A DNA stretch of 64,000 nt from a bacterium (GTDB lineage Bacteria > JADJOY01). The stretch lies in the NCBI GenBank assembly GCA_046331705.1, contig JAXLQJ010000006.1, forward strand, positions 1 through 64,000, written 5' to 3'. Position numbers and translations under genes: made by a program. Below are positions 1-64,000 of the stretch, one piece after another (position 1 is the stretch's first letter; every line of letters begins with the position of its first letter). Under the pieces are notes generated by a model, which saw only the letters and a program-made list of their open reading frames with translations, was not told the origin of the DNA and did no database searches.

Positions 1-851
1 TCTGGATGTTGGGCTCGGTGACGCTGGGGCTGGTCGCAGCCGGTTGTGGCAGCGACGACAAGACGGTCTCCGGCCCGCAGCCGATCGAGATCCAATTCGA
101 GGCGCGTGTGGGCGATGAGCCGTTCGCCTGCGGCCAGCGCTACGAAGGTCTCGGCACGACGTCCTCGACCGGCGAGCCCATGGACGGTCGGTTCTACGTC
201 TCGGACATCCATTTCGTGAACGACGACGAGAGCGAGCGCTTCGTGACGCTCGAGCAGGATGGCGAGTGGCAGCTCGACGACGTGGCCCTTCTCGACTTCG
301 AGGACGGCACCGGACGCTGCGCCGCCGAGGGCACCGCGGCGACCAACACGTCGATCCGAGGCACGGTCGAGTCCGGCCACGCGGCGCGGATCCACTTCAC
401 CGTGGGCGTGCCGTTCGCGCTCAACCACGGCGACGCCACCACCGCCCCCGCACCGCTCGACGAGACACCGCTCTTCTGGAGCTGGAACTTCGGCTACAAG
501 TTCATCAAGGTCGAGCTCGCGACCACCGGCCAGCCGGACGGCTTCTTCCTCCACTTGGGCAGCACCGGCTGCGAGGGCGACGGCGCGGGCAACGTGAGCG
601 CGTGCAGCGAGCCGAACCGCGTCGACGCGGAGATCCCGCTCGCCAACGGCTTCGATCCAGCGCGGAACGTCGTGGTCCTCGACGTCGCCAAGCTCTTGTC
701 GGACAGCGACGTCGACGTGAACACGCCGGAGACGGCGCCGGGCTGCATGTCGTTCCCGGGCGACCCGGAGTGCCCGCCCATCTTCGCTCACCTCGGCTTG
801 CCGTTCGGCGATCAGCCGGGTGGCGAGCAGGACGTGTTCTCGGTGGAATGA
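1..851 (+). CDS. mbnP: MbnP-family copper-binding lipoprotein (four-Cys 'metallo-mystery pair' protein), 5' end just outside the window
   Basis: Lipobox LVAAGC; motifs DGRFYVS, LLDFEDG, FWSWNFGYKF (WxW), HLGSTGC, GCMS..DPEC. The inverted copy at 28817 shows the true N-terminus MTNAFRGRFWMLG. Directly upstream of a di-heme enzyme. Confidence 0.9.
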   Translation, partial: WMLGSVTLGLVAAGCGSDDKTVSGPQPIEIQFEARVGDEPFACGQRYEGLGTTSSTGEPMDGRFYVSDIHFVNDDESERFVTLEQDGEWQLDDVALLDFEDGTGRCAAEGTAATNTSIRGTVESGHAARIHFTVGVPFALNHGDATTAPAPLDETPLFWSWNFGYKFIKVELATTGQPDGFFLHLGSTGCEGDGAGNVSACSEPNRVDAEIPLANGFDPARNVVVLDVAKLLSDSDVDVNTPETAPGCMSFPGDPECPPIFAHLGLPFGDQPGGEQDVFSVE

Positions 852-2014
852 CGAGGCCAGTAATGCGCGGGATCGGACGAGTGCTCCTGCCGGCCGCGCT
901 GCTTTGCGCCGGGGTGGCGTGTGGAAACGCCACCTCGTCGCACCCCTCCACCACATCCTACGACTGGCAGCTTCCGCCCGGGTTCCCGACCCCCGTCGTC
1001 CCGGACGACAACCCGATGACCGATGCCAAGGTGGAGCTCGGGCGGAGGCTCTTCTTCGACACGCGCCTGTCGCGGAACGGCACGCAGTCTTGCGGTTCCT
1101 GCCACAAGCAGGAGCTGGCGTTCACCGATGGGCTCACCACCTCGGTGGGCTCGACCGGCGAGACGCATCCGCGCAACTCTCCGTCGATCGCCAACGCCGC
1201 CTATCGGCCGGCGCTCACCTGGGCGAACCCGCTGCTCACGACCTTCGAGCACCAGGCGCTGGTGCCGATGTTCGGCGAGCGTCCGGTGGAGCTCGGGTTC
1301 GTGGGCGGCGAGGACGAGCTGGTCGCGCGGCTCGAGAACGACGCGGACACCTTGGCCCGCTTCCAGGCCGCCTTTCCCGATCACGCCGACGAGCCCGTGA
1401 GCATCGCCACCCTCACCCGCGCGCTCGGCGCGTTCCAGCGCACCGTCGTCACGGGACGTTCGCCCTACGACCGCGCGGTCTACGGTGGCGAGCCCGCGGC
1501 ACTCTCGGATTCGGCTCGGCGTGGCATGGATCTCTTCTTCGCCGGTCGCCTCGAATGCGACCACTGCCACGGCGGCCTCGACTTCTCGGGCGCCATCCAT
1601 CGCGAAGGCAAGACCGACGATCCGCCCAAGTTCGAGAACAACGGGCTCTACAACCTCGACGGTCACGGCGCGTACCCGCCGGACAATCCCGGGATCTACG
1701 CGGTCACCACCGACCCCGCCGACATGGGCCGCTTTCGTCCGCCCAGCCTGCGCAACGTGGCCGTCACCGCGCCCTACATGCACGACGGCTCGATCGCCAC
1801 GCTGGCCGAGGTCGTCGACCACTACGCCCGCGGCGGGCGGCTCATCACCTCCGGGCCGCTCGCGGGCGATGGCGCGCGCAGCCCGCTCAAGAGCCCACTG
1901 GTGAGCGGCTTCTCGCTGGCGCCGAGCGAGAAGGCGGACTTGATCGCTTTCCTCGAATCCCTCACCGACCCCGAGCTCGTCAGCGATCCACGTTTCGCCG
2001 CTCCGCCGCCCTGA
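848..2014 (+). CDS. mbnH: MbnH-family di-heme enzyme (cytochrome c peroxidase/MauG superfamily)
   Basis: ATG at 848 overlaps the mbnP stop; lipobox AGVAC; heme motifs CGSCH and [42 protein letters not shown]. Confidence 0.9.
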   Translation: MTRPVMRGIGRVLLPAALLCAGVACGNATSSHPSTTSYDWQLPPGFPTPVVPDDNPMTDAKVELGRRLFFDTRLSRNGTQSCGSCHKQELAFTDGLTTSVGSTGETHPRNSPSIANAAYRPALTWANPLLTTFEHQALVPMFGERPVELGFVGGEDELVARLENDADTLARFQAAFPDHADEPVSIATLTRALGAFQRTVVTGRSPYDRAVYGGEPAALSDSARRGMDLFFAGRLECDHCHGGLDFSGAIHREGKTDDPPKFENNGLYNLDGHGAYPPDNPGIYAVTTDPADMGRFRPPSLRNVAVTAPYMHDGSIATLAEVVDHYARGGRLITSGPLAGDGARSPLKSPLVSGFSLAPSEKADLIAFLESLTDPELVSDPRFAAPPP

Positions 2015-2026
2015 CGCGGGCGTCGA

Positions 2027-2479
2027 TCACGAGAGCGCGCGCAGCTCGTCGTCGAGCCTCGCCGCGAGCGGGTCCGCGCTCGGCGAAGAGGGCGACTCCT
2101 CGTTCGCGCGTCGCACCGGCTGCAGCGCGAGGCGGCGGATGACCGCGAAGGCGACGACGAGGCCGCCGAGCGTGACGAGCGCGGGAATGGCCCAGCCCCA
2201 GCTGCTGCGCGGCCGCCCGCGCACCTCGTCGCCGAGCTCGGCGGTGACGCGGGCCGTCACCTCGCTCGCCGTCATGCCGCTCGCGAGCGACTCCCGAATC
2301 TCCTGACGCACCTCGCGCGCGTACGGGCTGGGGCAATCGGCGAGGGTGCGGCCCGGGCAAAACGGGCTCATCAGATCGTGGGCGACACGATACGCCTCGC
2401 GATCCACGTCCGTACCAGGCGCGGACGCGCCCAGCGAGAACGCCGCGAGGCAGATCACGAACGCCACCGTCGAACGCAT
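2027..2479 (-). CDS. ccmH: CcmH/NrfF-like cytochrome c biogenesis protein
   Basis: Signal peptide, LMSPFCPGRTLADCPS, EVRQEIRESLASGM, then WGWAIP and a C-terminal TM helix. The start could be 2491. Confidence 0.7.
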   Translation of the reverse strand: MRSTVAFVICLAAFSLGASAPGTDVDREAYRVAHDLMSPFCPGRTLADCPSPYAREVRQEIRESLASGMTASEVTARVTAELGDEVRGRPRSSWGWAIPALVTLGGLVVAFAVIRRLALQPVRRANEESPSSPSADPLAARLDDELRALS

Positions 2480-2529
2480 GCCGCCCTTCATGACGAGGAC
2501 AACATCGCCACGCCGCGCGTCGCCGTCCA

Positions 2530-2565
2530 TGCGTCAAATCGTCGCGCGATGCGACCTCGTGACGC
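2530..2565. promoter_or_regulatory. Tandem imperfect RegA-type boxes in the ccmH / lipoprotein divergent region
   Basis: TGCGTC-AAATC-GTCGC (2530-2545) and TGCGAC-CTCGT-GACGC (2550-2565), each with one mismatch to GCGAC-N5-GTCGC. Confidence 0.5.
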
Positions 2566-2644
2566 GCTCCAGCGCAGCGCACAGCATGCGACAGTCGCGT
2601 GCCCCAGCCCGACCCGCAGCGCGATCCGAGGAGACCCTGCAACC

Positions 2645-2983
2645 ATGAGCCGACGCACGCTTCCGCCCATCGCCGCCATCGCGATGCTTCTCGCCTGTGG
2701 CTGCGCCAAGTCGGTGGCCCCAGCCGCACTCGAGCTCGGGGGCGTTGGCATTCGACTCGCCGACTACCTGCCCCTCGACGCCGACGGACGGATGACCGAA
2801 GGCGCCGAGGTGGCGTTCGAGACACCGGACGACTGGCTGTGCGTGGACAGCGCTGGCTGTTCCTCGTGCGCGAACCTGGGAGAGCATCCCACCACGCTGC
2901 GCGTCCACTTGCCGGAGGGACGCGCTCCGGACCGGCGGATCGAGGTCCCCGCGCGCGCCGTGCTCCAGATCTGCGGCGGCTGA
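2645..2983 (+). CDS. Small Cys-containing putative lipoprotein
   Basis: MSRRTLPPIAAIAMLLACGC lipoprotein-type signal; CVDSAGCSSC motif; high-GC codon pattern. Confidence 0.6.
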   Translation: MSRRTLPPIAAIAMLLACGCAKSVAPAALELGGVGIRLADYLPLDADGRMTEGAEVAFETPDDWLCVDSAGCSSCANLGEHPTTLRVHLPEGRAPDRRIEVPARAVLQICGG

Positions 2984-3042
2984 TCGGCGGCGCGATCCGC
3001 GACAGCGGCGTCGGCCATCCCGGCTCGCGCGGCGCGCGGCCT

Positions 3043-3654
3043 TCACCAGGCCGAGAACCAGCCGATCTTGACCGACGCGTTCGCCACGACGGCGGGCGGC
3101 TCGTATTCGAAGCCTGCGCCCTCGATGGTCTCGGGGTTCAGCGTCGCGTGCACGCCGAGCCACGGATCGACGTAGAAGTCACCCGCGAAGCGCCAGATGT
3201 AACCACCGCCGATCGTGCCGATGATGCTCGTCCAAGCGAGCTCGTCGCGCGAGCCTTCGTGCCGCACCGTGCGCTCCCACACCTCGAAGCCGCCACTCAG
3301 CCACCACCCGTCGAATCGCTCGCCGAAGGTGTAGTCGACCACCGCGGCGAGCACGGTGGACGTCGGGTCCTCGAAGTCGTCGTCGAAGGCGAACGCATCG
3401 GGCGGCTCCAGATGGGCGCCGATCAGCCGCAATCGCAGGTGATCGATGCCGATCCAGATCTGCGGCGCGTATCCGAGCTTGCCATTCGCGGCGCTGACGA
3501 TCGTCGGAAAGAGATCGAGCTGCACCCCCACCGCGAGGGGTCGTCCGACGGAGCCCGAGCCCGATTCTTCCGCCCACGCCGCGGTGGCTGGCGCCGCGAG
3601 CGCCACGGCGCAGACCATCGCACGAACGAGCCGAGCGCCGCCGCTTCGTCGCAT
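3043..3654 (-). CDS. Secreted, probably small outer-membrane beta-barrel protein
   Basis: Signal peptide ending AAWA; alternating aromatic beta-strand pattern; C-terminus VKIGWFSAW; sigma54 promoter upstream. Confidence 0.65.
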   Translation of the reverse strand: MRRSGGARLVRAMVCAVALAAPATAAWAEESGSGSVGRPLAVGVQLDLFPTIVSAANGKLGYAPQIWIGIDHLRLRLIGAHLEPPDAFAFDDDFEDPTSTVLAAVVDYTFGERFDGWWLSGGFEVWERTVRHEGSRDELAWTSIIGTIGGGYIWRFAGDFYVDPWLGVHATLNPETIEGAGFEYEPPAVVANASVKIGWFSAW

Positions 3655-3748
3655 GTTTTTCCCCTCGATCTCACGAGCACGCCCAGCCGAGGCGGGGGCT
3701 TCCGCGCACACGCATCGGAACACCCGTCGCCGGATCGTGCGCTGCGAG

Positions 3749-3764
3749 AGCAAGCGCCGTGCCT
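3749..3764 (-). promoter_or_regulatory. sigma54 -24/-12 promoter for the 3043-3654 gene
   Basis: Minus strand AGGCACG-GCGC-TTGCT matches TGGCACG-N4-TTGCW with exact spacing. Confidence 0.7.
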
Positions 3765-3776
3765 GCCGTCGAGGGA

Positions 3777-5423
3777 CTACGTATCCAGGCCGTATCTGCG
3801 CAGCCGCACGTAGAGCTGGGTGCGTGTGAGCCCCAGCGCGCGGGCGGCCTTCGACTTGTTGAAGCGCGCCTCGGCAAGCGCGCGTTCGATCGCCGCGCGC
3901 TCGAGGGCCGCGAGCGCCATCGGCGTGGCGGAAGCACTCGCGTCTCGCTCGCTGCCGCTCCCGTTGCCTGGCGATGGTGCCGAGCTTCCCACCCGAGCCG
4001 GCAGCGACAGCTGCTCGCGCGTGATGATCCCGTCTTCGCAGACGATGGCGGCGCGCTCCAGCACGTTCCGCAGCTGCCTCACGTTTCCCGGCCAGTCGTG
4101 CCCGAGCAGAAGCGGACGCGCGTCCCAGGAGAGCCGAGCCGGCGCGCGGCCGAGCGATCGGGCGATGTCGTGGAGGAACGCGTCGCTGAGCGGCAGGATG
4201 TCCTCGGCTCGATCGCGTAACGGCGGCAGCGCGATCTCGAAGACGTTCAGCCGGTAGTAGAGGTCCTCGCGGAAGCCTCCGCGCGCGATCGCCGTCGAGA
4301 GATCCCGGTTCGTGGCCGCGATGATGCGTACGTTGGACTTGATCGTGCGGGTCCCACCGAGACGCTGGAACTCACGCTCCTGCAGCACGCGCAAGAACTT
4401 CGCTTGCGCCGTCGGACTCATCTCGCTCACCTCGTCGAGGAAGAGCACGCCGGATTCCGCCAGCTCGATCTGACCGGGCTTCGCGGCCACGGCTCCGGTG
4501 AACGCACCACGCTCGTGCCCGAAGAGCTCCGACTCGAGGAGCTGCTCGGGAAGCGCGGCACAGTTCACCGCCACGAAGGGTGCCTGCCCGCGAGCGGAAA
4601 CCCGGTGGATGAGCCGTGCCAACACTTCCTTTCCGGTCCCGGACTCGCCGAGCAACAAGACGGTGGTATCGGTGACGGCGACCTGGGCGGCCTGCTTCAG
4701 CGCGTGCCTCCACGCCGGGGATTCGCCGACGATTCGTCCGTGCCCGGCGAGCGCATCGACCTCCGCCGTCAGCGCGCGTACCCGCCGATCGAGCGCCGCC
4801 GCGCGCTCGCGCGCCGCGGCGGCCCGCTCCGCCTCCTCGGCCAACCGCTGATGCGACAACGCCAGCGCCACGTGATCCGCGATGCGGCGCGCCACCAGCA
4901 CGTCGACGTCCCGGTACACGTCGGTCCGCAGCGAGAAGAAGTCCAGCGCCCCCGCGTGCTCGCCGCGCAGGCGCAGCGGAACCATCAACCGAGCCCGGTA
5001 TCCGCTCTGGCCCGGCGGCAAGCTCCGCTCCGAGGGCTCGGCCTGCATGTCCGCCACCACGTGACTCTCCCACGAGGTGGAGCGAGCGAGCACCTTCTGC
5101 TCCTCGGTGAGCGCGATCACCGTGGCGGGAAACGTCCCCTCGCCGCCGGTGATCGCGTGCACCGTGACGTGCTCCCGATCGTCGGCGAGCAACGTCATGA
5201 GCAGCATGTCGTGAGCGATCACCCTTCGCGCGAGGGTGGACAACCGCTCGAACACCTGCCGCACGTCGAGCACGCCGGCCAACGTCGGCAACAGCTCGTC
5301 GAGCGCCAGCAGACGCCCGAGCAGCTCCGTGTCGGAGGAATCCGGCTTCGAGATCACGCGTCGGCGATTCTTGCCGCGACGCGCCCGGTGCCTCAAGTGG
5401 AGCGACGGCGACGAGCTGCGCAC
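3777..5423 (-). CDS. GAF-domain sigma54-dependent transcriptional activator (GAF-AAA+-Fis HTH)
   Basis: [58 protein letters not shown]. The real start may lie ~70 nt further in (VISKP). Confidence 0.92.
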
Positions 5424-5436
5424 GAGTGATCATCGC

Positions 5437-5451
5437 TGCGCAAGTTGCGCA
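5437..5451. promoter_or_regulatory. Palindrome, candidate upstream activator site
   Basis: TGCGCAAGTTGCGCA, ~110 bp upstream of the sigma54 promoter at 5561. Confidence 0.4.
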
Positions 5452-5560
5452 TCCGTGCACAGTCGCCGCGCACCCGGAGCGCACGACGACTCCACCCGGA
5501 TCGCCGCGCGAATCCGCGCGCCGCGCGTCGATTGGATCGAGCGCCGGCCGGCTCGGCGCC

Positions 5561-5576
5561 TGGCCCGCGAGTTGCT
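5561..5576 (+). promoter_or_regulatory. sigma54 -24/-12 promoter for the FAD monooxygenase
   Basis: TGGCCCG-CGAG-TTGCT, ~70 bp upstream of ATG 5646 and divergent from the activator gene. Confidence 0.7.
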
Positions 5577-5645
5577 CCTCGGGACGCGACATCGCCGCCT
5601 CGTGCGCGTAGCGCAGGCGAGAGCGGCCACCGGGAGACGAGAGAC

Positions 5646-6878
5646 ATGGAGACCGTTCGATCGAACCGCGAGCTACCTGGCGAAACCGACGTGCTGATCG
5701 TGGGGTCCGGACCCACCGGGCTCACGCTCGGTTGCGTCCTCGCCGCGCGGGGCATCCCGTTCGTGCTCATCGATCGCATCGCCGAGGGCGCCAACACCTC
5801 ACGCGCGGCCGTGGTGCACGCCCGCACGCTGGAGGTCCTCGAGCAACTGGGGGTGACGGACGGGCTGTGCGCGCGCGGCCACGTCGTGCCGCGCTTCACC
5901 CTTCGCGACCGCGACCGGGCGCTGGCCTCGATCCGCTTCGATCGCTTGCCCACTTCCTATCCGTACACGTTGATGATTCCCCAGCAGGTCACCGAGTCGA
6001 TTCTCCTCGCTCGCTTGCGCGAGCTGGGTGGGGACGTGATTCGACCCTGTGCGGTGAGCGGCGTGCTGCAGGACACCCACGGCGTCTCGGTGACGGTGGC
6101 GCTCGGCGAGCAACCGATCCAATCGATCCGTGCTCGTTACCTGGTCGGTGCCGACGGTATGCACAGCACCGTGCGCGAGCAGGCCGGCATCGGCTTCACC
6201 GGCGGCAGCTACGAGCAGTCCTTCGTGCTCGCCGACGTGCGCATGCGCTGGTCGCTCGACGCCTCCGAGGTGATGCTCTTCTTCTCCCCCGAGGGGCTGG
6301 TCGTCGTCGCCCCGCTGCCCGGCGGGCACCATCGCATCGTGGCGACGATGGACGAAGCGCCGCCTCAGCTCGCCATCGAGGACGTGCAGCGACTGCTCGA
6401 CACGCGCGGGCCGGTCTCCGAGCCGGCGCGGGTGGATGCGATCGTGTGGAGCTCTCGTTTTCGCCTCCACCACCGCCTGGCCGATCGCTACCGGGCCGGC
6501 CGCGTGCTGCTCGCCGGCGATGCGGCGCACACGCACAGCCCCGCCGGCGGACAGGGGATGAACACGGGCATCCAGGATGCCGTCGCGCTGGGTCACGCGT
6601 TGACCGCCGCGCTCGTCGAGGGGGCGGGCGACGGTCCGCTCGACGACTACGAACGCATTCGCCGGCCGGTGGCGGAGCGCGTGGTGGCGTTCACGGACCG
6701 GATGACCCGCGTCGCGACGATGCGCTCGCGGCGGGGTCGGCGGATACGCAACGCCATCCTGTCCACGATCGGCCAGATTCCCGCCGCGCCACAGCGGCTC
6801 GCTTACGAGCTGGCGGGGTTGCGAAACCGCGCCGGCGATCGGCCCGCCGCCGGCGCATCCAGGCCGATGATCGCGTAG
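5646..6878 (+). CDS. FAD-dependent monooxygenase (FAD_binding_3, aromatic hydroxylase-like)
   Basis: [49 protein letters not shown]. Confidence 0.92.
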   Translation: METVRSNRELPGETDVLIVGSGPTGLTLGCVLAARGIPFVLIDRIAEGANTSRAAVVHARTLEVLEQLGVTDGLCARGHVVPRFTLRDRDRALASIRFDRLPTSYPYTLMIPQQVTESILLARLRELGGDVIRPCAVSGVLQDTHGVSVTVALGEQPIQSIRARYLVGADGMHSTVREQAGIGFTGGSYEQSFVLADVRMRWSLDASEVMLFFSPEGLVVVAPLPGGHHRIVATMDEAPPQLAIEDVQRLLDTRGPVSEPARVDAIVWSSRFRLHHRLADRYRAGRVLLAGDAAHTHSPAGGQGMNTGIQDAVALGHALTAALVEGAGDGPLDDYERIRRPVAERVVAFTDRMTRVATMRSRRGRRIRNAILSTIGQIPAAPQRLAYELAGLRNRAGDRPAAGASRPMIA

Positions 6879-8383
6879 AGCAGGCGCACGTCGAGGGCGC
6901 TGCGCAGCTCGTCGGCCAACCGGTCGTAGACGTCGAGCGCGGGCGCCGATCCGGGTGCAGCGAGCCCCTTCCGGCGCGCCAGCTCCCGAAGCAAGCCGGC
7001 GCGGACGGCGTCGTTCTCGAGCAGTCCGTGCACCAACGTGCCGATGACGACGCCATCGCCGCTGATCGCTCCGTCGAGGGACCCGAGCGCCGAGCCGTTT
7101 CGCGTCTCCACCTCGAACGGCTGGCCCACCGTGCCGATCGGTTCCACCACTCCCATGTGAATCTCGTAACCGTCGATCGGATCCGTCGCGAGCCGGTCGA
7201 CGTCGGGTGTGAGCCAGCTCGCCACACGCGCGCGCACCCGAACCTGCGCGGTGATCTTGTCGCGCGCGAACGAGGTGCGGACCGGCAGCAGCCCGAGCCC
7301 GCGCATGTGCGGGTGATCCGATTCGATCCCCTCCGGATCCACGATCTCGTGCCCGAGCATCTGGAAACCGCCACAGATGCCGAGAATGGGCGCGCCGAGC
7401 GCCGCCCGCGCACGCAGCCGCGCCGCGAGCCCGCGGCTCTCGAGCCAACGCAGATCGGCCACCGTGCCCTTGGATCCAGGCAGCACCACCAGGTCGGCGC
7501 CCTCGAGCTCCGCCGCGCTCTCGACGTAGCGGACCGTCACCCCGGGTTCGCGCTCGAGCGGGCCGAGCTCGTCGAAGTTCGAGATCCGCGGCGTGCGGAT
7601 CACGACCACGTCGAGCTCATCGCGTCCTGCCCGCCGTCCGTTCCGCCGTTCCTCGAGCGCCACGGCGTCCTCGTCGGCCAGCCCCAGGTTCCGGACGTGT
7701 GGGACGACTCCGAGGACTGGCACTCCCGTGCGCTCCTTCAGCATGCGCAAGCCGGGCTCGAGTCGTGCGACCTCGCCGCGGAACTTGTTGATCACGAACC
7801 CGCGCACGCGCGCCCGCTCGTCGGCGTCGAGCAGCGCCAGCGTTCCGACGAATGCCGCGAACACGCCTCCTCGGTCGATGTCGCCCACCAGCAGCACGGG
7901 CGCGTCGGCGACGCGCGCCACGTGCATGTTCGCGAGGTCCCGATCCTTGAGATTGATCTCCGCCGGGCTGCCCGCGCCCTCGATCACGACCACCTCGTGG
8001 CGCTCGCGAAGCGTTCGCAACGAAGCGGCGATCACGGGCGCGAGCGTCGGGCGCAGGTCGTCGTAGCCACCACCACCGAGGCGCCCCACCGCTCGACCGC
8101 TCACCACGAGCTGGCATCGCCCCTCGCCCTCGGGCTTGAGCAGGATCGGATTCATCTCCACCGCTGGAGGCAATCCCGCGGCTGCGGCCTGAACGGCCTG
8201 CGACCGACCGATCTCGAGACCATCGGCGGTCACCGCCGCGTTGAGCGCCATGTTCTGGCTCTTGAACGGCGCCACCGACCAGCCGTCCTGACGCAGCAAT
8301 CGGCACAGCCCCGCGACCACGGTGCTCTTTCCCACCGCGGACGCGGTGCCTTGGACCATGATCGTCCGCGCCAGCGGCTTCAT
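6803..8383 (-). CDS. cobQ: Cobyric acid synthase
   Basis: MVQGTASAVGKS, PFKSQNMALN, MNPILLKP, IEGAGSPAEINL, DIDRGGVFA, GICGGFQMLG. Confidence 0.93.
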   Translation of the reverse strand: MKPLARTIMVQGTASAVGKSTVVAGLCRLLRQDGWSVAPFKSQNMALNAAVTADGLEIGRSQAVQAAAAGLPPAVEMNPILLKPEGEGRCQLVVSGRAVGRLGGGGYDDLRPTLAPVIAASLRTLRERHEVVVIEGAGSPAEINLKDRDLANMHVARVADAPVLLVGDIDRGGVFAAFVGTLALLDADERARVRGFVINKFRGEVARLEPGLRMLKERTGVPVLGVVPHVRNLGLADEDAVALEERRNGRRAGRDELDVVVIRTPRISNFDELGPLEREPGVTVRYVESAAELEGADLVVLPGSKGTVADLRWLESRGLAARLRARAALGAPILGICGGFQMLGHEIVDPEGIESDHPHMRGLGLLPVRTSFARDKITAQVRVRARVASWLTPDVDRLATDPIDGYEIHMGVVEPIGTVGQPFEVETRNGSALGSLDGAISGDGVVIGTLVHGLLENDAVRAGLLRELARRKGLAAPGSAPALDVYDRLADELRSALDVRLLYAIIGLDAPAAGRSPARFRNPASS

Positions 8384-9792
8384 CGCCGCTCCGCGACGGC
8401 GCGCCACGAACGGCAACTCGCCACCCAATGCTCGGGGATGGTCGGGTTCGACGCCCAGTGGGCGTGGACGTAGGACGCGAGCACTCGCTTCACGCAGACC
8501 CCCGTCGTCTCGATCGCGCCGCCGCGACGCCGCTTCACCGCGTACGCCGGGCGCGCCACGCCGCTGCTGGCCGCGCGCTCGTCGATCGCGAGCACCGAGT
8601 GGCGGAACTCGTGACCGCGAAACGCGCTGCCGCGCGGTCCGAGAAGGGAGTCCTCGAGCGTCTCGACCTCGACGTAGCCCAGCGCTTGAAGTCGCTCGTG
8701 CATGACCGCCACGCCTGGGACGAGGCCCAGCATCGAATGGGTCTGGCCGTCCAGGGTTCGGATGGCCTGGCTCAGGTACATGAGCCCGCCGCACTCTCCG
8801 TAGATCGCGCCATCGGCCGCCGCGAACGCGCGCAGCGAATCCAGCATCGAGTGGTTGGCGGCGAGCGCCTCCGCGTGAAGCTCGGGATAGCCCCCACCGA
8901 GGTAGACGCCGTCCACCTGCGGCAGCACGGCCGAATGGAGCGGGGAGAACATCACCAGCTCGGCCCCCGCCGCCTGGAGACGAGCGAGGTTGTCGTCGTA
9001 GTAGAAGTGGAACGCCTCGTCGCTCGCGATGGCGATGCGAATCAGGCTCTCCCGGCCCAGCGCCGGCGGTGGCGCTGCTGCGGTGGCGACGAGCTCGGGA
9101 GCGGAACGCGCGACGGCCAGGATCGCGTCGAGATCCAGCCAGTCGGCGGCCACGCGCCCCCAATCGTCGACGGCGCGGGTCGGTACCGTCTCGGTGTCGG
9201 CGCGCCGCAGACCGAGATGGCGCTCGGGAAAGGACAGCTCGGGCAACCGGGGTAACCCGCCGAGCACGGGCGGTGATGGGCACGACTCGCGCAGCAGCTT
9301 CAGATGCCCGTTGCTCCCGACGCCCATTCCGAGCACTCCCGCGACACGAAGGGCGCCGTCAAACGCCGCCAGGCCCCGCGCCACCGCCGCGACGGTGCGC
9401 GCCATCCCCGACACGTCGATGCACACCAGCACTGGCGCCGCGAGCCATTTGGCGATCTCGGCCGTCGAGCCCTCGTCGCTCGTCGGCGATGCACCATCGA
9501 AGAGCCCCATCACCCCTTCGACGAGCGCCACGTCCGCGTCCCGGCTGGCTCGCTCGAACGTCGCCAGCACGGCCTCACGACCCATCATCCAACCGTCGAG
9601 GTTCGGGCTCGCTCCGCCGATGACACGGGCGTGGTAGGTGGGATCGAGGTAGTCGGGGCCGCACTTGAACGTCGCCACCCGCAGCCCGCGTGCGCGCAGC
9701 GCGGCGGCGAGCGCAACCACCGTGGTGGTCTTCCCCACGCCGCTCGCCGCACCGGCGATCACCAACCGCGGCACGCGGATCGCGCTCGTCAT
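8380..9792 (-). CDS. cobB: Cobyrinate a,c-diamide synthase (CobB/CbiA)
   Basis: SGVGKTT, FKCGPDYLDP, EGVMGLFDG, PERHLGL, AFHFYY, GGGYPELHA, GECGGLMYL; its stop overlaps the cobQ start. Confidence 0.93.
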   Translation of the reverse strand: MTSAIRVPRLVIAGAASGVGKTTTVVALAAALRARGLRVATFKCGPDYLDPTYHARVIGGASPNLDGWMMGREAVLATFERASRDADVALVEGVMGLFDGASPTSDEGSTAEIAKWLAAPVLVCIDVSGMARTVAAVARGLAAFDGALRVAGVLGMGVGSNGHLKLLRESCPSPPVLGGLPRLPELSFPERHLGLRRADTETVPTRAVDDWGRVAADWLDLDAILAVARSAPELVATAAAPPPALGRESLIRIAIASDEAFHFYYDDNLARLQAAGAELVMFSPLHSAVLPQVDGVYLGGGYPELHAEALAANHSMLDSLRAFAAADGAIYGECGGLMYLSQAIRTLDGQTHSMLGLVPGVAVMHERLQALGYVEVETLEDSLLGPRGSAFRGHEFRHSVLAIDERAASSGVARPAYAVKRRRGGAIETTGVCVKRVLASYVHAHWASNPTIPEHWVASCRSWRAVAERR

Positions 9793-10080
9793 GGCCGCCG
9801 TCCCAGTGATCTCGGCGGCAGACCGGTGGCGAGGGAGCCGTCCAACGGCGGGTCGTGACGGATGTCGGATGGCCGCACGGCGCGCTCCCGGGGATGGCGA
9901 CGAGCCTCGGCCGAGGTGCGCGCGCCGACCAGGCGAGCTCGCGCGGAATCGCCGGACACCCAGCGTACCCGTGGTCGGATGGATCGCCACCAACGCGTTC
10001 CCCTCGCGGCTCGCCCCTCGCTCCCTCGGTCGGGGACACCGCGACCGTTCGAGCGGGAGCGTCGGGCGCCGCGACGGCAC

Positions 10081-10096
10081 TGCGACAAACGGTCGC
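10081..10096. promoter_or_regulatory. RegA/RegR-type palindrome upstream of regB (divergent from cobB)
   Basis: TGCGAC-AAACG-GTCGC, ~75 bp upstream of the regB ATG. Confidence 0.65.
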
Positions 10097-10168
10097 GGAC
10101 GGCTGGACGCGCACGGCGCGGCGGCCTATCTCTGCTCGGGGCACGCGTCGCGCGCGCGTCCAGACGCC

Positions 10169-11449
10169 ATGACCTCCACCCACGCGATCAACTTCTCCTG
10201 GCTCGTGAAGCTGCGCTGGGGCTTCATCGCGGGCCAGCTCGCGCTCATCGTGCTGGTGGCCGGGGCGCTCGGCATCGCCGGGCCGATCGGCTGGTTGCTG
10301 GTCGTGGTCGCCGCCGAGGTGGCGTTCAACCTCGGGCTCGCGCGCTGGAGCGCCGCGCACGCCGAGCACATCGCGGAGCGTCACCTCGCGGTGGTGATGA
10401 TGGCGGACGTGCTGACGCTCACCGTGCTGCTCGCGCTCTCCGGCGGCTCGTTCAACCCGTTCAGCGCGCTCTACCTGGTGCACGTGGCGCTCGCCGCGGT
10501 GATCCTGACGCCCGCGTGGACGTGGGCGCTGGTCGCCCTCGGCATGACGTCGTTCGGCTCGCTCTTCCTGGTGGGAAGCAGCTCGTCCGCCAGCCACCAT
10601 GGGATGCACGGCGGCGACACGCCCGTGGGCCTTCACCTCTACGGCATGTGGCTCGCGTTCGGGCTCGCGGCGGCGTTCATCGTGTACTTCATCCAACGCG
10701 TCCGGCGCGCGCTCACCGAGCGCGACCGCGACCTCGCTCGCGCGCGGGAAGCGGCGGAACGAGGCGAGCGGCTCACCTCGCTCGCCACCCTCGCCGCCGG
10801 CGCCGCGCACGAGCTGGCGAGCCCGCTCTCCACGATCGCCGTGGCGGCGAAGGAGCTGGAGCGCACGCTCACCCGCACGGCGGCGGCATCCGAGATCACC
10901 GACGATGCGCGGCTGATCCGCGAGCAGGTCGAGCGCTGCCGCGACATCCTGAGCCAGCTCGCCGCCGATGCCGGGCAGACACTCGGCGAATCGAGCGAAG
11001 CGATCGTGCTCGACGACCTGATCGAGGAGATCGTGCGGACGGCGCCGCTCGGCGCGGTGGTGGAAGCGTCGATCGCCGCCGACGCGCGCGGAGTGCGTAT
11101 CCTCGGCCCGCGGCGCACGCTGATCCAGGCGGTCGGCGGGCTCGTGAAGAACGCCGTGCAGGCCTCGCCGCAGGGGTCGCCGGTGCGCGTCAGCGCCTCC
11201 ACGCACGCATCGACGATCGAGCTGCGGGTCGAAGACCATGGCACCGGCATGACGCAGGAGGTCCTGGCTCACGCGGGCGAGCCGTTCTTCACCACCAAGC
11301 CGCCCAGCGGCCCCGGTCGCGGCATGGGCCTGGGCCTCTTTCTCGCTCGCAGCGTGGCGGAGCGCCTGGGCGGTGGGCTCGAGCTCGACTCGGGACCGGG
11401 CCGCGGTACCATCGCGCGGTTCCACGTACGCTTGGCGAGGGCTTCCTGA
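10169..11449 (+). CDS. regB: RegB/PrrB/ActS-family redox sensor histidine kinase
   Basis: LVKLRW start, multiple TM helices, quinone-binding motif GGSFNPF, H-box AAHELASPL, conserved Cys in QVERCRDIL, EPFFTTK, GMGLGLFL. Confidence 0.88.
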   Translation: MTSTHAINFSWLVKLRWGFIAGQLALIVLVAGALGIAGPIGWLLVVVAAEVAFNLGLARWSAAHAEHIAERHLAVVMMADVLTLTVLLALSGGSFNPFSALYLVHVALAAVILTPAWTWALVALGMTSFGSLFLVGSSSSASHHGMHGGDTPVGLHLYGMWLAFGLAAAFIVYFIQRVRRALTERDRDLARAREAAERGERLTSLATLAAGAAHELASPLSTIAVAAKELERTLTRTAAASEITDDARLIREQVERCRDILSQLAADAGQTLGESSEAIVLDDLIEEIVRTAPLGAVVEASIAADARGVRILGPRRTLIQAVGGLVKNAVQASPQGSPVRVSASTHASTIELRVEDHGTGMTQEVLAHAGEPFFTTKPPSGPGRGMGLGLFLARSVAERLGGGLELDSGPGRGTIARFHVRLARAS

Positions 11450-11457
11450 GCGACGCC

Positions 11458-12021
<564 letters not shown>

Positions 12022-12043
12022 GCAGCGGGCTGCGGCGACGCGC

Positions 12044-13066
12044 TCAAAGCCGCCAGGTGAGCCCGCCGCGCAGGCGGAAATCGGGCACGAGCTGCACGCT
12101 GGAGTTCTGCTGGTTCACCGGCAGATCGATGGCGAAGGTAGCCCCTAGCGAATTGCCCCACGTGAACGCGAGCGCCGGCCCCAGATAGAGCGCAGTGATC
12201 GCGGTGTCGTCCGTCTCGACGCCGTCGACGGTGTCGTTCTCCTTCCACTCGCCGCTCACGCCGAGCTGGACCGAGAACGTGTAGTCGTGCTCCAGGATGG
12301 CGAAGATCCCGGGGCCGCCGCCGAAGGTGAGCTCGTTGGCGTAGCGATAGTCGAAGTCGCCGGTGCCGCGGATGGCGTATTGGACGCCGGCAGTGGCGAA
12401 GAATTTGTACCAGCTCGCGAATACCTGCCCGCCGATGATGCCGTCCACCGATCCCGAGCCGAGCGCCAGGTCGTGGCCGTGGACGCCACTCGGCGGGAAG
12501 CCTTCGTGCGGCTCGTCCTCGTGGCGGGGAATGGCCGAGACGGCGCGCGCCATCGCGTGGTCGTCCTCGGCGATCTCCTCGGCGATGCGATCGGTGCTCC
12601 CGGTGGGCAGCTCGATCCCGCCGAGGAGCGAAACGCGAAACATCGTCTCGCCGTCCATGTGCGAGATCGGCCGATACGTGGCCAGCAGCGACACATCGCC
12701 GAGCCCGTTCTCGTGGCCGACCTGCCAGGTGCCGTCCACCGGCCTGCGGAAGTCGCGGACGATCAGCGGCACCGTGACCTGGATGCCCAGCTCCGGGATG
12801 AAGTCGTAGCCCACCAGCAACTGCGTCACGGAGCTCGTGAGCTGCTGCCCACCGCCCGGGATCTCGTTGCCAGCACGCTGAAGGGTTTGAAAGCGACTCA
12901 GCTGTTCAGCCGCGCCGAGCCATGGCCCGGGCGAGCTCTCGCGCAGCTCCGTCGCCACGTACACGGCACACACGTCGCAAGCACGCGCCGGGCGCGACCC
13001 CACCCCGCTCAGCAGCACCAGCGCCGCCGCGCTCACGGCACACCCTCGCACTGCGCTCCACGCCAT
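12044..13066 (-). CDS. Secreted putative outer-membrane barrel ('transporter' family) with N-terminal CxxC and a His-rich loop
   Basis: Signal peptide ending ARA followed by CDVC; GLGDVSL, LGGIELPTG, LGSGSVD; loop DDHAM..RHEDEPHE..VHGH; C-terminus GLTWRL. Confidence 0.7.
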   Translation of the reverse strand: MAWSAVRGCAVSAAALVLLSGVGSRPARACDVCAVYVATELRESSPGPWLGAAEQLSRFQTLQRAGNEIPGGGQQLTSSVTQLLVGYDFIPELGIQVTVPLIVRDFRRPVDGTWQVGHENGLGDVSLLATYRPISHMDGETMFRVSLLGGIELPTGSTDRIAEEIAEDDHAMARAVSAIPRHEDEPHEGFPPSGVHGHDLALGSGSVDGIIGGQVFASWYKFFATAGVQYAIRGTGDFDYRYANELTFGGGPGIFAILEHDYTFSVQLGVSGEWKENDTVDGVETDDTAITALYLGPALAFTWGNSLGATFAIDLPVNQQNSSVQLVPDFRLRGGLTWRL

Positions 13067-13117
13067 GCTCGGCCTCCTCTCGCTCGTCGGCATACCGACG
13101 CCGGCGCACGCAGGGAA

Positions 13118-13134
13118 TGCGACAAACCGTCGCA
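13118..13134. promoter_or_regulatory. Perfect RegA/RegR-type palindrome
   Basis: TGCGAC-AAACC-GTCGCA between the divergent barrel gene and the response regulator. Confidence 0.7.
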
Positions 13135-13187
13135 CCCGCGCGCATGGCGAGCCCGGCGGTGCGCCGCGCTCCTGCTACGATCCCGCC

Positions 13188-14552
13188 ATGGCGGACGAAG
13201 CCGAGCGAGCCGAGCTGGTGGTGCTCGTCGTGGACGACGAGCGCAACATCCGCACCACGCTCGGCGTGTGCCTCGAGGACCTGGGCTGCCGGGTGACCGG
13301 CGTAGGGAGCGCAGAGGCTGCGCTTCAGGCGCTCGATCGTGAAGTCTTCGACCTGGCGTTCCTCGACCTCAAGCTCGGCCAGGCGAACGGGCTCGAGCTC
13401 TTGCCCCAGCTCAAGGCGCGCCAGGCCGACCTGGACGTGGTGATCATCACCGCCTACGCCACCATCGAGACCGCGGTCGAGGCGATGAAGCGCGGCGCCG
13501 TCGACTACCTGCCCAAGCCGTTCTCGCCGGCACAGGTGCGGGTGGTGGTGCGGCAGATCGCCGAGCATCGCTGGCTCAGCCGTCGGGTGACCGCGCTGGA
13601 GTCGGCGCTCGCGCGCGAGGTGCCCGAGATCGACCTCGAGACGCGCGCGCCGACGATGCGCGCCGTGCTGGAGCTGGTGCGACGCGCAGCGAGCTCCGAC
13701 GTGGCGGTGCTGCTGCGCGGCGAGAGCGGCACGGGCAAAGGGGTACTGGCGCTGGCGCTCCACGAGCAGAGCCCGCGCCGCGCACGGCCGTTCGTGACCG
13801 TGAGCTGCCCGACACTCACCGACGAGCTGCTCGCCAGCGAGCTCTTCGGTCACGCCAAGGGTGCCTTCACCGGCGCGATCCGCGATCAGGTCGGCCGCGT
13901 CGAGGCCGCCCAGGGCGGCACCCTCTTCCTGGACGAGATCGGCGAGATCTCCCCCGCGCTCCAGGCCAAGCTGCTGCGCTTCCTGCAGACCAAGCAATTC
14001 GAGCGCGTCGGCGAGACCACCACGCGCCGCGCCGACGTGCGCCTGGTCGCCGCCACCAACCGCGACCTCGAAGCCGACGTGCGCGCCGGGCATTTTCGCG
14101 AGGACCTGCTCTTCCGCCTCAACGTGATCGAGATCCGGATCCCGTCGCTTCGCGAACGAGCCGACGACGTGCCGATTCTCGCCGATCGCTTCCTCGCGTT
14201 CTTCGCCCGCAGCGCGGGTCGACCCGTGCCCACGCTGACCGCCGCGGCACGCGCCGCGCTGGCGGCCTACCCCTGGCCTGGCAACGTGCGCGAGCTGCGC
14301 AATGCCATGGAGCGCGCCGTGATCCTGTGGCCCGGAGCAACGGTCGGCATCGAGGCGCTGCCCGAACGGATCGGCGCCGGTGCCCCCGATCCGCACCGGC
14401 CCCAGCTCGGTGAAGACTTCACCCTCGACGAGATCGCGCGCGAGCACCTGACCCGCGTGCTCGCGCGCGCCGCGTCGCTCGACGAAGCCGCCAAGATCCT
14501 GGGCGTCGACCCGTCCACGCTCTACCGCAAACGCAAGAAGCTCGAGGAGTGA
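13188..14552 (+). CDS. sigma54-dependent response regulator (NtrC/AlgB-like), likely partner of the kinase at 16371-18233
   Basis: Receiver [44 protein letters not shown]-terminal HTH. Confidence 0.92.
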   Translation: MADEAERAELVVLVVDDERNIRTTLGVCLEDLGCRVTGVGSAEAALQALDREVFDLAFLDLKLGQANGLELLPQLKARQADLDVVIITAYATIETAVEAMKRGAVDYLPKPFSPAQVRVVVRQIAEHRWLSRRVTALESALAREVPEIDLETRAPTMRAVLELVRRAASSDVAVLLRGESGTGKGVLALALHEQSPRRARPFVTVSCPTLTDELLASELFGHAKGAFTGAIRDQVGRVEAAQGGTLFLDEIGEISPALQAKLLRFLQTKQFERVGETTTRRADVRLVAATNRDLEADVRAGHFREDLLFRLNVIEIRIPSLRERADDVPILADRFLAFFARSAGRPVPTLTAAARAALAAYPWPGNVRELRNAMERAVILWPGATVGIEALPERIGAGAPDPHRPQLGEDFTLDEIAREHLTRVLARAASLDEAAKILGVDPSTLYRKRKKLEE

Positions 14553-14589
14553 GCGCGACACCGCGCCCAGCAACGCGGCCACGGCTCCG

Positions 14590-14789
14590 ACGGCACCTTC
14601 GTCTGCTGGGCTCGGCGTCTCGAGCGCATCCCACACCCGCCGCGCCAGCACCACCTGGCCGTAGTCCTCGTCGCGCTCCGCAACCGCGGCTCCCGGGGCG
14701 ATCTCCACCCCGAGCCGAGCCGCCCATCCGAGCGCCCTAAGCGAATCGAGCGCCGCACCCTCGACGACGAGCTCGGTGTAGCGAGTCCG
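14590..14789 (-). pseudogene. hsdR: Relic of the N-terminus of a type I restriction endonuclease R subunit
   Basis: In frame directly after the ATPase stop, with no start codon: TRYTELVVEGAALDSLRALGW..GVEIAPG..AERDEDYGQVVLARRVWDAL. This resembles the HsdR N-terminus (FTESVVE.AAL.WL..LGW...G.EIAPG...AER.DYG.VVL..RLR.AL). Confidence 0.65.
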
Positions 14790-14795
14790 GAGGGC

Positions 14796-16262
14796 TCAGT
14801 CGCTCGAGCCGCCGTCCTCGGTGAGCGCCCGGCGCGTGAGCTCCGAGCGCCCGAGCCAGTAACACGCGAGCGAAGCCGGGATCTTCACGGCGAGGGCGCT
14901 GCCGCTCGATACCGGCAACGCCAGAGCTCCGAAGTCACGAAGGTCCTTGGTGATGACGTACGCACGTTCGACTTTGCGGCGCTCGCAGAACTCGGTGAGC
15001 CCTTTCAGCGCACCAGCACCGGTGTCGGTCGCCCGGTACTTCACCTCGAACGGCACCAGTCGTTGTCCGACCTGCGCGATCACGTCCACTTCGTGGCCCT
15101 TCCGATTCCGCCAGTACGAGAAGCCAATGCTCCGCGAGTAGTAGTGAGTATACGCGTGCTTGAAGAATGCACTCTCCACCGCGACGCCCAGCGCGGCGTC
15201 ATCCTCGAGCAGCGCCTTGCCCCGAAGCAACACGCTGGGTCCGATCGCCGGATCGGCGAGATACACCTTGGAGCGACCGCGAAGCACTTCTTTCCCGTAC
15301 CCGAACGGCATCAGCCGATAGATCAGATGGGTGGCCTCCAGCAGGTCGATGAAGCTCGCTACCGTCGGACGATTGAGCGACAGGTTCTTGCAAAGATCGG
15401 GCAGGTCCAGCAACGCGCCGTCGTGTAGGCACAGGTAGAGAAACACGTGCTCGAGCTCGACGACTCGGCGAACACCAAAGAGCGCCGTCATGTCGCGCTT
15501 CAGGACCTTGTCGACGATGTCCTCGCGCAACAGCTTCTGGGCGGTGGTGACACTCTCGACCAGCACGCTCTGGGGGAAGCCTCCCCGCAGCAGGTAATCG
15601 TGAAAGAGCGCCACGTACGCCTGTGCCCCCTCGGCCACCTGCGCGAATCGATGGATTGGCCACTCGAACAGCTCCTGTAGCGACCGCACCTCCGGCAGCT
15701 CCGGCACACGCGCCTTTCGGAGCATGAGGTATTCGTAGAAAGAGAGCGTCGCCAGCCGGATCGTCTGCCAGCGCCCCACCCCCGACTCCTGGCCCTCGCG
15801 CGTCAACGGAGTCGCCGACCCGGTGAGCGCGATTCGGCGTCGCTTCTCGAAATCGACCTGGTGCTTGACCCAGGTCTGCCAGTTCTTGGTGATCTGGATC
15901 TCGTCCAAGAACAAGTACTCGGGGCCATCCTGCTGAGGCTCGTACTCGCGCCACAGCCGCACCAAGTGCTCGAGCCCCACCAGCTTGAAGAGCGGATGGT
16001 CGAGCGTGACGTACAGGATGTTCTCCGGTGGAATGCCGCGGTCCAGCAACCGATCGATCGTCTGAAGGAAGAGTGTGGTCTTGCCGACCTGGCGCGGCCC
16101 GGAGAGGAGTAGCGCGCGCCCAGCGGGCGGGCTCTCCGCCCACGTCGTGATCTCGTGGAACGCCGCCCGCCGCCAGTCCGGCAGATCGGGAAACCGTCCC
16201 CCGCCCCACCACGGGTTGTACTGACGGAGCACAGCAAACAGCTCTGCGGACGTCGCGATCAC
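14796..16262 (-). CDS. AAA_14/DUF4143-type ATP-binding protein
   Basis: NPWW start, Walker A GPRQVGKTT, Walker B LFLDEIQ, LTGS, YLLRGGFP, KVYLADP, C-terminal EVDVI..PFEVK. Visibly less GC-rich than its flanks. Confidence 0.88.
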   Translation of the reverse strand: MIATSAELFAVLRQYNPWWGGGRFPDLPDWRRAAFHEITTWAESPPAGRALLLSGPRQVGKTTLFLQTIDRLLDRGIPPENILYVTLDHPLFKLVGLEHLVRLWREYEPQQDGPEYLFLDEIQITKNWQTWVKHQVDFEKRRRIALTGSATPLTREGQESGVGRWQTIRLATLSFYEYLMLRKARVPELPEVRSLQELFEWPIHRFAQVAEGAQAYVALFHDYLLRGGFPQSVLVESVTTAQKLLREDIVDKVLKRDMTALFGVRRVVELEHVFLYLCLHDGALLDLPDLCKNLSLNRPTVASFIDLLEATHLIYRLMPFGYGKEVLRGRSKVYLADPAIGPSVLLRGKALLEDDAALGVAVESAFFKHAYTHYYSRSIGFSYWRNRKGHEVDVIAQVGQRLVPFEVKYRATDTGAGALKGLTEFCERRKVERAYVITKDLRDFGALALPVSSGSALAVKIPASLACYWLGRSELTRRALTEDGGSSD

Positions 16263-16370
16263 ATCAACAGTGTACGCGACGGATCGCGATTAGCAAATTC
16301 ATACCTTCACTATGGATCACTTTTTGTTAATTTTCGCTCCGGATCTGCGTCAAATCTCGCGGCAAGCCGA

Positions 16371-18233
16371 TCATCGAGGGGTGGGGGGTGGAGAGCTTGC
16401 TCCTTCGACGCCGGCCAGCGGCAGGGTGAACCAGAACACGGCGCCGCCGTCGTCGTTGTCCTCGACGCCGATGCGGCCGCCGTGCGCTTCGACGATCTCC
16501 TTGGCGATCGAGAGGCCGAGACCGGAGCCGCCCGGCGGAGCGCCGGGTGCGCGAAAGAACCGGTCGAAGATCCGCTCGCGGAGATCGGCCGCCACACCGG
16601 GGCCGCGGTCGCGCACCTCGAACCGGACGTTGCCGTCCTCGAGGCGCGCGCCGAGCCGCACGGTCTCGCCGCTCGGCGTGAAGCGGATCGCGTTGGTGAT
16701 CAGGTTCGAGAGCACCAGCGCCATGCGGTCGCGGTCGGCCAGCACCTCGGGAAGGTCCACCACGACGTCGGCTTCGATCTCGACGCTGCGATGGCGGGCG
16801 TCGGCAAGGTGCGACTCGCGGGCTTCGTCGAGCAGCGAGGCGGCCCGCACGGCGTGCAGCGCCAGGTCCACCTTCCCCGACTGAAGCCGGGCCAGGTCGA
16901 GCAGGTCGTCGACGATGCGCTGGAGTCGCTCGCAATCGTCGCGGCCCGCGTGGAGCAGCTCGGCTTGCTTCGCGGTGATCGCGCCCGCCGCTCCCTCCAG
17001 GCAGAGGTGGATGGCCATGCGCAGCGACGTGAGCGGTGTCCGAAACTCGTGCGCCACCGTGGCCACCAGGTCGTTGCGAAGCTCGTCGAAGCGCCTGAGC
17101 CGGGTGACGTCCTGCAGAATCACGGTGACACCGGTGACACCGGCGCCGCCGTAGAGTGGGCTCGCCCGCGGCAGCAAGTAGGTGTCCACGCCGCCGGCGG
17201 GCAGGCGCACGGTCTCCTCGAAGCCGCGCGGCAGGTACGCGCCCCGTCCCGCGAGCACGTGCTCGACCACGCGCTCGATCGCGCTTCGCACCTCGGGCTC
17301 GGCGCGCACCAGCGGGCTCTCGCCGGCGGGCACGTGCCACGCGTCCAGCAGCTTCTCCGCCGCCTCGTTGAGGCTGGTCACGTTGCGCTGGGTATCGAAG
17401 ACCATCACCGCGTCCGGCAGGCTGTCGATCGCCGCTTGCGACGTCTCTTGGGCCTGGAGCAGGTCCCCGAGCGTGCTCTGCCGATACTGGGTCACGCGCT
17501 CGGCCATCTGATTGAACTCGCGTCCCAGCGCGCCGATCTCGTCCTCCGTTCGGATCACGGCGCGCACCTCGGTGTCGCCCTCGCCGAGGCGGCGGGCGGC
17601 ATTCGCGAGATCGTCGAGCGGGCGCAGCAACCGAGTGGTGAGGAACGACGAGGCGCCGAACCCGGCGAGCAGCGCGACCACCGAGACCAAGCTCATGAGC
17701 TGGTTCATGTGCGCGGCGCTCGCGAGCGCGGCATCGCTCTTGTGCAGCATCGCGTCCTGGTTGAGATCCAGGATCGCGTCGGCGTTTCGCTTCACCGCGT
17801 CGAACGCCGGCTCCAGGTCGGCGAAATAGCGCGCGGCCAGGTCGGGGCTGGTCGGCAGGGCGAAGAACGCGTCGAAGCGCTCGCGGTAGCGCGCCCACGA
17901 CTCGCGTAACCGCGCCGCGGCGTCGCGCTCGCCGGATTCGGTGATGTTGCGCTCCTCGACCAACAGCTCTTCGTCGAACCTCGGCCGATGCTTGGTGGCT
18001 TGCTCGATCGCCGCATCGCGGTGCCCGGCGACCACGAAGAGTGCCGCGCTGTCCATGCGCTCGATCGATTCCTTCATGCGCTGCGCCGCGAGCACGCTGC
18101 GGTAGTTGTCCGCCAGGATCGTCTGCGAGCTCTCGCCGAGCGCGGCCACCGTGTAGACGGAGATGCCGCCCACCGCGGCGAGCGCGATCCCCAGCGGGAT
18201 CTGCGCCAGGAGCAGCTTGGTGCGCAGGCTCAT
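16371..18233 (-). CDS. Membrane sensor histidine kinase (four-helix sensor, HAMP, PAS-like; KinB-like)
   Basis: ILADNYRSVLAAQRM, HAMP DEIGALGREFNQM, H-box VAHEFRTPLTS, NLITNAIRF, GSGLGLSIAKEIVEAHGG. Confidence 0.92.
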   Translation of the reverse strand: MSLRTKLLLAQIPLGIALAAVGGISVYTVAALGESSQTILADNYRSVLAAQRMKESIERMDSAALFVVAGHRDAAIEQATKHRPRFDEELLVEERNITESGERDAAARLRESWARYRERFDAFFALPTSPDLAARYFADLEPAFDAVKRNADAILDLNQDAMLHKSDAALASAAHMNQLMSLVSVVALLAGFGASSFLTTRLLRPLDDLANAARRLGEGDTEVRAVIRTEDEIGALGREFNQMAERVTQYRQSTLGDLLQAQETSQAAIDSLPDAVMVFDTQRNVTSLNEAAEKLLDAWHVPAGESPLVRAEPEVRSAIERVVEHVLAGRGAYLPRGFEETVRLPAGGVDTYLLPRASPLYGGAGVTGVTVILQDVTRLRRFDELRNDLVATVAHEFRTPLTSLRMAIHLCLEGAAGAITAKQAELLHAGRDDCERLQRIVDDLLDLARLQSGKVDLALHAVRAASLLDEARESHLADARHRSVEIEADVVVDLPEVLADRDRMALVLSNLITNAIRFTPSGETVRLGARLEDGNVRFEVRDRGPGVAADLRERIFDRFFRAPGAPPGGSGLGLSIAKEIVEAHGGRIGVEDNDDGGAVFWFTLPLAGVEGASSPPPTPR

Positions 18234-19387
18234 CGCTCGGCTCGATGTTCCTGAGAGGTCACGATGTGGAGGTCGAAGCCTTCCGATTCCTCGACCAGCC
18301 GGCGCACCACGTCACGACGCCGCATGCGGCTCAGCCACGAGGAGGACGGCCGCCCCACGACGATGTCGCTGACGGCGTGGGTGCGCGCGAAGTCGAGGAT
18401 CGCAGGAGCGGGGTCGTGCGCCTTGAGCTTCACCACCTCGGCGCCCAGCTCGCGCGCCAAGGCGATGGCGTCGTGAAGCTGCCGCTGTGCGGTCGCGTCG
18501 ATGTGCAGCGGGTCCTCCCCCGGGGTCTGGACGTACACCATGTACCAATCGGAGTTGAGCCTCCCGGCCATCCGCGAGCCGCGCCTGAGCAGCTCGCGGG
18601 CGCGCGGCGAGGCCGACGCGATGCACACCATCACGCGCGCGGCCCCCGGCCGCGGGCCCCCGCGCCCACCGTTGGGGCTGGCGGGCTGGGCGGCGCGCTC
18701 GACGCTCTCCGCCACCTCGCGCAGCACCAGCTCGCGCAGCGTGGCGAGATTCGAGTCCTTGAAGAAATGGCTCAGCGCCCAATCGATCTTCTCGCCGGCG
18801 TAGATCTTGCCCGCGCGCAGCCGCTCGAGGAGATCCTCCACGGCGAGGTCCACGGTGACCACCTGATCGGCGAGCTTGAGGAAGGTATCGGGGACGGTCT
18901 CGTGGATGGTGACGCCGGTGGCCCGCTCCACCAGATCGTTGAGCGACTCGAGGTGCTGGACGTTGAACGCACAGATCACGTTGATGCCGGCTTCCAGCAG
19001 CGCCTCGATGTCCTGGTGCCGGCGCAGGTGAGTGCTGCCGGGGACGTTGGTGTGCGCCACCTCGTCGACGATCGCCACCTGCGGCTGGCGCGCGAGGATC
19101 GCCTCGAGGTCCATCTCCTCGATGACCACGCCCCGATACTCGATTCGCCGGCGCGGCACGCATTCGAGGGAGCCGATCAGCGCCGCGGTCTCCGCGCGGC
19201 CGTGGGTTTCGACCAGTCCCACCACGACATCCACGCCGCGCTTCACGAGCGCGTGCGCCTCCTCGAGCATCCGATAGGTCTTGCCGACTCCCGCCGCGAA
19301 GCCCAGATAGACCTTGAGCCGGCCGCGCTTGGCGCGCTCGACCAGCTCGAGGAAGTCTTCGGGACGTTTGCGTTCGGTTGCGCTCAT
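18230..19387 (-). CDS. kdpD: Stand-alone KdpD N-terminal sensor domain plus Usp domain
   Basis: RGRLKVYLGFAAGVGKTYRML, VETHGRAET, EMDLEAIL, VDEVAHTN, NVQHLESLND; no kinase domain. Confidence 0.9.
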   Translation of the reverse strand: MSATERKRPEDFLELVERAKRGRLKVYLGFAAGVGKTYRMLEEAHALVKRGVDVVVGLVETHGRAETAALIGSLECVPRRRIEYRGVVIEEMDLEAILARQPQVAIVDEVAHTNVPGSTHLRRHQDIEALLEAGINVICAFNVQHLESLNDLVERATGVTIHETVPDTFLKLADQVVTVDLAVEDLLERLRAGKIYAGEKIDWALSHFFKDSNLATLRELVLREVAESVERAAQPASPNGGRGGPRPGAARVMVCIASASPRARELLRRGSRMAGRLNSDWYMVYVQTPGEDPLHIDATAQRQLHDAIALARELGAEVVKLKAHDPAPAILDFARTHAVSDIVVGRPSSSWLSRMRRRDVVRRLVEESEGFDLHIVTSQEHRAER

Positions 19388-19394
19388 GCCGGAT

Positions 19395-20000
19395 CTACTC
19401 GGGAGGTGGGCCGGCCGATGGTGCACCGAATTGACGGTCGAGGGCCAGGTTCACGCGCAGCACGTTCACCGTCGGCTCGCCCAGGAACCCGAGATCCCGC
19501 CCTTTGACGTGGGCGCGAAGCACGGCTTCGACGCGCTCTGCGGACACGCCGCGCGCCTTCGCGATGCGCGGCACCTGCCAGAACGCCGCCGCAGGCGAGA
19601 GGTGCGGATCGAGCCCGCTGGCGGAGGTGGTGACGAGCTCGGCGGGCACGGTGCGCGTCGCGTCCGGATTCGCCGCCAGCAGTCGCTCGACGTCGGCCGC
19701 CACCCGGTCACGAAGCTTTCGCGACGTGGGTCCGAGGTTCGAGCCGCCCGAGGCGGTCGCATCGTAGCCGCTCGCTCCCGCGGCCGAGGGGCGTGGCTGC
19801 AGGTAGCCCGGATTCGTGAAGGGCTGGCCGATCAGGCTCGAGCCCACCACCTCCCCGTCTTCCCGTTTCACCAGGCTCCCGTTCGCCTTGGCCGAGAAGA
19901 GCCCCTGTGCCACGGCGGTGATGGCCAAGGGATACAGAAGGCCCGTCAGCACGAGCGTGACGACGGTGGTCCGGATCGCAATCGAGAATTCGCGTTTCAC
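19395..20000 (-). CDS. kdpC: K+-transporting ATPase subunit C
   Basis: [58 protein letters not shown]. Confidence 0.95.
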
Positions 20001-20019
20001 GGTGTTCTCCCTGCCGGCC

Positions 20020-22071
20020 TCAAACGAGGCCGATCACGCTCAGCGCGACGTCGATGATCTTGATGCCGAGGAACGGTGCGAGCACGCCGCCCACGCCGTA
20101 GATCAGCAGCGAGCGGCGAAGCAGCGCCGCGGCCCCGATGGGCCGATACGTCACGCCGCGCAGCGCCAGCGGAATGAGCAGGATGATGATGATCGCGTTG
20201 AAGATCACCGCCGCGAGAATCGCGCTGAGCGGCGAGGTCAGGTGCATCACGTTGAGCGGCGCGATCTCCGGGAAGACGCCCATGAAGATGGCCGGCAGGA
20301 TCGCGAAGTACTTGGCGACGTCGTTGGCGATCGAGAACGTGGTGAGCGTGCCGCGGGTCATGAGCAGCTGCTTCCCGACCTCCACCACCTCCAGCAGCTT
20401 GGTGGGGTTCGAGTCGAGATCCACCATGTTGCCGGCCTCTTTCGCGGCCTGGGTGCCGGTATTCATCGCCACGCCCACGTCGGCCTGAGCGAGCGCGGGC
20501 GCGTCGTTGGTGCCGTCGCCGGTCATCGCCACGAGCTTGCCCTTGGCCTGCTCCTCGCGGATGAAGCGCATCTTCATCTCGGGTGTCGCCTCGGCCAGGA
20601 AGTCGTCGACCCCCGCCTCGGCGGCGATGGCACCCGCCGTGCGCGGGTTGTCGCCAGTGATCATCACGGTGCGGATGCCCATGGCGCGGAACCGCGCAAA
20701 GCGCTCCTTGATGCCTTCCTTCACGACGTCCTTGAGGTGGATCACACCCAGGATCTGCCGTCCGTCCGCCACGGCCAGCGGCGTGCCGCCCGACGAGCCG
20801 ATGCGGTCGGCGATGTCACGCAGCTCCTTCGGAACCGAGCCTCCTTGGGACTCGACCCATTGCGCAACCGCGTCCACGGCGCCTTTGCGGATCATGCGGC
20901 CGTCGAGGTCGCAGCCGCTCATGCGCGTCTGCGCGGTGAACGGGATGAAGTGGGCGCCGATGCCCTGGATGTTGCGGGCGCGAATCGCGAACTTCTCCTT
21001 GACCAGCACGACGATGGAGCGGCCCTCGGGAGTCTCGTCGGCGAGGCTCGCGAGCTGCGATGCGTCCGCCAGGTCCTCCGTCCGCACGCCCGCGACGGGG
21101 ATCAGCTCGTGCGCCATGCGGTTGCCGAGGGTGATGGTGCCGGTCTTGTCGAGCAGCAACGTGTCGACGTCGCCCGCCGCCTCCACCGCGCGCCCGCTCA
21201 TCGCGAGCACGTTCTTCTGCAGCAGCCGGTCCATGCCAGCGATGCCGATGGCCGAGACGAGCCCGCCGATGGTGGTGGGGATCAGACAGACCAAGAGCGC
21301 CACGATGACGGTCGTGGAAAGCGTGATTCCCGAGTAGAGGGCGAGCGGTACCAGCGTCACGCACGCGAACAGGAACACCAGCGTGAGCCCCACCAGCAAG
21401 ATGTGCAGCGCGATCTCGTTGGGTGTCTTCTGGCGCGCGGCGCCCTCGACCAATCCGATCATGCGATCCAGAAAGCTCTCGCCCGGGTTGGCGCCGATCC
21501 GCACCACGATCCGATCGGACAGCACCTTGGTGCCGCCCGTGACCGACGACCGGTCGCCGCCGCTCTCGCGGATCACGGGCGCCGACTCGCCGGTGATCGC
21601 CGACTCGTCCACCGACGCGATGCCCTCGATCACCTCACCGTCGCCGGGGATCAGCTCGCCCGCGTCGACGATCACCACGTCGCCCTTCTTGAGAGCGGAA
21701 GCCGGCACCGTCTCCTCGCGCCCCCCTACCTGGCGGCGCGCCGTGGTCTCCTTGCGCATGCGCCGCAGTGTCTGCGCTTGCGCCTTGCCGCGCCCCTCGG
21801 CGACGGCCTCCGCGAAGTTCGCGAACAACACCGTGAACCACAGCCAGAGGCAAACCGCTCCCGTGAACCATCGCGGCGCAGCGCCAGCGGGGGCCGCGAC
21901 CACGTCGCGGATCCACACCACGGCGGTGAGCACCGCGCCCACGCCCACCACGAACATCACCGGATTCTTGGCGAGCAGCCGAGGATCGAGCTTGACGAGG
22001 CTGGCCAGGGACGCCTGCCGCAAGATCGCGGGATCGAACAGCGACTGCGTCGACTTCTCGTGGCGACTCAT
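20020..22071 (-). CDS. kdpB: K+-transporting ATPase subunit B
   Basis: [59 protein letters not shown]. Confidence 0.97.
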
Positions 22072-22482
22072 GATCCGAACACCTTTCCGTTGCCGGCCAG
22101 GAAGTGCTCGACGACCGGGCCGAGGCAAAGCGCCGGGAAGAACGTCAACGCGCCCACGATCACGACCACGCTGACGAGCAGCACGACGAACGTGGTGCCG
22201 TTGGTCGGGAACGTTCCCGGACCCGCGACGACGGTCTTCTTGCCGACCATCGAGCCGGCGATGGCGAGCGCCGGCAGGATCATCCAGAAGCGGCCCGCGA
22301 GCATCGTGAGCCCGAGGGTCACGTTCCAGAAGCCGGTGTTCGCGTTGAGGCCGGCGAACGCGGAGCCGTTGTTTCCGGCGCCGCTCGAGTACGCGTAGAG
22401 GATCTCGCTCAGGCCGTGCGGCCCGGCGTTGTTGAGCGACGACACGCCGTAGGGCGCCACCGCCTTCAGCAGCGCGGTGCCC
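22068..22482 (-). CDS. kdpA: K+-transporting ATPase subunit A, C-terminal ~135 aa only (cut by the duplicate junction)
   Basis: [43 protein letters not shown]. Upstream sequence switches abruptly to the monooxygenase copy. Confidence 0.9.
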
Positions 22483-22489
22483 GGCTGGC

Positions 22490-23253
22490 GGCATCGGCCA
22501 GGCGGTGGTGGAAGGCGAAGGCGGAAGCTCCCGATCGCATCCACCCGCGCCGGCTTCGAGACCGGCCCGCTCGAGCAGTCGCTGCACGTCCTCGATGGCG
22601 AGGCGGGCGGCTCGTCCATCGTCGCCACGATGCGTGGTGCCCGCCGGGCTGGCGACGGCTCGAGGAGGAAGAAGGCGTCCTCGGAGAAGATCGAGCGGCC
22701 ATGCGCAGCCGGCCCTGGCGCACGAAGAACTGCTCGTAGCCTGCCGGTGAAGCCGATGCCCTGCGCGGCCGCGTACGCCGTCGGCACCGGCCAGCAGGCG
22801 CAGGTCGACGCGGATCCCCGCTCGCCGAGGCGCCACCATCACCGAGACGCCGTGGGCGTCCTGCAGCACGCCGCTCACCGCACGGGAATCCACTCACCCC
22901 AGCTCGCGCAAGCGGCGGGGAGCTCGACTCGGTGACCTGCTGGGGAATCTCAGCATTGCGGAGCTGAGTGGGCAACGTCGGGCTGGTCAGCCGCGCCCGG
23001 TCAGGAGCGGCGGCACGACGTGGCCGCGCGCGCCTGGCGTCACCCCCGGTTGCTCGAGGACTCCTCCAGCGTGCGGGCGTGCACCACGGCCGCGCGTGAT
23101 GTTAGCGCCCTCGGCGATGCGATCGATGAGCACGAACGGGATGCCCCGCGCGGCGGCGAGGACGCAACCGAGCGTGAGCCCGGTGGGTCCGGACCCCACG
23201 ATCAGCACGTCGGTTTCGCCAGGTAGCTCGCGGTTCGATCGAACGGTCTCCAT
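22490..23253 (-). pseudogene. Frameshifted partial copy of the FAD monooxygenase
   Basis: [25 protein letters not shown] is identical to the 5646 gene, followed by many indels. Confidence 0.8.
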
Positions 23254-23471
23254 GTCTCTCGTCTCCCGGTGGCCGCTCGCCTGCGCTACGCGCACGAGGC
23301 GGCGATGTCACGATCCCGAGGAACGCTCGCGGGCCAGGCGCCGAGCCAGGCCGGCGCTCGATCCAATCGACGCGCGGCGCGCGGATTCGCGCGGCGATCC
23401 GGGTGGAGTCGTCGTGCGCTCCGGGTGCGCGGCGACTGTGCACGGATGCGCTTGCGCAGCGATGATCACTC

Positions 23472-25100
23472 GTGCGCAGCTCGTCGCCGTCGCTCCGCTT
23501 GAGGCACCGGGCGCGTCGCGGCAAGAATCGCCGACGCGTGATCTCGAAGCCGGATTCCTCCGACACGGAGCTGCTCGAACGTCTGCTGGCGCTCGACGAG
23601 CTGTTGCCGACGTTGGCCGGCGTGCTCGACGTGCGGCAGGTGTTCGAGCGGTTGTCCACCCTCGCGCGAAGGGTGATCGCTCACGACATGCTGCTCATGA
23701 CGTTGCTCGCCGACGATCGGGGCCACGTCACGGTACGCGATCACCGGCGGCGAGGGGACGTTTCCGCCACGGTGATCGCGCTCACCGGGCAGAAGGTGCT
23801 CGCTCGCTCCCTCGTGGGAGGAGTCACGTGGTGGCGGACATGCAGGCCGAGCCCTCGGGGCGGAACTTGCCGCCGGGCCAGAGCGGATACCGGGCTCGGT
23901 TGATGGTTCCGCTGCGCCTGCGCGGCGAGCACTTGAGGGGCGCTGGACTTCTTCTCGCTGCGGACCGACGTGTACCGGGACGTCGACGTGCTGGTGGCGC
24001 GCCGCATCGCGGATCACGTGGCGCTGGCGTTGTCGCATCAGCAGTTGGCCGAGGAGGCGGAGCGGGCCGCCGCGGCGCGCGAGCGCGCGGCGGCGCTCGG
24101 TACGCGCTGACGGCGGAGGTCGATGCGCCGGGCACGGACGAATCGTCGGCGAATCCCCGGCGTGGAGGGCACGCGCTGAAGCAGGCCGCCCAGGTCGCCG
24201 TCACCGATACCACCGTCTTGTTGCTCGGCGAGTCCGGGACCGGAAAGGAAGTGTTGGCACGGCTCATCCACCGGGTTTCCGCTCGCGAGCAGGCACCCTT
24301 CGTGGCGGTGAACTGTGCCGCGCTTCCCGAGCAGCTCCTCGAGTCGGGGCTCTTCGGGCACGAGCGTGGTGCGTTCACCGGAGCCTGGCCGCGAAGCGGT
24401 CAGATCGAGCTGGCGGAATCCGGCGTGCTCTTCCTCGACGAGGTGAGCGAGATGAGGTCAAACGGCGCAAGCGAAGTTCTTGCGCGTGCTGCAGGAGCGT
24501 GAGTTCCAGCGTCTCGGTGGGACCCGCACGATCAAGTCCAACGTACGCATCATCGCGGCCACGAACCGGGATCTCTCGACGGCGATCGCGCGCGGAGGGC
24601 TTCCGCGAGGACCTCTACACCGGCTGAACGTCTTCGAGATCGCGCTGCCGCCGTTACCGCGATCCAGGCCGAGGACATCCTGCCGCTCAGCGACGCGTTC
24701 CTCCACGACATCGCCCGATCCGCTCGGCCGCGCGCCGGCTCGGCTTCTCCTGGGACGCGCGTCCGCTTCTGCTCGGGCACGACTGGCCGGGAAACGTGAG
24801 GCAGCTGCGGAACGTGCTGGAGCGCGCCGCCATCGTCTGCGAAGACGGGATCATCACGCGCGAGCAACTGTCGCTGCCGGCTCGGGTGGGAAGCTCGGCA
24901 CCATCGCCAGGCAACGAGACGGCAGCGAGCGAGACGCGGATGCTTCCGCCACGCCGATGGCGCTCGCGGCCCTCGAGCGCGCGGCGATCGAACGCGCGCT
25001 TGCCGAGGCGCGCTTCAACAAGTCGAAGGCCGCCCGCGCGCCAGGGCTCACCACGCCAGCTCTACGTGCGGCTGCGCGGATACGGCCTGGACCGCGTGAT
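23472..25100 (+). pseudogene. Frameshifted copy of the GAF-sigma54 activator
   Basis: Fragments [19 protein letters not shown] and [10 protein letters not shown] fall in different frames. Confidence 0.8.
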
Positions 25101-25216
25101 CCTCGACGGCAGGCACGGCGCTTGCTCTCGCAGCGCACGATCCGGCAGCAGGTGTTCCGATGCGTGTGCGCGGAAGCCCCCGCCTCGGCTGGGCGTGCTC
25201 GTGAGATCGAGGAAGC

Positions 25217-25815
25217 ATGCGACGAAGCGGCGGCGCTCGGCTCGTTCGTGCGATGGTCTGCGCCGTGGCGCTCGCGGCGCCAGCCGCGGCGTGGGCCGGA
25301 AGAATCGGGCTCGGGCTCCGTCGGACGACCCCTCGCGGTGGGGGTGCAGCTCGATCTCTTTCCGACGATCGTCAGCGCCGCGAATGGCAAGCTCGGACAC
25401 GCCGCAGATCTGGATCGGCATCAGTGCCTGCGATTGCGGCTGATCGGCGCCCATCTGGAGCCGCCCGATGCGTTCGCCTTCGACGACGACTTCGAGACCC
25501 GACGTCCACCGTGCTCGCCGCGGTGGTCGACTACACCTTCGGCGAGCGATTCGACCCGGGTGGTGGCTGGCTGAGTGGCGGCTTCGGTGTGGGAGCGCAC
25601 GGTGCGGCACGAAGGCTCGCGCGACGAGCTCGCTTGGACATCATCGAGCGATCGGCGATCGAGATTTACATCTTCGCGGGTGACTTCGTCAGTCCGTGGC
25701 TCGGCGTGCACGCGACGCTGAACCCCGAGACCATCGAGGGCGCAGGCTTCGAATACGAGCCGCCCGCCGTCGTGGCGAACGCGTCGTCAAGATCGGCTGG
25801 TTCTCGGCCTGGTGA
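25217..25815 (+). pseudogene. Frameshifted copy of the 3043-3654 barrel gene
   Basis: MRRSGGARLVRAMVC ... PWLGVHATLNPETIEG, with internal indels. Confidence 0.75.
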
Positions 25816-25870
25816 AGGCCGCGCGCCGCGCGAGCCGGGATGGCCGACGCCGCTGTCGCGGCGCCGCCGA

Positions 25871-26198
25871 TCAGCCGCCGCAGATCACCGGGCACAGCGC
25901 GCGCGGGGACCTCGATCCGCCGGTCCGGAGCGCGTCCCTCCGGCAAGTGGACGCGCAGCGTGGTGGGATGCTCTCCCAGGTTCGCGCACGAGGAACAGCC
26001 AGCGCTGTCCACGCACAGCCAGTCGTCCGGTGTCTCGAACGCCGCTCAACCTTCGGTCATCCGTCCGTCGGCGTCGAGGGGCAGGTAGTCGGCCGCCAGC
26101 GCCCCGAGCTCAGTGCGGCTGGGGCCACCGACTTGGCGCAGCCACAGGCGGAGAAGCATCGCGATGGCGGCGATGGGCGGAAGCGTGCGTCGGCTCAT
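25871..26198 (-). pseudogene. Frameshifted copy of the 2645-2983 lipoprotein
   Basis: DSAGCSSCANLGEHPTT fragment. Confidence 0.65.
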
Positions 26199-26363
26199 GG
26201 TTGCAGGGTCTCCTCCAGCGGATCGCGCTGCAGGTCAGGCTGGGGCGCGACTGTCGCATGCTGTGCCGCTGCGCTGGAGCGCGTCACGAGGTCGCATCGC
26301 GCAGTTGACTGCATGGACGGCGACGCGCGGCGTGGCGATGTTGTCCTCGTCATGAAGGGCGGC

Positions 26364-26803
26364 ATGCGTTCGACGGTGGCGTTCGTGATCTGCCTCGCGG
26401 CGTTCTCGCTGGGCGCGTCCACGCCTGGTACGGACGTGGATCGCGAGGCGTATCGTGTCGCCCACGATCTGATGAGCCCGTTTTACCCGGGCCACCCTCG
26501 CCGATTGCCCCAGCCCGTACGCGCGCGAGGTGCGTCGGGAGGATTCGGGAGTCGCTCGCGAGCGGCATGACGGCGAGCAATTGACGGCCCGCGTCACCAG
26601 GCTCGGCGACGGGTGCGCGGGCGGCCGCGCAACAGCTGGGGCTGGGCCATTCCCGCGCTCGTCACGCTCGGCGGCCTCGTCGTCGCCTTCGCGGTCATCC
26701 GCCGCCTCGCGCTGCAGCCGGTGCGACGCGCGAACGAGGAAGTCGCCCTCTTCGCCGAGCGCCGCTCGCGAGGCTCGACGGCGAGCTGCGCGCGCTCTCG
26801 TGA
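26364..26803 (+). pseudogene. Frameshifted copy of the ccmH-like gene
   Basis: MRSTVAFVICL..LMSPF and WGWAIPALV are in different frames. Confidence 0.7.
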
Positions 26804-26815
26804 TCGACGCCCGCG

Positions 26816-27950
26816 TCAGGGCAGCGGAGCGGCGAAAACGTCGGATCGCTGACGAGCTCGGGGTCGGTGAGGGATTCGAGGAAAGCGATCAAGTCCGCCT
26901 TCTCGCTCGGCGCCGAAGCCGCGCAGTGAGTCTTGGGCAGGCTGCGCGCGCCATCGCCCGCGAGCTGGCCCAGGTGATGACCGCCCCGCCGCGGGCGTAG
27001 TGGTCGACGACCTCGGCCAGCGTGGCGATCGAGCCGTCGTGCATGTAGGGCGCGGTGACGGCCACGTTGCGCAGGCTGGGCGGACGAAATCGGCCCATGT
27101 CGGCGAGGTCGGTGGTGACCGCGTAGATCGGGATTGTCCGGCAGGTACGCGCCGTGACCATCGAGGTTGTAGAGCCCGTTGTTCTCGAACTTGGGCGGAT
27201 CGTCGATCTTGCCTTCGCGATGGATGGCGCCCGAGAAGTCGAGGCCGCCGTGGCAGTGGTCGCATTCGAGGCGACCGGCGAGAAGAGATCCATGCCGCCG
27301 AGGCGAATCCGAAGGTGCCGCGGGCTCGCCACCGTAGACCGCGCGGTCGTAGGGCGAACGTCCCGTGACGACGGTGCGCTGGAACGCGCCGAGCGCGCGG
27401 GTGAGGGTGGCGATGCTCACGGGCTCGTCGGCGTGATCGGGAAACGCGGCCTGGAAGCGGGCCGGGGTGTCCGCGTCGTTCTCGAGCCGCGCGACCAGCT
27501 CGTCCTCGCCGCCCACGAACCCGAGCTCCACCGGACGCTCGCCGAACATCGGCACCAGCGCCTGGTGCTCGAAGGTCGTGAGCAGCGGGTTCGCCCAGGT
27601 GAGCGCCGGCCGATAGGCGGCGTTGGCGATCGACGGAGAGTTGCGCGGATGCGTCTCGCCGGTGAGCCCACCGAATTGACCATCGGTGAACAGCTCTCGC
27701 CGGCGGAACCGCAAGACTGCGTGCCGTTCCGCGACAGGCGCGTGTCGAGGAGCCTCCGCCCCGAGCTCCACCTTGGCATCGGTCATCGGGTTGTCGTCCG
27801 GGACGACGGGGTCGGGAACCCGGGCGGAGGCTGCCAGTCGTAGGATGTGGTGGAGGGTGCGACGAGGTGGCGTTTCCGCACGCCACCCCGGCGCAAAAAC
27901 GCACCCGGCCGGCAGGAGCACTCGTCCAGTCCCGCGCATTGCAGCTCGTC
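26816..27950 (-). pseudogene. mbnH: Frameshifted copy of mbnH
   Basis: RNSPSIANAAY, ECDHCHG and [19 protein letters not shown] are spread across frames. Confidence 0.8.
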
Positions 27951-28817
27951 GTTCCACCGAGAACACGTCCTGCTCGCCACCCGGCTGATCGCCGAACGGC
28001 AAGCCGAGGTGAGCGAGGGTAGGCGAGCACTCCAGGTCGCCCGGGAACGACATGCAACCCGGCGCCGTCTCCGGCGTGTTCACGTCGACGTCGCTGTCCG
28101 ACAGAGCAGCGACGTCGAGGACCACGACGTTCCGCCCGGATCGAAGCCGTTGGCGAGCGGGATCTCCGCGTCGACGCGGTTCGGCTCGCTACGCGCTCAC
28201 GTTGCCCGCGCCGTCGCCCTCGCAGCCGGTGCTGCCCAAGTGGAGGAAGAAGCCGTCGACCTGGCCGGTGGTCGCGAGCTCGACCTTGATGAACTTGTAG
28301 CCGAAGTTCCAGCTCCAGAAGAGCGGTGTCTCGTCGGCGGTGCGGGGGCGGTGGTGGCGTCGCCGTGGTTGAGCGCGAACGGCACGCCCACGGTGAAGTG
28401 GATCCGCGCCGCGTGGCCGGACTCGACCGTGCCTCGGATCGGCGTGTTGGTCGCCGCGGTGCCCTCGGCGGCGCAGCGTCCGGTGCCGTCCTCGAAGTCG
28501 AGAAGGGCCACGTCGTCGAGCTGCCACTCGCCATCCTGCTCGAGCGTCACGAAGCGCTCGCTCTCGTCGTCGTTCACGAAATGGATGTCCGAGACGTAGA
28601 ACCGACCGTCCATGGGCTCGCCGGTCGAGGACGTCGTGCCGAGACCTTCGTAGCGCTGGCCGCAGGCGAACGGCTCATCGCCCACACGCGCCTCGAATTG
28701 GATCTCGATCGGCTGTGGGCCGGAGACCGTCTTGTCGTCGCTGCCACAACCGGCTGCGACCAGCCCCAGCGTCACCGAGCCCAACATCCAGAACCTCCCG
28801 CGAAACGCGTTCGTCAT
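27951..28817 (-). pseudogene. mbnP: Copy of mbnP including the true start codon; frameshifted in the 3' half
   Basis: MTNAFRGRFWMLGSVTLGLVAAGC..., nearly identical to positions 1-450, then a frameshift near 28340. Confidence 0.8.
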
Positions 28818-28892
28818 CTCTCTTCCCCTCGGCATGTGGTTGGGTTTCCCGCGTATTGGGCCGAAGCTAGCGAGGGTGACGCGGTGCTGAAA

Positions 28893-28908
28893 TGCGACAA
28901 ATCGTCGC
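28893..28908. promoter_or_regulatory. RegA/RegR-type palindrome between divergent mbnP and csp
   Basis: TGCGAC-AAATC-GTCGC. Confidence 0.7.
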
Positions 28909-29014
28909 GGCGCCAGCGGCGGGAGTGAGAATCGGTGGCGACCCGTGTCGCGGCGTGCTTGGATGCTCGTCGTGCAGGCTCACCACCAACCCGATTCCGT
29001 GGGAGGAACGACCG

Positions 29015-29428
29015 ATGACGATGGAGCGACGCGAGATGATTCTCGCCACAGCGGGGGTATTGGCCGCTGGTCTGGTGACCCCGACCACCGCGGCGGAGGC
29101 GCCGCCGGCGTTCGCGGAGGTCGCGGGACGCTGCGTGGTCGTGGGGAACGAATGCCTACAGCACTGCCTCGACCTGCTCGCGAAAGGCGACACGGCGATC
29201 GCCGATTGCGCCCGTGAAGTACGTCAGATGCTGGCGATCTGCGCCGCCGCGGGGCCGATGGCCGCAGCGAAGGGTAAGCGCCTCGCAGCGTTCGCGAAGC
29301 TCTGCGCCGACGTGTGCGGCGACTGCGAGAGCGCCTGCCGTAAGCACGAGGCCGATCACGAGATCTGCAAGCGCTGCGCGGAAGCGTGCGCCGCAGTCGT
29401 CGCCGAAGCCCGCAAGCTCGCGGCGTGA
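29015..29428 (+). CDS. Tat-exported copper storage protein (Csp1/2-like Cys-lined four-helix bundle)
   Basis: RBS GGAGG; twin-Arg signal MERREMILA; 12 Cys in CxxxC/CxxC repeats (CLQHC, CADVCGDCESAC, CKRCAEAC); KHEADH. Confidence 0.9.
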   Translation: MTMERREMILATAGVLAAGLVTPTTAAEAPPAFAEVAGRCVVVGNECLQHCLDLLAKGDTAIADCAREVRQMLAICAAAGPMAAAKGKRLAAFAKLCADVCGDCESACRKHEADHEICKRCAEACAAVVAEARKLAA

Positions 29429-29462
29429 GGCCCCGCGGCCTGGGGCCGTGTGCCGTCCGCGC

Positions 29463-30950
29463 TCAGCGCTCGCCAGCGCGGATGCGACGTCCCGTGGCCA
29501 GGCTCACCAGCATCGCCAACGTCCCCGCGACCAGGATCGTCGTGCCGGCGGCCGAGAGCACGTGCAGGATCTGGAGCTCGCCGGCGTAGGCGTTGGCGCG
29601 GAACGGCTGGCCCGCGAACCCGGTGACGAAGAGCGGCAAGAACGTCGTGTAGAGGCCGGCCACGACCAACCCTGCGGCGATGCGTCCCCAGCCGTCGGCA
29701 ACCTCGCGTCTCGCCAGTCGCGGCCACACGCGGTGCAAACCCGCGAGGAACGCGAGCAGCGGCGCGGCGAAGACCATCCAGTGGAGATGGGTGGTCGCGA
29801 GCACGGTGCGCGACGCCATCACCCGCGTGGCGGGCATGGCCATCAACAAGCTGGTGGCGAGCCCGAGCGCGAGCGTGGGCAGAAATGCGATCGCGTAGAT
29901 TCCCGCGGCGTCGAGCGCAGGAGGCTGCCGCCAGAGGCGTCGCAGCTGACCCGCCAGCAGCGCGGTCACGCTCGCGAACGCCAGCGCGCTCACCACGGCT
30001 TCCATCGCGATGCTGCCCGGGCCGGCCGCTGGAGCGGACGTGGGGCCGAGCCACGCGAAGAGCCCCGTGAAGGCGAGCAGCCACAGGGCCACGGTCGAGC
30101 GCAGCCCGCTCGATTCGTCGCTACGCGCGGCGAGCACGCTCGAGACCGCGCCCAGCGAGCCGAGCAGCAGGATGCTCTGGAGCGCCGACACCGCGATCCG
30201 GAAGCCCTGCGTGAAGAGCTCGGGGTCGCCGCCGGCGCTCGCGTCGAAGAGGCTGAGCCCGAGGGCGGCGTCCAGGAGGACCACGCTGACGCAGCTCGCG
30301 AGGATCGCGCACGCGACCAGACCGCTGAGGGCGACGAGCAGAAAAGCCGTCGCCAGGTCCGGTGTGGCCTGCGCGCGCGCGGTGGTTCGCCGCCAGTGCA
30401 GGATGGTCGCGGTCTGGCTCGTGCACAGCACCGAGATCCCCAGGATGCCGACGAGCACGCCGATGGCCGCGGTGCGAACGCCGGGCGCGGCGAATTGCCA
30501 ACCGAGCTCGCCGTCGAACAGCCAGCCGGCCTCGGTCCCGCCGCCGACGAACCCCGCCAGCACGATCGCTCCGCCGGCGGCCAGCAGCTGCCACGACGCG
30601 CGCGCCAGCCGCGGGAACACGACGCGCTCGAGCCCGAGCGCGTCGAGCAGCAGCGACTGGCCGAGGATCGCCGGGAAGAGCGGCACCATGACGAAGTAGA
30701 TCCCGAGGGTGCCGTGAAGCGAGAGCAACGCGCCGAAGGTGCGCGCCTCGAACGCATCGAGCGGCGGCGTCAGCCATTCGCGCTGGATGGCCGCGGCCGC
30801 TAGCCCTCCCGCGAGACCGAACAACAATGTCAGGAGCAGCTGGCGGCGCGCGAGGCGCTGCGGCGCCGTCGTGAGGAGCGAGTCGAGCATCTCCTCGTGG
30901 GTCGACCGCTCGCGGTCGAGCGCGGTGTCCAGCGTGTGGGTGAGGTTCAT
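29463..30950 (-). CDS. Divergent heme-copper oxidase subunit I (COX1-fold) paralog lacking the CuB ligands
   Basis: Collinear with Cox1: LHGTLGIYF..VFPRL, AGW, SLFDASAGGDP, THLHW, TFLP..GFAGQPFR. The HPEVY and WAHH motifs are absent. Confidence 0.8.
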   Translation of the reverse strand: MNLTHTLDTALDRERSTHEEMLDSLLTTAPQRLARRQLLLTLLFGLAGGLAAAAIQREWLTPPLDAFEARTFGALLSLHGTLGIYFVMVPLFPAILGQSLLLDALGLERVVFPRLARASWQLLAAGGAIVLAGFVGGGTEAGWLFDGELGWQFAAPGVRTAAIGVLVGILGISVLCTSQTATILHWRRTTARAQATPDLATAFLLVALSGLVACAILASCVSVVLLDAALGLSLFDASAGGDPELFTQGFRIAVSALQSILLLGSLGAVSSVLAARSDESSGLRSTVALWLLAFTGLFAWLGPTSAPAAGPGSIAMEAVVSALAFASVTALLAGQLRRLWRQPPALDAAGIYAIAFLPTLALGLATSLLMAMPATRVMASRTVLATTHLHWMVFAAPLLAFLAGLHRVWPRLARREVADGWGRIAAGLVVAGLYTTFLPLFVTGFAGQPFRANAYAGELQILHVLSAAGTTILVAGTLAMLVSLATGRRIRAGER

Positions 30951-31022
30951 CGGGGTGCCTTCCCGCCACGGATGAGAAGTGGACGAGGTAATGGGCTAGC
31001 CGCCCGCGAGGCGCCTGGCAAC

Positions 31023-31038
31023 GCGACAAGGGGTCGCA
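31023..31038. promoter_or_regulatory. RegA/RegR-type palindrome between the divergent cox1-like and YtkA-like genes
   Basis: GCGAC-AAGGG-GTCGCA. Confidence 0.6.
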
Positions 31039-31101
31039 CGCCGGCCACGCGCCGCGCGCCGGCGTTGACGCCTCGCGCTGGGATCGACGAAAAGCTCGCC
31101 C

Positions 31102-32382
31102 ATGGGAACCCTCCGCGTCGTCGTCTGCCTCGCGCTGCTCACCGGATGCCGCGAGTCGGCTACGCCCCAGTCGGCTACGCCGGCGCCCTACGAGATCTCG
31201 CTGCGGCCGCCGGAGGGCGGGCTCTTCGCCGGGGAGGAGATGCCGATCGAGTTTCGGCTCACCGCACGTTCGCCAGACGCGGCCGCGGGCTCGACTGCGG
31301 TTCGCTACGCACGCGTCGAGTGCACTATCGACATGCCGAGCATGCCCGGGATGCCGGCTTTCACCGAGCTCGCGCACGCGGAGGGCGTGGCGGGGGAATA
31401 CGGCGTCCATCCCACGTTCGCCCACGGTGGGGATTACCGCTTGCGCATCCGCGTGCTGCCTCCTTCCGAGCAGCCATCCACGATGACACCGCGTCCGACC
31501 GCCGGCTACGAGGCCGAGATCGCGCTCGCTGTCGCGGACGCGCCGCCGCCCGGCCGCCCCCGGGGTTCCGCGGCAGCGGCCCGCTACAAGGTCAGCGTCG
31601 AGCCGGCGACGACGCCACCGCGCGCAGGCGAGCCGAACGAGCTACGGGTGGTCTTCTGGAAGAACGTGCAGCGTCAGGAAACGCAGCCGGATGGCGGCGT
31701 CCGTGTGGTGGGAGGCGGTGAGCCCATCACCGAGTTCGATCCGAGCCACGAGCGGCTCTTGCACCTGTTCGTGATGCGCGACGATCTCGGCACCTTCGCC
31801 CACGAGCACCCGCGACTGGGCGACGGCGGCACCTTCACGCTGCCGTTCACGTTCCCCACCGGCGGCGCCTACGTCGTGTTCGCGGACGCGGCTCCCCGCG
31901 GCGCAGGCTCGCAGGTCGTGGCGACCCGCCTCTGGGTCGAGGGAGCGACCGCGCCGCGCTTCGACCTCGCGGCGGCGTACCGCGGCGATCGGGGCCTCAG
32001 CCAGACTCGCGGGGACGTCACGCTGGATTGGACGTTGCCCGGGGACCCGCTGCCCGCGGGCAAGACCGTGCGGCTGCGCGCGCGAGTCACGGATCGCGGT
32101 GGCCGGCCGATCGAAGACCTCGAACCGTATCTGGGTGCTTACGGCCATCTGATGATGGTGAGTGAAGGCGGCGGTGCCTTCGTCCACGCCCATCCCGACG
32201 AGACGCGGGGCGGTCCCGTGGACGGGGTCGTGGAGTTCCTCGCGCGGATGCCGGAACCGGGCCTCTATCGCGGGTGGGCGCAGATTCAGCGCGCCGGTGA
32301 GGTGCTGACCTTCGATTTCGTCGTGCGCGCTGGCGGCGACAGGCCAGGAACGACCCAGAACGCGACCCCGGTGGTGCGATGA
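31102..32382 (+). CDS. Lipoprotein with a YtkA-like domain and duplicated His-rich putative metal-binding Ig-like domains
   Basis: Lipobox LLTGC; DMPSMPGMP..GEYGV..F.HGGDY; HERLLHLFVMRDDL..FAHEHP and YLGAYGHLMMV..FVHAHP. Confidence 0.75.
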   Translation: MGTLRVVVCLALLTGCRESATPQSATPAPYEISLRPPEGGLFAGEEMPIEFRLTARSPDAAAGSTAVRYARVECTIDMPSMPGMPAFTELAHAEGVAGEYGVHPTFAHGGDYRLRIRVLPPSEQPSTMTPRPTAGYEAEIALAVADAPPPGRPRGSAAAARYKVSVEPATTPPRAGEPNELRVVFWKNVQRQETQPDGGVRVVGGGEPITEFDPSHERLLHLFVMRDDLGTFAHEHPRLGDGGTFTLPFTFPTGGAYVVFADAAPRGAGSQVVATRLWVEGATAPRFDLAAAYRGDRGLSQTRGDVTLDWTLPGDPLPAGKTVRLRARVTDRGGRPIEDLEPYLGAYGHLMMVSEGGGAFVHAHPDETRGGPVDGVVEFLARMPEPGLYRGWAQIQRAGEVLTFDFVVRAGGDRPGTTQNATPVVR

Positions 32383-32768
32383 CAGTCGTTGCACGCCGTC
32401 GCGGCGGCTTGGAACGTGCGCGCGGCCGCCGCTCCGTCGTGGGCCTCGACGGCATCGCGTAGCGCGGCGAGCGGGCCTTCGAGGAACGCGCGGCGCAGCG
32501 GCTCGAGGTCCATGCCGTAAAGCGGGCGTGGCGGGGTGGCGAGCGCCAGGTCGCGCTCGAAGAGCTCGGCGATCTGGCGCACCTGATACCGCGCCAGGTC
32601 GTCGTTCTTGGCCGTGAGGGCCGTTGCCAGGCTCGCGAATCGCGTACCGATCTCGGCCATCACCGCCGCGAAGCGTGGCGGAACGCCATGGGCGCGAGCA
32701 GGAACGGGTTGCAGAACGAGCACGGCCGCGCTGATCACCAGCGCGAATCGACGGCGATGCGGTTGCAT
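32286..32768 (-). CDS. Cytochrome c'-like (class II) monoheme protein
   Basis: Signal peptide ending ARA, helical body, C-terminal CNDCH. Confidence 0.7.
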   Translation of the reverse strand: MQPHRRRFALVISAAVLVLQPVPARAHGVPPRFAAVMAEIGTRFASLATALTAKNDDLARYQVRQIAELFERDLALATPPRPLYGMDLEPLRRAFLEGPLAALRDAVEAHDGAAAARTFQAAATACNDCHRTTGVAFWVVPGLSPPARTTKSKVSTSPAR

Positions 32769-32841
32769 GATCCGAGCATACGCGGAGACGTGTGGCGGAT
32801 GCGCGATGCGACCCGACGCGGCCTGTTATCCTTCGCGCCCC

Positions 32842-33816
32842 GTGAAATTCGACGACGCTTTCCCCACCATTCGGCGATCGATCCAGGCGCTCGAGCGCGA
32901 GCTCGAGGGCGTGGTGAAGAACGACGTGCGGCTGATCCCGGAGGTCGGCCGCTACCTCCTGGGCGGCGGTGGCAAGCGCATTCGCCCCGCGTTGGTGTTC
33001 CTGACCGCGCGCGCCGTGGGCTTGCGCGGCCCGCAGGTGGTGACCCTCGGCGTCGTGGTGGAGATGATCCACACCGCCACGCTGCTCCACGACGACGTGG
33101 TGGACGAGGGAACGGTGCGCCGCGGACGGCCTTCGGCGAATCGGGTGTTCGGGAACGCCGCCAGCGTGCTGGTGGGCGACTACCTCTACAGCCTCTCGTC
33201 GGTGTTGCTGGCGCGCATGGGCGATCCACAGCTGGTGCGCATGATCGCCGAGGCCACCAACGCCATGGCGGAGGGCGAGGTCCACCAGCTCGCCGAGGCC
33301 TACAGCCCGACCGAGACCGAGGACGAGTACCTCGAGATCATCCGCAAGAAGACCGCGGCGCTCTTCGGCGCCTGCTCCTGGGCGCCGGCGGCGGCGGCGA
33401 AGGCGTCCGAGGAAGTCCAGCTCGCGCTGCACGCGTTCGGGCTCGACCTCGGTATGGCGTTTCAGCTCGCCGACGACGTCCTCGACTACGTCGCCGACGA
33501 TGCCCGCTTCGCCGCCAAGCGCGGCGCCGATTTCCGCGACGGGAAATACACCTTGCCCGCGATCGCCGCGCTCAAGCTGGCGTCCGCGACGGATTCGGAC
33601 CGCATCCGCGGCTTGCTCGCTGGAGAGCGTCGCGGCGCCCGCGAGCTCACCGCCATGGTGAAGCTGATCGAACGCTACGACGGCTTCCGCTACACCCAGG
33701 CGCGGGCGCAGGAATGCGTCGATTCGGCGCTCGGTCGGCTCGCGGCGCTGCCGCGTGGCGAGGGACGGCGCGCGCTGGAGCGGCTCGCTCGCTTCGCGCG
33801 CAGCCGCTCCTTCTGA
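32842..33816 (+). CDS. ispB: Polyprenyl (octaprenyl-type) diphosphate synthase
   Basis: GGKRIRP, EMIHTATLLHDDVVD..RRG, GEVHQL, KTAALF, FQLADDVLD; GTG start inferred. Confidence 0.9.
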   Translation: MKFDDAFPTIRRSIQALERELEGVVKNDVRLIPEVGRYLLGGGGKRIRPALVFLTARAVGLRGPQVVTLGVVVEMIHTATLLHDDVVDEGTVRRGRPSANRVFGNAASVLVGDYLYSLSSVLLARMGDPQLVRMIAEATNAMAEGEVHQLAEAYSPTETEDEYLEIIRKKTAALFGACSWAPAAAAKASEEVQLALHAFGLDLGMAFQLADDVLDYVADDARFAAKRGADFRDGKYTLPAIAALKLASATDSDRIRGLLAGERRGARELTAMVKLIERYDGFRYTQARAQECVDSALGRLAALPRGEGRRALERLARFARSRSF

Positions 33817-34009
33817 TCCTGCGGCGCCCCGCAACTCCGGTCGTGCGCGGGTGCGTCCGCGGCGGCGCGGTGGGTGCGCCGTGGCGGGCGCGGTGCGGGG
33901 CCGAGCCGGCGTCGCGGCGGCCCCGCTTCGCAGCCTTCGTCGCCTGGAAACCCGCGAGATCGCGGGCGGAAACGCGTCTCGGGCGATCCGCCTGCGGCGC
34001 CCCACGCGC

Positions 34010-34026
34010 TCGGCACGCCGGTTGCC
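34010..34026 (+). promoter_or_regulatory. Candidate sigma54 promoter upstream of comEA
   Basis: TCGGCACG-CCGG-TTGCC has correct GG/GC spacing, ~125 bp before the ATG. Confidence 0.5.
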
Positions 34027-34149
34027 CTTGGGCGAGGTGCATCGCTCTCGAGGAATCGGTCGCCCGCTGGCGTCGAGGTGCCCGCTGGCGAATCCGATCC
34101 CGAACCCGAGGCTCCGCATGCGCGGCACGCCTCGCAACGAGGTCTCCCC

Positions 34150-34473
34150 ATGAATCGTTTCCTGGCTCGCTCCGTCGCCTCTCTCGCTACCACGGCCGTG
34201 TTGCTCACGGCGCTTCCCAGCTTCGCCGCGTCGACCCCGTCGCAGCCCGCCCCGACCGCCAAGGCGGCGCTGGTCGATCTCAACCACGCCAGCGTCGCCG
34301 ATCTCGAGGCGTTGCCCGGCATCGGACCGTCGCGCGCGGAGGCGATCGTGAAGTACCGCACCGAGAAGGGCGGCTTCTCCACGGCGGCGGAGATCGCCGA
34401 GATCAAGGGAATCTCCGACAACCTGGTCAAGCGCTTGGAGACGATGGTCACCGTGACTCCCGTGAAGAAGTGA
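34150..34473 (+). CDS. comEA: ComEA-family helix-hairpin-helix DNA-binding protein
   Basis: Signal peptide; VDLNHAS..LEALPGIGPSRAEAIVKYR..GGF..EIKGI. Confidence 0.88.
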   Translation: MNRFLARSVASLATTAVLLTALPSFAASTPSQPAPTAKAALVDLNHASVADLEALPGIGPSRAEAIVKYRTEKGGFSTAAEIAEIKGISDNLVKRLETMVTVTPVKK

Positions 34474-34607
34474 CGCACGCCCGCGGCACCCTCCGGGCGC
34501 CGGTCGCAGCCGGCCGGCGCCTCGGAGGTACCTCCGCGGGTGAACGGCTATGCTCGGCGACCCACGCGGCGCCGGCGATCGAGACGGCCCGGTGCTCGTT
34601 TCTCCGC

Positions 34608-35762
34608 ATGCTCGGAACACGTTCGCGCGTCTGTCTGATCGGGCCGACCTACCCGTTTCGCGGCGGGATCGCCCACCACACCACGCTCCTGGCGCGTGCG
34701 CTCGAGCGTCGTCACGACCTCGCGCTGCTCTCCTTCGCACGCCAGTACCCGCGCTGGGCGCTGCCGAGCGGCACCGACCTCGACCCGTCGAGCCAACCGC
34801 TCGCGTCGCCCGCCGAATACGTGCTGAGCCCGCTCGATCCGCGCAGCTGGGCGGCGGCCGCGCGGCGGATCCGCGCCTTCGAGCCCGATTGGGTGGTGCT
34901 GCCGTGGTGGATCCCGGTATGGGCGCCGGCGTGGGCGTATCTGGGGCGCGAGATGCGGCGCAGTCGCGTGCGCCCGCGCTTGCTCTGCATCTGCCACAAC
35001 ACCCGGCCGCACGATCGGACGCGTCTCGGCAAGTACGCCGACGGCCTCGCGTTGCGCTTCGCGCTGCGCGACGTGGACGGCTTTCTGGTCCACGCACACA
35101 GCGAGGCGGAGCGGCTGCGGCTCGCATTCCCGTCGGTCTTGGTCCAGCACGCGCCGATGCCGGCATTCGGCGAGCTGGCGGTGACCGAGCCGGCGCCGTT
35201 GCCGGTGGCGCTGCCGGACGATCGCCCGATCCTGCTCTTCTGCGGCTTCGTGCGCCGCTACAAGGGCCTGGACGTGCTGCTCGACGCCTTGCCGCGGGTG
35301 CTCGCCCAGTTGCGCGTGCACCTCGTGATCGTGGGCGAGTTCTGGCAGAGCGAGGCGAGCTATCGCCAGCGGATCGCGCGCCTCGGCGTGGCGGATGCGG
35401 TCACCATCGTGCCCGGCTACGTGCCCGACGAGGTGCTGGTCGCGTTTCTGCGCGCGGCAGCGGCGGTGGTGCTGCCGTATCGGCGCGCGACCCAGAGCGC
35501 CGTGGTCCCGCTCGCGTTCGGCGTGGGCCGTCCGGTGATCGTCACGCGGGTGGGTGGGTTGCCGGACGTGGTCGAGGACGGGACCAACGGGTTGCTGGTG
35601 GAGCCGCGCGATCCCGTGGCGCTGGCGGAAGCCATCGTGCGCTTCGTGCGCGAGGGGCTGGGGCCGCGCTTCGAGGCGAACATCCGCGCCGCGCGCGGCG
35701 CGCTCGCGTGGGGCGAGCTGGTCACGGCCCTCGAGCAGCTCGCCGCGACCGTCAGCCGCTGA
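34608..35762 (+). CDS. Glycosyltransferase family 4
   Basis: GPTYPFRGGIAHHT, LFCGFVRRYKGLD, LPYRRATQSAV, VGGLPDVV. Confidence 0.9.
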   Translation: MLGTRSRVCLIGPTYPFRGGIAHHTTLLARALERRHDLALLSFARQYPRWALPSGTDLDPSSQPLASPAEYVLSPLDPRSWAAAARRIRAFEPDWVVLPWWIPVWAPAWAYLGREMRRSRVRPRLLCICHNTRPHDRTRLGKYADGLALRFALRDVDGFLVHAHSEAERLRLAFPSVLVQHAPMPAFGELAVTEPAPLPVALPDDRPILLFCGFVRRYKGLDVLLDALPRVLAQLRVHLVIVGEFWQSEASYRQRIARLGVADAVTIVPGYVPDEVLVAFLRAAAAVVLPYRRATQSAVVPLAFGVGRPVIVTRVGGLPDVVEDGTNGLLVEPRDPVALAEAIVRFVREGLGPRFEANIRAARGALAWGELVTALEQLAATVSR

Positions 35763-37728
35763 GGGCTTCGAGCTCGGCGTCGAGATCGGCGATGTCCTGG
35801 TGCCGGCCGACGGGATCCTTGGCGAGCGCCCGAAGGATCGACGCTTCCAGCGCGGCGGGAAGCTCGGGCACCAGCTCGCGAGGCGGACGCGGCGCCTCGG
35901 ACACGTGGCGTTGCAGCAAGCTCACCAGCGAGCCGCCGCGAAACGGGGTGGTGCCGCAGAACATCTCGTACATCACCACACCCACGGAATAGACGTCGGT
36001 ACGCCGGTCGACGGGATTGCCGAGCGCCATCTCGGGCGAGATGTACTCGGGGGTCCCGATGAACATCTCGGTGAGGGTCGCGGTCACCGCGTCCTTGATC
36101 TTGGCGATGCCGAAGTCGATGAGCTTCACCTCGCCCTCGGCGTCGATGAGGATGTTCTGCGGCTTGATGTCGCGGTGGACCACGTCCAGGCGGTGCGCGG
36201 CCGCCAGCGCGCCGCACACCGCGCGCACGATCCGCGTGCCCTCGGCGACGGAGAAGCGCCCCACCTCGCGGAGCATGCGCTTCAGGTCGCGGCCTCCCAC
36301 GTATTCCATCGCCACGTACGGCAACGAGCCGCATTCCCCGAAGTCGTACGTGCGCACCACGTTGGGATGGACGATGCGGCGGGTGATCTTGATCTCCTGC
36401 TTGAAGCGGCCGACCACGTCGTCGCTGACGTCGGTCATCGGCTTCAGCACCTTGAGGGCCACGGTTTCGTCCAGGCTCTCGTCGCGCGCCAGGAACACGG
36501 CGCCGATACCGCCGGCGCCGAGCTTGCGCACGATGCGGTAGCGGCCGTCGAAGAGATAGTCGTCGACGAGGTCGGCGAACGAGAGCGCCCGCGGCGCGGG
36601 CGGCGGAGCGGCCGCTTCCTGGGGCATGGGCGCGCCGAGCGTCGTGCGTCCGCGGGCCGTGGTCCCGCGTACGGTGGCCTCCGGCGCGAGGCCGAGCCCC
36701 TGATCGATCGCCGCGTCGAGCGCGGACTGGAGATCGCGCATCTCCTCCAGGCGTCGGGTGGTCGCCGAGTAGTCGAAGCTCTCCTCGAGCAGCTTCTCGA
36801 ACGGGGCGGCGGCGACCGGTGGACCCGACTCCACCACGCCCAGCTCCGCCAGGACGCGCGTGACCTCGGGTGCCCAGCTCGCTTCGACGCCGAGGCGCGC
36901 CGCGAGCCGCTGGAACTCGCTCTCGAGCTCGCAGCGTCGATAGAGCTTCGCGAGGTCGAGGAATCCCGCCAGCGTCTCGACCGTGACCGGGTTGCGCTCG
37001 AACGCCTCGACGGTCTTCTCGTCGAGCGGCGTGAGGTAGCCGCGCTCCGCGAGGACCGTGAAATAGGTCTCCATCGCCTCGAGATAGTCCGGATCCGCGG
37101 GCGCGGCGTTGCGGATGAGGTGCAACGCCTCGCTGTAGTCGCCGCGCGTCCAGTGGGCGCGCGCTGCGCCGACGCGGTCGCCGGCGTGCACCAGGTTGGC
37201 GGCGGCGCGCTTCAGGTCGCCCGCCTTGCTCCACGCGTCCGCGGCGCGTGCCCACGCGTGCGCGGTCTCGAAGGAGCGCGCGGCGCGTCCGAAGAGGCCG
37301 GTCCGCATGAAGCACTCGGCGGCCTCCACCAGCTGGCCGGCGCGCTCGTACATCTCGCCCGCGGCGTTGAGCTCGCCGAGACGCTCGTAGCAGGCGCCCG
37401 CGGCGCCGTACTCCTCGCCAGCGACGTAGAGCTCGGCCGCGCGCTCGACGTCGCCGGCCCGCTCCATCATCTGCGCGGCGCGCGCGGGCCTGCCGAGCAG
37501 CACGTACGCCTGGGCGGCGAGCGCGGGCTCGTTGGCGCGCACGTAGTTGATCGCCGCCTTCTCGAGGTCGGCTGCCTTCTCGAAGCAGCGCGCCGCGGCG
37601 CCGTGGTCCTTGGCGGCCACGAACGATTCGGCGGCGAGATCGAAGCGTGCCGCCTTCAGGAATTGCTCGGCGGCGGCGGCGTGCTCACCCTGCTTGGCGA
37701 GCCGTCGACCTTCCTTCTCGTAGCTCAT
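35752..37728 (-). CDS. Ser/Thr protein kinase with N-terminal SNAP/TPR-like helical repeats
   Basis: Repeats of AA..F/Y..AG; kinase motifs LGAGGIG, VALK, HRDIKPQN, DFGIAK, GTPEYISPE. Confidence 0.92.
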   Translation of the reverse strand: MSYEKEGRRLAKQGEHAAAAEQFLKAARFDLAAESFVAAKDHGAAARCFEKAADLEKAAINYVRANEPALAAQAYVLLGRPARAAQMMERAGDVERAAELYVAGEEYGAAGACYERLGELNAAGEMYERAGQLVEAAECFMRTGLFGRAARSFETAHAWARAADAWSKAGDLKRAAANLVHAGDRVGAARAHWTRGDYSEALHLIRNAAPADPDYLEAMETYFTVLAERGYLTPLDEKTVEAFERNPVTVETLAGFLDLAKLYRRCELESEFQRLAARLGVEASWAPEVTRVLAELGVVESGPPVAAAPFEKLLEESFDYSATTRRLEEMRDLQSALDAAIDQGLGLAPEATVRGTTARGRTTLGAPMPQEAAAPPPAPRALSFADLVDDYLFDGRYRIVRKLGAGGIGAVFLARDESLDETVALKVLKPMTDVSDDVVGRFKQEIKITRRIVHPNVVRTYDFGECGSLPYVAMEYVGGRDLKRMLREVGRFSVAEGTRIVRAVCGALAAAHRLDVVHRDIKPQNILIDAEGEVKLIDFGIAKIKDAVTATLTEMFIGTPEYISPEMALGNPVDRRTDVYSVGVVMYEMFCGTTPFRGGSLVSLLQRHVSEAPRPPRELVPELPAALEASILRALAKDPVGRHQDIADLDAELEALSG

Positions 37729-38792
37729 GCGACCTTGAAGTACTTCGCGAGGGCTCCGGGGTCGCGCGCGTGCTTGCGCGCCTCGTCGGGCGAGACCCGG
37801 CCTTCGTCCACCAGCCGCACCAGCGCTTGGTCGAGCGTCTGCATGCCGGTCTTGTCGTAGCCGCCGAGCTGGATCAGCGTCTCGATCTGGTAGGTCTTGC
37901 TCTCGCGGATCAGGTTCCCGAGCGCCGGCGAGCCGAACAGGATCTCGACGGCGGCACAGCGCTTGGTCTCGTCGGCGGTCTTCAAGAGGTTCTGGCTCAC
38001 GACGCCGCGCAGGTTGAGCGACAGCATGCCGCGCACCTGTTCCTGCTGCACCGTCGGGAAGACGTCGATGATGCGGTCGACGGTCTGCGAGGCGCTCTGG
38101 GTGTGCAGCGTGCCGAAGACCAGCGTGCCGGTCTCGCTGCAGGTCAGCGCGAGCGAGATGGTCTCCATGTCGCGCAGCTCGCCGATCAGGATGACGTCGG
38201 GTGCCTCGCGCAAGCACGAGCGCAGGGCGCTCGCGAAGTCGGGCGTGTGGGCGCCGACCTCGCGCTGCGAGAACACCGATTTCTTCGCGGGATGGATGAA
38301 CTCGATCGGGTCCTCGATGGTGATGATGTGCTTGCGGCGCATCTCGTTGATCTCGTTCAAGATCGCCGCGAGCGTCGTGGACTTGCCGGATCCGGTGGCG
38401 CCGGTCACCAGCACCAGCCCCTTGTCGAAGGCCGCGAAGCGCTTGAGCGATTGCGGCAGCATCAGGTCGTCGATGCTCTTGATCTCCTCGGGGATCATCC
38501 GGAACGCGGCGCCGATGCCGCGATCGTCCATGAACACGTGGACGCGGTAGCGCGCGAGCCCCACCACCGCGTACGCGTAGTCGAGGTCGAGCTCGCGCTC
38601 GAACTCGGCGATCTGCTCGTCGTTCATGGTCTCGTAGAGCATGCGCGTGAGCTCACCGTGGGTGAGGTCGCGGAACTTGATGGGGATCAGGTCGCCGTTG
38701 AAGCGGATCACCGGCGGCGATCCCACGCTCAAGTGCAGGTCGCTGGCGCGCTGCTCTTTGACCAGCCGCAAGAAGCTATCGATCTTTGCCAT
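37725..38792 (-). CDS. pilT: PilT/PilU-family pilus retraction ATPase
   Basis: ASDLHL, GATGSGKSTT, TIEDPIE, LREAPDVILIGELRD, GTLHT, ALGNLIRE, GMQTLDQ. Confidence 0.92.
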   Translation of the reverse strand: MAKIDSFLRLVKEQRASDLHLSVGSPPVIRFNGDLIPIKFRDLTHGELTRMLYETMNDEQIAEFERELDLDYAYAVVGLARYRVHVFMDDRGIGAAFRMIPEEIKSIDDLMLPQSLKRFAAFDKGLVLVTGATGSGKSTTLAAILNEINEMRRKHIITIEDPIEFIHPAKKSVFSQREVGAHTPDFASALRSCLREAPDVILIGELRDMETISLALTCSETGTLVFGTLHTQSASQTVDRIIDVFPTVQQEQVRGMLSLNLRGVVSQNLLKTADETKRCAAVEILFGSPALGNLIRESKTYQIETLIQLGGYDKTGMQTLDQALVRLVDEGRVSPDEARKHARDPGALAKYFKVA

Positions 38793-41763
38793 GCGGTCCC
38801 TGGGGCCGTGGGGGTTGCGGTGCGGCACCCGGGCGCGCCGGTGGCGCCGCGGGACGCGGTGGCTGCGGCACCGCCGGCCGATCGCCCGGAGTCCGGGGCG
38901 GTACGGCACCGGCGGCGGGGCGATCCGCTCCCGGGCGCGGTGCCGCGGCCGCGCCGCCGCTCGGCGCGATGGCGCGCTCGGCGGCGCGCGCCGACTCGAC
39001 CTCGGCGGAGCCGGGCAGGTAGGCCTCGAACTCGCGCTTGTTCTCGGCCTTGTTGTAGCCGTCCTCGGGTGAGATCACGCCTTGCTTCACGAGCCTGAGC
39101 AGCTCGTTGTCCATGAGCTGGTTGCCCTGCTCGGCGGAGGTCGCGAGCATCGACGGGATCTGGTAGGTCTTTTCCTTGCGGATCGCGTTGGCGATCGCGT
39201 CGGTGCACACCATCACCTCGATCGCGAGCGCGACACCCTTGCCGTCGGCGCGCGGCACCAGGTGCTGGCTCATCACCGCCTTGAGCGTCTCGGCGAGCAT
39301 GGTGCGCACTTGCGCCTGGTAGCTGGGCGGGAACACGTCGATGATGCGGTCCACGGTCTTGGCGGCGCTCACCGTGTGCAGCGTGCCGAACACCAGGTGG
39401 CCGGTCTCGGCGGCGGTGATCGCGGTGGAGATGGTCTCGTAGTCGCGCATCTCGCCGACCAGGATCACGTCGGGGTCCTGGCGCAGCGCGCCGCGCAGCG
39501 CCTCGGCGAATCCCTTGGTGTGCTCGCCCACCTCGCGCTGGTTGATGGTGCAACGCTGGTTCGCGTGCACGTATTCGATGGGGTCCTCGACGGTGATGAT
39601 GTGCTCGGTGCGGGTGCGGTTGATGTAGTCGATCATCGCCGCGAGCGTGGTGGACTTGCCCGACGCCGTGGGCCCGGTCACCAGCACCAGCCCGTTGCGC
39701 AGCTGACAGAAGCGCTTGGCGATGGCGGGCAAGCCGAGCTGCTCGAGGGTGCGGGTCTCGCTCGGCACCACGCGAAACGCCGCCGCGTGCCCGGTGAACT
39801 GGCGATAGACGTTGACGCGGAAGCGGCCCTTCTCGCCGCGGATCGAGTACGAGAAGTCGACGTCCTTCCTCTCGTCGAAGAACTCGCGGTGCTGGGTCGG
39901 GTTCATGATGTCGACCATGATCCGCTCGATCTGCTCGTTGGTGAGCACGTCGCCGCGGATCGGCCGCACCTCGCCGTGGTGCTTCACCATCGGCGCGCGG
40001 TTGCCGAGCAGGAAGAGGTCGTGGGCGCCCTGGTCGCGCGTCTCGAGCAGCAGCCGGTCGATGAAGCTCACGTCGCGATAGGCGACGCGGCTGCGCTCTT
40101 CCTCCGTCAGCTTCACCTGCAGGCGTTGCAGCAGCTGCAAGGCGCGGTGGCGGACGCGCTTGTCCGGGTCGGCCAGCAGCGGCTGCACGCGCGGTGCGAC
40201 CTGCGGGTCCGCGAACTTCTCGAGGGCGGCCAGCACCTCCAAGCGGAACTCGGCGGAGCCGGTGGTGAGCAGCACCAGCAGCGCCGGCAGGCCGCGCGGA
40301 TCCTGGAGCTGACCCAGCGCCTTCACGATCACCCAGCGCAGCTCTTCCTCGGCGCGCAGGAGCTGCAAGAGGTGCGGCACGGCCTCGGTGACGCCGAGGG
40401 TCGCCAGCGACTCGATGGCGCGCTCGCGCACCCACCAGTCGGGATCCTTGGTGCAGCGCAGGATCTCGGGGGCGACCGAGCGGTCGCCGATGCGCACCAC
40501 CACTTCCAGCGCGTAGCGCCGCACGATCTCGTTCTTGTCGGTGAGCAGCCCGAGGATCGGCTGCAGGATCTCGCGCCCGCCGATCTCGGTGAGCACGTCG
40601 GTGACGCTCTCGCGCACCCACCAGTCCTCGTCGCGCAGGTAGTCCACCAGCCGCGCCCACGCTTGTCGCTCGTGCTCGCCGCCGATCGCGCGGATCACCT
40701 CGATGACGCTGCGCCGCACGTTGACGTCGCGGTCGCGCATCATCAGCACGAGCATCCGGCCCATGCGCACCTTGGGCGAGCGGCCGAGGGCTCCCAGCAC
40801 CTCGATCGCCTTCTGGCGCACCATCAGCTCTTCCTCGCGCAAGAGCTCGATCAGGTGCTCGAGCACGACCTCGTCCTCGAAGCCGCCGAGCGCGGTCATC
40901 GCCTCCAGGCGCACGCCGACGTAGCCCGAGCGCAGGAACGGGATGAGCGCGGGGATCGCCTCGGGCGCCTTGATGAGGCCGAGGCTCTTGATGAGCGGCT
41001 GCTGATAGCGTCGGTCCGCCTTCTTCAGGAGCTCGACGAGGAACGGCACGTCCTCCGGCCCGGCGATCTCGCCCATCGCGCCGGCGATGCGCATGGTGAG
41101 CTCGGGATCGTCGGTGGTGCAGGCGGCGCGCATCGCGTCGACGGCGGCGCGCTGGCGCTGCTTCATGATCGACATGTCGCTCAGGAACCGGAGCGCCACG
41201 AGCTGGTCGGCCTTCTCGCCGCTCTTGAGCAGCTGGCCCAGCACCGGGATCGAGTGGTGGCCGCCGATGCGGACGATCGCCTCGATCGCTTCCTTGCGGC
41301 TCGCCCAGTTGCCGTCGAGCACCGCGCGGCAGAGCACCTCGTAGACCGAGCGTCCGCCCTTGCCGGTGACGATCGCGAGGCCGGCCTGCCGCAGATCCTC
41401 CTTGTCGCTGCGCAAGAGCTCGATCACGGGCGCGGGCTGCTCGCGCACCGGGAGCTGCGCCAGCGTCTGCACCAGGTAGCGCCGGATCAGCGGCGATGCG
41501 GGGCGCAACAGCTCGACGAGCCCCGGGATGTGGTCGGCGCGACCGATCGCGCTCATCACGTCCTGAAGGGTCGCGAGCGCGGTCTCGACGACGCGGTTGT
41601 TGGGCTCTTGCATCAGCTCGCGCAGCACCGATGCGAGCGGCTTCGCCGGCACCTCGCCGGCGGCCACGAATCGCTCGACGAAGGCCTTGCGCTCTTCCTC
41701 GCTCACCCAGGCCGCGCGCCTGAGCTCGTCGACGAGTCCTTTGCCTTTCCCCTCGAAGAGCAT
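38776..41763 (-). CDS. HEAT-repeat / PilT-family ATPase fusion protein
   Basis: ~560 aa of HEAT-like repeats (D.DWWVRE.A, DVNVRR) followed by a full PilT domain: GPTASGKSTT, TVEDPIE, LRQDPDVILVGEMRD, GTLHT. Confidence 0.9.
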   Translation of the reverse strand: MLFEGKGKGLVDELRRAAWVSEEERKAFVERFVAAGEVPAKPLASVLRELMQEPNNRVVETALATLQDVMSAIGRADHIPGLVELLRPASPLIRRYLVQTLAQLPVREQPAPVIELLRSDKEDLRQAGLAIVTGKGGRSVYEVLCRAVLDGNWASRKEAIEAIVRIGGHHSIPVLGQLLKSGEKADQLVALRFLSDMSIMKQRQRAAVDAMRAACTTDDPELTMRIAGAMGEIAGPEDVPFLVELLKKADRRYQQPLIKSLGLIKAPEAIPALIPFLRSGYVGVRLEAMTALGGFEDEVVLEHLIELLREEELMVRQKAIEVLGALGRSPKVRMGRMLVLMMRDRDVNVRRSVIEVIRAIGGEHERQAWARLVDYLRDEDWWVRESVTDVLTEIGGREILQPILGLLTDKNEIVRRYALEVVVRIGDRSVAPEILRCTKDPDWWVRERAIESLATLGVTEAVPHLLQLLRAEEELRWVIVKALGQLQDPRGLPALLVLLTTGSAEFRLEVLAALEKFADPQVAPRVQPLLADPDKRVRHRALQLLQRLQVKLTEEERSRVAYRDVSFIDRLLLETRDQGAHDLFLLGNRAPMVKHHGEVRPIRGDVLTNEQIERIMVDIMNPTQHREFFDERKDVDFSYSIRGEKGRFRVNVYRQFTGHAAAFRVVPSETRTLEQLGLPAIAKRFCQLRNGLVLVTGPTASGKSTTLAAMIDYINRTRTEHIITVEDPIEYVHANQRCTINQREVGEHTKGFAEALRGALRQDPDVILVGEMRDYETISTAITAAETGHLVFGTLHTVSAAKTVDRIIDVFPPSYQAQVRTMLAETLKAVMSQHLVPRADGKGVALAIEVMVCTDAIANAIRKEKTYQIPSMLATSAEQGNQLMDNELLRLVKQGVISPEDGYNKAENKREFEAYLPGSAEVESARAAERAIAPSGGAAAAPRPGADRPAAGAVPPRTPGDRPAVPQPPRPAAPPARPGAAPQPPRPQGPHGKDR

Positions 41764-41773
41764 TCGGTCTCCT

Positions 41774-43507
41774 TCACGGGTGAGGCAGGCCGGACTGGGT
41801 GGTGCGTCCGCGCGGCGAGGGCGGCGCCTCGCGCTCGGTGCTGGCGCCGTTCTTCGCCCGCGCGCCGTCGTCGGTCCCCAGGTCGAGCGGCAAGGTGACG
41901 ACGAAGCGCGTCCCGACGTCCTCCGCGGTCTCGAAGTCGACGATCCCGCCGTGCGCTTCCACGAAGCGCTTGGCGATGGGCAGCCCCAGCCCCGTGCCCT
42001 TGAGACCCTTGGTGCTGAAGAAGCACTCGAAGATGTGCGCGCGGGCCTGGGGCGGGATGCCGGGCCCGCTGTCGCGCACCTCGAAGCGCAGCAGACCTTG
42101 GGACGCGTCCGCGCCCACTCCGAACGTGAGCTTGCCGCCGCCCTGCGGCTCCATCGCCTCGATGGCGTTGAGGCCGAGGTTGACGAGCACGCTCACGATC
42201 CAGCCGGGATCGAGCCGGCACGCCGAGGGCGTGTTGACGTCGACCTCGGCCAGCTCGATGCGAACGTGGCCCATGGCGGCGCGGTCCTCGAGCGATTCCC
42301 GGGCGCGCGCGATCAACACCCGCGGATCGCACGGCTCGAGCACCGGGGTGCGCTCGCCGGCGAACGAGAGCACGTCGAGCACGGTGCGCTCGAGACGTTC
42401 GTGATAGCCCTTCACCCGCCGCCAGCTCGTGCTCAGGATCTCGTGCTCGGGCGCGAGGTCCGCGGCGAGCGCGTCGTCGATGAGCGGCGCGTAAACCGCC
42501 AGGCCCTGCAGCACGTTCTTCACGTGGTGCGAGAACTCCGCCATCGTGCGTCCCACCGCGGCGAGCCGTTCGCGGGCCACCATCTCTTGGGCGAGGCGGC
42601 TGTTCTCGATGGCGAGCGCCGCTTCGTTGCCGATCCCGTTCAAGAGCTCGAGGTCCGCCTGCGCGAGGCGCGCGCCGGTCTCGCGGGTGTCGACGTGCAG
42701 CACGCCCAGCACCCGCTCGCCGCGGATGAGCGGGACGCAGATCGCGGATCGCATGAGCCGCAGGTTGCCGCTCGTGTCGCGGCCGAAGCGGGCGTCGCTC
42801 TGGACGTCCATCGAGAGGATCGCGACGCGCTCGTCGAGGCAGCGCTTCAGGATCGTGCGCGAGATCGCCACCGGCTCGCTCACGGTCTCGCCGCGGGTGC
42901 GCGCGACCTCGGGGGCGAGCTCGCCCGAGCCCGGGCGCATCAAGAGGATCGCGCCGTGGTCGGCGGGCAGCGCGTCGAAGGCGATGTCGAGGACGCCGTC
43001 GAGGATGCTGCGCAGCGATTGGGTTCCCGACCGCGCGATGAGCTCGGTGACGCGGTAGATCGAGTCGAGGCGCGCCTTGAGCGTCGGCGCCTCGAGCTGG
43101 CTCATGGCCAGCTCCTTGAGGTTGGTGCGCTCCGCGTCCACCCGCGCTTGCACGACGCTGGTGGCGAGCTCGGCGAAGTCCTCGCGCACGTCCACCTGCG
43201 GGCGGCGCGTGGTGGCGGTGGCGCCGCCGACCTCGAGCACGGTGGTGCCGATCTGGATCCGGTCGCCGGCCTCGAGCGCGACCTCGCGGCTCACCCGCTG
43301 GCGATTGAGGTAGGTGCCGTTGGCGCTACCGAGGTCGCGGATGAACGGCGCGTCGGTGGTGCCGAGGATCAGCGCGTGCCGTCGCGACACCGAGCGATCC
43401 GCGAGCACCAGATCGCAGGTGGCGTCGCGGCCCATCACCATGGGCAGCGACGGGAACGAGATCTCTCGGCCGGCGTCCTTGCCGTCGACGATGCGCAGCG
43501 TGAGCAT
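41774..43507 (-). CDS. FHA-GAF-histidine kinase
   Basis: FHA GR..SRRHA..DLGSANGT; GAF ISRTIL..RSAICVPL; H-box SHHVKN; FFSTKG, GTGLGL. Confidence 0.9.
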   Translation of the reverse strand: MLTLRIVDGKDAGREISFPSLPMVMGRDATCDLVLADRSVSRRHALILGTTDAPFIRDLGSANGTYLNRQRVSREVALEAGDRIQIGTTVLEVGGATATTRRPQVDVREDFAELATSVVQARVDAERTNLKELAMSQLEAPTLKARLDSIYRVTELIARSGTQSLRSILDGVLDIAFDALPADHGAILLMRPGSGELAPEVARTRGETVSEPVAISRTILKRCLDERVAILSMDVQSDARFGRDTSGNLRLMRSAICVPLIRGERVLGVLHVDTRETGARLAQADLELLNGIGNEAALAIENSRLAQEMVARERLAAVGRTMAEFSHHVKNVLQGLAVYAPLIDDALAADLAPEHEILSTSWRRVKGYHERLERTVLDVLSFAGERTPVLEPCDPRVLIARARESLEDRAAMGHVRIELAEVDVNTPSACRLDPGWIVSVLVNLGLNAIEAMEPQGGGKLTFGVGADASQGLLRFEVRDSGPGIPPQARAHIFECFFSTKGLKGTGLGLPIAKRFVEAHGGIVDFETAEDVGTRFVVTLPLDLGTDDGARAKNGASTEREAPPSPRGRTTQSGLPHP

Positions 43508-43581
43508 GACCCGGCGGCTGGCGAGTGACGAGCGGTCGTGGAACCGCTCCGCGCGCGAACCCTACCACGCTGCCGCAGCGA

Positions 43582-44151
43582 TCACGAAGGGTGTGCCGGC
43601 AGATAAGGCTGCCAAGCGCTGGGGATGCGCACGCGCCCCAGCCCGCCCAGGAAGAGCTGCGTCGGCCGGTGCGGGCGGCGCGCGAGGCGCATGCCGGCCT
43701 CCTCCGGCGTGCGATCGCCCTTGCGGCGATTGCACGGGATGCAGCACGTCACCACGTTCGTCCAATCGGTGCGTCCGCCGCGGGTGCGCGGCAGCACGTG
43801 GTCGTAGCTCAAGAGGTGCGGCGCCAGCCGATCGCCGCAGTACTGGCAGGTGAGCGCGTCGCGGGCGTACACGTTGGTGCGCGAGAAGGGCACGTCGCGG
43901 ACCCTGAGCGGCGCGCGGTGCCGCAGCCGCAGCACGGCGGGTAGCGCCATGGAGCGGGTGACCGAGTGGATCGAGCACGGGTGGACGTCCAGCACCTCCA
44001 CCTTGTCGACGAAGCTCAACACCACTGCGCGTCGCCACGACACGATCCGGAGCGGCTCGTAGGTCGTGTTGAGGAGCAGCGCCGGCTCGAGCGCGCGCGC
44101 AGGAGCCGTGGGCTCCGTCGTCGTGAGGTCCCAGTCGGCGAGGTCGTACAT
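43582..44151 (-). CDS. HNH endonuclease
   Basis: LLLNTTYEPL, RDALTCQYCG, DHVLPRTRGG..WTNVVTCCIPCNRRKG. Confidence 0.9.
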   Translation of the reverse strand: MYDLADWDLTTTEPTAPARALEPALLLNTTYEPLRIVSWRRAVVLSFVDKVEVLDVHPCSIHSVTRSMALPAVLRLRHRAPLRVRDVPFSRTNVYARDALTCQYCGDRLAPHLLSYDHVLPRTRGGRTDWTNVVTCCIPCNRRKGDRTPEEAGMRLARRPHRPTQLFLGGLGRVRIPSAWQPYLPAHPS

Positions 44152-44741
44152 CAGGGTGCGTAGTTGCGGAGCAAGGTGGTGCCGACCAGCGCCGCGAGGA
44201 TCAGGAAGAGCAGGAAGACGACGAGGCTCGAGTAGGCGCGCCGCAGGGTGGGCTCGCGGTCGTCGCCGAGCGCCACGGTGCGCACCGGCTGCCGGCTGCG
44301 GCGGCCTTCGAGCTCGCGCGCGTAGTCGGCGCGCTTGCGTTCGAGGTTCGAGCTCTGCGCTTCCTTGAATCGCGACAGCGCCGCTGCGTCGATCCAGAAG
44401 CCGTCGCCGCGGTCGCAGAGACGAAGCTCGAGATCGGCGGGCACCTTGAGGTTGGGGGGAAGATCCTTGCCGAGGACGCGCGTGAGCTCGGTCTTGCAGG
44501 CGGGGCAGGGGAACGACTGCCGCACCAGATCGCTGGTGCGGGTGGGCTCGAGGGCCACGCGGTCGTCCCACTCGGCGACGACTTGCGGCGAAAGCGCCAG
44601 GATGCGCCCCCAGGACGTGAAGACGCCGCCGCATCTCGCGCAACGATCGACCTCGATGCGGCTGCCGTAGTGGCTCGCCGCCTGCTCGGTGTCGAGCGCC
44701 GCGTTGCAGCGCGGGCAGGGAAGCTCGCGGGGCGCTTCCAT
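44151..44741 (-). CDS. zf-TFIIB-like double zinc-ribbon protein with a C-terminal TM anchor
   Basis: CPRC..VDRCARCGG and CPAC..CDRGDGFWID; C-terminal hydrophobic helix. Confidence 0.75.
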   Translation of the reverse strand: MEAPRELPCPRCNAALDTEQAASHYGSRIEVDRCARCGGVFTSWGRILALSPQVVAEWDDRVALEPTRTSDLVRQSFPCPACKTELTRVLGKDLPPNLKVPADLELRLCDRGDGFWIDAAALSRFKEAQSSNLERKRADYARELEGRRSRQPVRTVALGDDREPTLRRAYSSLVVFLLFLILAALVGTTLLRNYAP

Positions 44742-44801
44742 CGCGGCGGATTCTAGCAAGGTCCGCCACGTACCTCATCGCCTGCCGTGCGGCGGGCGGG
44801 G

Positions 44802-45650
44802 TCAGGTCGGGGCCGGTCGCTCGGCCGCCTGCGCGCTGCTCGGAGCCACCGACCATTCGAGGTAGAGCAACGTGCCCGCCACGACCTGGACGGGGAGCAT
44901 CAGCAAGTTGAGGAATGGCACGGCGGTGATGCCGAGCACCGTGGCGCCGAAGGCCATGGCGGCGAAGCGGTGCTCACCCAGGATGCGCCGCTTGTCCGCG
45001 AAGCTCAGGCGCCGGCGGCTCATGGGCAGATCGGTGTGGTCCCAGGCCAGGAAGTAGCACGAGGCGAGCGTGCCAAGGACGGAGAACGCGAGGGTGCCGA
45101 CGGCGGGCAGCACGTTGAGCAGCCCCAGCGCGAGCATGACCACGAGATAGAAGCCGGTGCGACGCAGCTCGGCGGCGAAGGCGTAGCTCGCCTCGCGCCA
45201 GATCGCCCCGATTCCCTTGGCAGCGTCGCCGGGTGGCGGCGCGAGGCCGAGCTCGGCGAGCCGCAGCGCTTCCGTGCGCTGCGACAGGACTTCGTTGAAG
45301 GGCGCGGCGACGAAGCCGCCCACCAGCGTGAAGCCGAAGAAGATCGCCGCCGCGAAGAGCACCACGAGGAGCGCCGCGAGGATGGCGGTGGCGATCCACG
45401 AGAGCGTGACCAGCAGCGCATGGACCACGCCCGCACCGGTGCCGACCGCGAGGATTCCGCTCGCGAGCCCCAGGATCGAGCCGAATGACTGGACGAACAC
45501 GAGGATCGCCACGGTGAAGATCACCGCGTTGATCGCGAGCGGCACGACCGCCAGCCGCTTGAGCGACGGGTTCGCCATCAGGAAGCGGAACCCGCGGATC
45601 GGCGCGGTGACGCCGGTCGCGACGTCGGCGATCAATCCGCGGGAGGCCAT
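44802..45650 (-). CDS. EI24/CysZ-like membrane protein
   Basis: VVPLAIN, VAAPFNEVLS..E, LAWDHTDLPMSRR, VPFLNLLMLP..VVAGTLL. Confidence 0.8.
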   Translation of the reverse strand: MASRGLIADVATGVTAPIRGFRFLMANPSLKRLAVVPLAINAVIFTVAILVFVQSFGSILGLASGILAVGTGAGVVHALLVTLSWIATAILAALLVVLFAAAIFFGFTLVGGFVAAPFNEVLSQRTEALRLAELGLAPPPGDAAKGIGAIWREASYAFAAELRRTGFYLVVMLALGLLNVLPAVGTLAFSVLGTLASCYFLAWDHTDLPMSRRRLSFADKRRILGEHRFAAMAFGATVLGITAVPFLNLLMLPVQVVAGTLLYLEWSVAPSSAQAAERPAPT

Positions 45651-45898
45651 GAGCGGGTACCGAGGAATGCGAGGCCGCGGCAGCAGCCGAGGCGGACGAG
45701 GCGAAGCGTGTCGACGCGTCCCGCGCCCGTCAAGTCGCGAAGGTCGGATGCGGTGCGGGGTGGCACGCGCTGCGCGCCGATCCTCTCGGTCGACGAGCGC
45801 GACCGCTTCGGGCGCGAGCCCGATCCCGCGTGGCACCGGCGGTTGGGGGGGGGCCGGCGGTTGGCACGCGTGAGAGCGCTTTGCTACGGTGCGCGCCG

Positions 45899-46882
45899 AT
45901 GTCCGACGCAACGAGCAAGCGAGCCTCGCGACCCGACCCCAATCGCTGGGGCGCGATGCCTTCGGGGCCCGATCTCGAAGCCAACACGCTGCTGCTCAAG
46001 AACCCGTTCCTGCTCCCCAGCGGGCAGCGGCGGGCGAGCCTCATCGTGCTGCGCGGCAGCGACGTGGGGCGCGAGCTGCCGCTGGTCGCCGAGGAGGTCG
46101 AGCTCGGTCGCGACGTGCGGCTGCCGATTCCCATCGAGGACGAGATGGTGTCGCGCCGTCACGCGGTGATCCGGCGCGTGGGCGGCGCCGACGAGTTCCG
46201 CCACGTGATCCGGGATCTCGAGAGCACCAACGGCATCCTGGTCAACAACCGCAAGCTCAGCGAGGTGGAGCTGCGCGACGGCGACCGCATCGTGCTGGGC
46301 GAGACGGTCTTGCTCTATCGCGTGCTCGACGAGATCGACATCGGCTACCAGGAGGAGATCAAGAAGCTGGTGCGCTACCACGAGCTCACCGGCTTCCTGA
46401 CGCTCAAGGAGTTCTACCGGATGGTGCGCCGCGAGATGTCGGCCGGCAGCGACGCTCGCCCGTTCGCGCTCCTGATGGTCGACGTCGACAACCTGCGCGA
46501 GATCAACGCGCTCTACGGCCACCTCGCGGGCGGCGCCGTGATCCGCCGCATCGGCGAGGTCTTCCGTGGCGTGCTCACGGCCGACCAGGCCGTCGGCATC
46601 TACGGCGGCGACGAGTTCATCTGCCTGCTTCCCAGCACGCGTCGCGCCGACGCCTTCGACGTCGCCGAGCGGCTTCGTCTGGCGGTCGAGCGCGACACCC
46701 TCAAGCTCAACGATTCGCGGATCCCGTTCACGATCTGCATCGGCATCGCCGAGTACCCCGCCGACGGCGACCGCATCCAGGACCTGGTGCAGCGTGCCGA
46801 CGTCGCGCTCTATCGCGCCAAGGCGCAGGGCAAGAACCGCACCGTGGTGTACGAGTCGGCGAGCGATTCGCGCGTCCGCTGA
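45899..46882 (+). CDS. FHA-domain diguanylate cyclase
   Basis: FHA LGR..VSRRHA..DLESTNG; DVDNLREIN.LYGHLAG, YGGDEF, ADVALYRAK..GKNR. Confidence 0.9.
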   Translation: MSDATSKRASRPDPNRWGAMPSGPDLEANTLLLKNPFLLPSGQRRASLIVLRGSDVGRELPLVAEEVELGRDVRLPIPIEDEMVSRRHAVIRRVGGADEFRHVIRDLESTNGILVNNRKLSEVELRDGDRIVLGETVLLYRVLDEIDIGYQEEIKKLVRYHELTGFLTLKEFYRMVRREMSAGSDARPFALLMVDVDNLREINALYGHLAGGAVIRRIGEVFRGVLTADQAVGIYGGDEFICLLPSTRRADAFDVAERLRLAVERDTLKLNDSRIPFTICIGIAEYPADGDRIQDLVQRADVALYRAKAQGKNRTVVYESASDSRVR

Positions 46883-46924
46883 GCGGCGTCGCATCCGCCC
46901 CGCGCCAGCGCGAGATCGCGAAGG

Positions 46925-48625
46925 ATGAGCGAGCAACCCGTCCAGCCCGCGCGCCTGTCGTGGCCGGCGCTCGCCGTGTTGCCGGCGGACGCGGCGGTGT
47001 TCGGCGTCGCGGTCTACACGGTCACCCACGCGGCGCTCTTCTGGGCCGACGGCATCGTGCCGATGTCGCGGGTGCTCACGACGCTGGCCATCGCGCTACC
47101 GGCGGTGGTCGCGATGTCGTGGCTGGGAGTGCGCGCGGTGGGCGGGCGCCGCTGGTGGAAGGTCGCGATCGATCTCGCGCTCTTCGCCGCACCGCCGCTG
47201 CTGCTCACCTGGGTGGTGCTGCGCGTCGCCCCCAGCATCGACCGCGATCCGGAGCATCCCGGCGCCGTGAATCCGCTCTTCGTGCCCATCGAATGGCACA
47301 AGCTGCCGCGGAACCTGTTGCAGATCCTGGAAGCGTTCCCGGTGGTGTCGGCGATCGTCGCGGTGGCGGTGGTGACGCTCGGGGTGCTGCGCTTTCGCTT
47401 CGGGCTGAAGCGCACGGTGATCGTGGCGTTCCTGGCCTGGATGGTGGTGGCGCAGTGGCGCTTCCGCCCCGAGCAGCTCGGCTCGCGCGCGTACACGTTC
47501 AAGGTGGAATCGTGCGTGCCGATCGCGCTGCTGCTGGCGGCGAGCGTGCTCGGCTGGCCGCGCTTCTACGCGCGCGGCAGTGTCGTGGCCATCGCGTTCG
47601 GCTCGCTGTTCGCGTTCTACAGCGCCACGGTGCCGTTCGAGGTCGGCAAGCGCGCGCAAGCGGTGCCGGGGCTCGCGGTGCTCTATCCGCCGCCGGGAGT
47701 CGTGCCGGAGATCCCCACCGAGTACCTGCGCGACGTGTTCGTCGATCACGACGCCGGTGCGCTCTTCGCGACCTACGGGCCCACGTCCGGCATCATCCGC
47801 CTCGACCTGGCCTCGCGCGCGCTCACCAAGCACCACACCGAGGGGCTCTTCCGGCATTTCCGCACCTGGGGCGGCGAGCCCAGGCTGTGGACGGTCGATT
47901 GGCTCTACTCGGAGCTCTTGACGTTCGAGAAGCCCACCTTCGCGCTCGCGAGCAAGCAGCCCATCACCGACGACGTGTTGATCCAGCCCATCGATCTCGA
48001 GGTCCTTCCCGAGGGCTTCGCCATCGTCAGCACCGAGTATCCGGCGGTGACGCTCTTCGACCGCGAGACCTTCGCCAAGAAGGCGCAGATCGACTTCTAC
48101 CGCAGCGGGCTCACGCGTTTTCGCAGCGGCGCTTGGCTGATCAACCACGATCCCGTCGAGAACCGGCTCTTCGTCGAGGTGGGCATGCTCGACCTCGACG
48201 ACCAGTTCGCGATCGTGAAGCTCGATCCCGCGACCCTCGCCGTCGTGGACGAGCTCAAGCTGAAGGCGGGCGGCCTGACGATGGTGCCGCTGGTCGCGAA
48301 GCGCAGCCTCTTGCTGGGCGATTTCTACAGCCACGATCTGGTCGAGATCGACATGAGCCCGTTGCGCGTGCGGCGCACGCTCCACACGGTCCTCAACTGC
48401 CGCTCGATCGCCTACGACGCGAAGCGCGACCTCGTCTACGCCGCGAGCTTCATCACCGGCGACCTCGAGGTCTTGCGTTACGCCGACGGCTCGCTGGTGA
48501 AGCGCGCGTACGTCGGCAAGAAGCCGTCGGGCTTCTTCCTCGATCAATCCGACGGCAACGACGCGCTCTACTTCGGATCCAGCACCGGCATCCTGAAGCT
48601 CGATCTGCCGACCTTCCTGGGGTGA
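46925..48625 (+). CDS. Multi-TM membrane protein with a C-terminal beta-propeller-like domain
   Basis: About 7 hydrophobic segments, then repeated beta-rich blades (RLFVE, LLLGD, LVYAAS, LYFGS). Confidence 0.65.
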   Translation: MSEQPVQPARLSWPALAVLPADAAVFGVAVYTVTHAALFWADGIVPMSRVLTTLAIALPAVVAMSWLGVRAVGGRRWWKVAIDLALFAAPPLLLTWVVLRVAPSIDRDPEHPGAVNPLFVPIEWHKLPRNLLQILEAFPVVSAIVAVAVVTLGVLRFRFGLKRTVIVAFLAWMVVAQWRFRPEQLGSRAYTFKVESCVPIALLLAASVLGWPRFYARGSVVAIAFGSLFAFYSATVPFEVGKRAQAVPGLAVLYPPPGVVPEIPTEYLRDVFVDHDAGALFATYGPTSGIIRLDLASRALTKHHTEGLFRHFRTWGGEPRLWTVDWLYSELLTFEKPTFALASKQPITDDVLIQPIDLEVLPEGFAIVSTEYPAVTLFDRETFAKKAQIDFYRSGLTRFRSGAWLINHDPVENRLFVEVGMLDLDDQFAIVKLDPATLAVVDELKLKAGGLTMVPLVAKRSLLLGDFYSHDLVEIDMSPLRVRRTLHTVLNCRSIAYDAKRDLVYAASFITGDLEVLRYADGSLVKRAYVGKKPSGFFLDQSDGNDALYFGSSTGILKLDLPTFLG

Positions 48626-48662
48626 GCCCGAAGGCCTCGGCGGTCGAGCGCCCGGCCCCCGG

Positions 48663-49016
48663 TCAATGCGTCTCGCCGAACGCGATGCCTTGGCGGACGT
48701 GGCCGATTGCGGAGGAGACGTGCCCTTGCGCCACCTGCACCCAGCCGCCCTTGCCGCGTCCGGCCTGGGATAGGTCGTATTGCGCGAGCTCGAGCTGCTT
48801 GAGCGCACGCCGCATGTGGGGCTGATCCGGCGCGGGCTTGGATTGGCTCCTCGGCGGCTCGGGCTTGGGCTGCACGCTCGGCCTCGTCGCGGGTGCCGTG
48901 CCGCCCGCCGGCTCGGCTTGCTGCTTCTTGCTCTTGGCGAGCGCGAGGGCGGGGCGGGTGGCGACTCCCGCGGAGAATGCGAGCGCCGTCGCGAGCGCCC
49001 AGACGATGAGCCGCAT
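48663..49016 (-). CDS. Small secreted helical-hairpin protein (QPxM..KGG family)
   Basis: Signal peptide, Pro-rich linker, QPHMRRALKQL..GKGGW..AIGHVRQGI. Confidence 0.7.
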   Translation of the reverse strand: MRLIVWALATALAFSAGVATRPALALAKSKKQQAEPAGGTAPATRPSVQPKPEPPRSQSKPAPDQPHMRRALKQLELAQYDLSQAGRGKGGWVQVAQGHVSSAIGHVRQGIAFGETH

Positions 49017-49028
49017 GACGATCTCTCC

Positions 49029-49406
49029 TCAGTGGGTCGCGTCGTACTGCATGCCGGTCTGCACGGCTTCGATGGCCGCTTCGACGTGGTCGATCGCGTC
49101 CTTGCGATGGCCGCCCTTGTTGGTGTCGGCTTGCATCAGCTCGCTCCTCGCGTCGCGAAGATGATCGAGGGCGCTCGACATGCGCGGCTGACTGAAGCGA
49201 AACGCGTCGTCGGTGGGACCGGGCGCCGCGGGCGGGATGGCGCCGTAGCCCCCGGCGTCGCGATCGTCGCTCTCGAGCGCCGGCTCGTCGGGATCGCTGC
49301 TGCCCGGATCGAGGATGTCGACCCAGTCGGCCGCGGTGCAGCCGACCACGAACGCGGCAACGAGCACCGCGATCCGCGCGCGCCAAGGCGGGGGCTTCGA
49401 ACGCAT
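49029..49406 (-). CDS. Small lipoprotein, paralog of 48663-49016
   Basis: Lipobox FVVGC; QPRMSSALDHL..NKGGHRKDAIDHVEAAIEAVQTGM. Confidence 0.7.
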   Translation of the reverse strand: MRSKPPPWRARIAVLVAAFVVGCTAADWVDILDPGSSDPDEPALESDDRDAGGYGAIPPAAPGPTDDAFRFSQPRMSSALDHLRDARSELMQADTNKGGHRKDAIDHVEAAIEAVQTGMQYDATH

Positions 49407-49411
49407 CGGAG

Positions 49412-50881
49412 TCACCTCCGGGATCGTTGCGGCGCGCCCGTCCTCGCTCGGACGGGCGTGCGCTTCCGTGCGGGAGCATCGACTCGAGCCAGCAGCTCGT
49501 CGAAGGCCTCGGTGACGGCTCTCGCGAGCACGTTCAGGTCGTGCGCGACGTCGTAGTCGCCGATCAGGCCGATGCCGAGCTGGCCCGCGTAGCTGAGCGC
49601 CGCGATCCCGATGGCGACGTTCGGCCCGAGCGGCAGGAACGGCGCGATCTCGAGGAGCCGCGCCCCCGCGATGTAGAGGGGCTGCTGCGGCCCGGGCACG
49701 TTCGTCACCACCAGGTTGAGCACGCGCTGCGCCCACTGCATGCGCGCCACTTGTTGCAGGAGTGTCGCGGGCGGGCCGCCCGGCAGCCGCGTGAGCGTCT
49801 CCGCGGCGTCCGCCGCGAACGAGCGCTTGGCGGATTCCGTGCGGGAGCAGATGTCGCGGTAACGCGCCACGGGATCGGGCTCGCCGACCGGCAGCAAGGT
49901 GGCGATCGCCGAGACCCGGTTGCCGAGCGCGAGCTTGTCGCCGTCGCGGCGTACGTTCACGGGGATGCCGACGTGCAGGTTCACGCCGGCGACCTTCTCG
50001 CCCCGATGGGAGAGGTAGCGACGCATCGCGCCCGCCACCACGGCGAGCGCCACGTCGTTCACCGTGCCGCCGAGGGCGCTCTTCACGCGCTTCACGTCCT
50101 CGAGCGGCAGCGTCGCCCAATCGACTCGCCGGTGCGGGCCGATCGGGACGTTGAAGAAGGTCCTGGGAGCGAGCCCCTTGCCGACCCAGGTGCCGAGCCC
50201 CTCGAGATCCTGGCGCAGCCGCCGCGCGAGGTTCTCGGGGTTCACCAGCACCGCGCGCGCCTGCTCGAGCCAGCGTTGCGACAGCGCCGCGCCCTCGGCG
50301 AGCGCGTTGCCCACCAGCGAGCCGAGCTTGGGCGGCGGACGGGGCTTCCACGGCGCTGGCTTCGGCAGCGCCTTCGGCTTGGGCTCGAAGTCGAAGAGCA
50401 GCGTCGCGACCTCGATGCCCGACACGCCGTCCACCATGCAGTGATGGACCTTCCACACCAGCCCGATCTCGTCGTTCTCGAGCCCGTCGACCCAGTACAT
50501 CTCCCACAGCGGTCGCGAGCGGTCGAGGGTCTGCGAGAGGATGCGGCCCGCGAGCAGCTTGAGCTCGGCGGCGCCGCCGGGACGCGGCAAGCCGGTGAAG
50601 CGGACGTGATAGGCGATGTTGAAGTGCGGGTCGTCGACCCACATCGGGCGGCCCTGCGAGAACGGTGGCCACAGCACGCGCTGGCGAAAACGCGGGGTCT
50701 TCGCGAGACGGCTCGTGGTCAGCGCGAACAGGCGCTCGCGATCGATGGCGCCGTTGCGCTTGCGCAGCGGCGCGCCCTCGATGCGGCACACCATGCCCAC
50801 GTGCATCGGGCTCGCTACCGTCTCGACGTGCAGGAACATCGCGTCGAGCGAGCTCAAACGATCGGTGATGGGTTTGCTCAT
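49412..50881 (-). CDS. Wax ester synthase/diacylglycerol acyltransferase (WS/DGAT)
   Basis: LSSLDAMFL, PMHVG, LDRSRPLWE, catalytic HHCMVDG, GTVNDV, NLVVTNVPGP. Confidence 0.93.
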   Translation of the reverse strand: MSKPITDRLSSLDAMFLHVETVASPMHVGMVCRIEGAPLRKRNGAIDRERLFALTTSRLAKTPRFRQRVLWPPFSQGRPMWVDDPHFNIAYHVRFTGLPRPGGAAELKLLAGRILSQTLDRSRPLWEMYWVDGLENDEIGLVWKVHHCMVDGVSGIEVATLLFDFEPKPKALPKPAPWKPRPPPKLGSLVGNALAEGAALSQRWLEQARAVLVNPENLARRLRQDLEGLGTWVGKGLAPRTFFNVPIGPHRRVDWATLPLEDVKRVKSALGGTVNDVALAVVAGAMRRYLSHRGEKVAGVNLHVGIPVNVRRDGDKLALGNRVSAIATLLPVGEPDPVARYRDICSRTESAKRSFAADAAETLTRLPGGPPATLLQQVARMQWAQRVLNLVVTNVPGPQQPLYIAGARLLEIAPFLPLGPNVAIGIAALSYAGQLGIGLIGDYDVAHDLNVLARAVTEAFDELLARVDAPARKRTPVRARTGAPQRSRR

Positions 50882-50945
50882 CGAGTCCTCGCCGCCGCGA
50901 TGGTAGCGACGGTGCAGAGGCGTCACAAGGAGTGGCGCGGCGGGA

Positions 50946-53003
50946 TCACGGCACCAGCGACGGGCGGGACGGATCGGACACGTCGACGATCGTGAGGCCG
51001 GCCGAGCCGTCGGCAACGTACGCGTACCGTTCCGTGAGGGCCACGCCGTAGGCCTCGCCGCGCGTCTTCACGTGGCCGACCTTCCGCGGCGCGTCCGGGT
51101 CTCGGACGTCGACCAGGAAGAGCCCTTCGTCGTGAGCGGCGACCGCGGCGATGCCAGCGCGGACGTCGACGCCGAACTGGAAGCGTCCGAGCGAGACGTG
51201 GCCCCGGGGGCGGGGCGCGCTCGGGTTCGTGAGGTCGAGCACGTCGAGCCCACCGGTGTAGATGCTGAGATACGCGAGCGGGCCTTCGTGGGCGATGCCG
51301 ACGACCTTCTTCGGCCCCACCCACAGGATCGGCAGCGCCGACTCGGGTTGGGGCGCGGCGCGCGATTCCTGGTCGTGGGTCGCGGGGGGCTGCACGGGGT
51401 AATGCCCGGTGGGGTCGAGCACCTCGACGCCGCCCATGTAGTTCGACGCCAGCACCACGTCGCCGATCGACGCGAGGGTGAACGCGTATCCGCCGTTCAT
51501 CTTGTTGCCGGCGCGCACCGGCTTGTCGGTGTCCGTGCGCGTGAGATCGAGCTCGGCGAACTTGTACATGCCCTCGGCGGTGTAGGCGCGATCGCCCACG
51601 ACGCCCACGGCGAACGCGTGCTCGGGGGTGTCGAAGACCCGCACGATCCGCGGCGCCGCGGGGTCGCTCACCTCGAGCTCGACGAGCCCCATCTGCCCGG
51701 CGGCGACCAGCGCGCGCGCGCCGTCGACGCGGACGGCGTAGGCGTAGTCCGTGACCGGCACGTGCGCGAGCCGTCGGGGATGCGCCGGATCGGCGAGGTC
51801 GAGGATCTCGAGCCCCGCGGCGCCGTTGGCGAGATAGAGCCTCCCGTCCGCGACCGTGGCGCCGCGCGCCGTCGGCAGCACACGGGTGCGGCCCAAGAGC
51901 GCGGGCGCTTCGGGCCGCGAGACGTCGACCAGCGCGGCGCCCTGCGCCAAGAGCCCCACCACCACCCGCTCGCCCGCGAGCGCCAGCGTGTGGGCGGAAC
52001 CGAAGAGCGCGAGCGAGCCGAGCAGCCGAGGCGCCGCGGGATCGTGGACGTCGGCGATCGCGAGGCCGTACGGCTCCTGGGCCAGGAACACGCGCTCGCC
52101 GCGGACCCGCAGGTCCATGGTCTCGCCAGGCAGATCGAGGTGGCCGGTGATGCGCGGGTGGCGCGGATCGCTCAGGTCCGCGACCAGCAAGTCGCGGTCG
52201 ACGGACGCGAGATACGCGCGGCCGCCCTCGACCTCGATGGCGAGTGGCGGCGGGTCGATCGGCTCCCAGAGCGCCGCGTCCGCCGGCGGCGGGAGCGCGA
52301 CCTCGCTCACCAGGGTGGGCTGCGCGGGATCGCTCACGTCCACCACCAGGATCCCGCGCTTGCCGTCGGCGACGTAGGCGAGGTCGCCGACCACGGCGAC
52401 GTCGTTGGACCAAGGAGTGTCGCGGAACGTGCCCACCAGACGCGGGCTCCGGCGATCCGAAACGTCGAAGATCCGCACGCCGCGATCGCGCTCGGTGGTG
52501 TAGAGGCGATCGCCGGCCAGCGCGAGGCCGAAGCTGTAGCCGGCGCTCGGCAGCTTGGTGACACGCTCCGGGCGGGTGGGGTCGGAGACGTCGACCACCA
52601 CCAGGCCGGCGTCGCCGGCGCCGACGTAGAGCACGTCGCCGTCGAGGACCATGCCGTGGACGATGCCGCCCAGCGCGAGCTGGCCGGTGGTGCGGATGCT
52701 CGCGGGATCCGAGAGATCGAGGACCTCGAGGTGGGTCGCGACGCCGGCGTAGGCGCGATCGCCTCCCGCCTCCAGCCAGATCACCGGCGTTCCCCAATAA
52801 CCGAGCAATGGCCCGTGGTAGCCGAGCGCGCGCATGAACACTTGCTTGCCTGCGCCGATCGCGCCCGCTTCGAGGCTGCCATGCCCGTACGCCAGGAGGC
52901 CGAGCGCCAGCGCGCCCACGAGCACCAGCAGGCCGCCGAGAGCCCGCGCCAGCGCCACGAGGCAGCCGCCGAGCCGCGAGCGTTGCTTCGTCGGATCGCT
53001 CAC
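50946..53003 (-). CDS. Membrane-anchored LVIVD-repeat (beta-propeller) protein
   Basis: N-terminal TM; many AYVADG..GL.VVDVSDP..P repeats; GTG start overlaps the stop of the upstream cytochrome. Confidence 0.88.
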   Translation of the reverse strand: MSDPTKQRSRLGGCLVALARALGGLLVLVGALALGLLAYGHGSLEAGAIGAGKQVFMRALGYHGPLLGYWGTPVIWLEAGGDRAYAGVATHLEVLDLSDPASIRTTGQLALGGIVHGMVLDGDVLYVGAGDAGLVVVDVSDPTRPERVTKLPSAGYSFGLALAGDRLYTTERDRGVRIFDVSDRRSPRLVGTFRDTPWSNDVAVVGDLAYVADGKRGILVVDVSDPAQPTLVSEVALPPPADAALWEPIDPPPLAIEVEGGRAYLASVDRDLLVADLSDPRHPRITGHLDLPGETMDLRVRGERVFLAQEPYGLAIADVHDPAAPRLLGSLALFGSAHTLALAGERVVVGLLAQGAALVDVSRPEAPALLGRTRVLPTARGATVADGRLYLANGAAGLEILDLADPAHPRRLAHVPVTDYAYAVRVDGARALVAAGQMGLVELEVSDPAAPRIVRVFDTPEHAFAVGVVGDRAYTAEGMYKFAELDLTRTDTDKPVRAGNKMNGGYAFTLASIGDVVLASNYMGGVEVLDPTGHYPVQPPATHDQESRAAPQPESALPILWVGPKKVVGIAHEGPLAYLSIYTGGLDVLDLTNPSAPRPRGHVSLGRFQFGVDVRAGIAAVAAHDEGLFLVDVRDPDAPRKVGHVKTRGEAYGVALTERYAYVADGSAGLTIVDVSDPSRPSLVP

Positions 53004-55291
53004 GAGCCCTCGCTCGCGCACGGCTGCCCCGGCGCGGTGATGGTGCAATCCGCCACGGCGAGCACCGTGACCGGCATCGAGCGCGCGCCGGCGCCGTAGA
53101 CGTGGTCCATGAACTCCTGGCGGGCGCGGCGATAGCGAAGCTCGGCGCGTAAGTGCAGCGGATAGCTGGCGGTGGCGGGTGCCTCGACGGTGTATTCCTC
53201 ACGGTGCGGCTTGCCGGGCGCGAGCAAGCGCACGTCCTCGATCGCCGTGATCGTCGCGATGTCGTGGTGCTCGAGCGGTTGGCCATCGGCGCCGAGCAAG
53301 CGCGCTCCGAAGCGGCGAGCCGCGGGATCGACGTGGCCGGAAGCGTCGATGGCGCCCGACTCGAACCATCGCGCGCCGTCGCTCTCGGCGCTGACGTGGA
53401 GCCACGCCTCGTTGAGGTCGAGCGAGCCGAGGGGGAAGGGATGCCCACCGCGGGAGTTGGTCGCGGTCACCGCCAGCGAAGTGGCGTCGCTCGAGGTCAA
53501 CCACTCGATCGCGAGGGTGAACGCCGGCCGATCGGCCTTGATGCCGAGACCGCCGGTCTGCGGCGTGGTGCCGGCGAGCCAGTCGCGGAGCTTGGCATCG
53601 CCGTCGCGCGCCGATTCGAGCTGACCCACGTGGGCGTCCACTGGCACCATCTCCGCCCACGCGGTGTTGATGCCGAACATGTGGTGATTGGGGAAGCGCA
53701 CGCCCGCGCGGTTCTCGGTGTCCTCGGGCATGTGGCAGGCCTTGCACTGCTCCTCGACGATGCCGAAGCCCGGCGCGCCGTCGAACGGATTCGGCAGCAC
53801 GAGCTTGGTCTCGTTGGGCAGCTCGACGCGGTGGCAAGACGCGCAGAATTCCCGCGAGCCGAAGAGCACCGAGTTGGAGAAACCTTTCAGGTGCAGCCGC
53901 AGGTCGTCGCGAATGGCGCCGTGGGGAGGAGGCACGTAATCACCGTTCGGGTTCGCGAGCCCGGGGATTCGCTCTTCCTCGCGGAGCAGGAACCGCCCGT
54001 TGCGCGGCGGCTTCTCGACCTCGTGGGTGAGGTGGCACGACTTGCAGGTGACGCCCCAGTCGTTGGACATGAGCGCCGCGCTGGTGGCGAGACGGCGATC
54101 GGCCAGCGCGGAAAGCACGGGCTGATGGCACGACTGGCAGAAGGCGGTCTCGTCGAGGCGCTCCTGGCGCACCAGCTCGCCGAGCACCTGACGGTAGAAC
54201 GGGTTGTTGCCGGCCAGCGCGTGCGCCGAGCCGATCCATTGATCGAAGAGCACGTCGTGGCAGCCGCGGCAGCTGCGCACGTCGTTCATCTCGTCGATCC
54301 ACCACGCGTGCGGCGGGCTCGTCCGGGCATCGCCGCGCATGGTGCCGGTGGCGAAGAGCCGCTGATTGCGATAGCCGGCGAGCTCGCCGGCGTGGGTCTT
54401 CCGATCGGCCACCACCAGCGTGTACGCCGCGAACGGGATGCCCACCGCCGCGACCGCGATGCGCGCCGGCCACGGGAAGCTGGTGGGCGTGCGGCGCACG
54501 TGGTTCAGGAAGAGGAAGGCCACCAGCGGCAGCCCGAAGAGCGCGGCCAGCCCGTGCAGGTGGTAGTAGTAGTTGCCGAAGTTGTTGGCGATCGCGACGT
54601 TCACGGCGGGCACCAGGTAGAAGCCGGACGCCAGCACGATCAGCAGATACGTGTTGAGGATCAGCCCGCCGCGCGACTTGCCTTCCTCGGTGCGTCGATC
54701 GAGACGCCGCAAGTAGGCGGCCGAGGCGAAGATCGTGATCGTCGCAGTCCACAGCACGGGCTTGGGGAGCTTCGAGTCGACGTTCACGAACAGCAGCACC
54801 AACACCAGGGCCACGGTGAACGCGGCGTGGATCGCCAGGTTGAGCCAGCCGGCGTTGCGCCGCACGTGCCACGCCAGATACGCGAGGTACGCGGCGGCGA
54901 AGCCCAGACCGACGTCGCGGTGCAGGCGCACCAGCGGGAAGTACCAATCCGGCCAGCGGTACTGCGTCGCGAGCACCAGACCCGAGACCAGCAACAGCGC
55001 GAACCCCAGCAGCACCGCGACGCTCACCGGTCGGATGGTGCTCGGGCGAACCTCGCTCGTGGTGGCGGCGGCGCGGGCGCGCGCTCGCATCGCGCGACGG
55101 ATCAGATCCGCGGTGCCGAACGGCCCCAGCAGCACGTACCCGAGGGTGCGCAGCGGCTTCGCGAAGAAACCCTGCGGCGCGACGATGATGCTGACGACGA
55201 CCGAGAGCGGCCAGACGAAGTAGAACGCGTACTCCACCTCGTGGAGCAGGATCGCGTTTCGTTCGCCGAGGAGATCGCTGAAGAGGCTCAT
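53000..55291 (-). CDS. Membrane-bound multiheme cytochrome c (5 CxxCH)
   Basis: N-terminal multi-TM region; CRGCH, CQSCH, CKSCH, CASCH, CKACH; NHHMFG; GHPFP..EAWLHV. Confidence 0.85.
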   Translation of the reverse strand: MSLFSDLLGERNAILLHEVEYAFYFVWPLSVVVSIIVAPQGFFAKPLRTLGYVLLGPFGTADLIRRAMRARARAAATTSEVRPSTIRPVSVAVLLGFALLLVSGLVLATQYRWPDWYFPLVRLHRDVGLGFAAAYLAYLAWHVRRNAGWLNLAIHAAFTVALVLVLLFVNVDSKLPKPVLWTATITIFASAAYLRRLDRRTEEGKSRGGLILNTYLLIVLASGFYLVPAVNVAIANNFGNYYYHLHGLAALFGLPLVAFLFLNHVRRTPTSFPWPARIAVAAVGIPFAAYTLVVADRKTHAGELAGYRNQRLFATGTMRGDARTSPPHAWWIDEMNDVRSCRGCHDVLFDQWIGSAHALAGNNPFYRQVLGELVRQERLDETAFCQSCHQPVLSALADRRLATSAALMSNDWGVTCKSCHLTHEVEKPPRNGRFLLREEERIPGLANPNGDYVPPPHGAIRDDLRLHLKGFSNSVLFGSREFCASCHRVELPNETKLVLPNPFDGAPGFGIVEEQCKACHMPEDTENRAGVRFPNHHMFGINTAWAEMVPVDAHVGQLESARDGDAKLRDWLAGTTPQTGGLGIKADRPAFTLAIEWLTSSDATSLAVTATNSRGGHPFPLGSLDLNEAWLHVSAESDGARWFESGAIDASGHVDPAARRFGARLLGADGQPLEHHDIATITAIEDVRLLAPGKPHREEYTVEAPATASYPLHLRAELRYRRARQEFMDHVYGAGARSMPVTVLAVADCTITAPGQPCASEGS

Positions 55292-55388
55292 TCACCCGTG
55301 TGTGGGGGCGCGGCTCGGCAATGTGTCACAGCCGCGGGGCTGCGGGCCACGGCGTGAATCTGCTCCGGGAAATTCGCACGCACGCGCA

Positions 55389-55418
55389 TTGACACCGCGA
55401 AACCCGCTGGGGTAACGT
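55389..55418 (+). promoter_or_regulatory. sigma70-like promoter of the small ORF
   Basis: TTGACA-N18-TAACGT. Confidence 0.6.
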
Positions 55419-55447
55419 CCGTTCAGCCCCCTCGAAGGAGGAAGACG

Positions 55448-55507
55448 ATGTCGAGCTGGAGACCTGCACCGCCTGTCAAGCCGCCCAAGCCCAGCAACCC
55501 GAAGTAA
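55448..55507 (+). CDS. 19-aa Pro/Lys-rich small peptide MSSWRPAPPVKPPKPSNPK
   Basis: Strong RBS AAGGAGGA just upstream of the ATG, a consensus promoter and a downstream terminator; below the ORF-track cut-off. Confidence 0.55.
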   Translation: MSSWRPAPPVKPPKPSNPK

Positions 55508-55581
55508 CGCCGTGCTCGCAGCACCTCAGCAAGCAGCATCGCAGTAGCAAGCAGTCACAAAGCGTACACGGCTCGAGCGGC

Positions 55582-55636
55582 AACGATCCGAGCCGGATGA
55601 CGATCGAAAGGTCGGCATCCGGCTCGGATCGTTTTT
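55582..55636 (+). terminator. Long intrinsic terminator hairpin
   Basis: 18-bp perfect stem AACGATCCGAGCCGGATG / CATCCGGCTCGGATCGTT, inner stem capped by a GAAA tetraloop, ending in a T run. Confidence 0.8.
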
Positions 55637-55656
55637 GGGGGCGCAACGAACGCGCC

Positions 55657-57981
55657 TCACGCGATCGTCGGACGCGGCTCCGCCGCGTCGTCGGTGCTGA
55701 AGCCCGCGAGCGGTGCGCGTTCCGGCAAGAGCCGCAGCGCCCCCGCGCCGAGCAGCGCCGCCAGCGCAGCCGCCACGATCGAAAGCCACTGGAACCCCAA
55801 CAGGAACACCAGTGTCTGGAAGAGCGTGAGCCCCATCACCGCGCCGAGCTGAGTGAAGCCCCACGCCTGCGCGCGAGCGTCGCCGCGCAGCGAGCCCAGT
55901 CCCGTCACGAACAGCGTCGCGACACCCGCGCCGAGGAGCAGCGAGGCGAGCGCCATCGCCGCGAGCGAGGAGTCGAGCACCAGGCTGAGCACCAGCCCGG
56001 ATGCCGCGGAGAGCGCGGCAGCGCCCATCGCCGCGCGGCGCGCCAGCACCGATGCGTCCCCGAGGCGCAGCGCGCACGGGACGAGATAGCCGGCCACGAA
56101 GATGGGCCACAGTAGCGCCGCGCCCATCGGCACGCCGGCGGCACTCGCCCGCGACAGGCGGCCGACCACCAGCGTCTCGAGCAGCCCGGCGAGCACGCCG
56201 ATACCGAGAAAGAGCGTGGGGGCGCCGAGGAGCCGTCGGGTGCCGACCACGCGCGTCAGCGCATCGGCGTGACGCCGTAGCCGCCACGCGAGCATGCCGA
56301 AGAGCGCGAGCAACGGCACCGGCATGGCCGCGTAGGAGATGCTCAAGCCCCATTGCAGGAACGGCCGATCGTCGGTGTCGACCGGAGTCATCTTGGCGGG
56401 ATCGACCGCCACGGCGCGCGAGCGCTCGCGGTCCATGCCGAGCGCCTCGATCCGCGTGGCCATCGTCTCCACCGCGGGGTCCGGCGACACGAACATGAAG
56501 AAGAGCGGCAGCCCCGACATCGGCAAGTTGGAGAGCGTGGTCCAGAACGCCGACGCGTGGGCGCCGTCGGGCAGGTTCGACCAAGCGTCGTAGAGCTCGA
56601 CTTCCTGCGAGCTGCCCCAGTCGATCACCAGCACGCCGCCCGGGTTCAGCAATCCGAGCATGTCGCGGACGGTGTCGCGGTCGAAGAGATAGTCCTCCTG
56701 CGGGATCTGGGTACGCGGGTGGAGATAGAGACGGATCATCTGCCCGTTGAGGAAGATGATGTCGTATCTCTCCTTTTCCTCGTGGATGAGTCGCTTGAGG
56801 TCGCCGGCGACGGCGACGTGCCCCGGCTTCTTCCAGCGATCGTTGAAGTAGCGTGAGTACGGGCCGGTCACCTGCTCGACCACCGTGCGGTCGTACTCCA
56901 TCGATTTCGAACGCTCGAGCGGCCCGTGCCAGCGCTCGATCAGCGACAGGTACATGCTGTCGGTGCGGCCGATGGCGAGGGCGCTCTTGCGCCCCTCGCC
57001 GGCGACGCGGAACACGGTGCTGATCTCGCGTGGCAGCCGCTCCGGGTCCTGGCAGTGGTACCAGAGCATGAGGTTGTCGTAGATGCCGCCCATGCACGAG
57101 TCGGCACCGAAGCTCGCGAAGTCGAGCTTGTAGTAGGGCGTCCAGTGCTGGCTTCGGATCTTGTAGTCGGCGAGCCGCCACGCGAAGGGCGCGGGCGTGA
57201 TGCGCTCGGACCAGAGCCCGATGGCCACCAGCGCCACGGCGCCGATCGGCACCAGCACGCGCCGCCGGGCCACCAGCGCCACGATCGTCAGGATCGACCA
57301 CGCCACCATGGTGCGGTACGGGTTCACGAGCTGGTGCGCGAAGTACGAGGTGATGCCTCCCGTCGCGAGCCCCGCGGCCAGCGCAGCCAACGTCGCGTGG
57401 ATGCGCGCCGTGCCGCGTACCAACGTGGCGATGCGGCCGCCGAGGATGCCGGCGAGCATGCCGCTCGCGATCCACGCCAGCGTCATTCCCACGGCGCGCG
57501 CCAGGTAATGCGTGGGCTTGGGGTACGGGTAGTACTGGTTGGTGAGCAGGTAGTGGACCGAGACGTTGCGAATGCCGCACATGCCCGCGGCAAGCGTGAT
57601 CGCCAGCGCCGCCACCGCCACGTCGAGCGCCAACGACCGCTCGCCGGCCACGCGTCCCAGCAAGAACGCGCCGAGCAGGCCGGTGCCGTAGCAGAGCACC
57701 ACGATCGTGAAGCGCACGACGAAATCGTTGGTGCCCTTCCAGACGCCGAGGGTGCCGATCAGCGCCACGATCGCGACGCCGATCCACAGCGAGCCCTTGA
57801 GCGCCGGTCGGGTGGCTGCGGCGAGCGCGCCGACGCCGATTCCCGCGAGCGTCAGCGTCAGGAAGAGGGTGCCGAAGAGATTGATGGGGAAGGAGACGTA
57901 GAGAAACCGCTCGAATCCCTGGATGAGCGTCTGCAGCAGGAAGCCGAGCACCAACCCCAGCCCCACGTGTCTGGCGTTCAC
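55657..57981 (-). CDS. Multi-TM protein with a central spermidine-synthase-like/class I SAM-fold domain (degenerate)
   Basis: TM blocks on both sides; WTPYYKL, MEYDRTVVE, GDLKRLI..YDIIFL, EDYLF..LNPGGVL, TDDRPFL. Confidence 0.75.
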   Translation of the reverse strand: MNARHVGLGLVLGFLLQTLIQGFERFLYVSFPINLFGTLFLTLTLAGIGVGALAAATRPALKGSLWIGVAIVALIGTLGVWKGTNDFVVRFTIVVLCYGTGLLGAFLLGRVAGERSLALDVAVAALAITLAAGMCGIRNVSVHYLLTNQYYPYPKPTHYLARAVGMTLAWIASGMLAGILGGRIATLVRGTARIHATLAALAAGLATGGITSYFAHQLVNPYRTMVAWSILTIVALVARRRVLVPIGAVALVAIGLWSERITPAPFAWRLADYKIRSQHWTPYYKLDFASFGADSCMGGIYDNLMLWYHCQDPERLPREISTVFRVAGEGRKSALAIGRTDSMYLSLIERWHGPLERSKSMEYDRTVVEQVTGPYSRYFNDRWKKPGHVAVAGDLKRLIHEEKERYDIIFLNGQMIRLYLHPRTQIPQEDYLFDRDTVRDMLGLLNPGGVLVIDWGSSQEVELYDAWSNLPDGAHASAFWTTLSNLPMSGLPLFFMFVSPDPAVETMATRIEALGMDRERSRAVAVDPAKMTPVDTDDRPFLQWGLSISYAAMPVPLLALFGMLAWRLRRHADALTRVVGTRRLLGAPTLFLGIGVLAGLLETLVVGRLSRASAAGVPMGAALLWPIFVAGYLVPCALRLGDASVLARRAAMGAAALSAASGLVLSLVLDSSLAAMALASLLLGAGVATLFVTGLGSLRGDARAQAWGFTQLGAVMGLTLFQTLVFLLGFQWLSIVAAALAALLGAGALRLLPERAPLAGFSTDDAAEPRPTIA

Positions 57982-58018
57982 GATTCGGTCTCCCTTCGGA
58001 TCACGGGGCGCACGCTTC

Positions 58019-60154
58019 TCAGCCGACCGGTCCGCGGCGAGCGGCGGTGTCGAGCGCGGCGGCCGCGGCTGGCGCAGTCGACGATGGCACGCTGGCGGCG
58101 TCGGTGGCGGCGTTGGGGGGATCCAGCACGACCGGCCAGCGCGCGTCGATCCGGCCGATCGAGGTCACGGGGGCGCGGGGGGTGGGCTGACCGGTGTCGT
58201 CGTAGGCCCACTCGACGAACTCCTGCGTCAGTTTCCGGTAGTTCCAGCGGGCCCGCAACTCGAGCTCGCCAGCGGCGACGTCGGCTGGGATCGCCACGCT
58301 GTAGCGATCGACGATCGACTCGCTGTTGGCGACCTGGCGCTCGATCTTCTCCTCGCCGGTCGCCCAGATGCGGTGAAAGCGAAGGCGCTCGCCGTGCTCG
58401 TCGGTGACGTAGCCGCCCAGCCGATGCGCCGCCGGGTCGACGTAGCCGCGTTCGTCGATCGCGCCGCTCGCGAGCAGCGTGCGTCCCGCGGCATCGCGGA
58501 GCTCCACCTCTAGCCACACGTCGATCAGGTCGAGCGGCGCCGCGGGGAAATGGTGCTCGATCCCCACGTTGGTGGTGTTGATGCGGAGCTCGACCGATTG
58601 GCCGGGCCGCACCTCGCCCACCAAGTCCGCGGACGTGCGCAGCCACAGCGCCCGGTGCTGGCCGCTCTCGCCGCGCGGACGCAGCTCCCACGCCGAGCCC
58701 CAATTGTCCAAGTAGAGCCGCTTCTCGCCGGTCAGGTAGCCCTGCACGGTCGCGACCGTGGAGGCGTCGGCGAGGACCGCGGGCACGGCGGTGTTGGCGC
58801 CCGGGAAGAGGTGGTTGTGCGAGCTACCGGGCCGGTCGAGCATCGGTTGCGGCTGCATGTGGCACGAGGTGCACTTCGGCCGCTCGAAGCCGGGGTCCAC
58901 CGATGCGTGGATCTCGTTGTGGTGGCACGCGAGACAGAGCTCGTTCTCGCCCACCAGCCGCGTGCGCAGCGCGCGCCCGTGGCCGATGGGATTCATGCGG
59001 ATCAGCGCCAGCGAGAGCGCGCTCGGCTCCTCGGCGCCAGCGGCGTCGACGAACATGCGCAGGTGCGCGATGGGCGGGTCGAGGACGAACGTCGATCGCT
59101 GCGGCCCGGCGTCGAGGTTCACCTCGCGAATCGCGTGACACGAGACACAGGTGAAGCCGGGCGCCTCCTCGTAGTGACGAAACCCGGGCTGGTCGGTGGC
59201 GACGGCGAGCGGATAGTGGCAACCCGCGCACACCAGCGTGTCGTGCGCGCCGCGCTCGCTTTCCAGGAGCTCCACGGTGCGCTGGAAATGGTGCGTTCGC
59301 GGTGAGCGCAGGTGGTTCGAATGCTCGTAGTCGTCCACGATCGTCGGATGGCAATCGACCAGCGCGCACGAGCGCATGGCGCCGAGCGCCACGCGGTCGG
59401 TGCCCGTGAAGGGGGCCGCCGGCGCGGCGGGGTGCGTGCCATCCGGGTTGCGCCCGAGGAGCGTGGGCGCGGGTGTCGTGTGCGAGAGCTGCTCGTACGC
59501 GACGAGCCCCACCAGCACCGCCGCCACCGCGCCGACCGCCGCGGTGGCGTAACGCAGGTCGCGCTGGGCCTCGCTGGCGGCGGCGCCCTCGCGGCGCTCC
59601 GCGCGATAGACCTGAATGAAGAGGACGTGCGTGACGTAGAGCGCTGCGCCGACCAAGGCCAGCACACGGTGCAGGATCAACGTGTCGTGGGCGACCGGCG
59701 ACCCGTGCCAGGGAAAGAGCGCGGCGCCGGTCGCGAGGGCCACCGCCCAGGCCAGCAGGGTCAGGCTGCCGAGGACGATCGACGGCACGTGCCGCAATCG
59801 CCCCACGACGAACGCGAGCATGCCGCGCACCGGCTTGAAGAGCAGCGCCACGGCGGCGGCGAACGGCACCCAGCGCAGCGCGCGAAGGCTCACGAGCCCT
59901 TCGCCGAAGACGATGCCGAGGGTCGGCAGCAGCAAGAAGACGGCGAGACCGCCCGCGCCCACCTTCACCTGCGACTTGAGCTTGTCGCGCAGGTGCTTGG
60001 CCGCGTAGCCGATGAGGATCAGCGTGGCGGCGATGCCGAGCAGCGGGTGCAGGATCAGATTCCAGCGATAGGCGGCGTTCCAGGAGTCGCTGGCGATCAC
60101 GTACACGCCCGAGGCGATCGTGAGCGCGATGAGCCAGTTGGTGACGCGGCTCAT
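58019..60154 (-). CDS. Membrane-bound multiheme cytochrome c (4 CxxCH plus one CX4CH), paralog of 53000-55291
   Basis: N-terminal TMs; CALVDCH, CAGCH, CVSCH, CLACH, CTSCH; HNHLFPG; HHFP..DVWLEV..SGAID..VDPAA. Confidence 0.85.
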   Translation of the reverse strand: MSRVTNWLIALTIASGVYVIASDSWNAAYRWNLILHPLLGIAATLILIGYAAKHLRDKLKSQVKVGAGGLAVFLLLPTLGIVFGEGLVSLRALRWVPFAAAVALLFKPVRGMLAFVVGRLRHVPSIVLGSLTLLAWAVALATGAALFPWHGSPVAHDTLILHRVLALVGAALYVTHVLFIQVYRAERREGAAASEAQRDLRYATAAVGAVAAVLVGLVAYEQLSHTTPAPTLLGRNPDGTHPAAPAAPFTGTDRVALGAMRSCALVDCHPTIVDDYEHSNHLRSPRTHHFQRTVELLESERGAHDTLVCAGCHYPLAVATDQPGFRHYEEAPGFTCVSCHAIREVNLDAGPQRSTFVLDPPIAHLRMFVDAAGAEEPSALSLALIRMNPIGHGRALRTRLVGENELCLACHHNEIHASVDPGFERPKCTSCHMQPQPMLDRPGSSHNHLFPGANTAVPAVLADASTVATVQGYLTGEKRLYLDNWGSAWELRPRGESGQHRALWLRTSADLVGEVRPGQSVELRINTTNVGIEHHFPAAPLDLIDVWLEVELRDAAGRTLLASGAIDERGYVDPAAHRLGGYVTDEHGERLRFHRIWATGEEKIERQVANSESIVDRYSVAIPADVAAGELELRARWNYRKLTQEFVEWAYDDTGQPTPRAPVTSIGRIDARWPVVLDPPNAATDAASVPSSTAPAAAAALDTAARRGPVG

Positions 60155-60500
60155 GGCGTGAGGCGCGCGACTCGGCACGCGTGGCCGTGCGCCGACCAAC
60201 TGGACGGCGGCTCGAGTGAGAGCGTCTTCAGGGGCGTGGCGAGCACGCTGGTTCGATTCGTGACGGTGCCGCGGCGGCGAGGCGACGACGAGCCCGAGCG
60301 TGGCTTCGGAAGGGACTCGGATCGTAGCGTCCGGCGGAACGAAGGGTCAAACCACGGCGCTCCCCGCGCCGCGCCATCCGGACCCGTCGCGCGGGGCTCG
60401 GCTTCCTTGACCCCTTCGCGCGCGCTTTGCGATCATCGGGGCGCCGCGCCGCATCGCGCCGCGCGGCGCTTTCGCAACCACACGACGGGGAGGGTACGAG

Positions 60501-60968
60501 ATGAGACGAGCTTGGCTCGCGCTGGTGGCGCTCTGGGTGGCGACGCCGGCGTTCGCGACGACGATGGTGGCGCTCGACGTGGGGCAGCTCGCGCGCCACT
60601 CGAACGCGGTGGTGATCGGCAAGGTCGGCGACGTGCACGTCCAGGCCGACAAGCCGGGCGTGCCGCTCACGCGCGCGATCGTGCACGTGAGCGAGTCGCT
60701 GCGCGGCGACCTGTCCGGTGACGTCGAGGTGCTCTCGCCCGGATTCCCGGGCTCGCCGAGCTTCGCCTCGGGCGACGAGCTGGTGCTCTTCATCACCAGC
60801 CGCGACGGCCTCAACGTGTTGACCGGCTACCAGCAAGGGCATTTCCGCGTCCTGCACGACAAGGACGGCAACCGCGTGCTGGATCGTGCTCTTCCCACCC
60901 ACGATCGTGCCGCGGCCGGCTCGCGCTCGCTCGACGATCTCATCCGCCTCGTGCGCGCGGCGAACTGA
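60501..60968 (+). CDS. Secreted hypothetical protein
   Basis: RBS GGGAGG; signal peptide ending AFA; TTMVALDVGQLARHSNAVVIGKV; co-oriented with the protease. Confidence 0.75.
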   Translation: MRRAWLALVALWVATPAFATTMVALDVGQLARHSNAVVIGKVGDVHVQADKPGVPLTRAIVHVSESLRGDLSGDVEVLSPGFPGSPSFASGDELVLFITSRDGLNVLTGYQQGHFRVLHDKDGNRVLDRALPTHDRAAAGSRSLDDLIRLVRAAN

Positions 60969-60983
60969 GGGAGGATCTCGATC

Positions 60984-62246
60984 ATGAACCACACCACGTT
61001 CGGATCTCGCCTGCGCTCGGCGCTGCTCGCCATCGCGGTCGTGGCGACGCCGCTCTCGGCGTTCGCCGGCGGCCAGCTCTATCTCTTGAGCAACAATCCG
61101 CCGCACTGGACCACGGGCCAGTACCCGGTCGGCTACAACATCAATCCCGGCTCGGCGACGGGAAACATCGACGGCGTCGATGCTCCCGCGCAGTTCGCCA
61201 ACGCCGTCATGTCGGCCTTCCAGAGCTGGGAGGATCTCGGCACGGCGACCATCACCTTCCAGCGCAACGCCGACTCGACGCTGCTCACCGACAACAGCGG
61301 CACCGACGGCGTCAATCTGATGGTCTTCAACAACGTCGCCATCGTCCAGGGAATCCCGCTGCCGTTGCCCGCGGGGGTCCTCGGCGTGACCAACACGTTC
61401 TTCGACACCACGACGGGCGTGATCTCGGGGGGAGCGATCACGCTCAACACCGAGCCGCTGCCGGACCATCCGAATCCCGACTACTCGACGTCCGGCGTGA
61501 ACGGCACGCTCGACGTGGAAGCGATCGTGCTGCACGAGGCGGGGCATTACATCGGGATGTGCCATTCCGCCGTGCGCAACAGCACCAACGGCGACCTGGT
61601 GGGCCAGCCCACCAACGCCGCCGTGATGTTCCCGTTCCTCGGTGACGACATCGCGGACTCGCGCGTGCCCGACGAGGACGACGTCGCGTGGGCGAGCAAG
61701 ATCTACCCCGCGCCGTCCTACGGCACGAGCTTCGGCGCGATTCAGGGCGATCTGCCGCTCGGCACCGGCGCCGGCTGCGGCGGCGGCGCCGACGGCGTGC
61801 ACGTGGTGGCGCGCCGGCTCGATCAGCTCGTCGGCGGGCAGCCGCGCATGGTGGTGGGAACCTACAGCTACACCGAGGACGGTCCGCAAGGGCGCTGGAC
61901 CATCCCGGGCTTGCCGCCAGGCCAGTACGCCGTGTGGGCCGAGCCGCTCGACGGGAGCCCCGTCAGCAATCTGCAGGTGAACAGCCGCACCCAGTTCGGC
62001 GCCACGACCAACATCCTCGAGGATTGGTACTCGGGATCGAACGAGTCGGGCACCGAGCCCAACCCGGGCGACGTCTCGACCGCGACGCTCGTCACGGTGA
62101 CGGCCGGCCAGACGACCAGCGGCAAGAACATCCAGGTGCAGACGGCGGCGGCGGTGAACGGCCTGGTGCCGATGGCCGCGCCCATCGGGCTCTTGCTCGC
62201 GAGTCGGCGCGTGCGGCGTCGCCGCGTGCGCGCGCTCGACGCCTGA
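60984..62246 (+). CDS. Matrixin-like (metzincin) zinc metalloprotease with a C-terminal hydrophobic/Arg-rich tail
   Basis: Signal peptide; HEAGHYIGMCH; Met-turn AVMFP; GLPPGQY domain. Confidence 0.85.
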   Translation: MNHTTFGSRLRSALLAIAVVATPLSAFAGGQLYLLSNNPPHWTTGQYPVGYNINPGSATGNIDGVDAPAQFANAVMSAFQSWEDLGTATITFQRNADSTLLTDNSGTDGVNLMVFNNVAIVQGIPLPLPAGVLGVTNTFFDTTTGVISGGAITLNTEPLPDHPNPDYSTSGVNGTLDVEAIVLHEAGHYIGMCHSAVRNSTNGDLVGQPTNAAVMFPFLGDDIADSRVPDEDDVAWASKIYPAPSYGTSFGAIQGDLPLGTGAGCGGGADGVHVVARRLDQLVGGQPRMVVGTYSYTEDGPQGRWTIPGLPPGQYAVWAEPLDGSPVSNLQVNSRTQFGATTNILEDWYSGSNESGTEPNPGDVSTATLVTVTAGQTTSGKNIQVQTAAAVNGLVPMAAPIGLLLASRRVRRRRVRALDA

Positions 62247-62292
62247 TCTCCTTCGAAGCGCAGGCGCGCGGCTCGTCCGCCGCGCGCCGCAA

Positions 62293-62329
62293 AGAACGCC
62301 CCGCCGGGATCGGCGGGGCGTTCTCGTTT
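62293..62329. terminator. Probable bidirectional terminator between convergent genes
   Basis: 14-bp stem AGAACGCCCCGCCG-GGAT-CGGCGGGGCGTTCT, with A-rich and T-rich flanks. Confidence 0.7.
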
Positions 62330-62345
62330 CCAGCGCGTGGGCGCG

Positions 62346-62909
62346 TCAGCCGAAGCCGGGAAGCGTGAGCGTGGTCGCCGCTCGGGGTGCGGCACGGCTC
62401 GCCGGCCTCGCGCCAGTGGCGGCGTCGGCTTCGGTGCGGCGCGCTTCGAGGTCGAGGAGCGTGCGTTTGCGCTCGAGCCCGCCGCCGTAGCCGGTGAGCG
62501 AGCCGTCGGCGCCGATCACGCGGTGGCACGGGATGACGATCGCGATCGGATTGCGGCCGTTGGCGAGGCCGACGGCGCGCGTGGCCGTGGGCTGGCCGAT
62601 GCGCTCGGCGAGGGTCCGGTAACTGATCGTGGCGCCGTAGGGGATCGCGCGCAGTGCTTGCCAGACGCGGCGCTGGAAGTCGGTCCCCGCCGGTTCGAGC
62701 GGCAGATCGAATTCCCGGCGCGCGCCGGCGAAATACTCGGTGAGCTCGGCGCGCGCGCGCTCGAGCAGCGCGTCCGCCTCGCGCCGATCGTCGTCGGCCA
62801 GCGGCTGATCGGGATCGTCGAGCATTTCAAGCGCCACCAGCGCGCGACCGTTGGAGCGCAGGCGCAGACGGCGGATCGGGCTATCCATCTCCACGACGTA
62901 CGAAACCAT
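62346..62909 (-). CDS. ogt: Methylated-DNA--protein-cysteine methyltransferase
   Basis: GTDFQRRVW..IPYG, RAVGLANGRNP, active site IPCHRV, GYGGGLERK. Confidence 0.93.
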   Translation of the reverse strand: MVSYVVEMDSPIRRLRLRSNGRALVALEMLDDPDQPLADDDRREADALLERARAELTEYFAGARREFDLPLEPAGTDFQRRVWQALRAIPYGATISYRTLAERIGQPTATRAVGLANGRNPIAIVIPCHRVIGADGSLTGYGGGLERKRTLLDLEARRTEADAATGARPASRAAPRAATTLTLPGFG

Positions 62910-63097
62910 GATCGCGAGCCTCCTCGAAGCGTTCGATGGGCGCAACGTAGCGACTTCCGCGCCGGCGCGCTCGCCGGATTCGGACGTCGTAGAACCGGCC
63001 ACGTGGAACTTACGGAAGGTCTTTCGCGGCGCGCCCGCGTTCTGGCATCATCAACCTGCCGACCGGTAGGCGGCATTCTCTCCTCGCTGGAGGCCCC

Positions 63098-64000
63098 ATG
63101 GCCCGCGCAGCCTCGTCCCTTCGATCCAAGCCGTCGCCGCGAGCCCGCGCCGCGAAGCCGCGCGCCGCGACTGGAAAGCCCGTCGCCGCTACCGACGAAG
63201 CCGAGCACGTCGGCAGGCGCGATCTCGAGGCCACGCTCGCGGAGCTTCGCAGCCGGGTCTCCGACCCGCGCGCCGGGCTCTTCGGCCCGTCCAGCATGAT
63301 GTGGGAGATCGGCCGCGAGTCGGCGTGCTTCCTGGGTGGCGGACGCGCGGCGCTCTTGCAGCTCGCTCATCCGTACGTCGCGCACGGCGTCGATCAGCAC
63401 TCGAAGACCCGCACCGATCCATTCGGTCGTTTTCAACGCACGTTCGCGAACGTGTTCGACATGATCTACGGCGACCTCGACTCGGCGCTCGAGTCGGCGC
63501 GCCGCGTTCACCAGATCCACGCCCGCATCCATGGGCCGATCCGCGAGAAGGTCGGCCGATACGCCGAGGGCGACCGCTATCGCGCCAACGAGGTCCCGGC
63601 GTTGATGTGGGTCCACGCGACGCTCTGGGACTCGGCGGTGCAGGCGTTCGAGCTGGTGGTGCGGAAGCTCACCGCCGCCGAGAAGGACCGCTACTACGAG
63701 GAGACGAAGCTCTTCGCGCTGCTCTTCGGCATCCCGCTCGCGGCGTTGCCGCCCGACTGGGCGAGCTTCGCCGCCTACAACCGCCGCATGTGGGAGTCCG
63801 AGGACGTGGTGGTGGGAGACGCGGCGCGCGAGATCGCTTCGTTTCTGCTCACGCCGCCGGACCGCTTGCTCACGCCGGTGACCGCGTGGGCGAAGATCGT
63901 CACCGCCGGGCTGCTGCCGCCGCGCATTCGCGCGGGCTTCGGGCTGCGCTTCGGCGTGTCGGAGCGGCGAGTCTTCGACGCGACGATCCGCGCGCTCCGC
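63098..64000 (+). CDS. Oxygenase MpaB/DUF2236-family protein, runs off the window end
   Basis: RBS GGAGG; GLFGPSSMMWE, GGRAALLQLAHPYVAHGV.QHS, YRAN...LMWVHATL. Confidence 0.85.
   Translation, partial: MARAASSLRSKPSPRARAAKPRAATGKPVAATDEAEHVGRRDLEATLAELRSRVSDPRAGLFGPSSMMWEIGRESACFLGGGRAALLQLAHPYVAHGVDQHSKTRTDPFGRFQRTFANVFDMIYGDLDSALESARRVHQIHARIHGPIREKVGRYAEGDRYRANEVPALMWVHATLWDSAVQAFELVVRKLTAAEKDRYYEETKLFALLFGIPLAALPPDWASFAAYNRRMWESEDVVVGDAAREIASFLLTPPDRLLTPVTAWAKIVTAGLLPPRIRAGFGLRFGVSERRVFDATIRALR

Follow-up and report, generated by a model that had tools for sequence, protein, structure and literature searches.

A cytochrome oxidase subunit I-like protein without a CuB site, adjoining copper-storage genes, as a putative single-haem membrane cytochrome

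The window, i.e. the whole stretch of 64,000 nucleotides analysed here, carries on its minus strand a single ATG-started reading frame of 495 amino acids (P0001), which has no internal stop and a GC3 of 0.91, as high as in those genes of the window that are clearly coding. The gene and its immediate neighbours are as follows.

28892..29428, plus strand: four-helix-bundle copper storage protein of the Csp1 family (TIGR04401, 103.6 bits against a cut-off of 100)
29463..30950, minus strand: COX1-like gene encoding P0001
31102..32382, plus strand: YtkA/CtaK-domain lipoprotein of 426 amino acids with the lipobox LLTGC (PF13115, E 3e-9)
32286..32768, minus strand: exported ORF of 160 amino acids with CNDCH near the C-terminus, weakly cytochrome c'-like (PF01322, E 0.0016)

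The Pfam COX1 profile (PF00115) matches P0001 with an E value of 4.1e-44 and 151.6 bits (cut-off 34.8), the alignment spanning residues 33-471 and model positions 2-435 of 436. The score against the CtaD/CoxA equivalog TIGR02891 is 173.9 bits, which is below the cut-off of 670.75, and the best sequence matches are aa3-type subunit I chains. Structure prediction yielded a 12-helix subunit-I fold (pLDDT 86.8, pTM 0.90), for which Foldseek returned 8d4t_N (TM 0.88, E 9e-19) along with further aa3 and bo3 chains. The sequence-only reading of this DNA had described an intact frame collinear with Cox1, and the full-length profile match, the uninterrupted frame and the predicted fold all bear this out. 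The intervals 28779-30638 and 29288-30462 are also represented by contigs from other public runs, which differ in 4 and 1 letters, respectively, and have 0 gaps, and a separate metagenome contig (L035) encodes a protein identical to P0001; read-level errors are thereby ruled out as the source of the substitutions. The stretch is present in 20 runs from 13 studies, none of them listed as RNA, and its host organism recurs in activated-sludge and wastewater metagenomes. Five further COX1-family genes are found in the same genome.

The COX1-like gene shares no operon with its neighbours in the window, as the YtkA-like gene is divergent from it across a spacer of 151 bp and the Csp1-like gene is convergent with it. 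The likely start of the latter is Met42 at 29015, directly before a twin-arginine motif (MTMERREMIL); the RR motif and a Cys-rich sequence are evident from its translation. The YtkA-like lipoprotein has invariant Met/His motifs in its family alignment (A3), and with 253 matches this family is far more widespread than the COX1-like one and hence does not depend on the COX1-like protein. The c'-like ORF reaches 19.8 bits, under the PF01322 cut-off of 26.5. No COX2 or COX3 profile match was obtained within the window, the nearest COX2-like match on the contig being at ~110 kb, in agreement with the earlier observation that no subunit II/III gene is adjacent. The neighbours named in that reading (Csp, MbnPH and the YtkA-like lipoprotein) were likewise recovered, by TIGR04401, PF20243, CCP_MauG and PF13115. 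The upstream P-type ATPase is no copper pump but KdpB, located beside KdpC and a KdpD-like sensor, and was rejected as a member of the copper cluster.

The mbnP and mbnH genes adjoining Csp1 lie in a duplicated part of the assembly, the features of which are given below.

22924..28792, no strand assigned: error-laden inverted copy of window positions 1-6000 (94.2% identity, 107 indel events, 127 mismatches)
28197..28835, minus strand: mbnP as written, frameshifted (PF20243, only model positions 2-103 of 189)
26695..28125, minus strand: mbnH as written, frameshifted, a MauG-like di-haem enzyme (profile match to CCP_MauG)
9-848 and 887-1999, plus strand: clean mbnP and mbnH (TIGR04052, 280 bits; TIGR04039, 474 bits)
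3777-5429 (clean copy) and 23096-25574 (noisy copy): GAF/sigma-54 activator (profile matches)

The frameshifts of mbnP and mbnH beside Csp1 are due to this noisy stretch, which stops ~670 bp short of the stop codon of the COX1-like gene. The clean mbnP and mbnH are each 86% identical to the cluster copies of a relative (L032), and the mbnP indels relative to the clean copy agree with those in independent contigs. The clean copies at 9-1999 are the true coding content of the mbnPH adjoining Csp1. True pseudogenization of mbnP, mbnH, the sigma-54 activator and the FAD-binding fragments was considered and rejected, since 22924-28792 is a noisy copy and the independent contigs are clean.

The ligand positions of P0001 were located by alignment to solved subunit I chains, by alignment to canonical relatives, and by hmmalign of 140-odd relatives with a profile built from alignment A1; all three agree. 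The corresponding codons are listed here.

30714..30716, minus strand: His79 (LHG, nt 30711-30719), first low-spin haem ligand, equivalent to bovine H61
29781..29783, minus strand: His390 (HLH, nt 29781-29789), second low-spin haem ligand, equivalent to bovine H378
29787..29789, minus strand: His388 (same HLH), position of the high-spin haem ligand, bovine H376
29598..29600, minus strand: Arg451, second Arg of the canonical RR pair, preceded by Phe450
30174..30188, minus strand: codons 255-259 (SALQS), in the place of canonical HPEVY
30042..30047, minus strand: codons 302-303 (GP), in the place of canonical HH, the second and third CuB ligands

The motifs FGHPEVY, WAHH and PRR have become AVSALQS, WLGP and PFR, respectively. 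The three CuB histidines are thus replaced by S255, G302 and P303, the cross-link Tyr by S259 and the gating Glu of the D-channel by L257, while the D-channel Asp/Asn positions are R109 and A116 (GLERVVFPRLARASW), both of which vary across the family. The canonical HD before helix 10 is SR in P0001 and is also variable in the family. The earlier statements that the whole CuB site is absent, that the D-channel Asp/Asn are lost with PRR changed to PFR, and that the equivalents of H61, H376 and H378 are present in P0001 all stood up to these alignments, and no realignment turned up CuB His equivalents.

Comparison across the family gives a different weight to these residues. His79 and His390 are His in all 30 clade members, His79 also being invariant in alignments A1 and A2; position 451 is Arg in 30/30 as well. 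Position 450 corresponds to the first Arg of the RR pair, which contacts the high-spin haem propionate; it is occupied by F (24 members), Y (4) or H (2), and by Arg in none. At position 388 only 8/30 members have H, with Q in 15/30 and S/R/I/A/T/C/W in 7/30; the His388 of P0001 and of its closest relative P0003 is nested among Gln-bearing sequences. His occurs at none of the three CuB positions in any clade member. The Gly and Trp motifs of the haem pocket persist, as do the GxxxGW and GGDP loops, whereas neither the family alignment nor the conservation map revealed a conserved Met, Cys or additional His motif with which the COX1-like protein could hold copper. Residues binding quinol in cytochrome bo3 seem not to be conserved in the family. 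Mean conservation is 0.64 for periplasmic loops vs 0.40 for cytoplasmic loops, with the highest values in helix 2 (0.74), loop P2 (0.73) and loop P6 (0.79). Among helices and periplasmic loops the former CuB/K-channel region is the lowest (helix 7, 0.45; loop P4, 0.41; helix 8, 0.38). The invariance of the low-spin ligands, the variability at 388 and 450 and the poor conservation of the binuclear-centre helices indicate that, as far as residue patterns tell, the conserved cofactor site is a single low-spin haem, and we infer that the COX1-like protein would bind haem there. The earlier argument that exactly the haem histidines are kept, pointing to a di-haem protein, does not hold for the family, as only the two low-spin histidines are invariant. 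The earlier view of an intact gene rather than random decay is supported.

A search of 1.84 billion sequences revealed 36 representatives with E <= 1e-30; a separate search gave 15 close relatives, one of which bears the source name 'cbb3-type cytochrome c oxidase subunit I'. The family comprises ~30 clusters at 50% identity, is monophyletic, and originates solely from metagenomes or MAGs. All 27 pattern-bearing rows fell into one clade (support 99), absence of His at the CuB positions being part of the pattern by which the rows were selected; after removal of the ligand columns, 30/31 still fell into one clade (SH-aLRT 100), and this clade contains only rows without CuB His. Homologues with the pattern of P0001 therefore exist as a monophyletic clade of 30 representatives, with the motifs kept down to 36% identity. 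The sisters just outside it (P0027, P0033, P0034) have both haem His, the RR pair and the Tyr. The dN/dS values for the six closest pairs are 0.105, 0.16, 0.23, 0.26, 0.27 and 0.28, i.e. not near 1, as compared to 0.21-0.29 for neighbouring genes and 0.02-0.075 for canonical COX1 of the same genomes, so that the family values are 3-6 times those of canonical COX1. Reading frames are open at 7/7 family loci in 5 genomes and across 6/6 further metagenome matches. The COX1-like gene is thus a working member maintained by purifying selection, not a pseudogene. The family apparently represents a rare, small and undescribed branch of A-type haem-copper-oxidase subunit I. Among Creative-Commons papers in PMC and bioRxiv, none was found that describes a subunit-I family lacking the binuclear centre, though such sequences may be listed in the supplementary datasets of PMC11214002, and none on MbnPH/Csp adjoining such a COX1-like gene.

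The gene order of Csp1, MbnP, MbnH, the YtkA-like and the c'-like gene recurs within the genus. Orthologues of Csp1, the YtkA-like and the c'-like gene are present in L024, L025 and L032, with the YtkA-like gene adjacent to the COX1-like gene and the c'-like gene beside the YtkA-like one. A C-terminal HMA domain, following an extra hydrophobic segment, was found in all four proteins tested for it (P0014, P0015, P0028 and the L041 ORF), and P0030, from a different subclade, is an HMA fusion as well. In L038 a CutC gene lies divergently upstream of the family gene and a response regulator downstream, whereas in L039 a di-haem cytochrome c begins 4 bp past the stop codon of the family gene. Copper context occurs in only ~3/7 context types: at the loci L027, L028, L036 and L037 the place of copper genes is taken by a nitroreductase and a universal stress protein (the stress protein lying downstream in L027 and L028), the second paralogue of the genus (L031) lies with a B12/radical-SAM gene, and L040 with a transglutaminase-like gene. 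Several neighbours could not be assigned to a family by Pfam or NCBIfam: in L027/L028 a membrane protein of 496/515 aa, in L029 two ORFs of 266 and 283 aa, in L041 two of 137 and 290 aa, and in L036 and L040 one each, of 690 and 209 aa, respectively. Family genes stand apart from oxidase operons at every locus examined. The copper links are real yet lineage-specific; the Csp/MbnPH/YtkA neighbourhood is conserved only inside the genus, and other lineages have other neighbours.

These observations make it plausible, though somewhat short of probable, that P0001 acts as a single-haem membrane cytochrome at the periplasmic face in copper-linked redox. According to this proposal, the branch would have lost the haem a3/CuB oxygen-reducing centre and the proton channels while retaining the 12-helix scaffold and a bis-histidine low-spin site (His79, His390, with Arg451) near the periplasmic side. 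By way of the conserved face on the periplasmic side, electrons would then be exchanged with partners that are soluble or lipid-anchored. In the genus and in the HMA-fused forms these may be the YtkA/CtaK-like lipoprotein, the HMA domain, Csp1 and MbnP, the likely role being control over whether copper in the periplasm is Cu(II) or Cu(I), whereas in other lineages the partner may be a c-type cytochrome. Electron flow, with quinol or cytochrome c as the source and copper as the substrate, is what we infer from this arrangement. Among the functions suggested in the sequence-only reading, an electron conduit agrees best with the periplasmic face, the c-type cytochrome and the HMA partners. One haem near one face cannot move electrons across the membrane, and the proposal hence leaves the electron source unexplained. 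A more specific possibility, regarded by us as rather unlikely, is a new kind of periplasm-facing copper redox enzyme, in which the low-spin haem would reduce Cu(II) on a docked or fused chaperone domain (HMA, YtkA/CtaK-like) to Cu(I), allowing Cu(I)-specific proteins, Csp1 among them, to be loaded. The haem site would lie where electrons from the CuA domain normally enter, so that the ancestral CuA-to-haem step would be reversed.

The residues at the former active site bear on the other explanations as well. A copper-free di-haem protein, with an open high-spin haem for O2/NO sensing or peroxidase-like chemistry, could be argued from the His at the high-spin position of P0001 and 7 other members, from the at least polar character of Gln, the commonest substitute at 388, and from the outside sisters, which keep both haem His, RR and Tyr; it is nevertheless unlikely, considering the Gln (15/30) and diverse residues (7/30) at 388, the nesting of the His of P0001 and P0003 among Gln-bearing relatives, the loss of the first Arg of the RR pair in all 30, the HD position that is SR in P0001 and variable elsewhere, and the least conserved helices 7-8 and loop P4. 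The same conservation pattern disfavours a copper channel or transporter, in which the emptied cavity conducts Cu with the two invariant His as copper ligands and HMA/YtkA hand over the metal. Metal transporters are the typical setting of HMA domains, fusions to HMA occur in at least two subclades and the copper neighbourhood recurs in the genus; but the membrane helices have no conserved Met, Cys or further His, conservation is lowest in those around the former centre, and the kept propionate-binding Arg and haem-pocket Gly/Trp motifs are consistent with haem, making a channel highly improbable. That the gene is a decaying pseudogene or a sequencing-error artefact is scarcely credible: its dN/dS is several-fold above that of canonical COX1 and the indel-rich stretch is close by, yet frames are open at every locus examined with dN/dS at 0.10-0.28, the clade keeps its motifs at low identity, and the independent contigs are gap-free with the noisy stretch ending at 28792.

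Two further explanations rest more on gene context. P0001 may be a non-redox scaffold or assembly factor, i.e. a docking platform or decoy subunit I for copper chaperones or haem in oxidase biogenesis, with the haem merely structural. This is in line with the five other COX1-family genes of the genome and with the neighbouring YtkA/CtaK, known from Bacillus subtilis as a factor for CuA assembly (PMC9145763). It remains a doubtful explanation, as strict retention of the low-spin ligands and the propionate Arg, while the rest of the active site drifted, implies that the cofactor matters; the separation of the family from oxidase operons and the translationally adjacent di-haem cytochrome c of L039 also speak against it. 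A haem-based sensor, in which the bis-His haem reports redox, gas or copper status to the sigma-54 activator or other regulators, would account for the GAF/sigma-54 activator in the cluster, the response regulator downstream in L038 and the universal stress protein downstream in L027 and L028. An output domain and a conserved cytoplasmic surface are both absent from the protein, its cytoplasmic loops being the least conserved (0.40), and the regulators are not alike between loci; sigma-54 promoter-like sites in the window are at chance (20 found vs 18.3 expected), and no good site was seen by eye in the 151-bp spacer before the COX1-like gene. A sensor is therefore considered quite improbable.

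The preferred reading, a single-haem periplasm-facing cytochrome, has a possible functional parallel in the eukaryotic haem-b metalloreductases (Fre/STEAP/Dcytb) and the bacterial cupric reductase CcoG, membrane proteins in which a redox cofactor delivers electrons to Cu(II)/Fe(III) so that Cu(I)-specific proteins can acquire the metal. The analogy is one of function; the folds are unrelated, and these enzymes, for which the electron donor is defined, possess Fe-S clusters or two haems, as compared to one haem site only for the COX1-like protein. To our knowledge, few players are known in the control of copper redox state outside the cytoplasm, and the links to Csp1, MbnPH, the CtaK-like protein and HMA offer a lead on how this state is managed.

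The families eNOR, bNOR, sNOR, gNOR, nNOR and NOD, as defined in PMC11214002, belong to the same superfamily, have lost the cross-link Tyr with a change in chemistry, and were mostly found in metagenomes. According to the same paper (Murali et al. 2024), gNOR alone departs from the otherwise complete conservation of the active-site His, being the first family with one of them replaced; the COX1-like family replaces all three CuB His. The NOR/NOD families described there are related to the B and C families, while the COX1-like family is nearest to the A family by its matches. By the definition in that paper, nitric oxide reductases of the superfamily (cNOR, qNOR and the newer families) have a high-spin haem and a non-haem metal site with at least two or three His plus Glu or Asp; in P0001, His is absent at all three metal-ligand positions. 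Replacement of the three CuB His together with the non-conserved high-spin haem ligand would render binuclear catalysis impossible in the family, and the COX1-like protein, judged by its residues, cannot be either an oxidase or a nitric oxide reductase. Family members are labelled as cytochrome c oxidase subunits in databases, and inferences on aerobic respiration made from such matches would consequently be wrong.

With A-family subunit I (CtaD/CoxA/Cox1; bovine 1occ_A, R. sphaeroides 1m56_A, M. smegmatis 6hwh), P0001 is collinear over its full length, and the predicted fold agrees at the TM value given above. The low-spin haem His pair, the second Arg of RR, and the GxxxGW and GGDP loops are common to both. 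Unlike A-family subunit I, P0001 is devoid of the CuB His, the cross-link Tyr, the D-channel Asp/Asn/Glu and the first Arg of RR; the high-spin haem His is not conserved in its family, no subunit II/III gene is nearby, and its evolution is 3-6 times faster. It is the haem-copper centre that defines the haem-copper oxidases. A branch which is maintained by selection without the binuclear centre would suggest that a plain membrane cytochrome can be made from the subunit-I scaffold, and its guarding of the electron-input haem, that the low-spin half of subunit I may work alone.

The COX1-like protein is encoded by an uninterrupted open reading frame with an ATG start, and its third-position GC of 0.91 equals the level of clearly coding genes in a window of 70% GC. 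The Pfam COX1 match spans the protein end to end (E 4.1e-44); with the CtaD/CoxA equivalog model it scores only 174 bits against a cut-off of 671. Five further COX1-family genes of the genome each score above this one. The predicted model, of high confidence (pLDDT 86.8, pTM 0.90), overlays subunit I of the aa3 and bo3 types at TM 0.88. Ligand positions were mapped by aligning the protein residue by residue with solved subunit I chains, by alignment with canonical relatives and by hmmalign with ~140 relatives, and the following features were obtained in all three.

Window 29463-30950, minus strand: COX1-like gene, 495 aa
His79 and His390: both ligand positions of the low-spin haem
His388: the high-spin haem ligand position
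SALQS: in place of canonical HPEVY
WLGP: in place of canonical WAHH
PFR: in place of canonical PRR
Arg and Ala: at the D-channel Asp and Asn positions

Every substitution listed by the sequence-only reading is thus confirmed, and independent contigs together with the three alignments uphold its observation of an intact COX1 paralogue that keeps the haem His and has lost the CuB site. It had also reported no adjacent subunit II or III gene, and indeed no COX2 or COX3 gene occurs anywhere in the window. Outside the window, at 110136-110315 of the same contig (G000:C6) and ~80 kb from the COX1-like gene, a COX2-like (CuA-type) match lies within a 721-aa open frame.

Read-level errors as the source of the substitutions are ruled out by gap-free independent contigs and by L035, a separate metagenome contig encoding an identical protein. 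Contigs of other public runs cover 29288-30462 with one and 28779-30638 with four differing letters and no gaps, and in a third run a 2.8-kb contig spans the entire gene, differing at 33 letters and again gap-free. Just downstream, mbnP, mbnH, a sigma-54 activator and a FAD-binding gene are fragmented as written in the window. True frameshifts in these four genes were rejected, as independent contigs carry the clean version. Window 22924-28792 repeats window 1-6000 in inverted orientation (94.2% identity, 107 indel events, 127 mismatches), and nine indels relative to the window at 27100-28340 are common to three or four independent runs, all nine within 4 nt of copy-to-copy indels. This match explains the frameshifts as noise of the present assembly and, with one independent contig that spans these indels and extends into the COX1-like gene, indicates that the clean version adjoins the gene in other assemblies. 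The noise ends at 28792, which leaves ~670 bp to the COX1-like stop codon.

A word-indexed search recovered 15 close relatives (38-100% identity), and an exhaustive search through 1.84 billion representatives yielded 36 with E <= 1e-30; all recovered family loci come from metagenomes or MAGs. In the same genus the gene is present in all four other genomes, two of which carry a second paralogue. Decay, with a dN/dS near 1, is refuted by frames that are open at 7/7 genomic family places and in 6/6 further metagenome matches, and by Nei-Gojobori dN/dS values of 0.105, 0.16, 0.23, 0.26, 0.27 and 0.28 for the six closest pairs. More distant pairs give 0.63-0.78, with synonymous sites saturated. Neighbouring genes of the same genome pair give 0.21-0.29 and canonical COX1 of the same genomes 0.02-0.075; purifying selection therefore acts on the COX1-like gene as it does on ordinary genes, and far more loosely than on the true oxidase.

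Homologues with the same pattern do exist, as evident from a FastTree of 111 relatives in which all 27 pattern-bearing rows form one clade (support 99). Since the group had been defined by its ligand pattern, a second tree of 57 rows was built with ligand columns removed; 30 of 31 pattern rows again fall in one clade (SH-aLRT 100), the sole outlier, P0128, having a long branch. The nearest outgroups (pattern HTYQH) still have the two haem His, RR, Tyr and a single CuB His, which suggests that the loss was stepwise. In the sister lineage T stands for the first CuB His and Q/H for the second and third, Y occupies the cross-link position, and neither the haem His pair nor RR has been lost. Degenerate active sites are found in most of the nearest COX1-family representatives (among them P0027, P0031, P0033, P0034 and P0039); only 13 of the 111 rows show every canonical ligand, a partial set occurs in 52 and no CuB His in 19 others, the first low-spin His being kept almost universally.

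Residues at the cofactor positions in the clade of 30
His79, first low-spin haem ligand: 30/30
His390, second low-spin haem ligand: 30/30
Arg451, second Arg of the RR pair: 30/30
Position 450, first Arg of the RR pair: F 24, Y 4, H 2
Position 388, high-spin haem ligand: H 8, Q 15, other 7

Mean conservation per column, regions set by the model's helix limits and known subunit I topology
Periplasmic loops: 0.64
Cytoplasmic loops: 0.40
Helix 2: 0.74
Loop P2: 0.73
Loop P6: 0.79
Helix 7: 0.45
Loop P4: 0.41
Helix 8: 0.38

In aa3 oxidases the second Arg of RR holds the low-spin haem propionates, and the first Arg, with the HD motif before helix 10, those of the high-spin haem. The HD positions are SR in the COX1-like protein and variable in the family, and its His388, shared with its closest relative, is nested in the tree among Gln-bearing sequences. 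With His at position 388 in only 8 of 30 members and the first Arg never kept, the di-haem reading is not borne out; the copper-free and functional parts of that proposal stand. Helix 7, loop P4 and helix 8, the ancestral carriers of CuB and the K channel, are the least conserved among helices and periplasmic loops. The invariant His79, His390 and Arg451, the drifting positions 388 and 450, the conservation map and the model together point to one conserved cofactor site, a putative bis-His low-spin haem, and to a probable functional surface on the periplasmic side.

The gene order in the genus is cytochrome c'-like ORF, YtkA-like lipoprotein, COX1-like, Csp1, MbnP and MbnH. It recurs in the window and in the contigs L025 (MbnH beyond the contig end) and L032; in L024 the search recovered Csp1 and MbnH in part and MbnP not at all. 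Csp1, MbnP and MbnH pass NCBIfam cut-offs, and the cytochrome c'-like ORF is a weak match below cut-off (E 0.0016). In the window the COX1-like gene shares no operon with its neighbours, the YtkA-like gene being divergent and Csp1 convergent. In the clean copy of the duplicated segment mbnH is followed by a CcmH-like ORF, a GAF/sigma-54 activator and a FAD-binding oxidoreductase; the CcmH-like ORF (2027-2533, minus strand, PF03918 E 2e-15), directly after mbnH, places a protein of cytochrome c maturation type inside the copper cluster. Further upstream, kdpBC and a KdpD-like sensor bear no relation to copper; this stretch between the two copies (16371-22893, minus strand) holds kdpB, kdpC, the KdpD-like non-kinase sensor and a separate histidine kinase. 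The YtkA-domain lipoprotein (31102-32382), of which the Pfam model covers only the first 90 residues, belongs to a widespread ~400-aa family, far more widespread (253 hits) than the COX1-like one. The invariant motifs in its family alignment (A3), DMPxMPxM, AHxEG...HPxFxHGG, FxHEHP and FVHxHPD, look like several copper sites. PMC9145763 equates YtkA with CtaK, a lipoprotein required for CuA assembly in Bacillus subtilis.

The copper neighbourhood, whose conservation the sequence-only reading put forward as a check, is conserved within the genus only; in other lineages the neighbours differ.

L027, L028, L036, L037: nitroreductase near the COX1-like gene
L027, L028: additionally a universal stress protein and a 500-aa membrane protein
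L031 (second paralogue): B12/radical-SAM gene
L038: CutC
L039: di-haem cytochrome c, its start 4 bp past the COX1-like stop codon
L040: transglutaminase-like gene

The conserved 500-aa polytopic protein (L027 12057-13544; L028 11976-13520), for which a family match was sought and none found, comes after the universal stress protein gene, and in these two MAG loci the pair sits downstream of the COX1-like gene; the L028 record is titled Deltaproteobacteria.

A C-terminal HMA domain is fused to the four longest family members (P0014, P0015, P0028 and P0030, the last from another subclade) and to the L041 ORF. The subunit I C-terminus faces inward, and in P0014 and P0015 an extra hydrophobic, lipobox-like segment precedes the HMA domain, so that this copper-binding domain should lie in the periplasm. 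Upstream of the HMA-fused form runs a conserved set of three ORFs (L029 7510-9923, L030 7012-8975, L041 5982-7979) of no known function, encoding a small HPCSMCK-motif protein, an exported protein rich in Met and a prepilin-like DUF1559/N_methyl protein; by title, L029 and L030 come from Verrucomicrobiota MAGs, and L041 is a metagenome contig. Taking genus order, other loci and HMA fusions together, copper links occur in ~3/7 context types and c-type cytochromes in 2/7.

Judged from its residues, the protein can reduce neither O2 nor NO. What it conserves is exactly those parts which, in an oxidase, take an electron from a periplasmic donor into the low-spin haem, which suggests a single-haem membrane cytochrome that may swap electrons with periplasmic partners; in the genus of the window and in the HMA-fused forms these would be copper-handling proteins. 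In its boldest version, the protein would be a cupric reductase feeding Cu(I)-specific proteins such as Csp1. A functional family without a binuclear centre, in which only the low-spin site is conserved, is highly probable; the whole reading, with electron transfer that is periplasmic and linked to copper, is offered tentatively, as slightly more doubtful than secure.

The main text of open-access articles yielded no description of an HCO family without a binuclear centre, and gNOR is presented, in the survey PMC11214002, as the first HCO family replacing even one active-site histidine. By profile and by the fold of its predicted model the COX1-like protein belongs to the HCO superfamily; compared with the O2- and NO-reducing HCOs, it retains the low-spin ligands, carries at the high-spin ligand position a His that only 8 of 30 clade members share, and lacks the other defining features tested.
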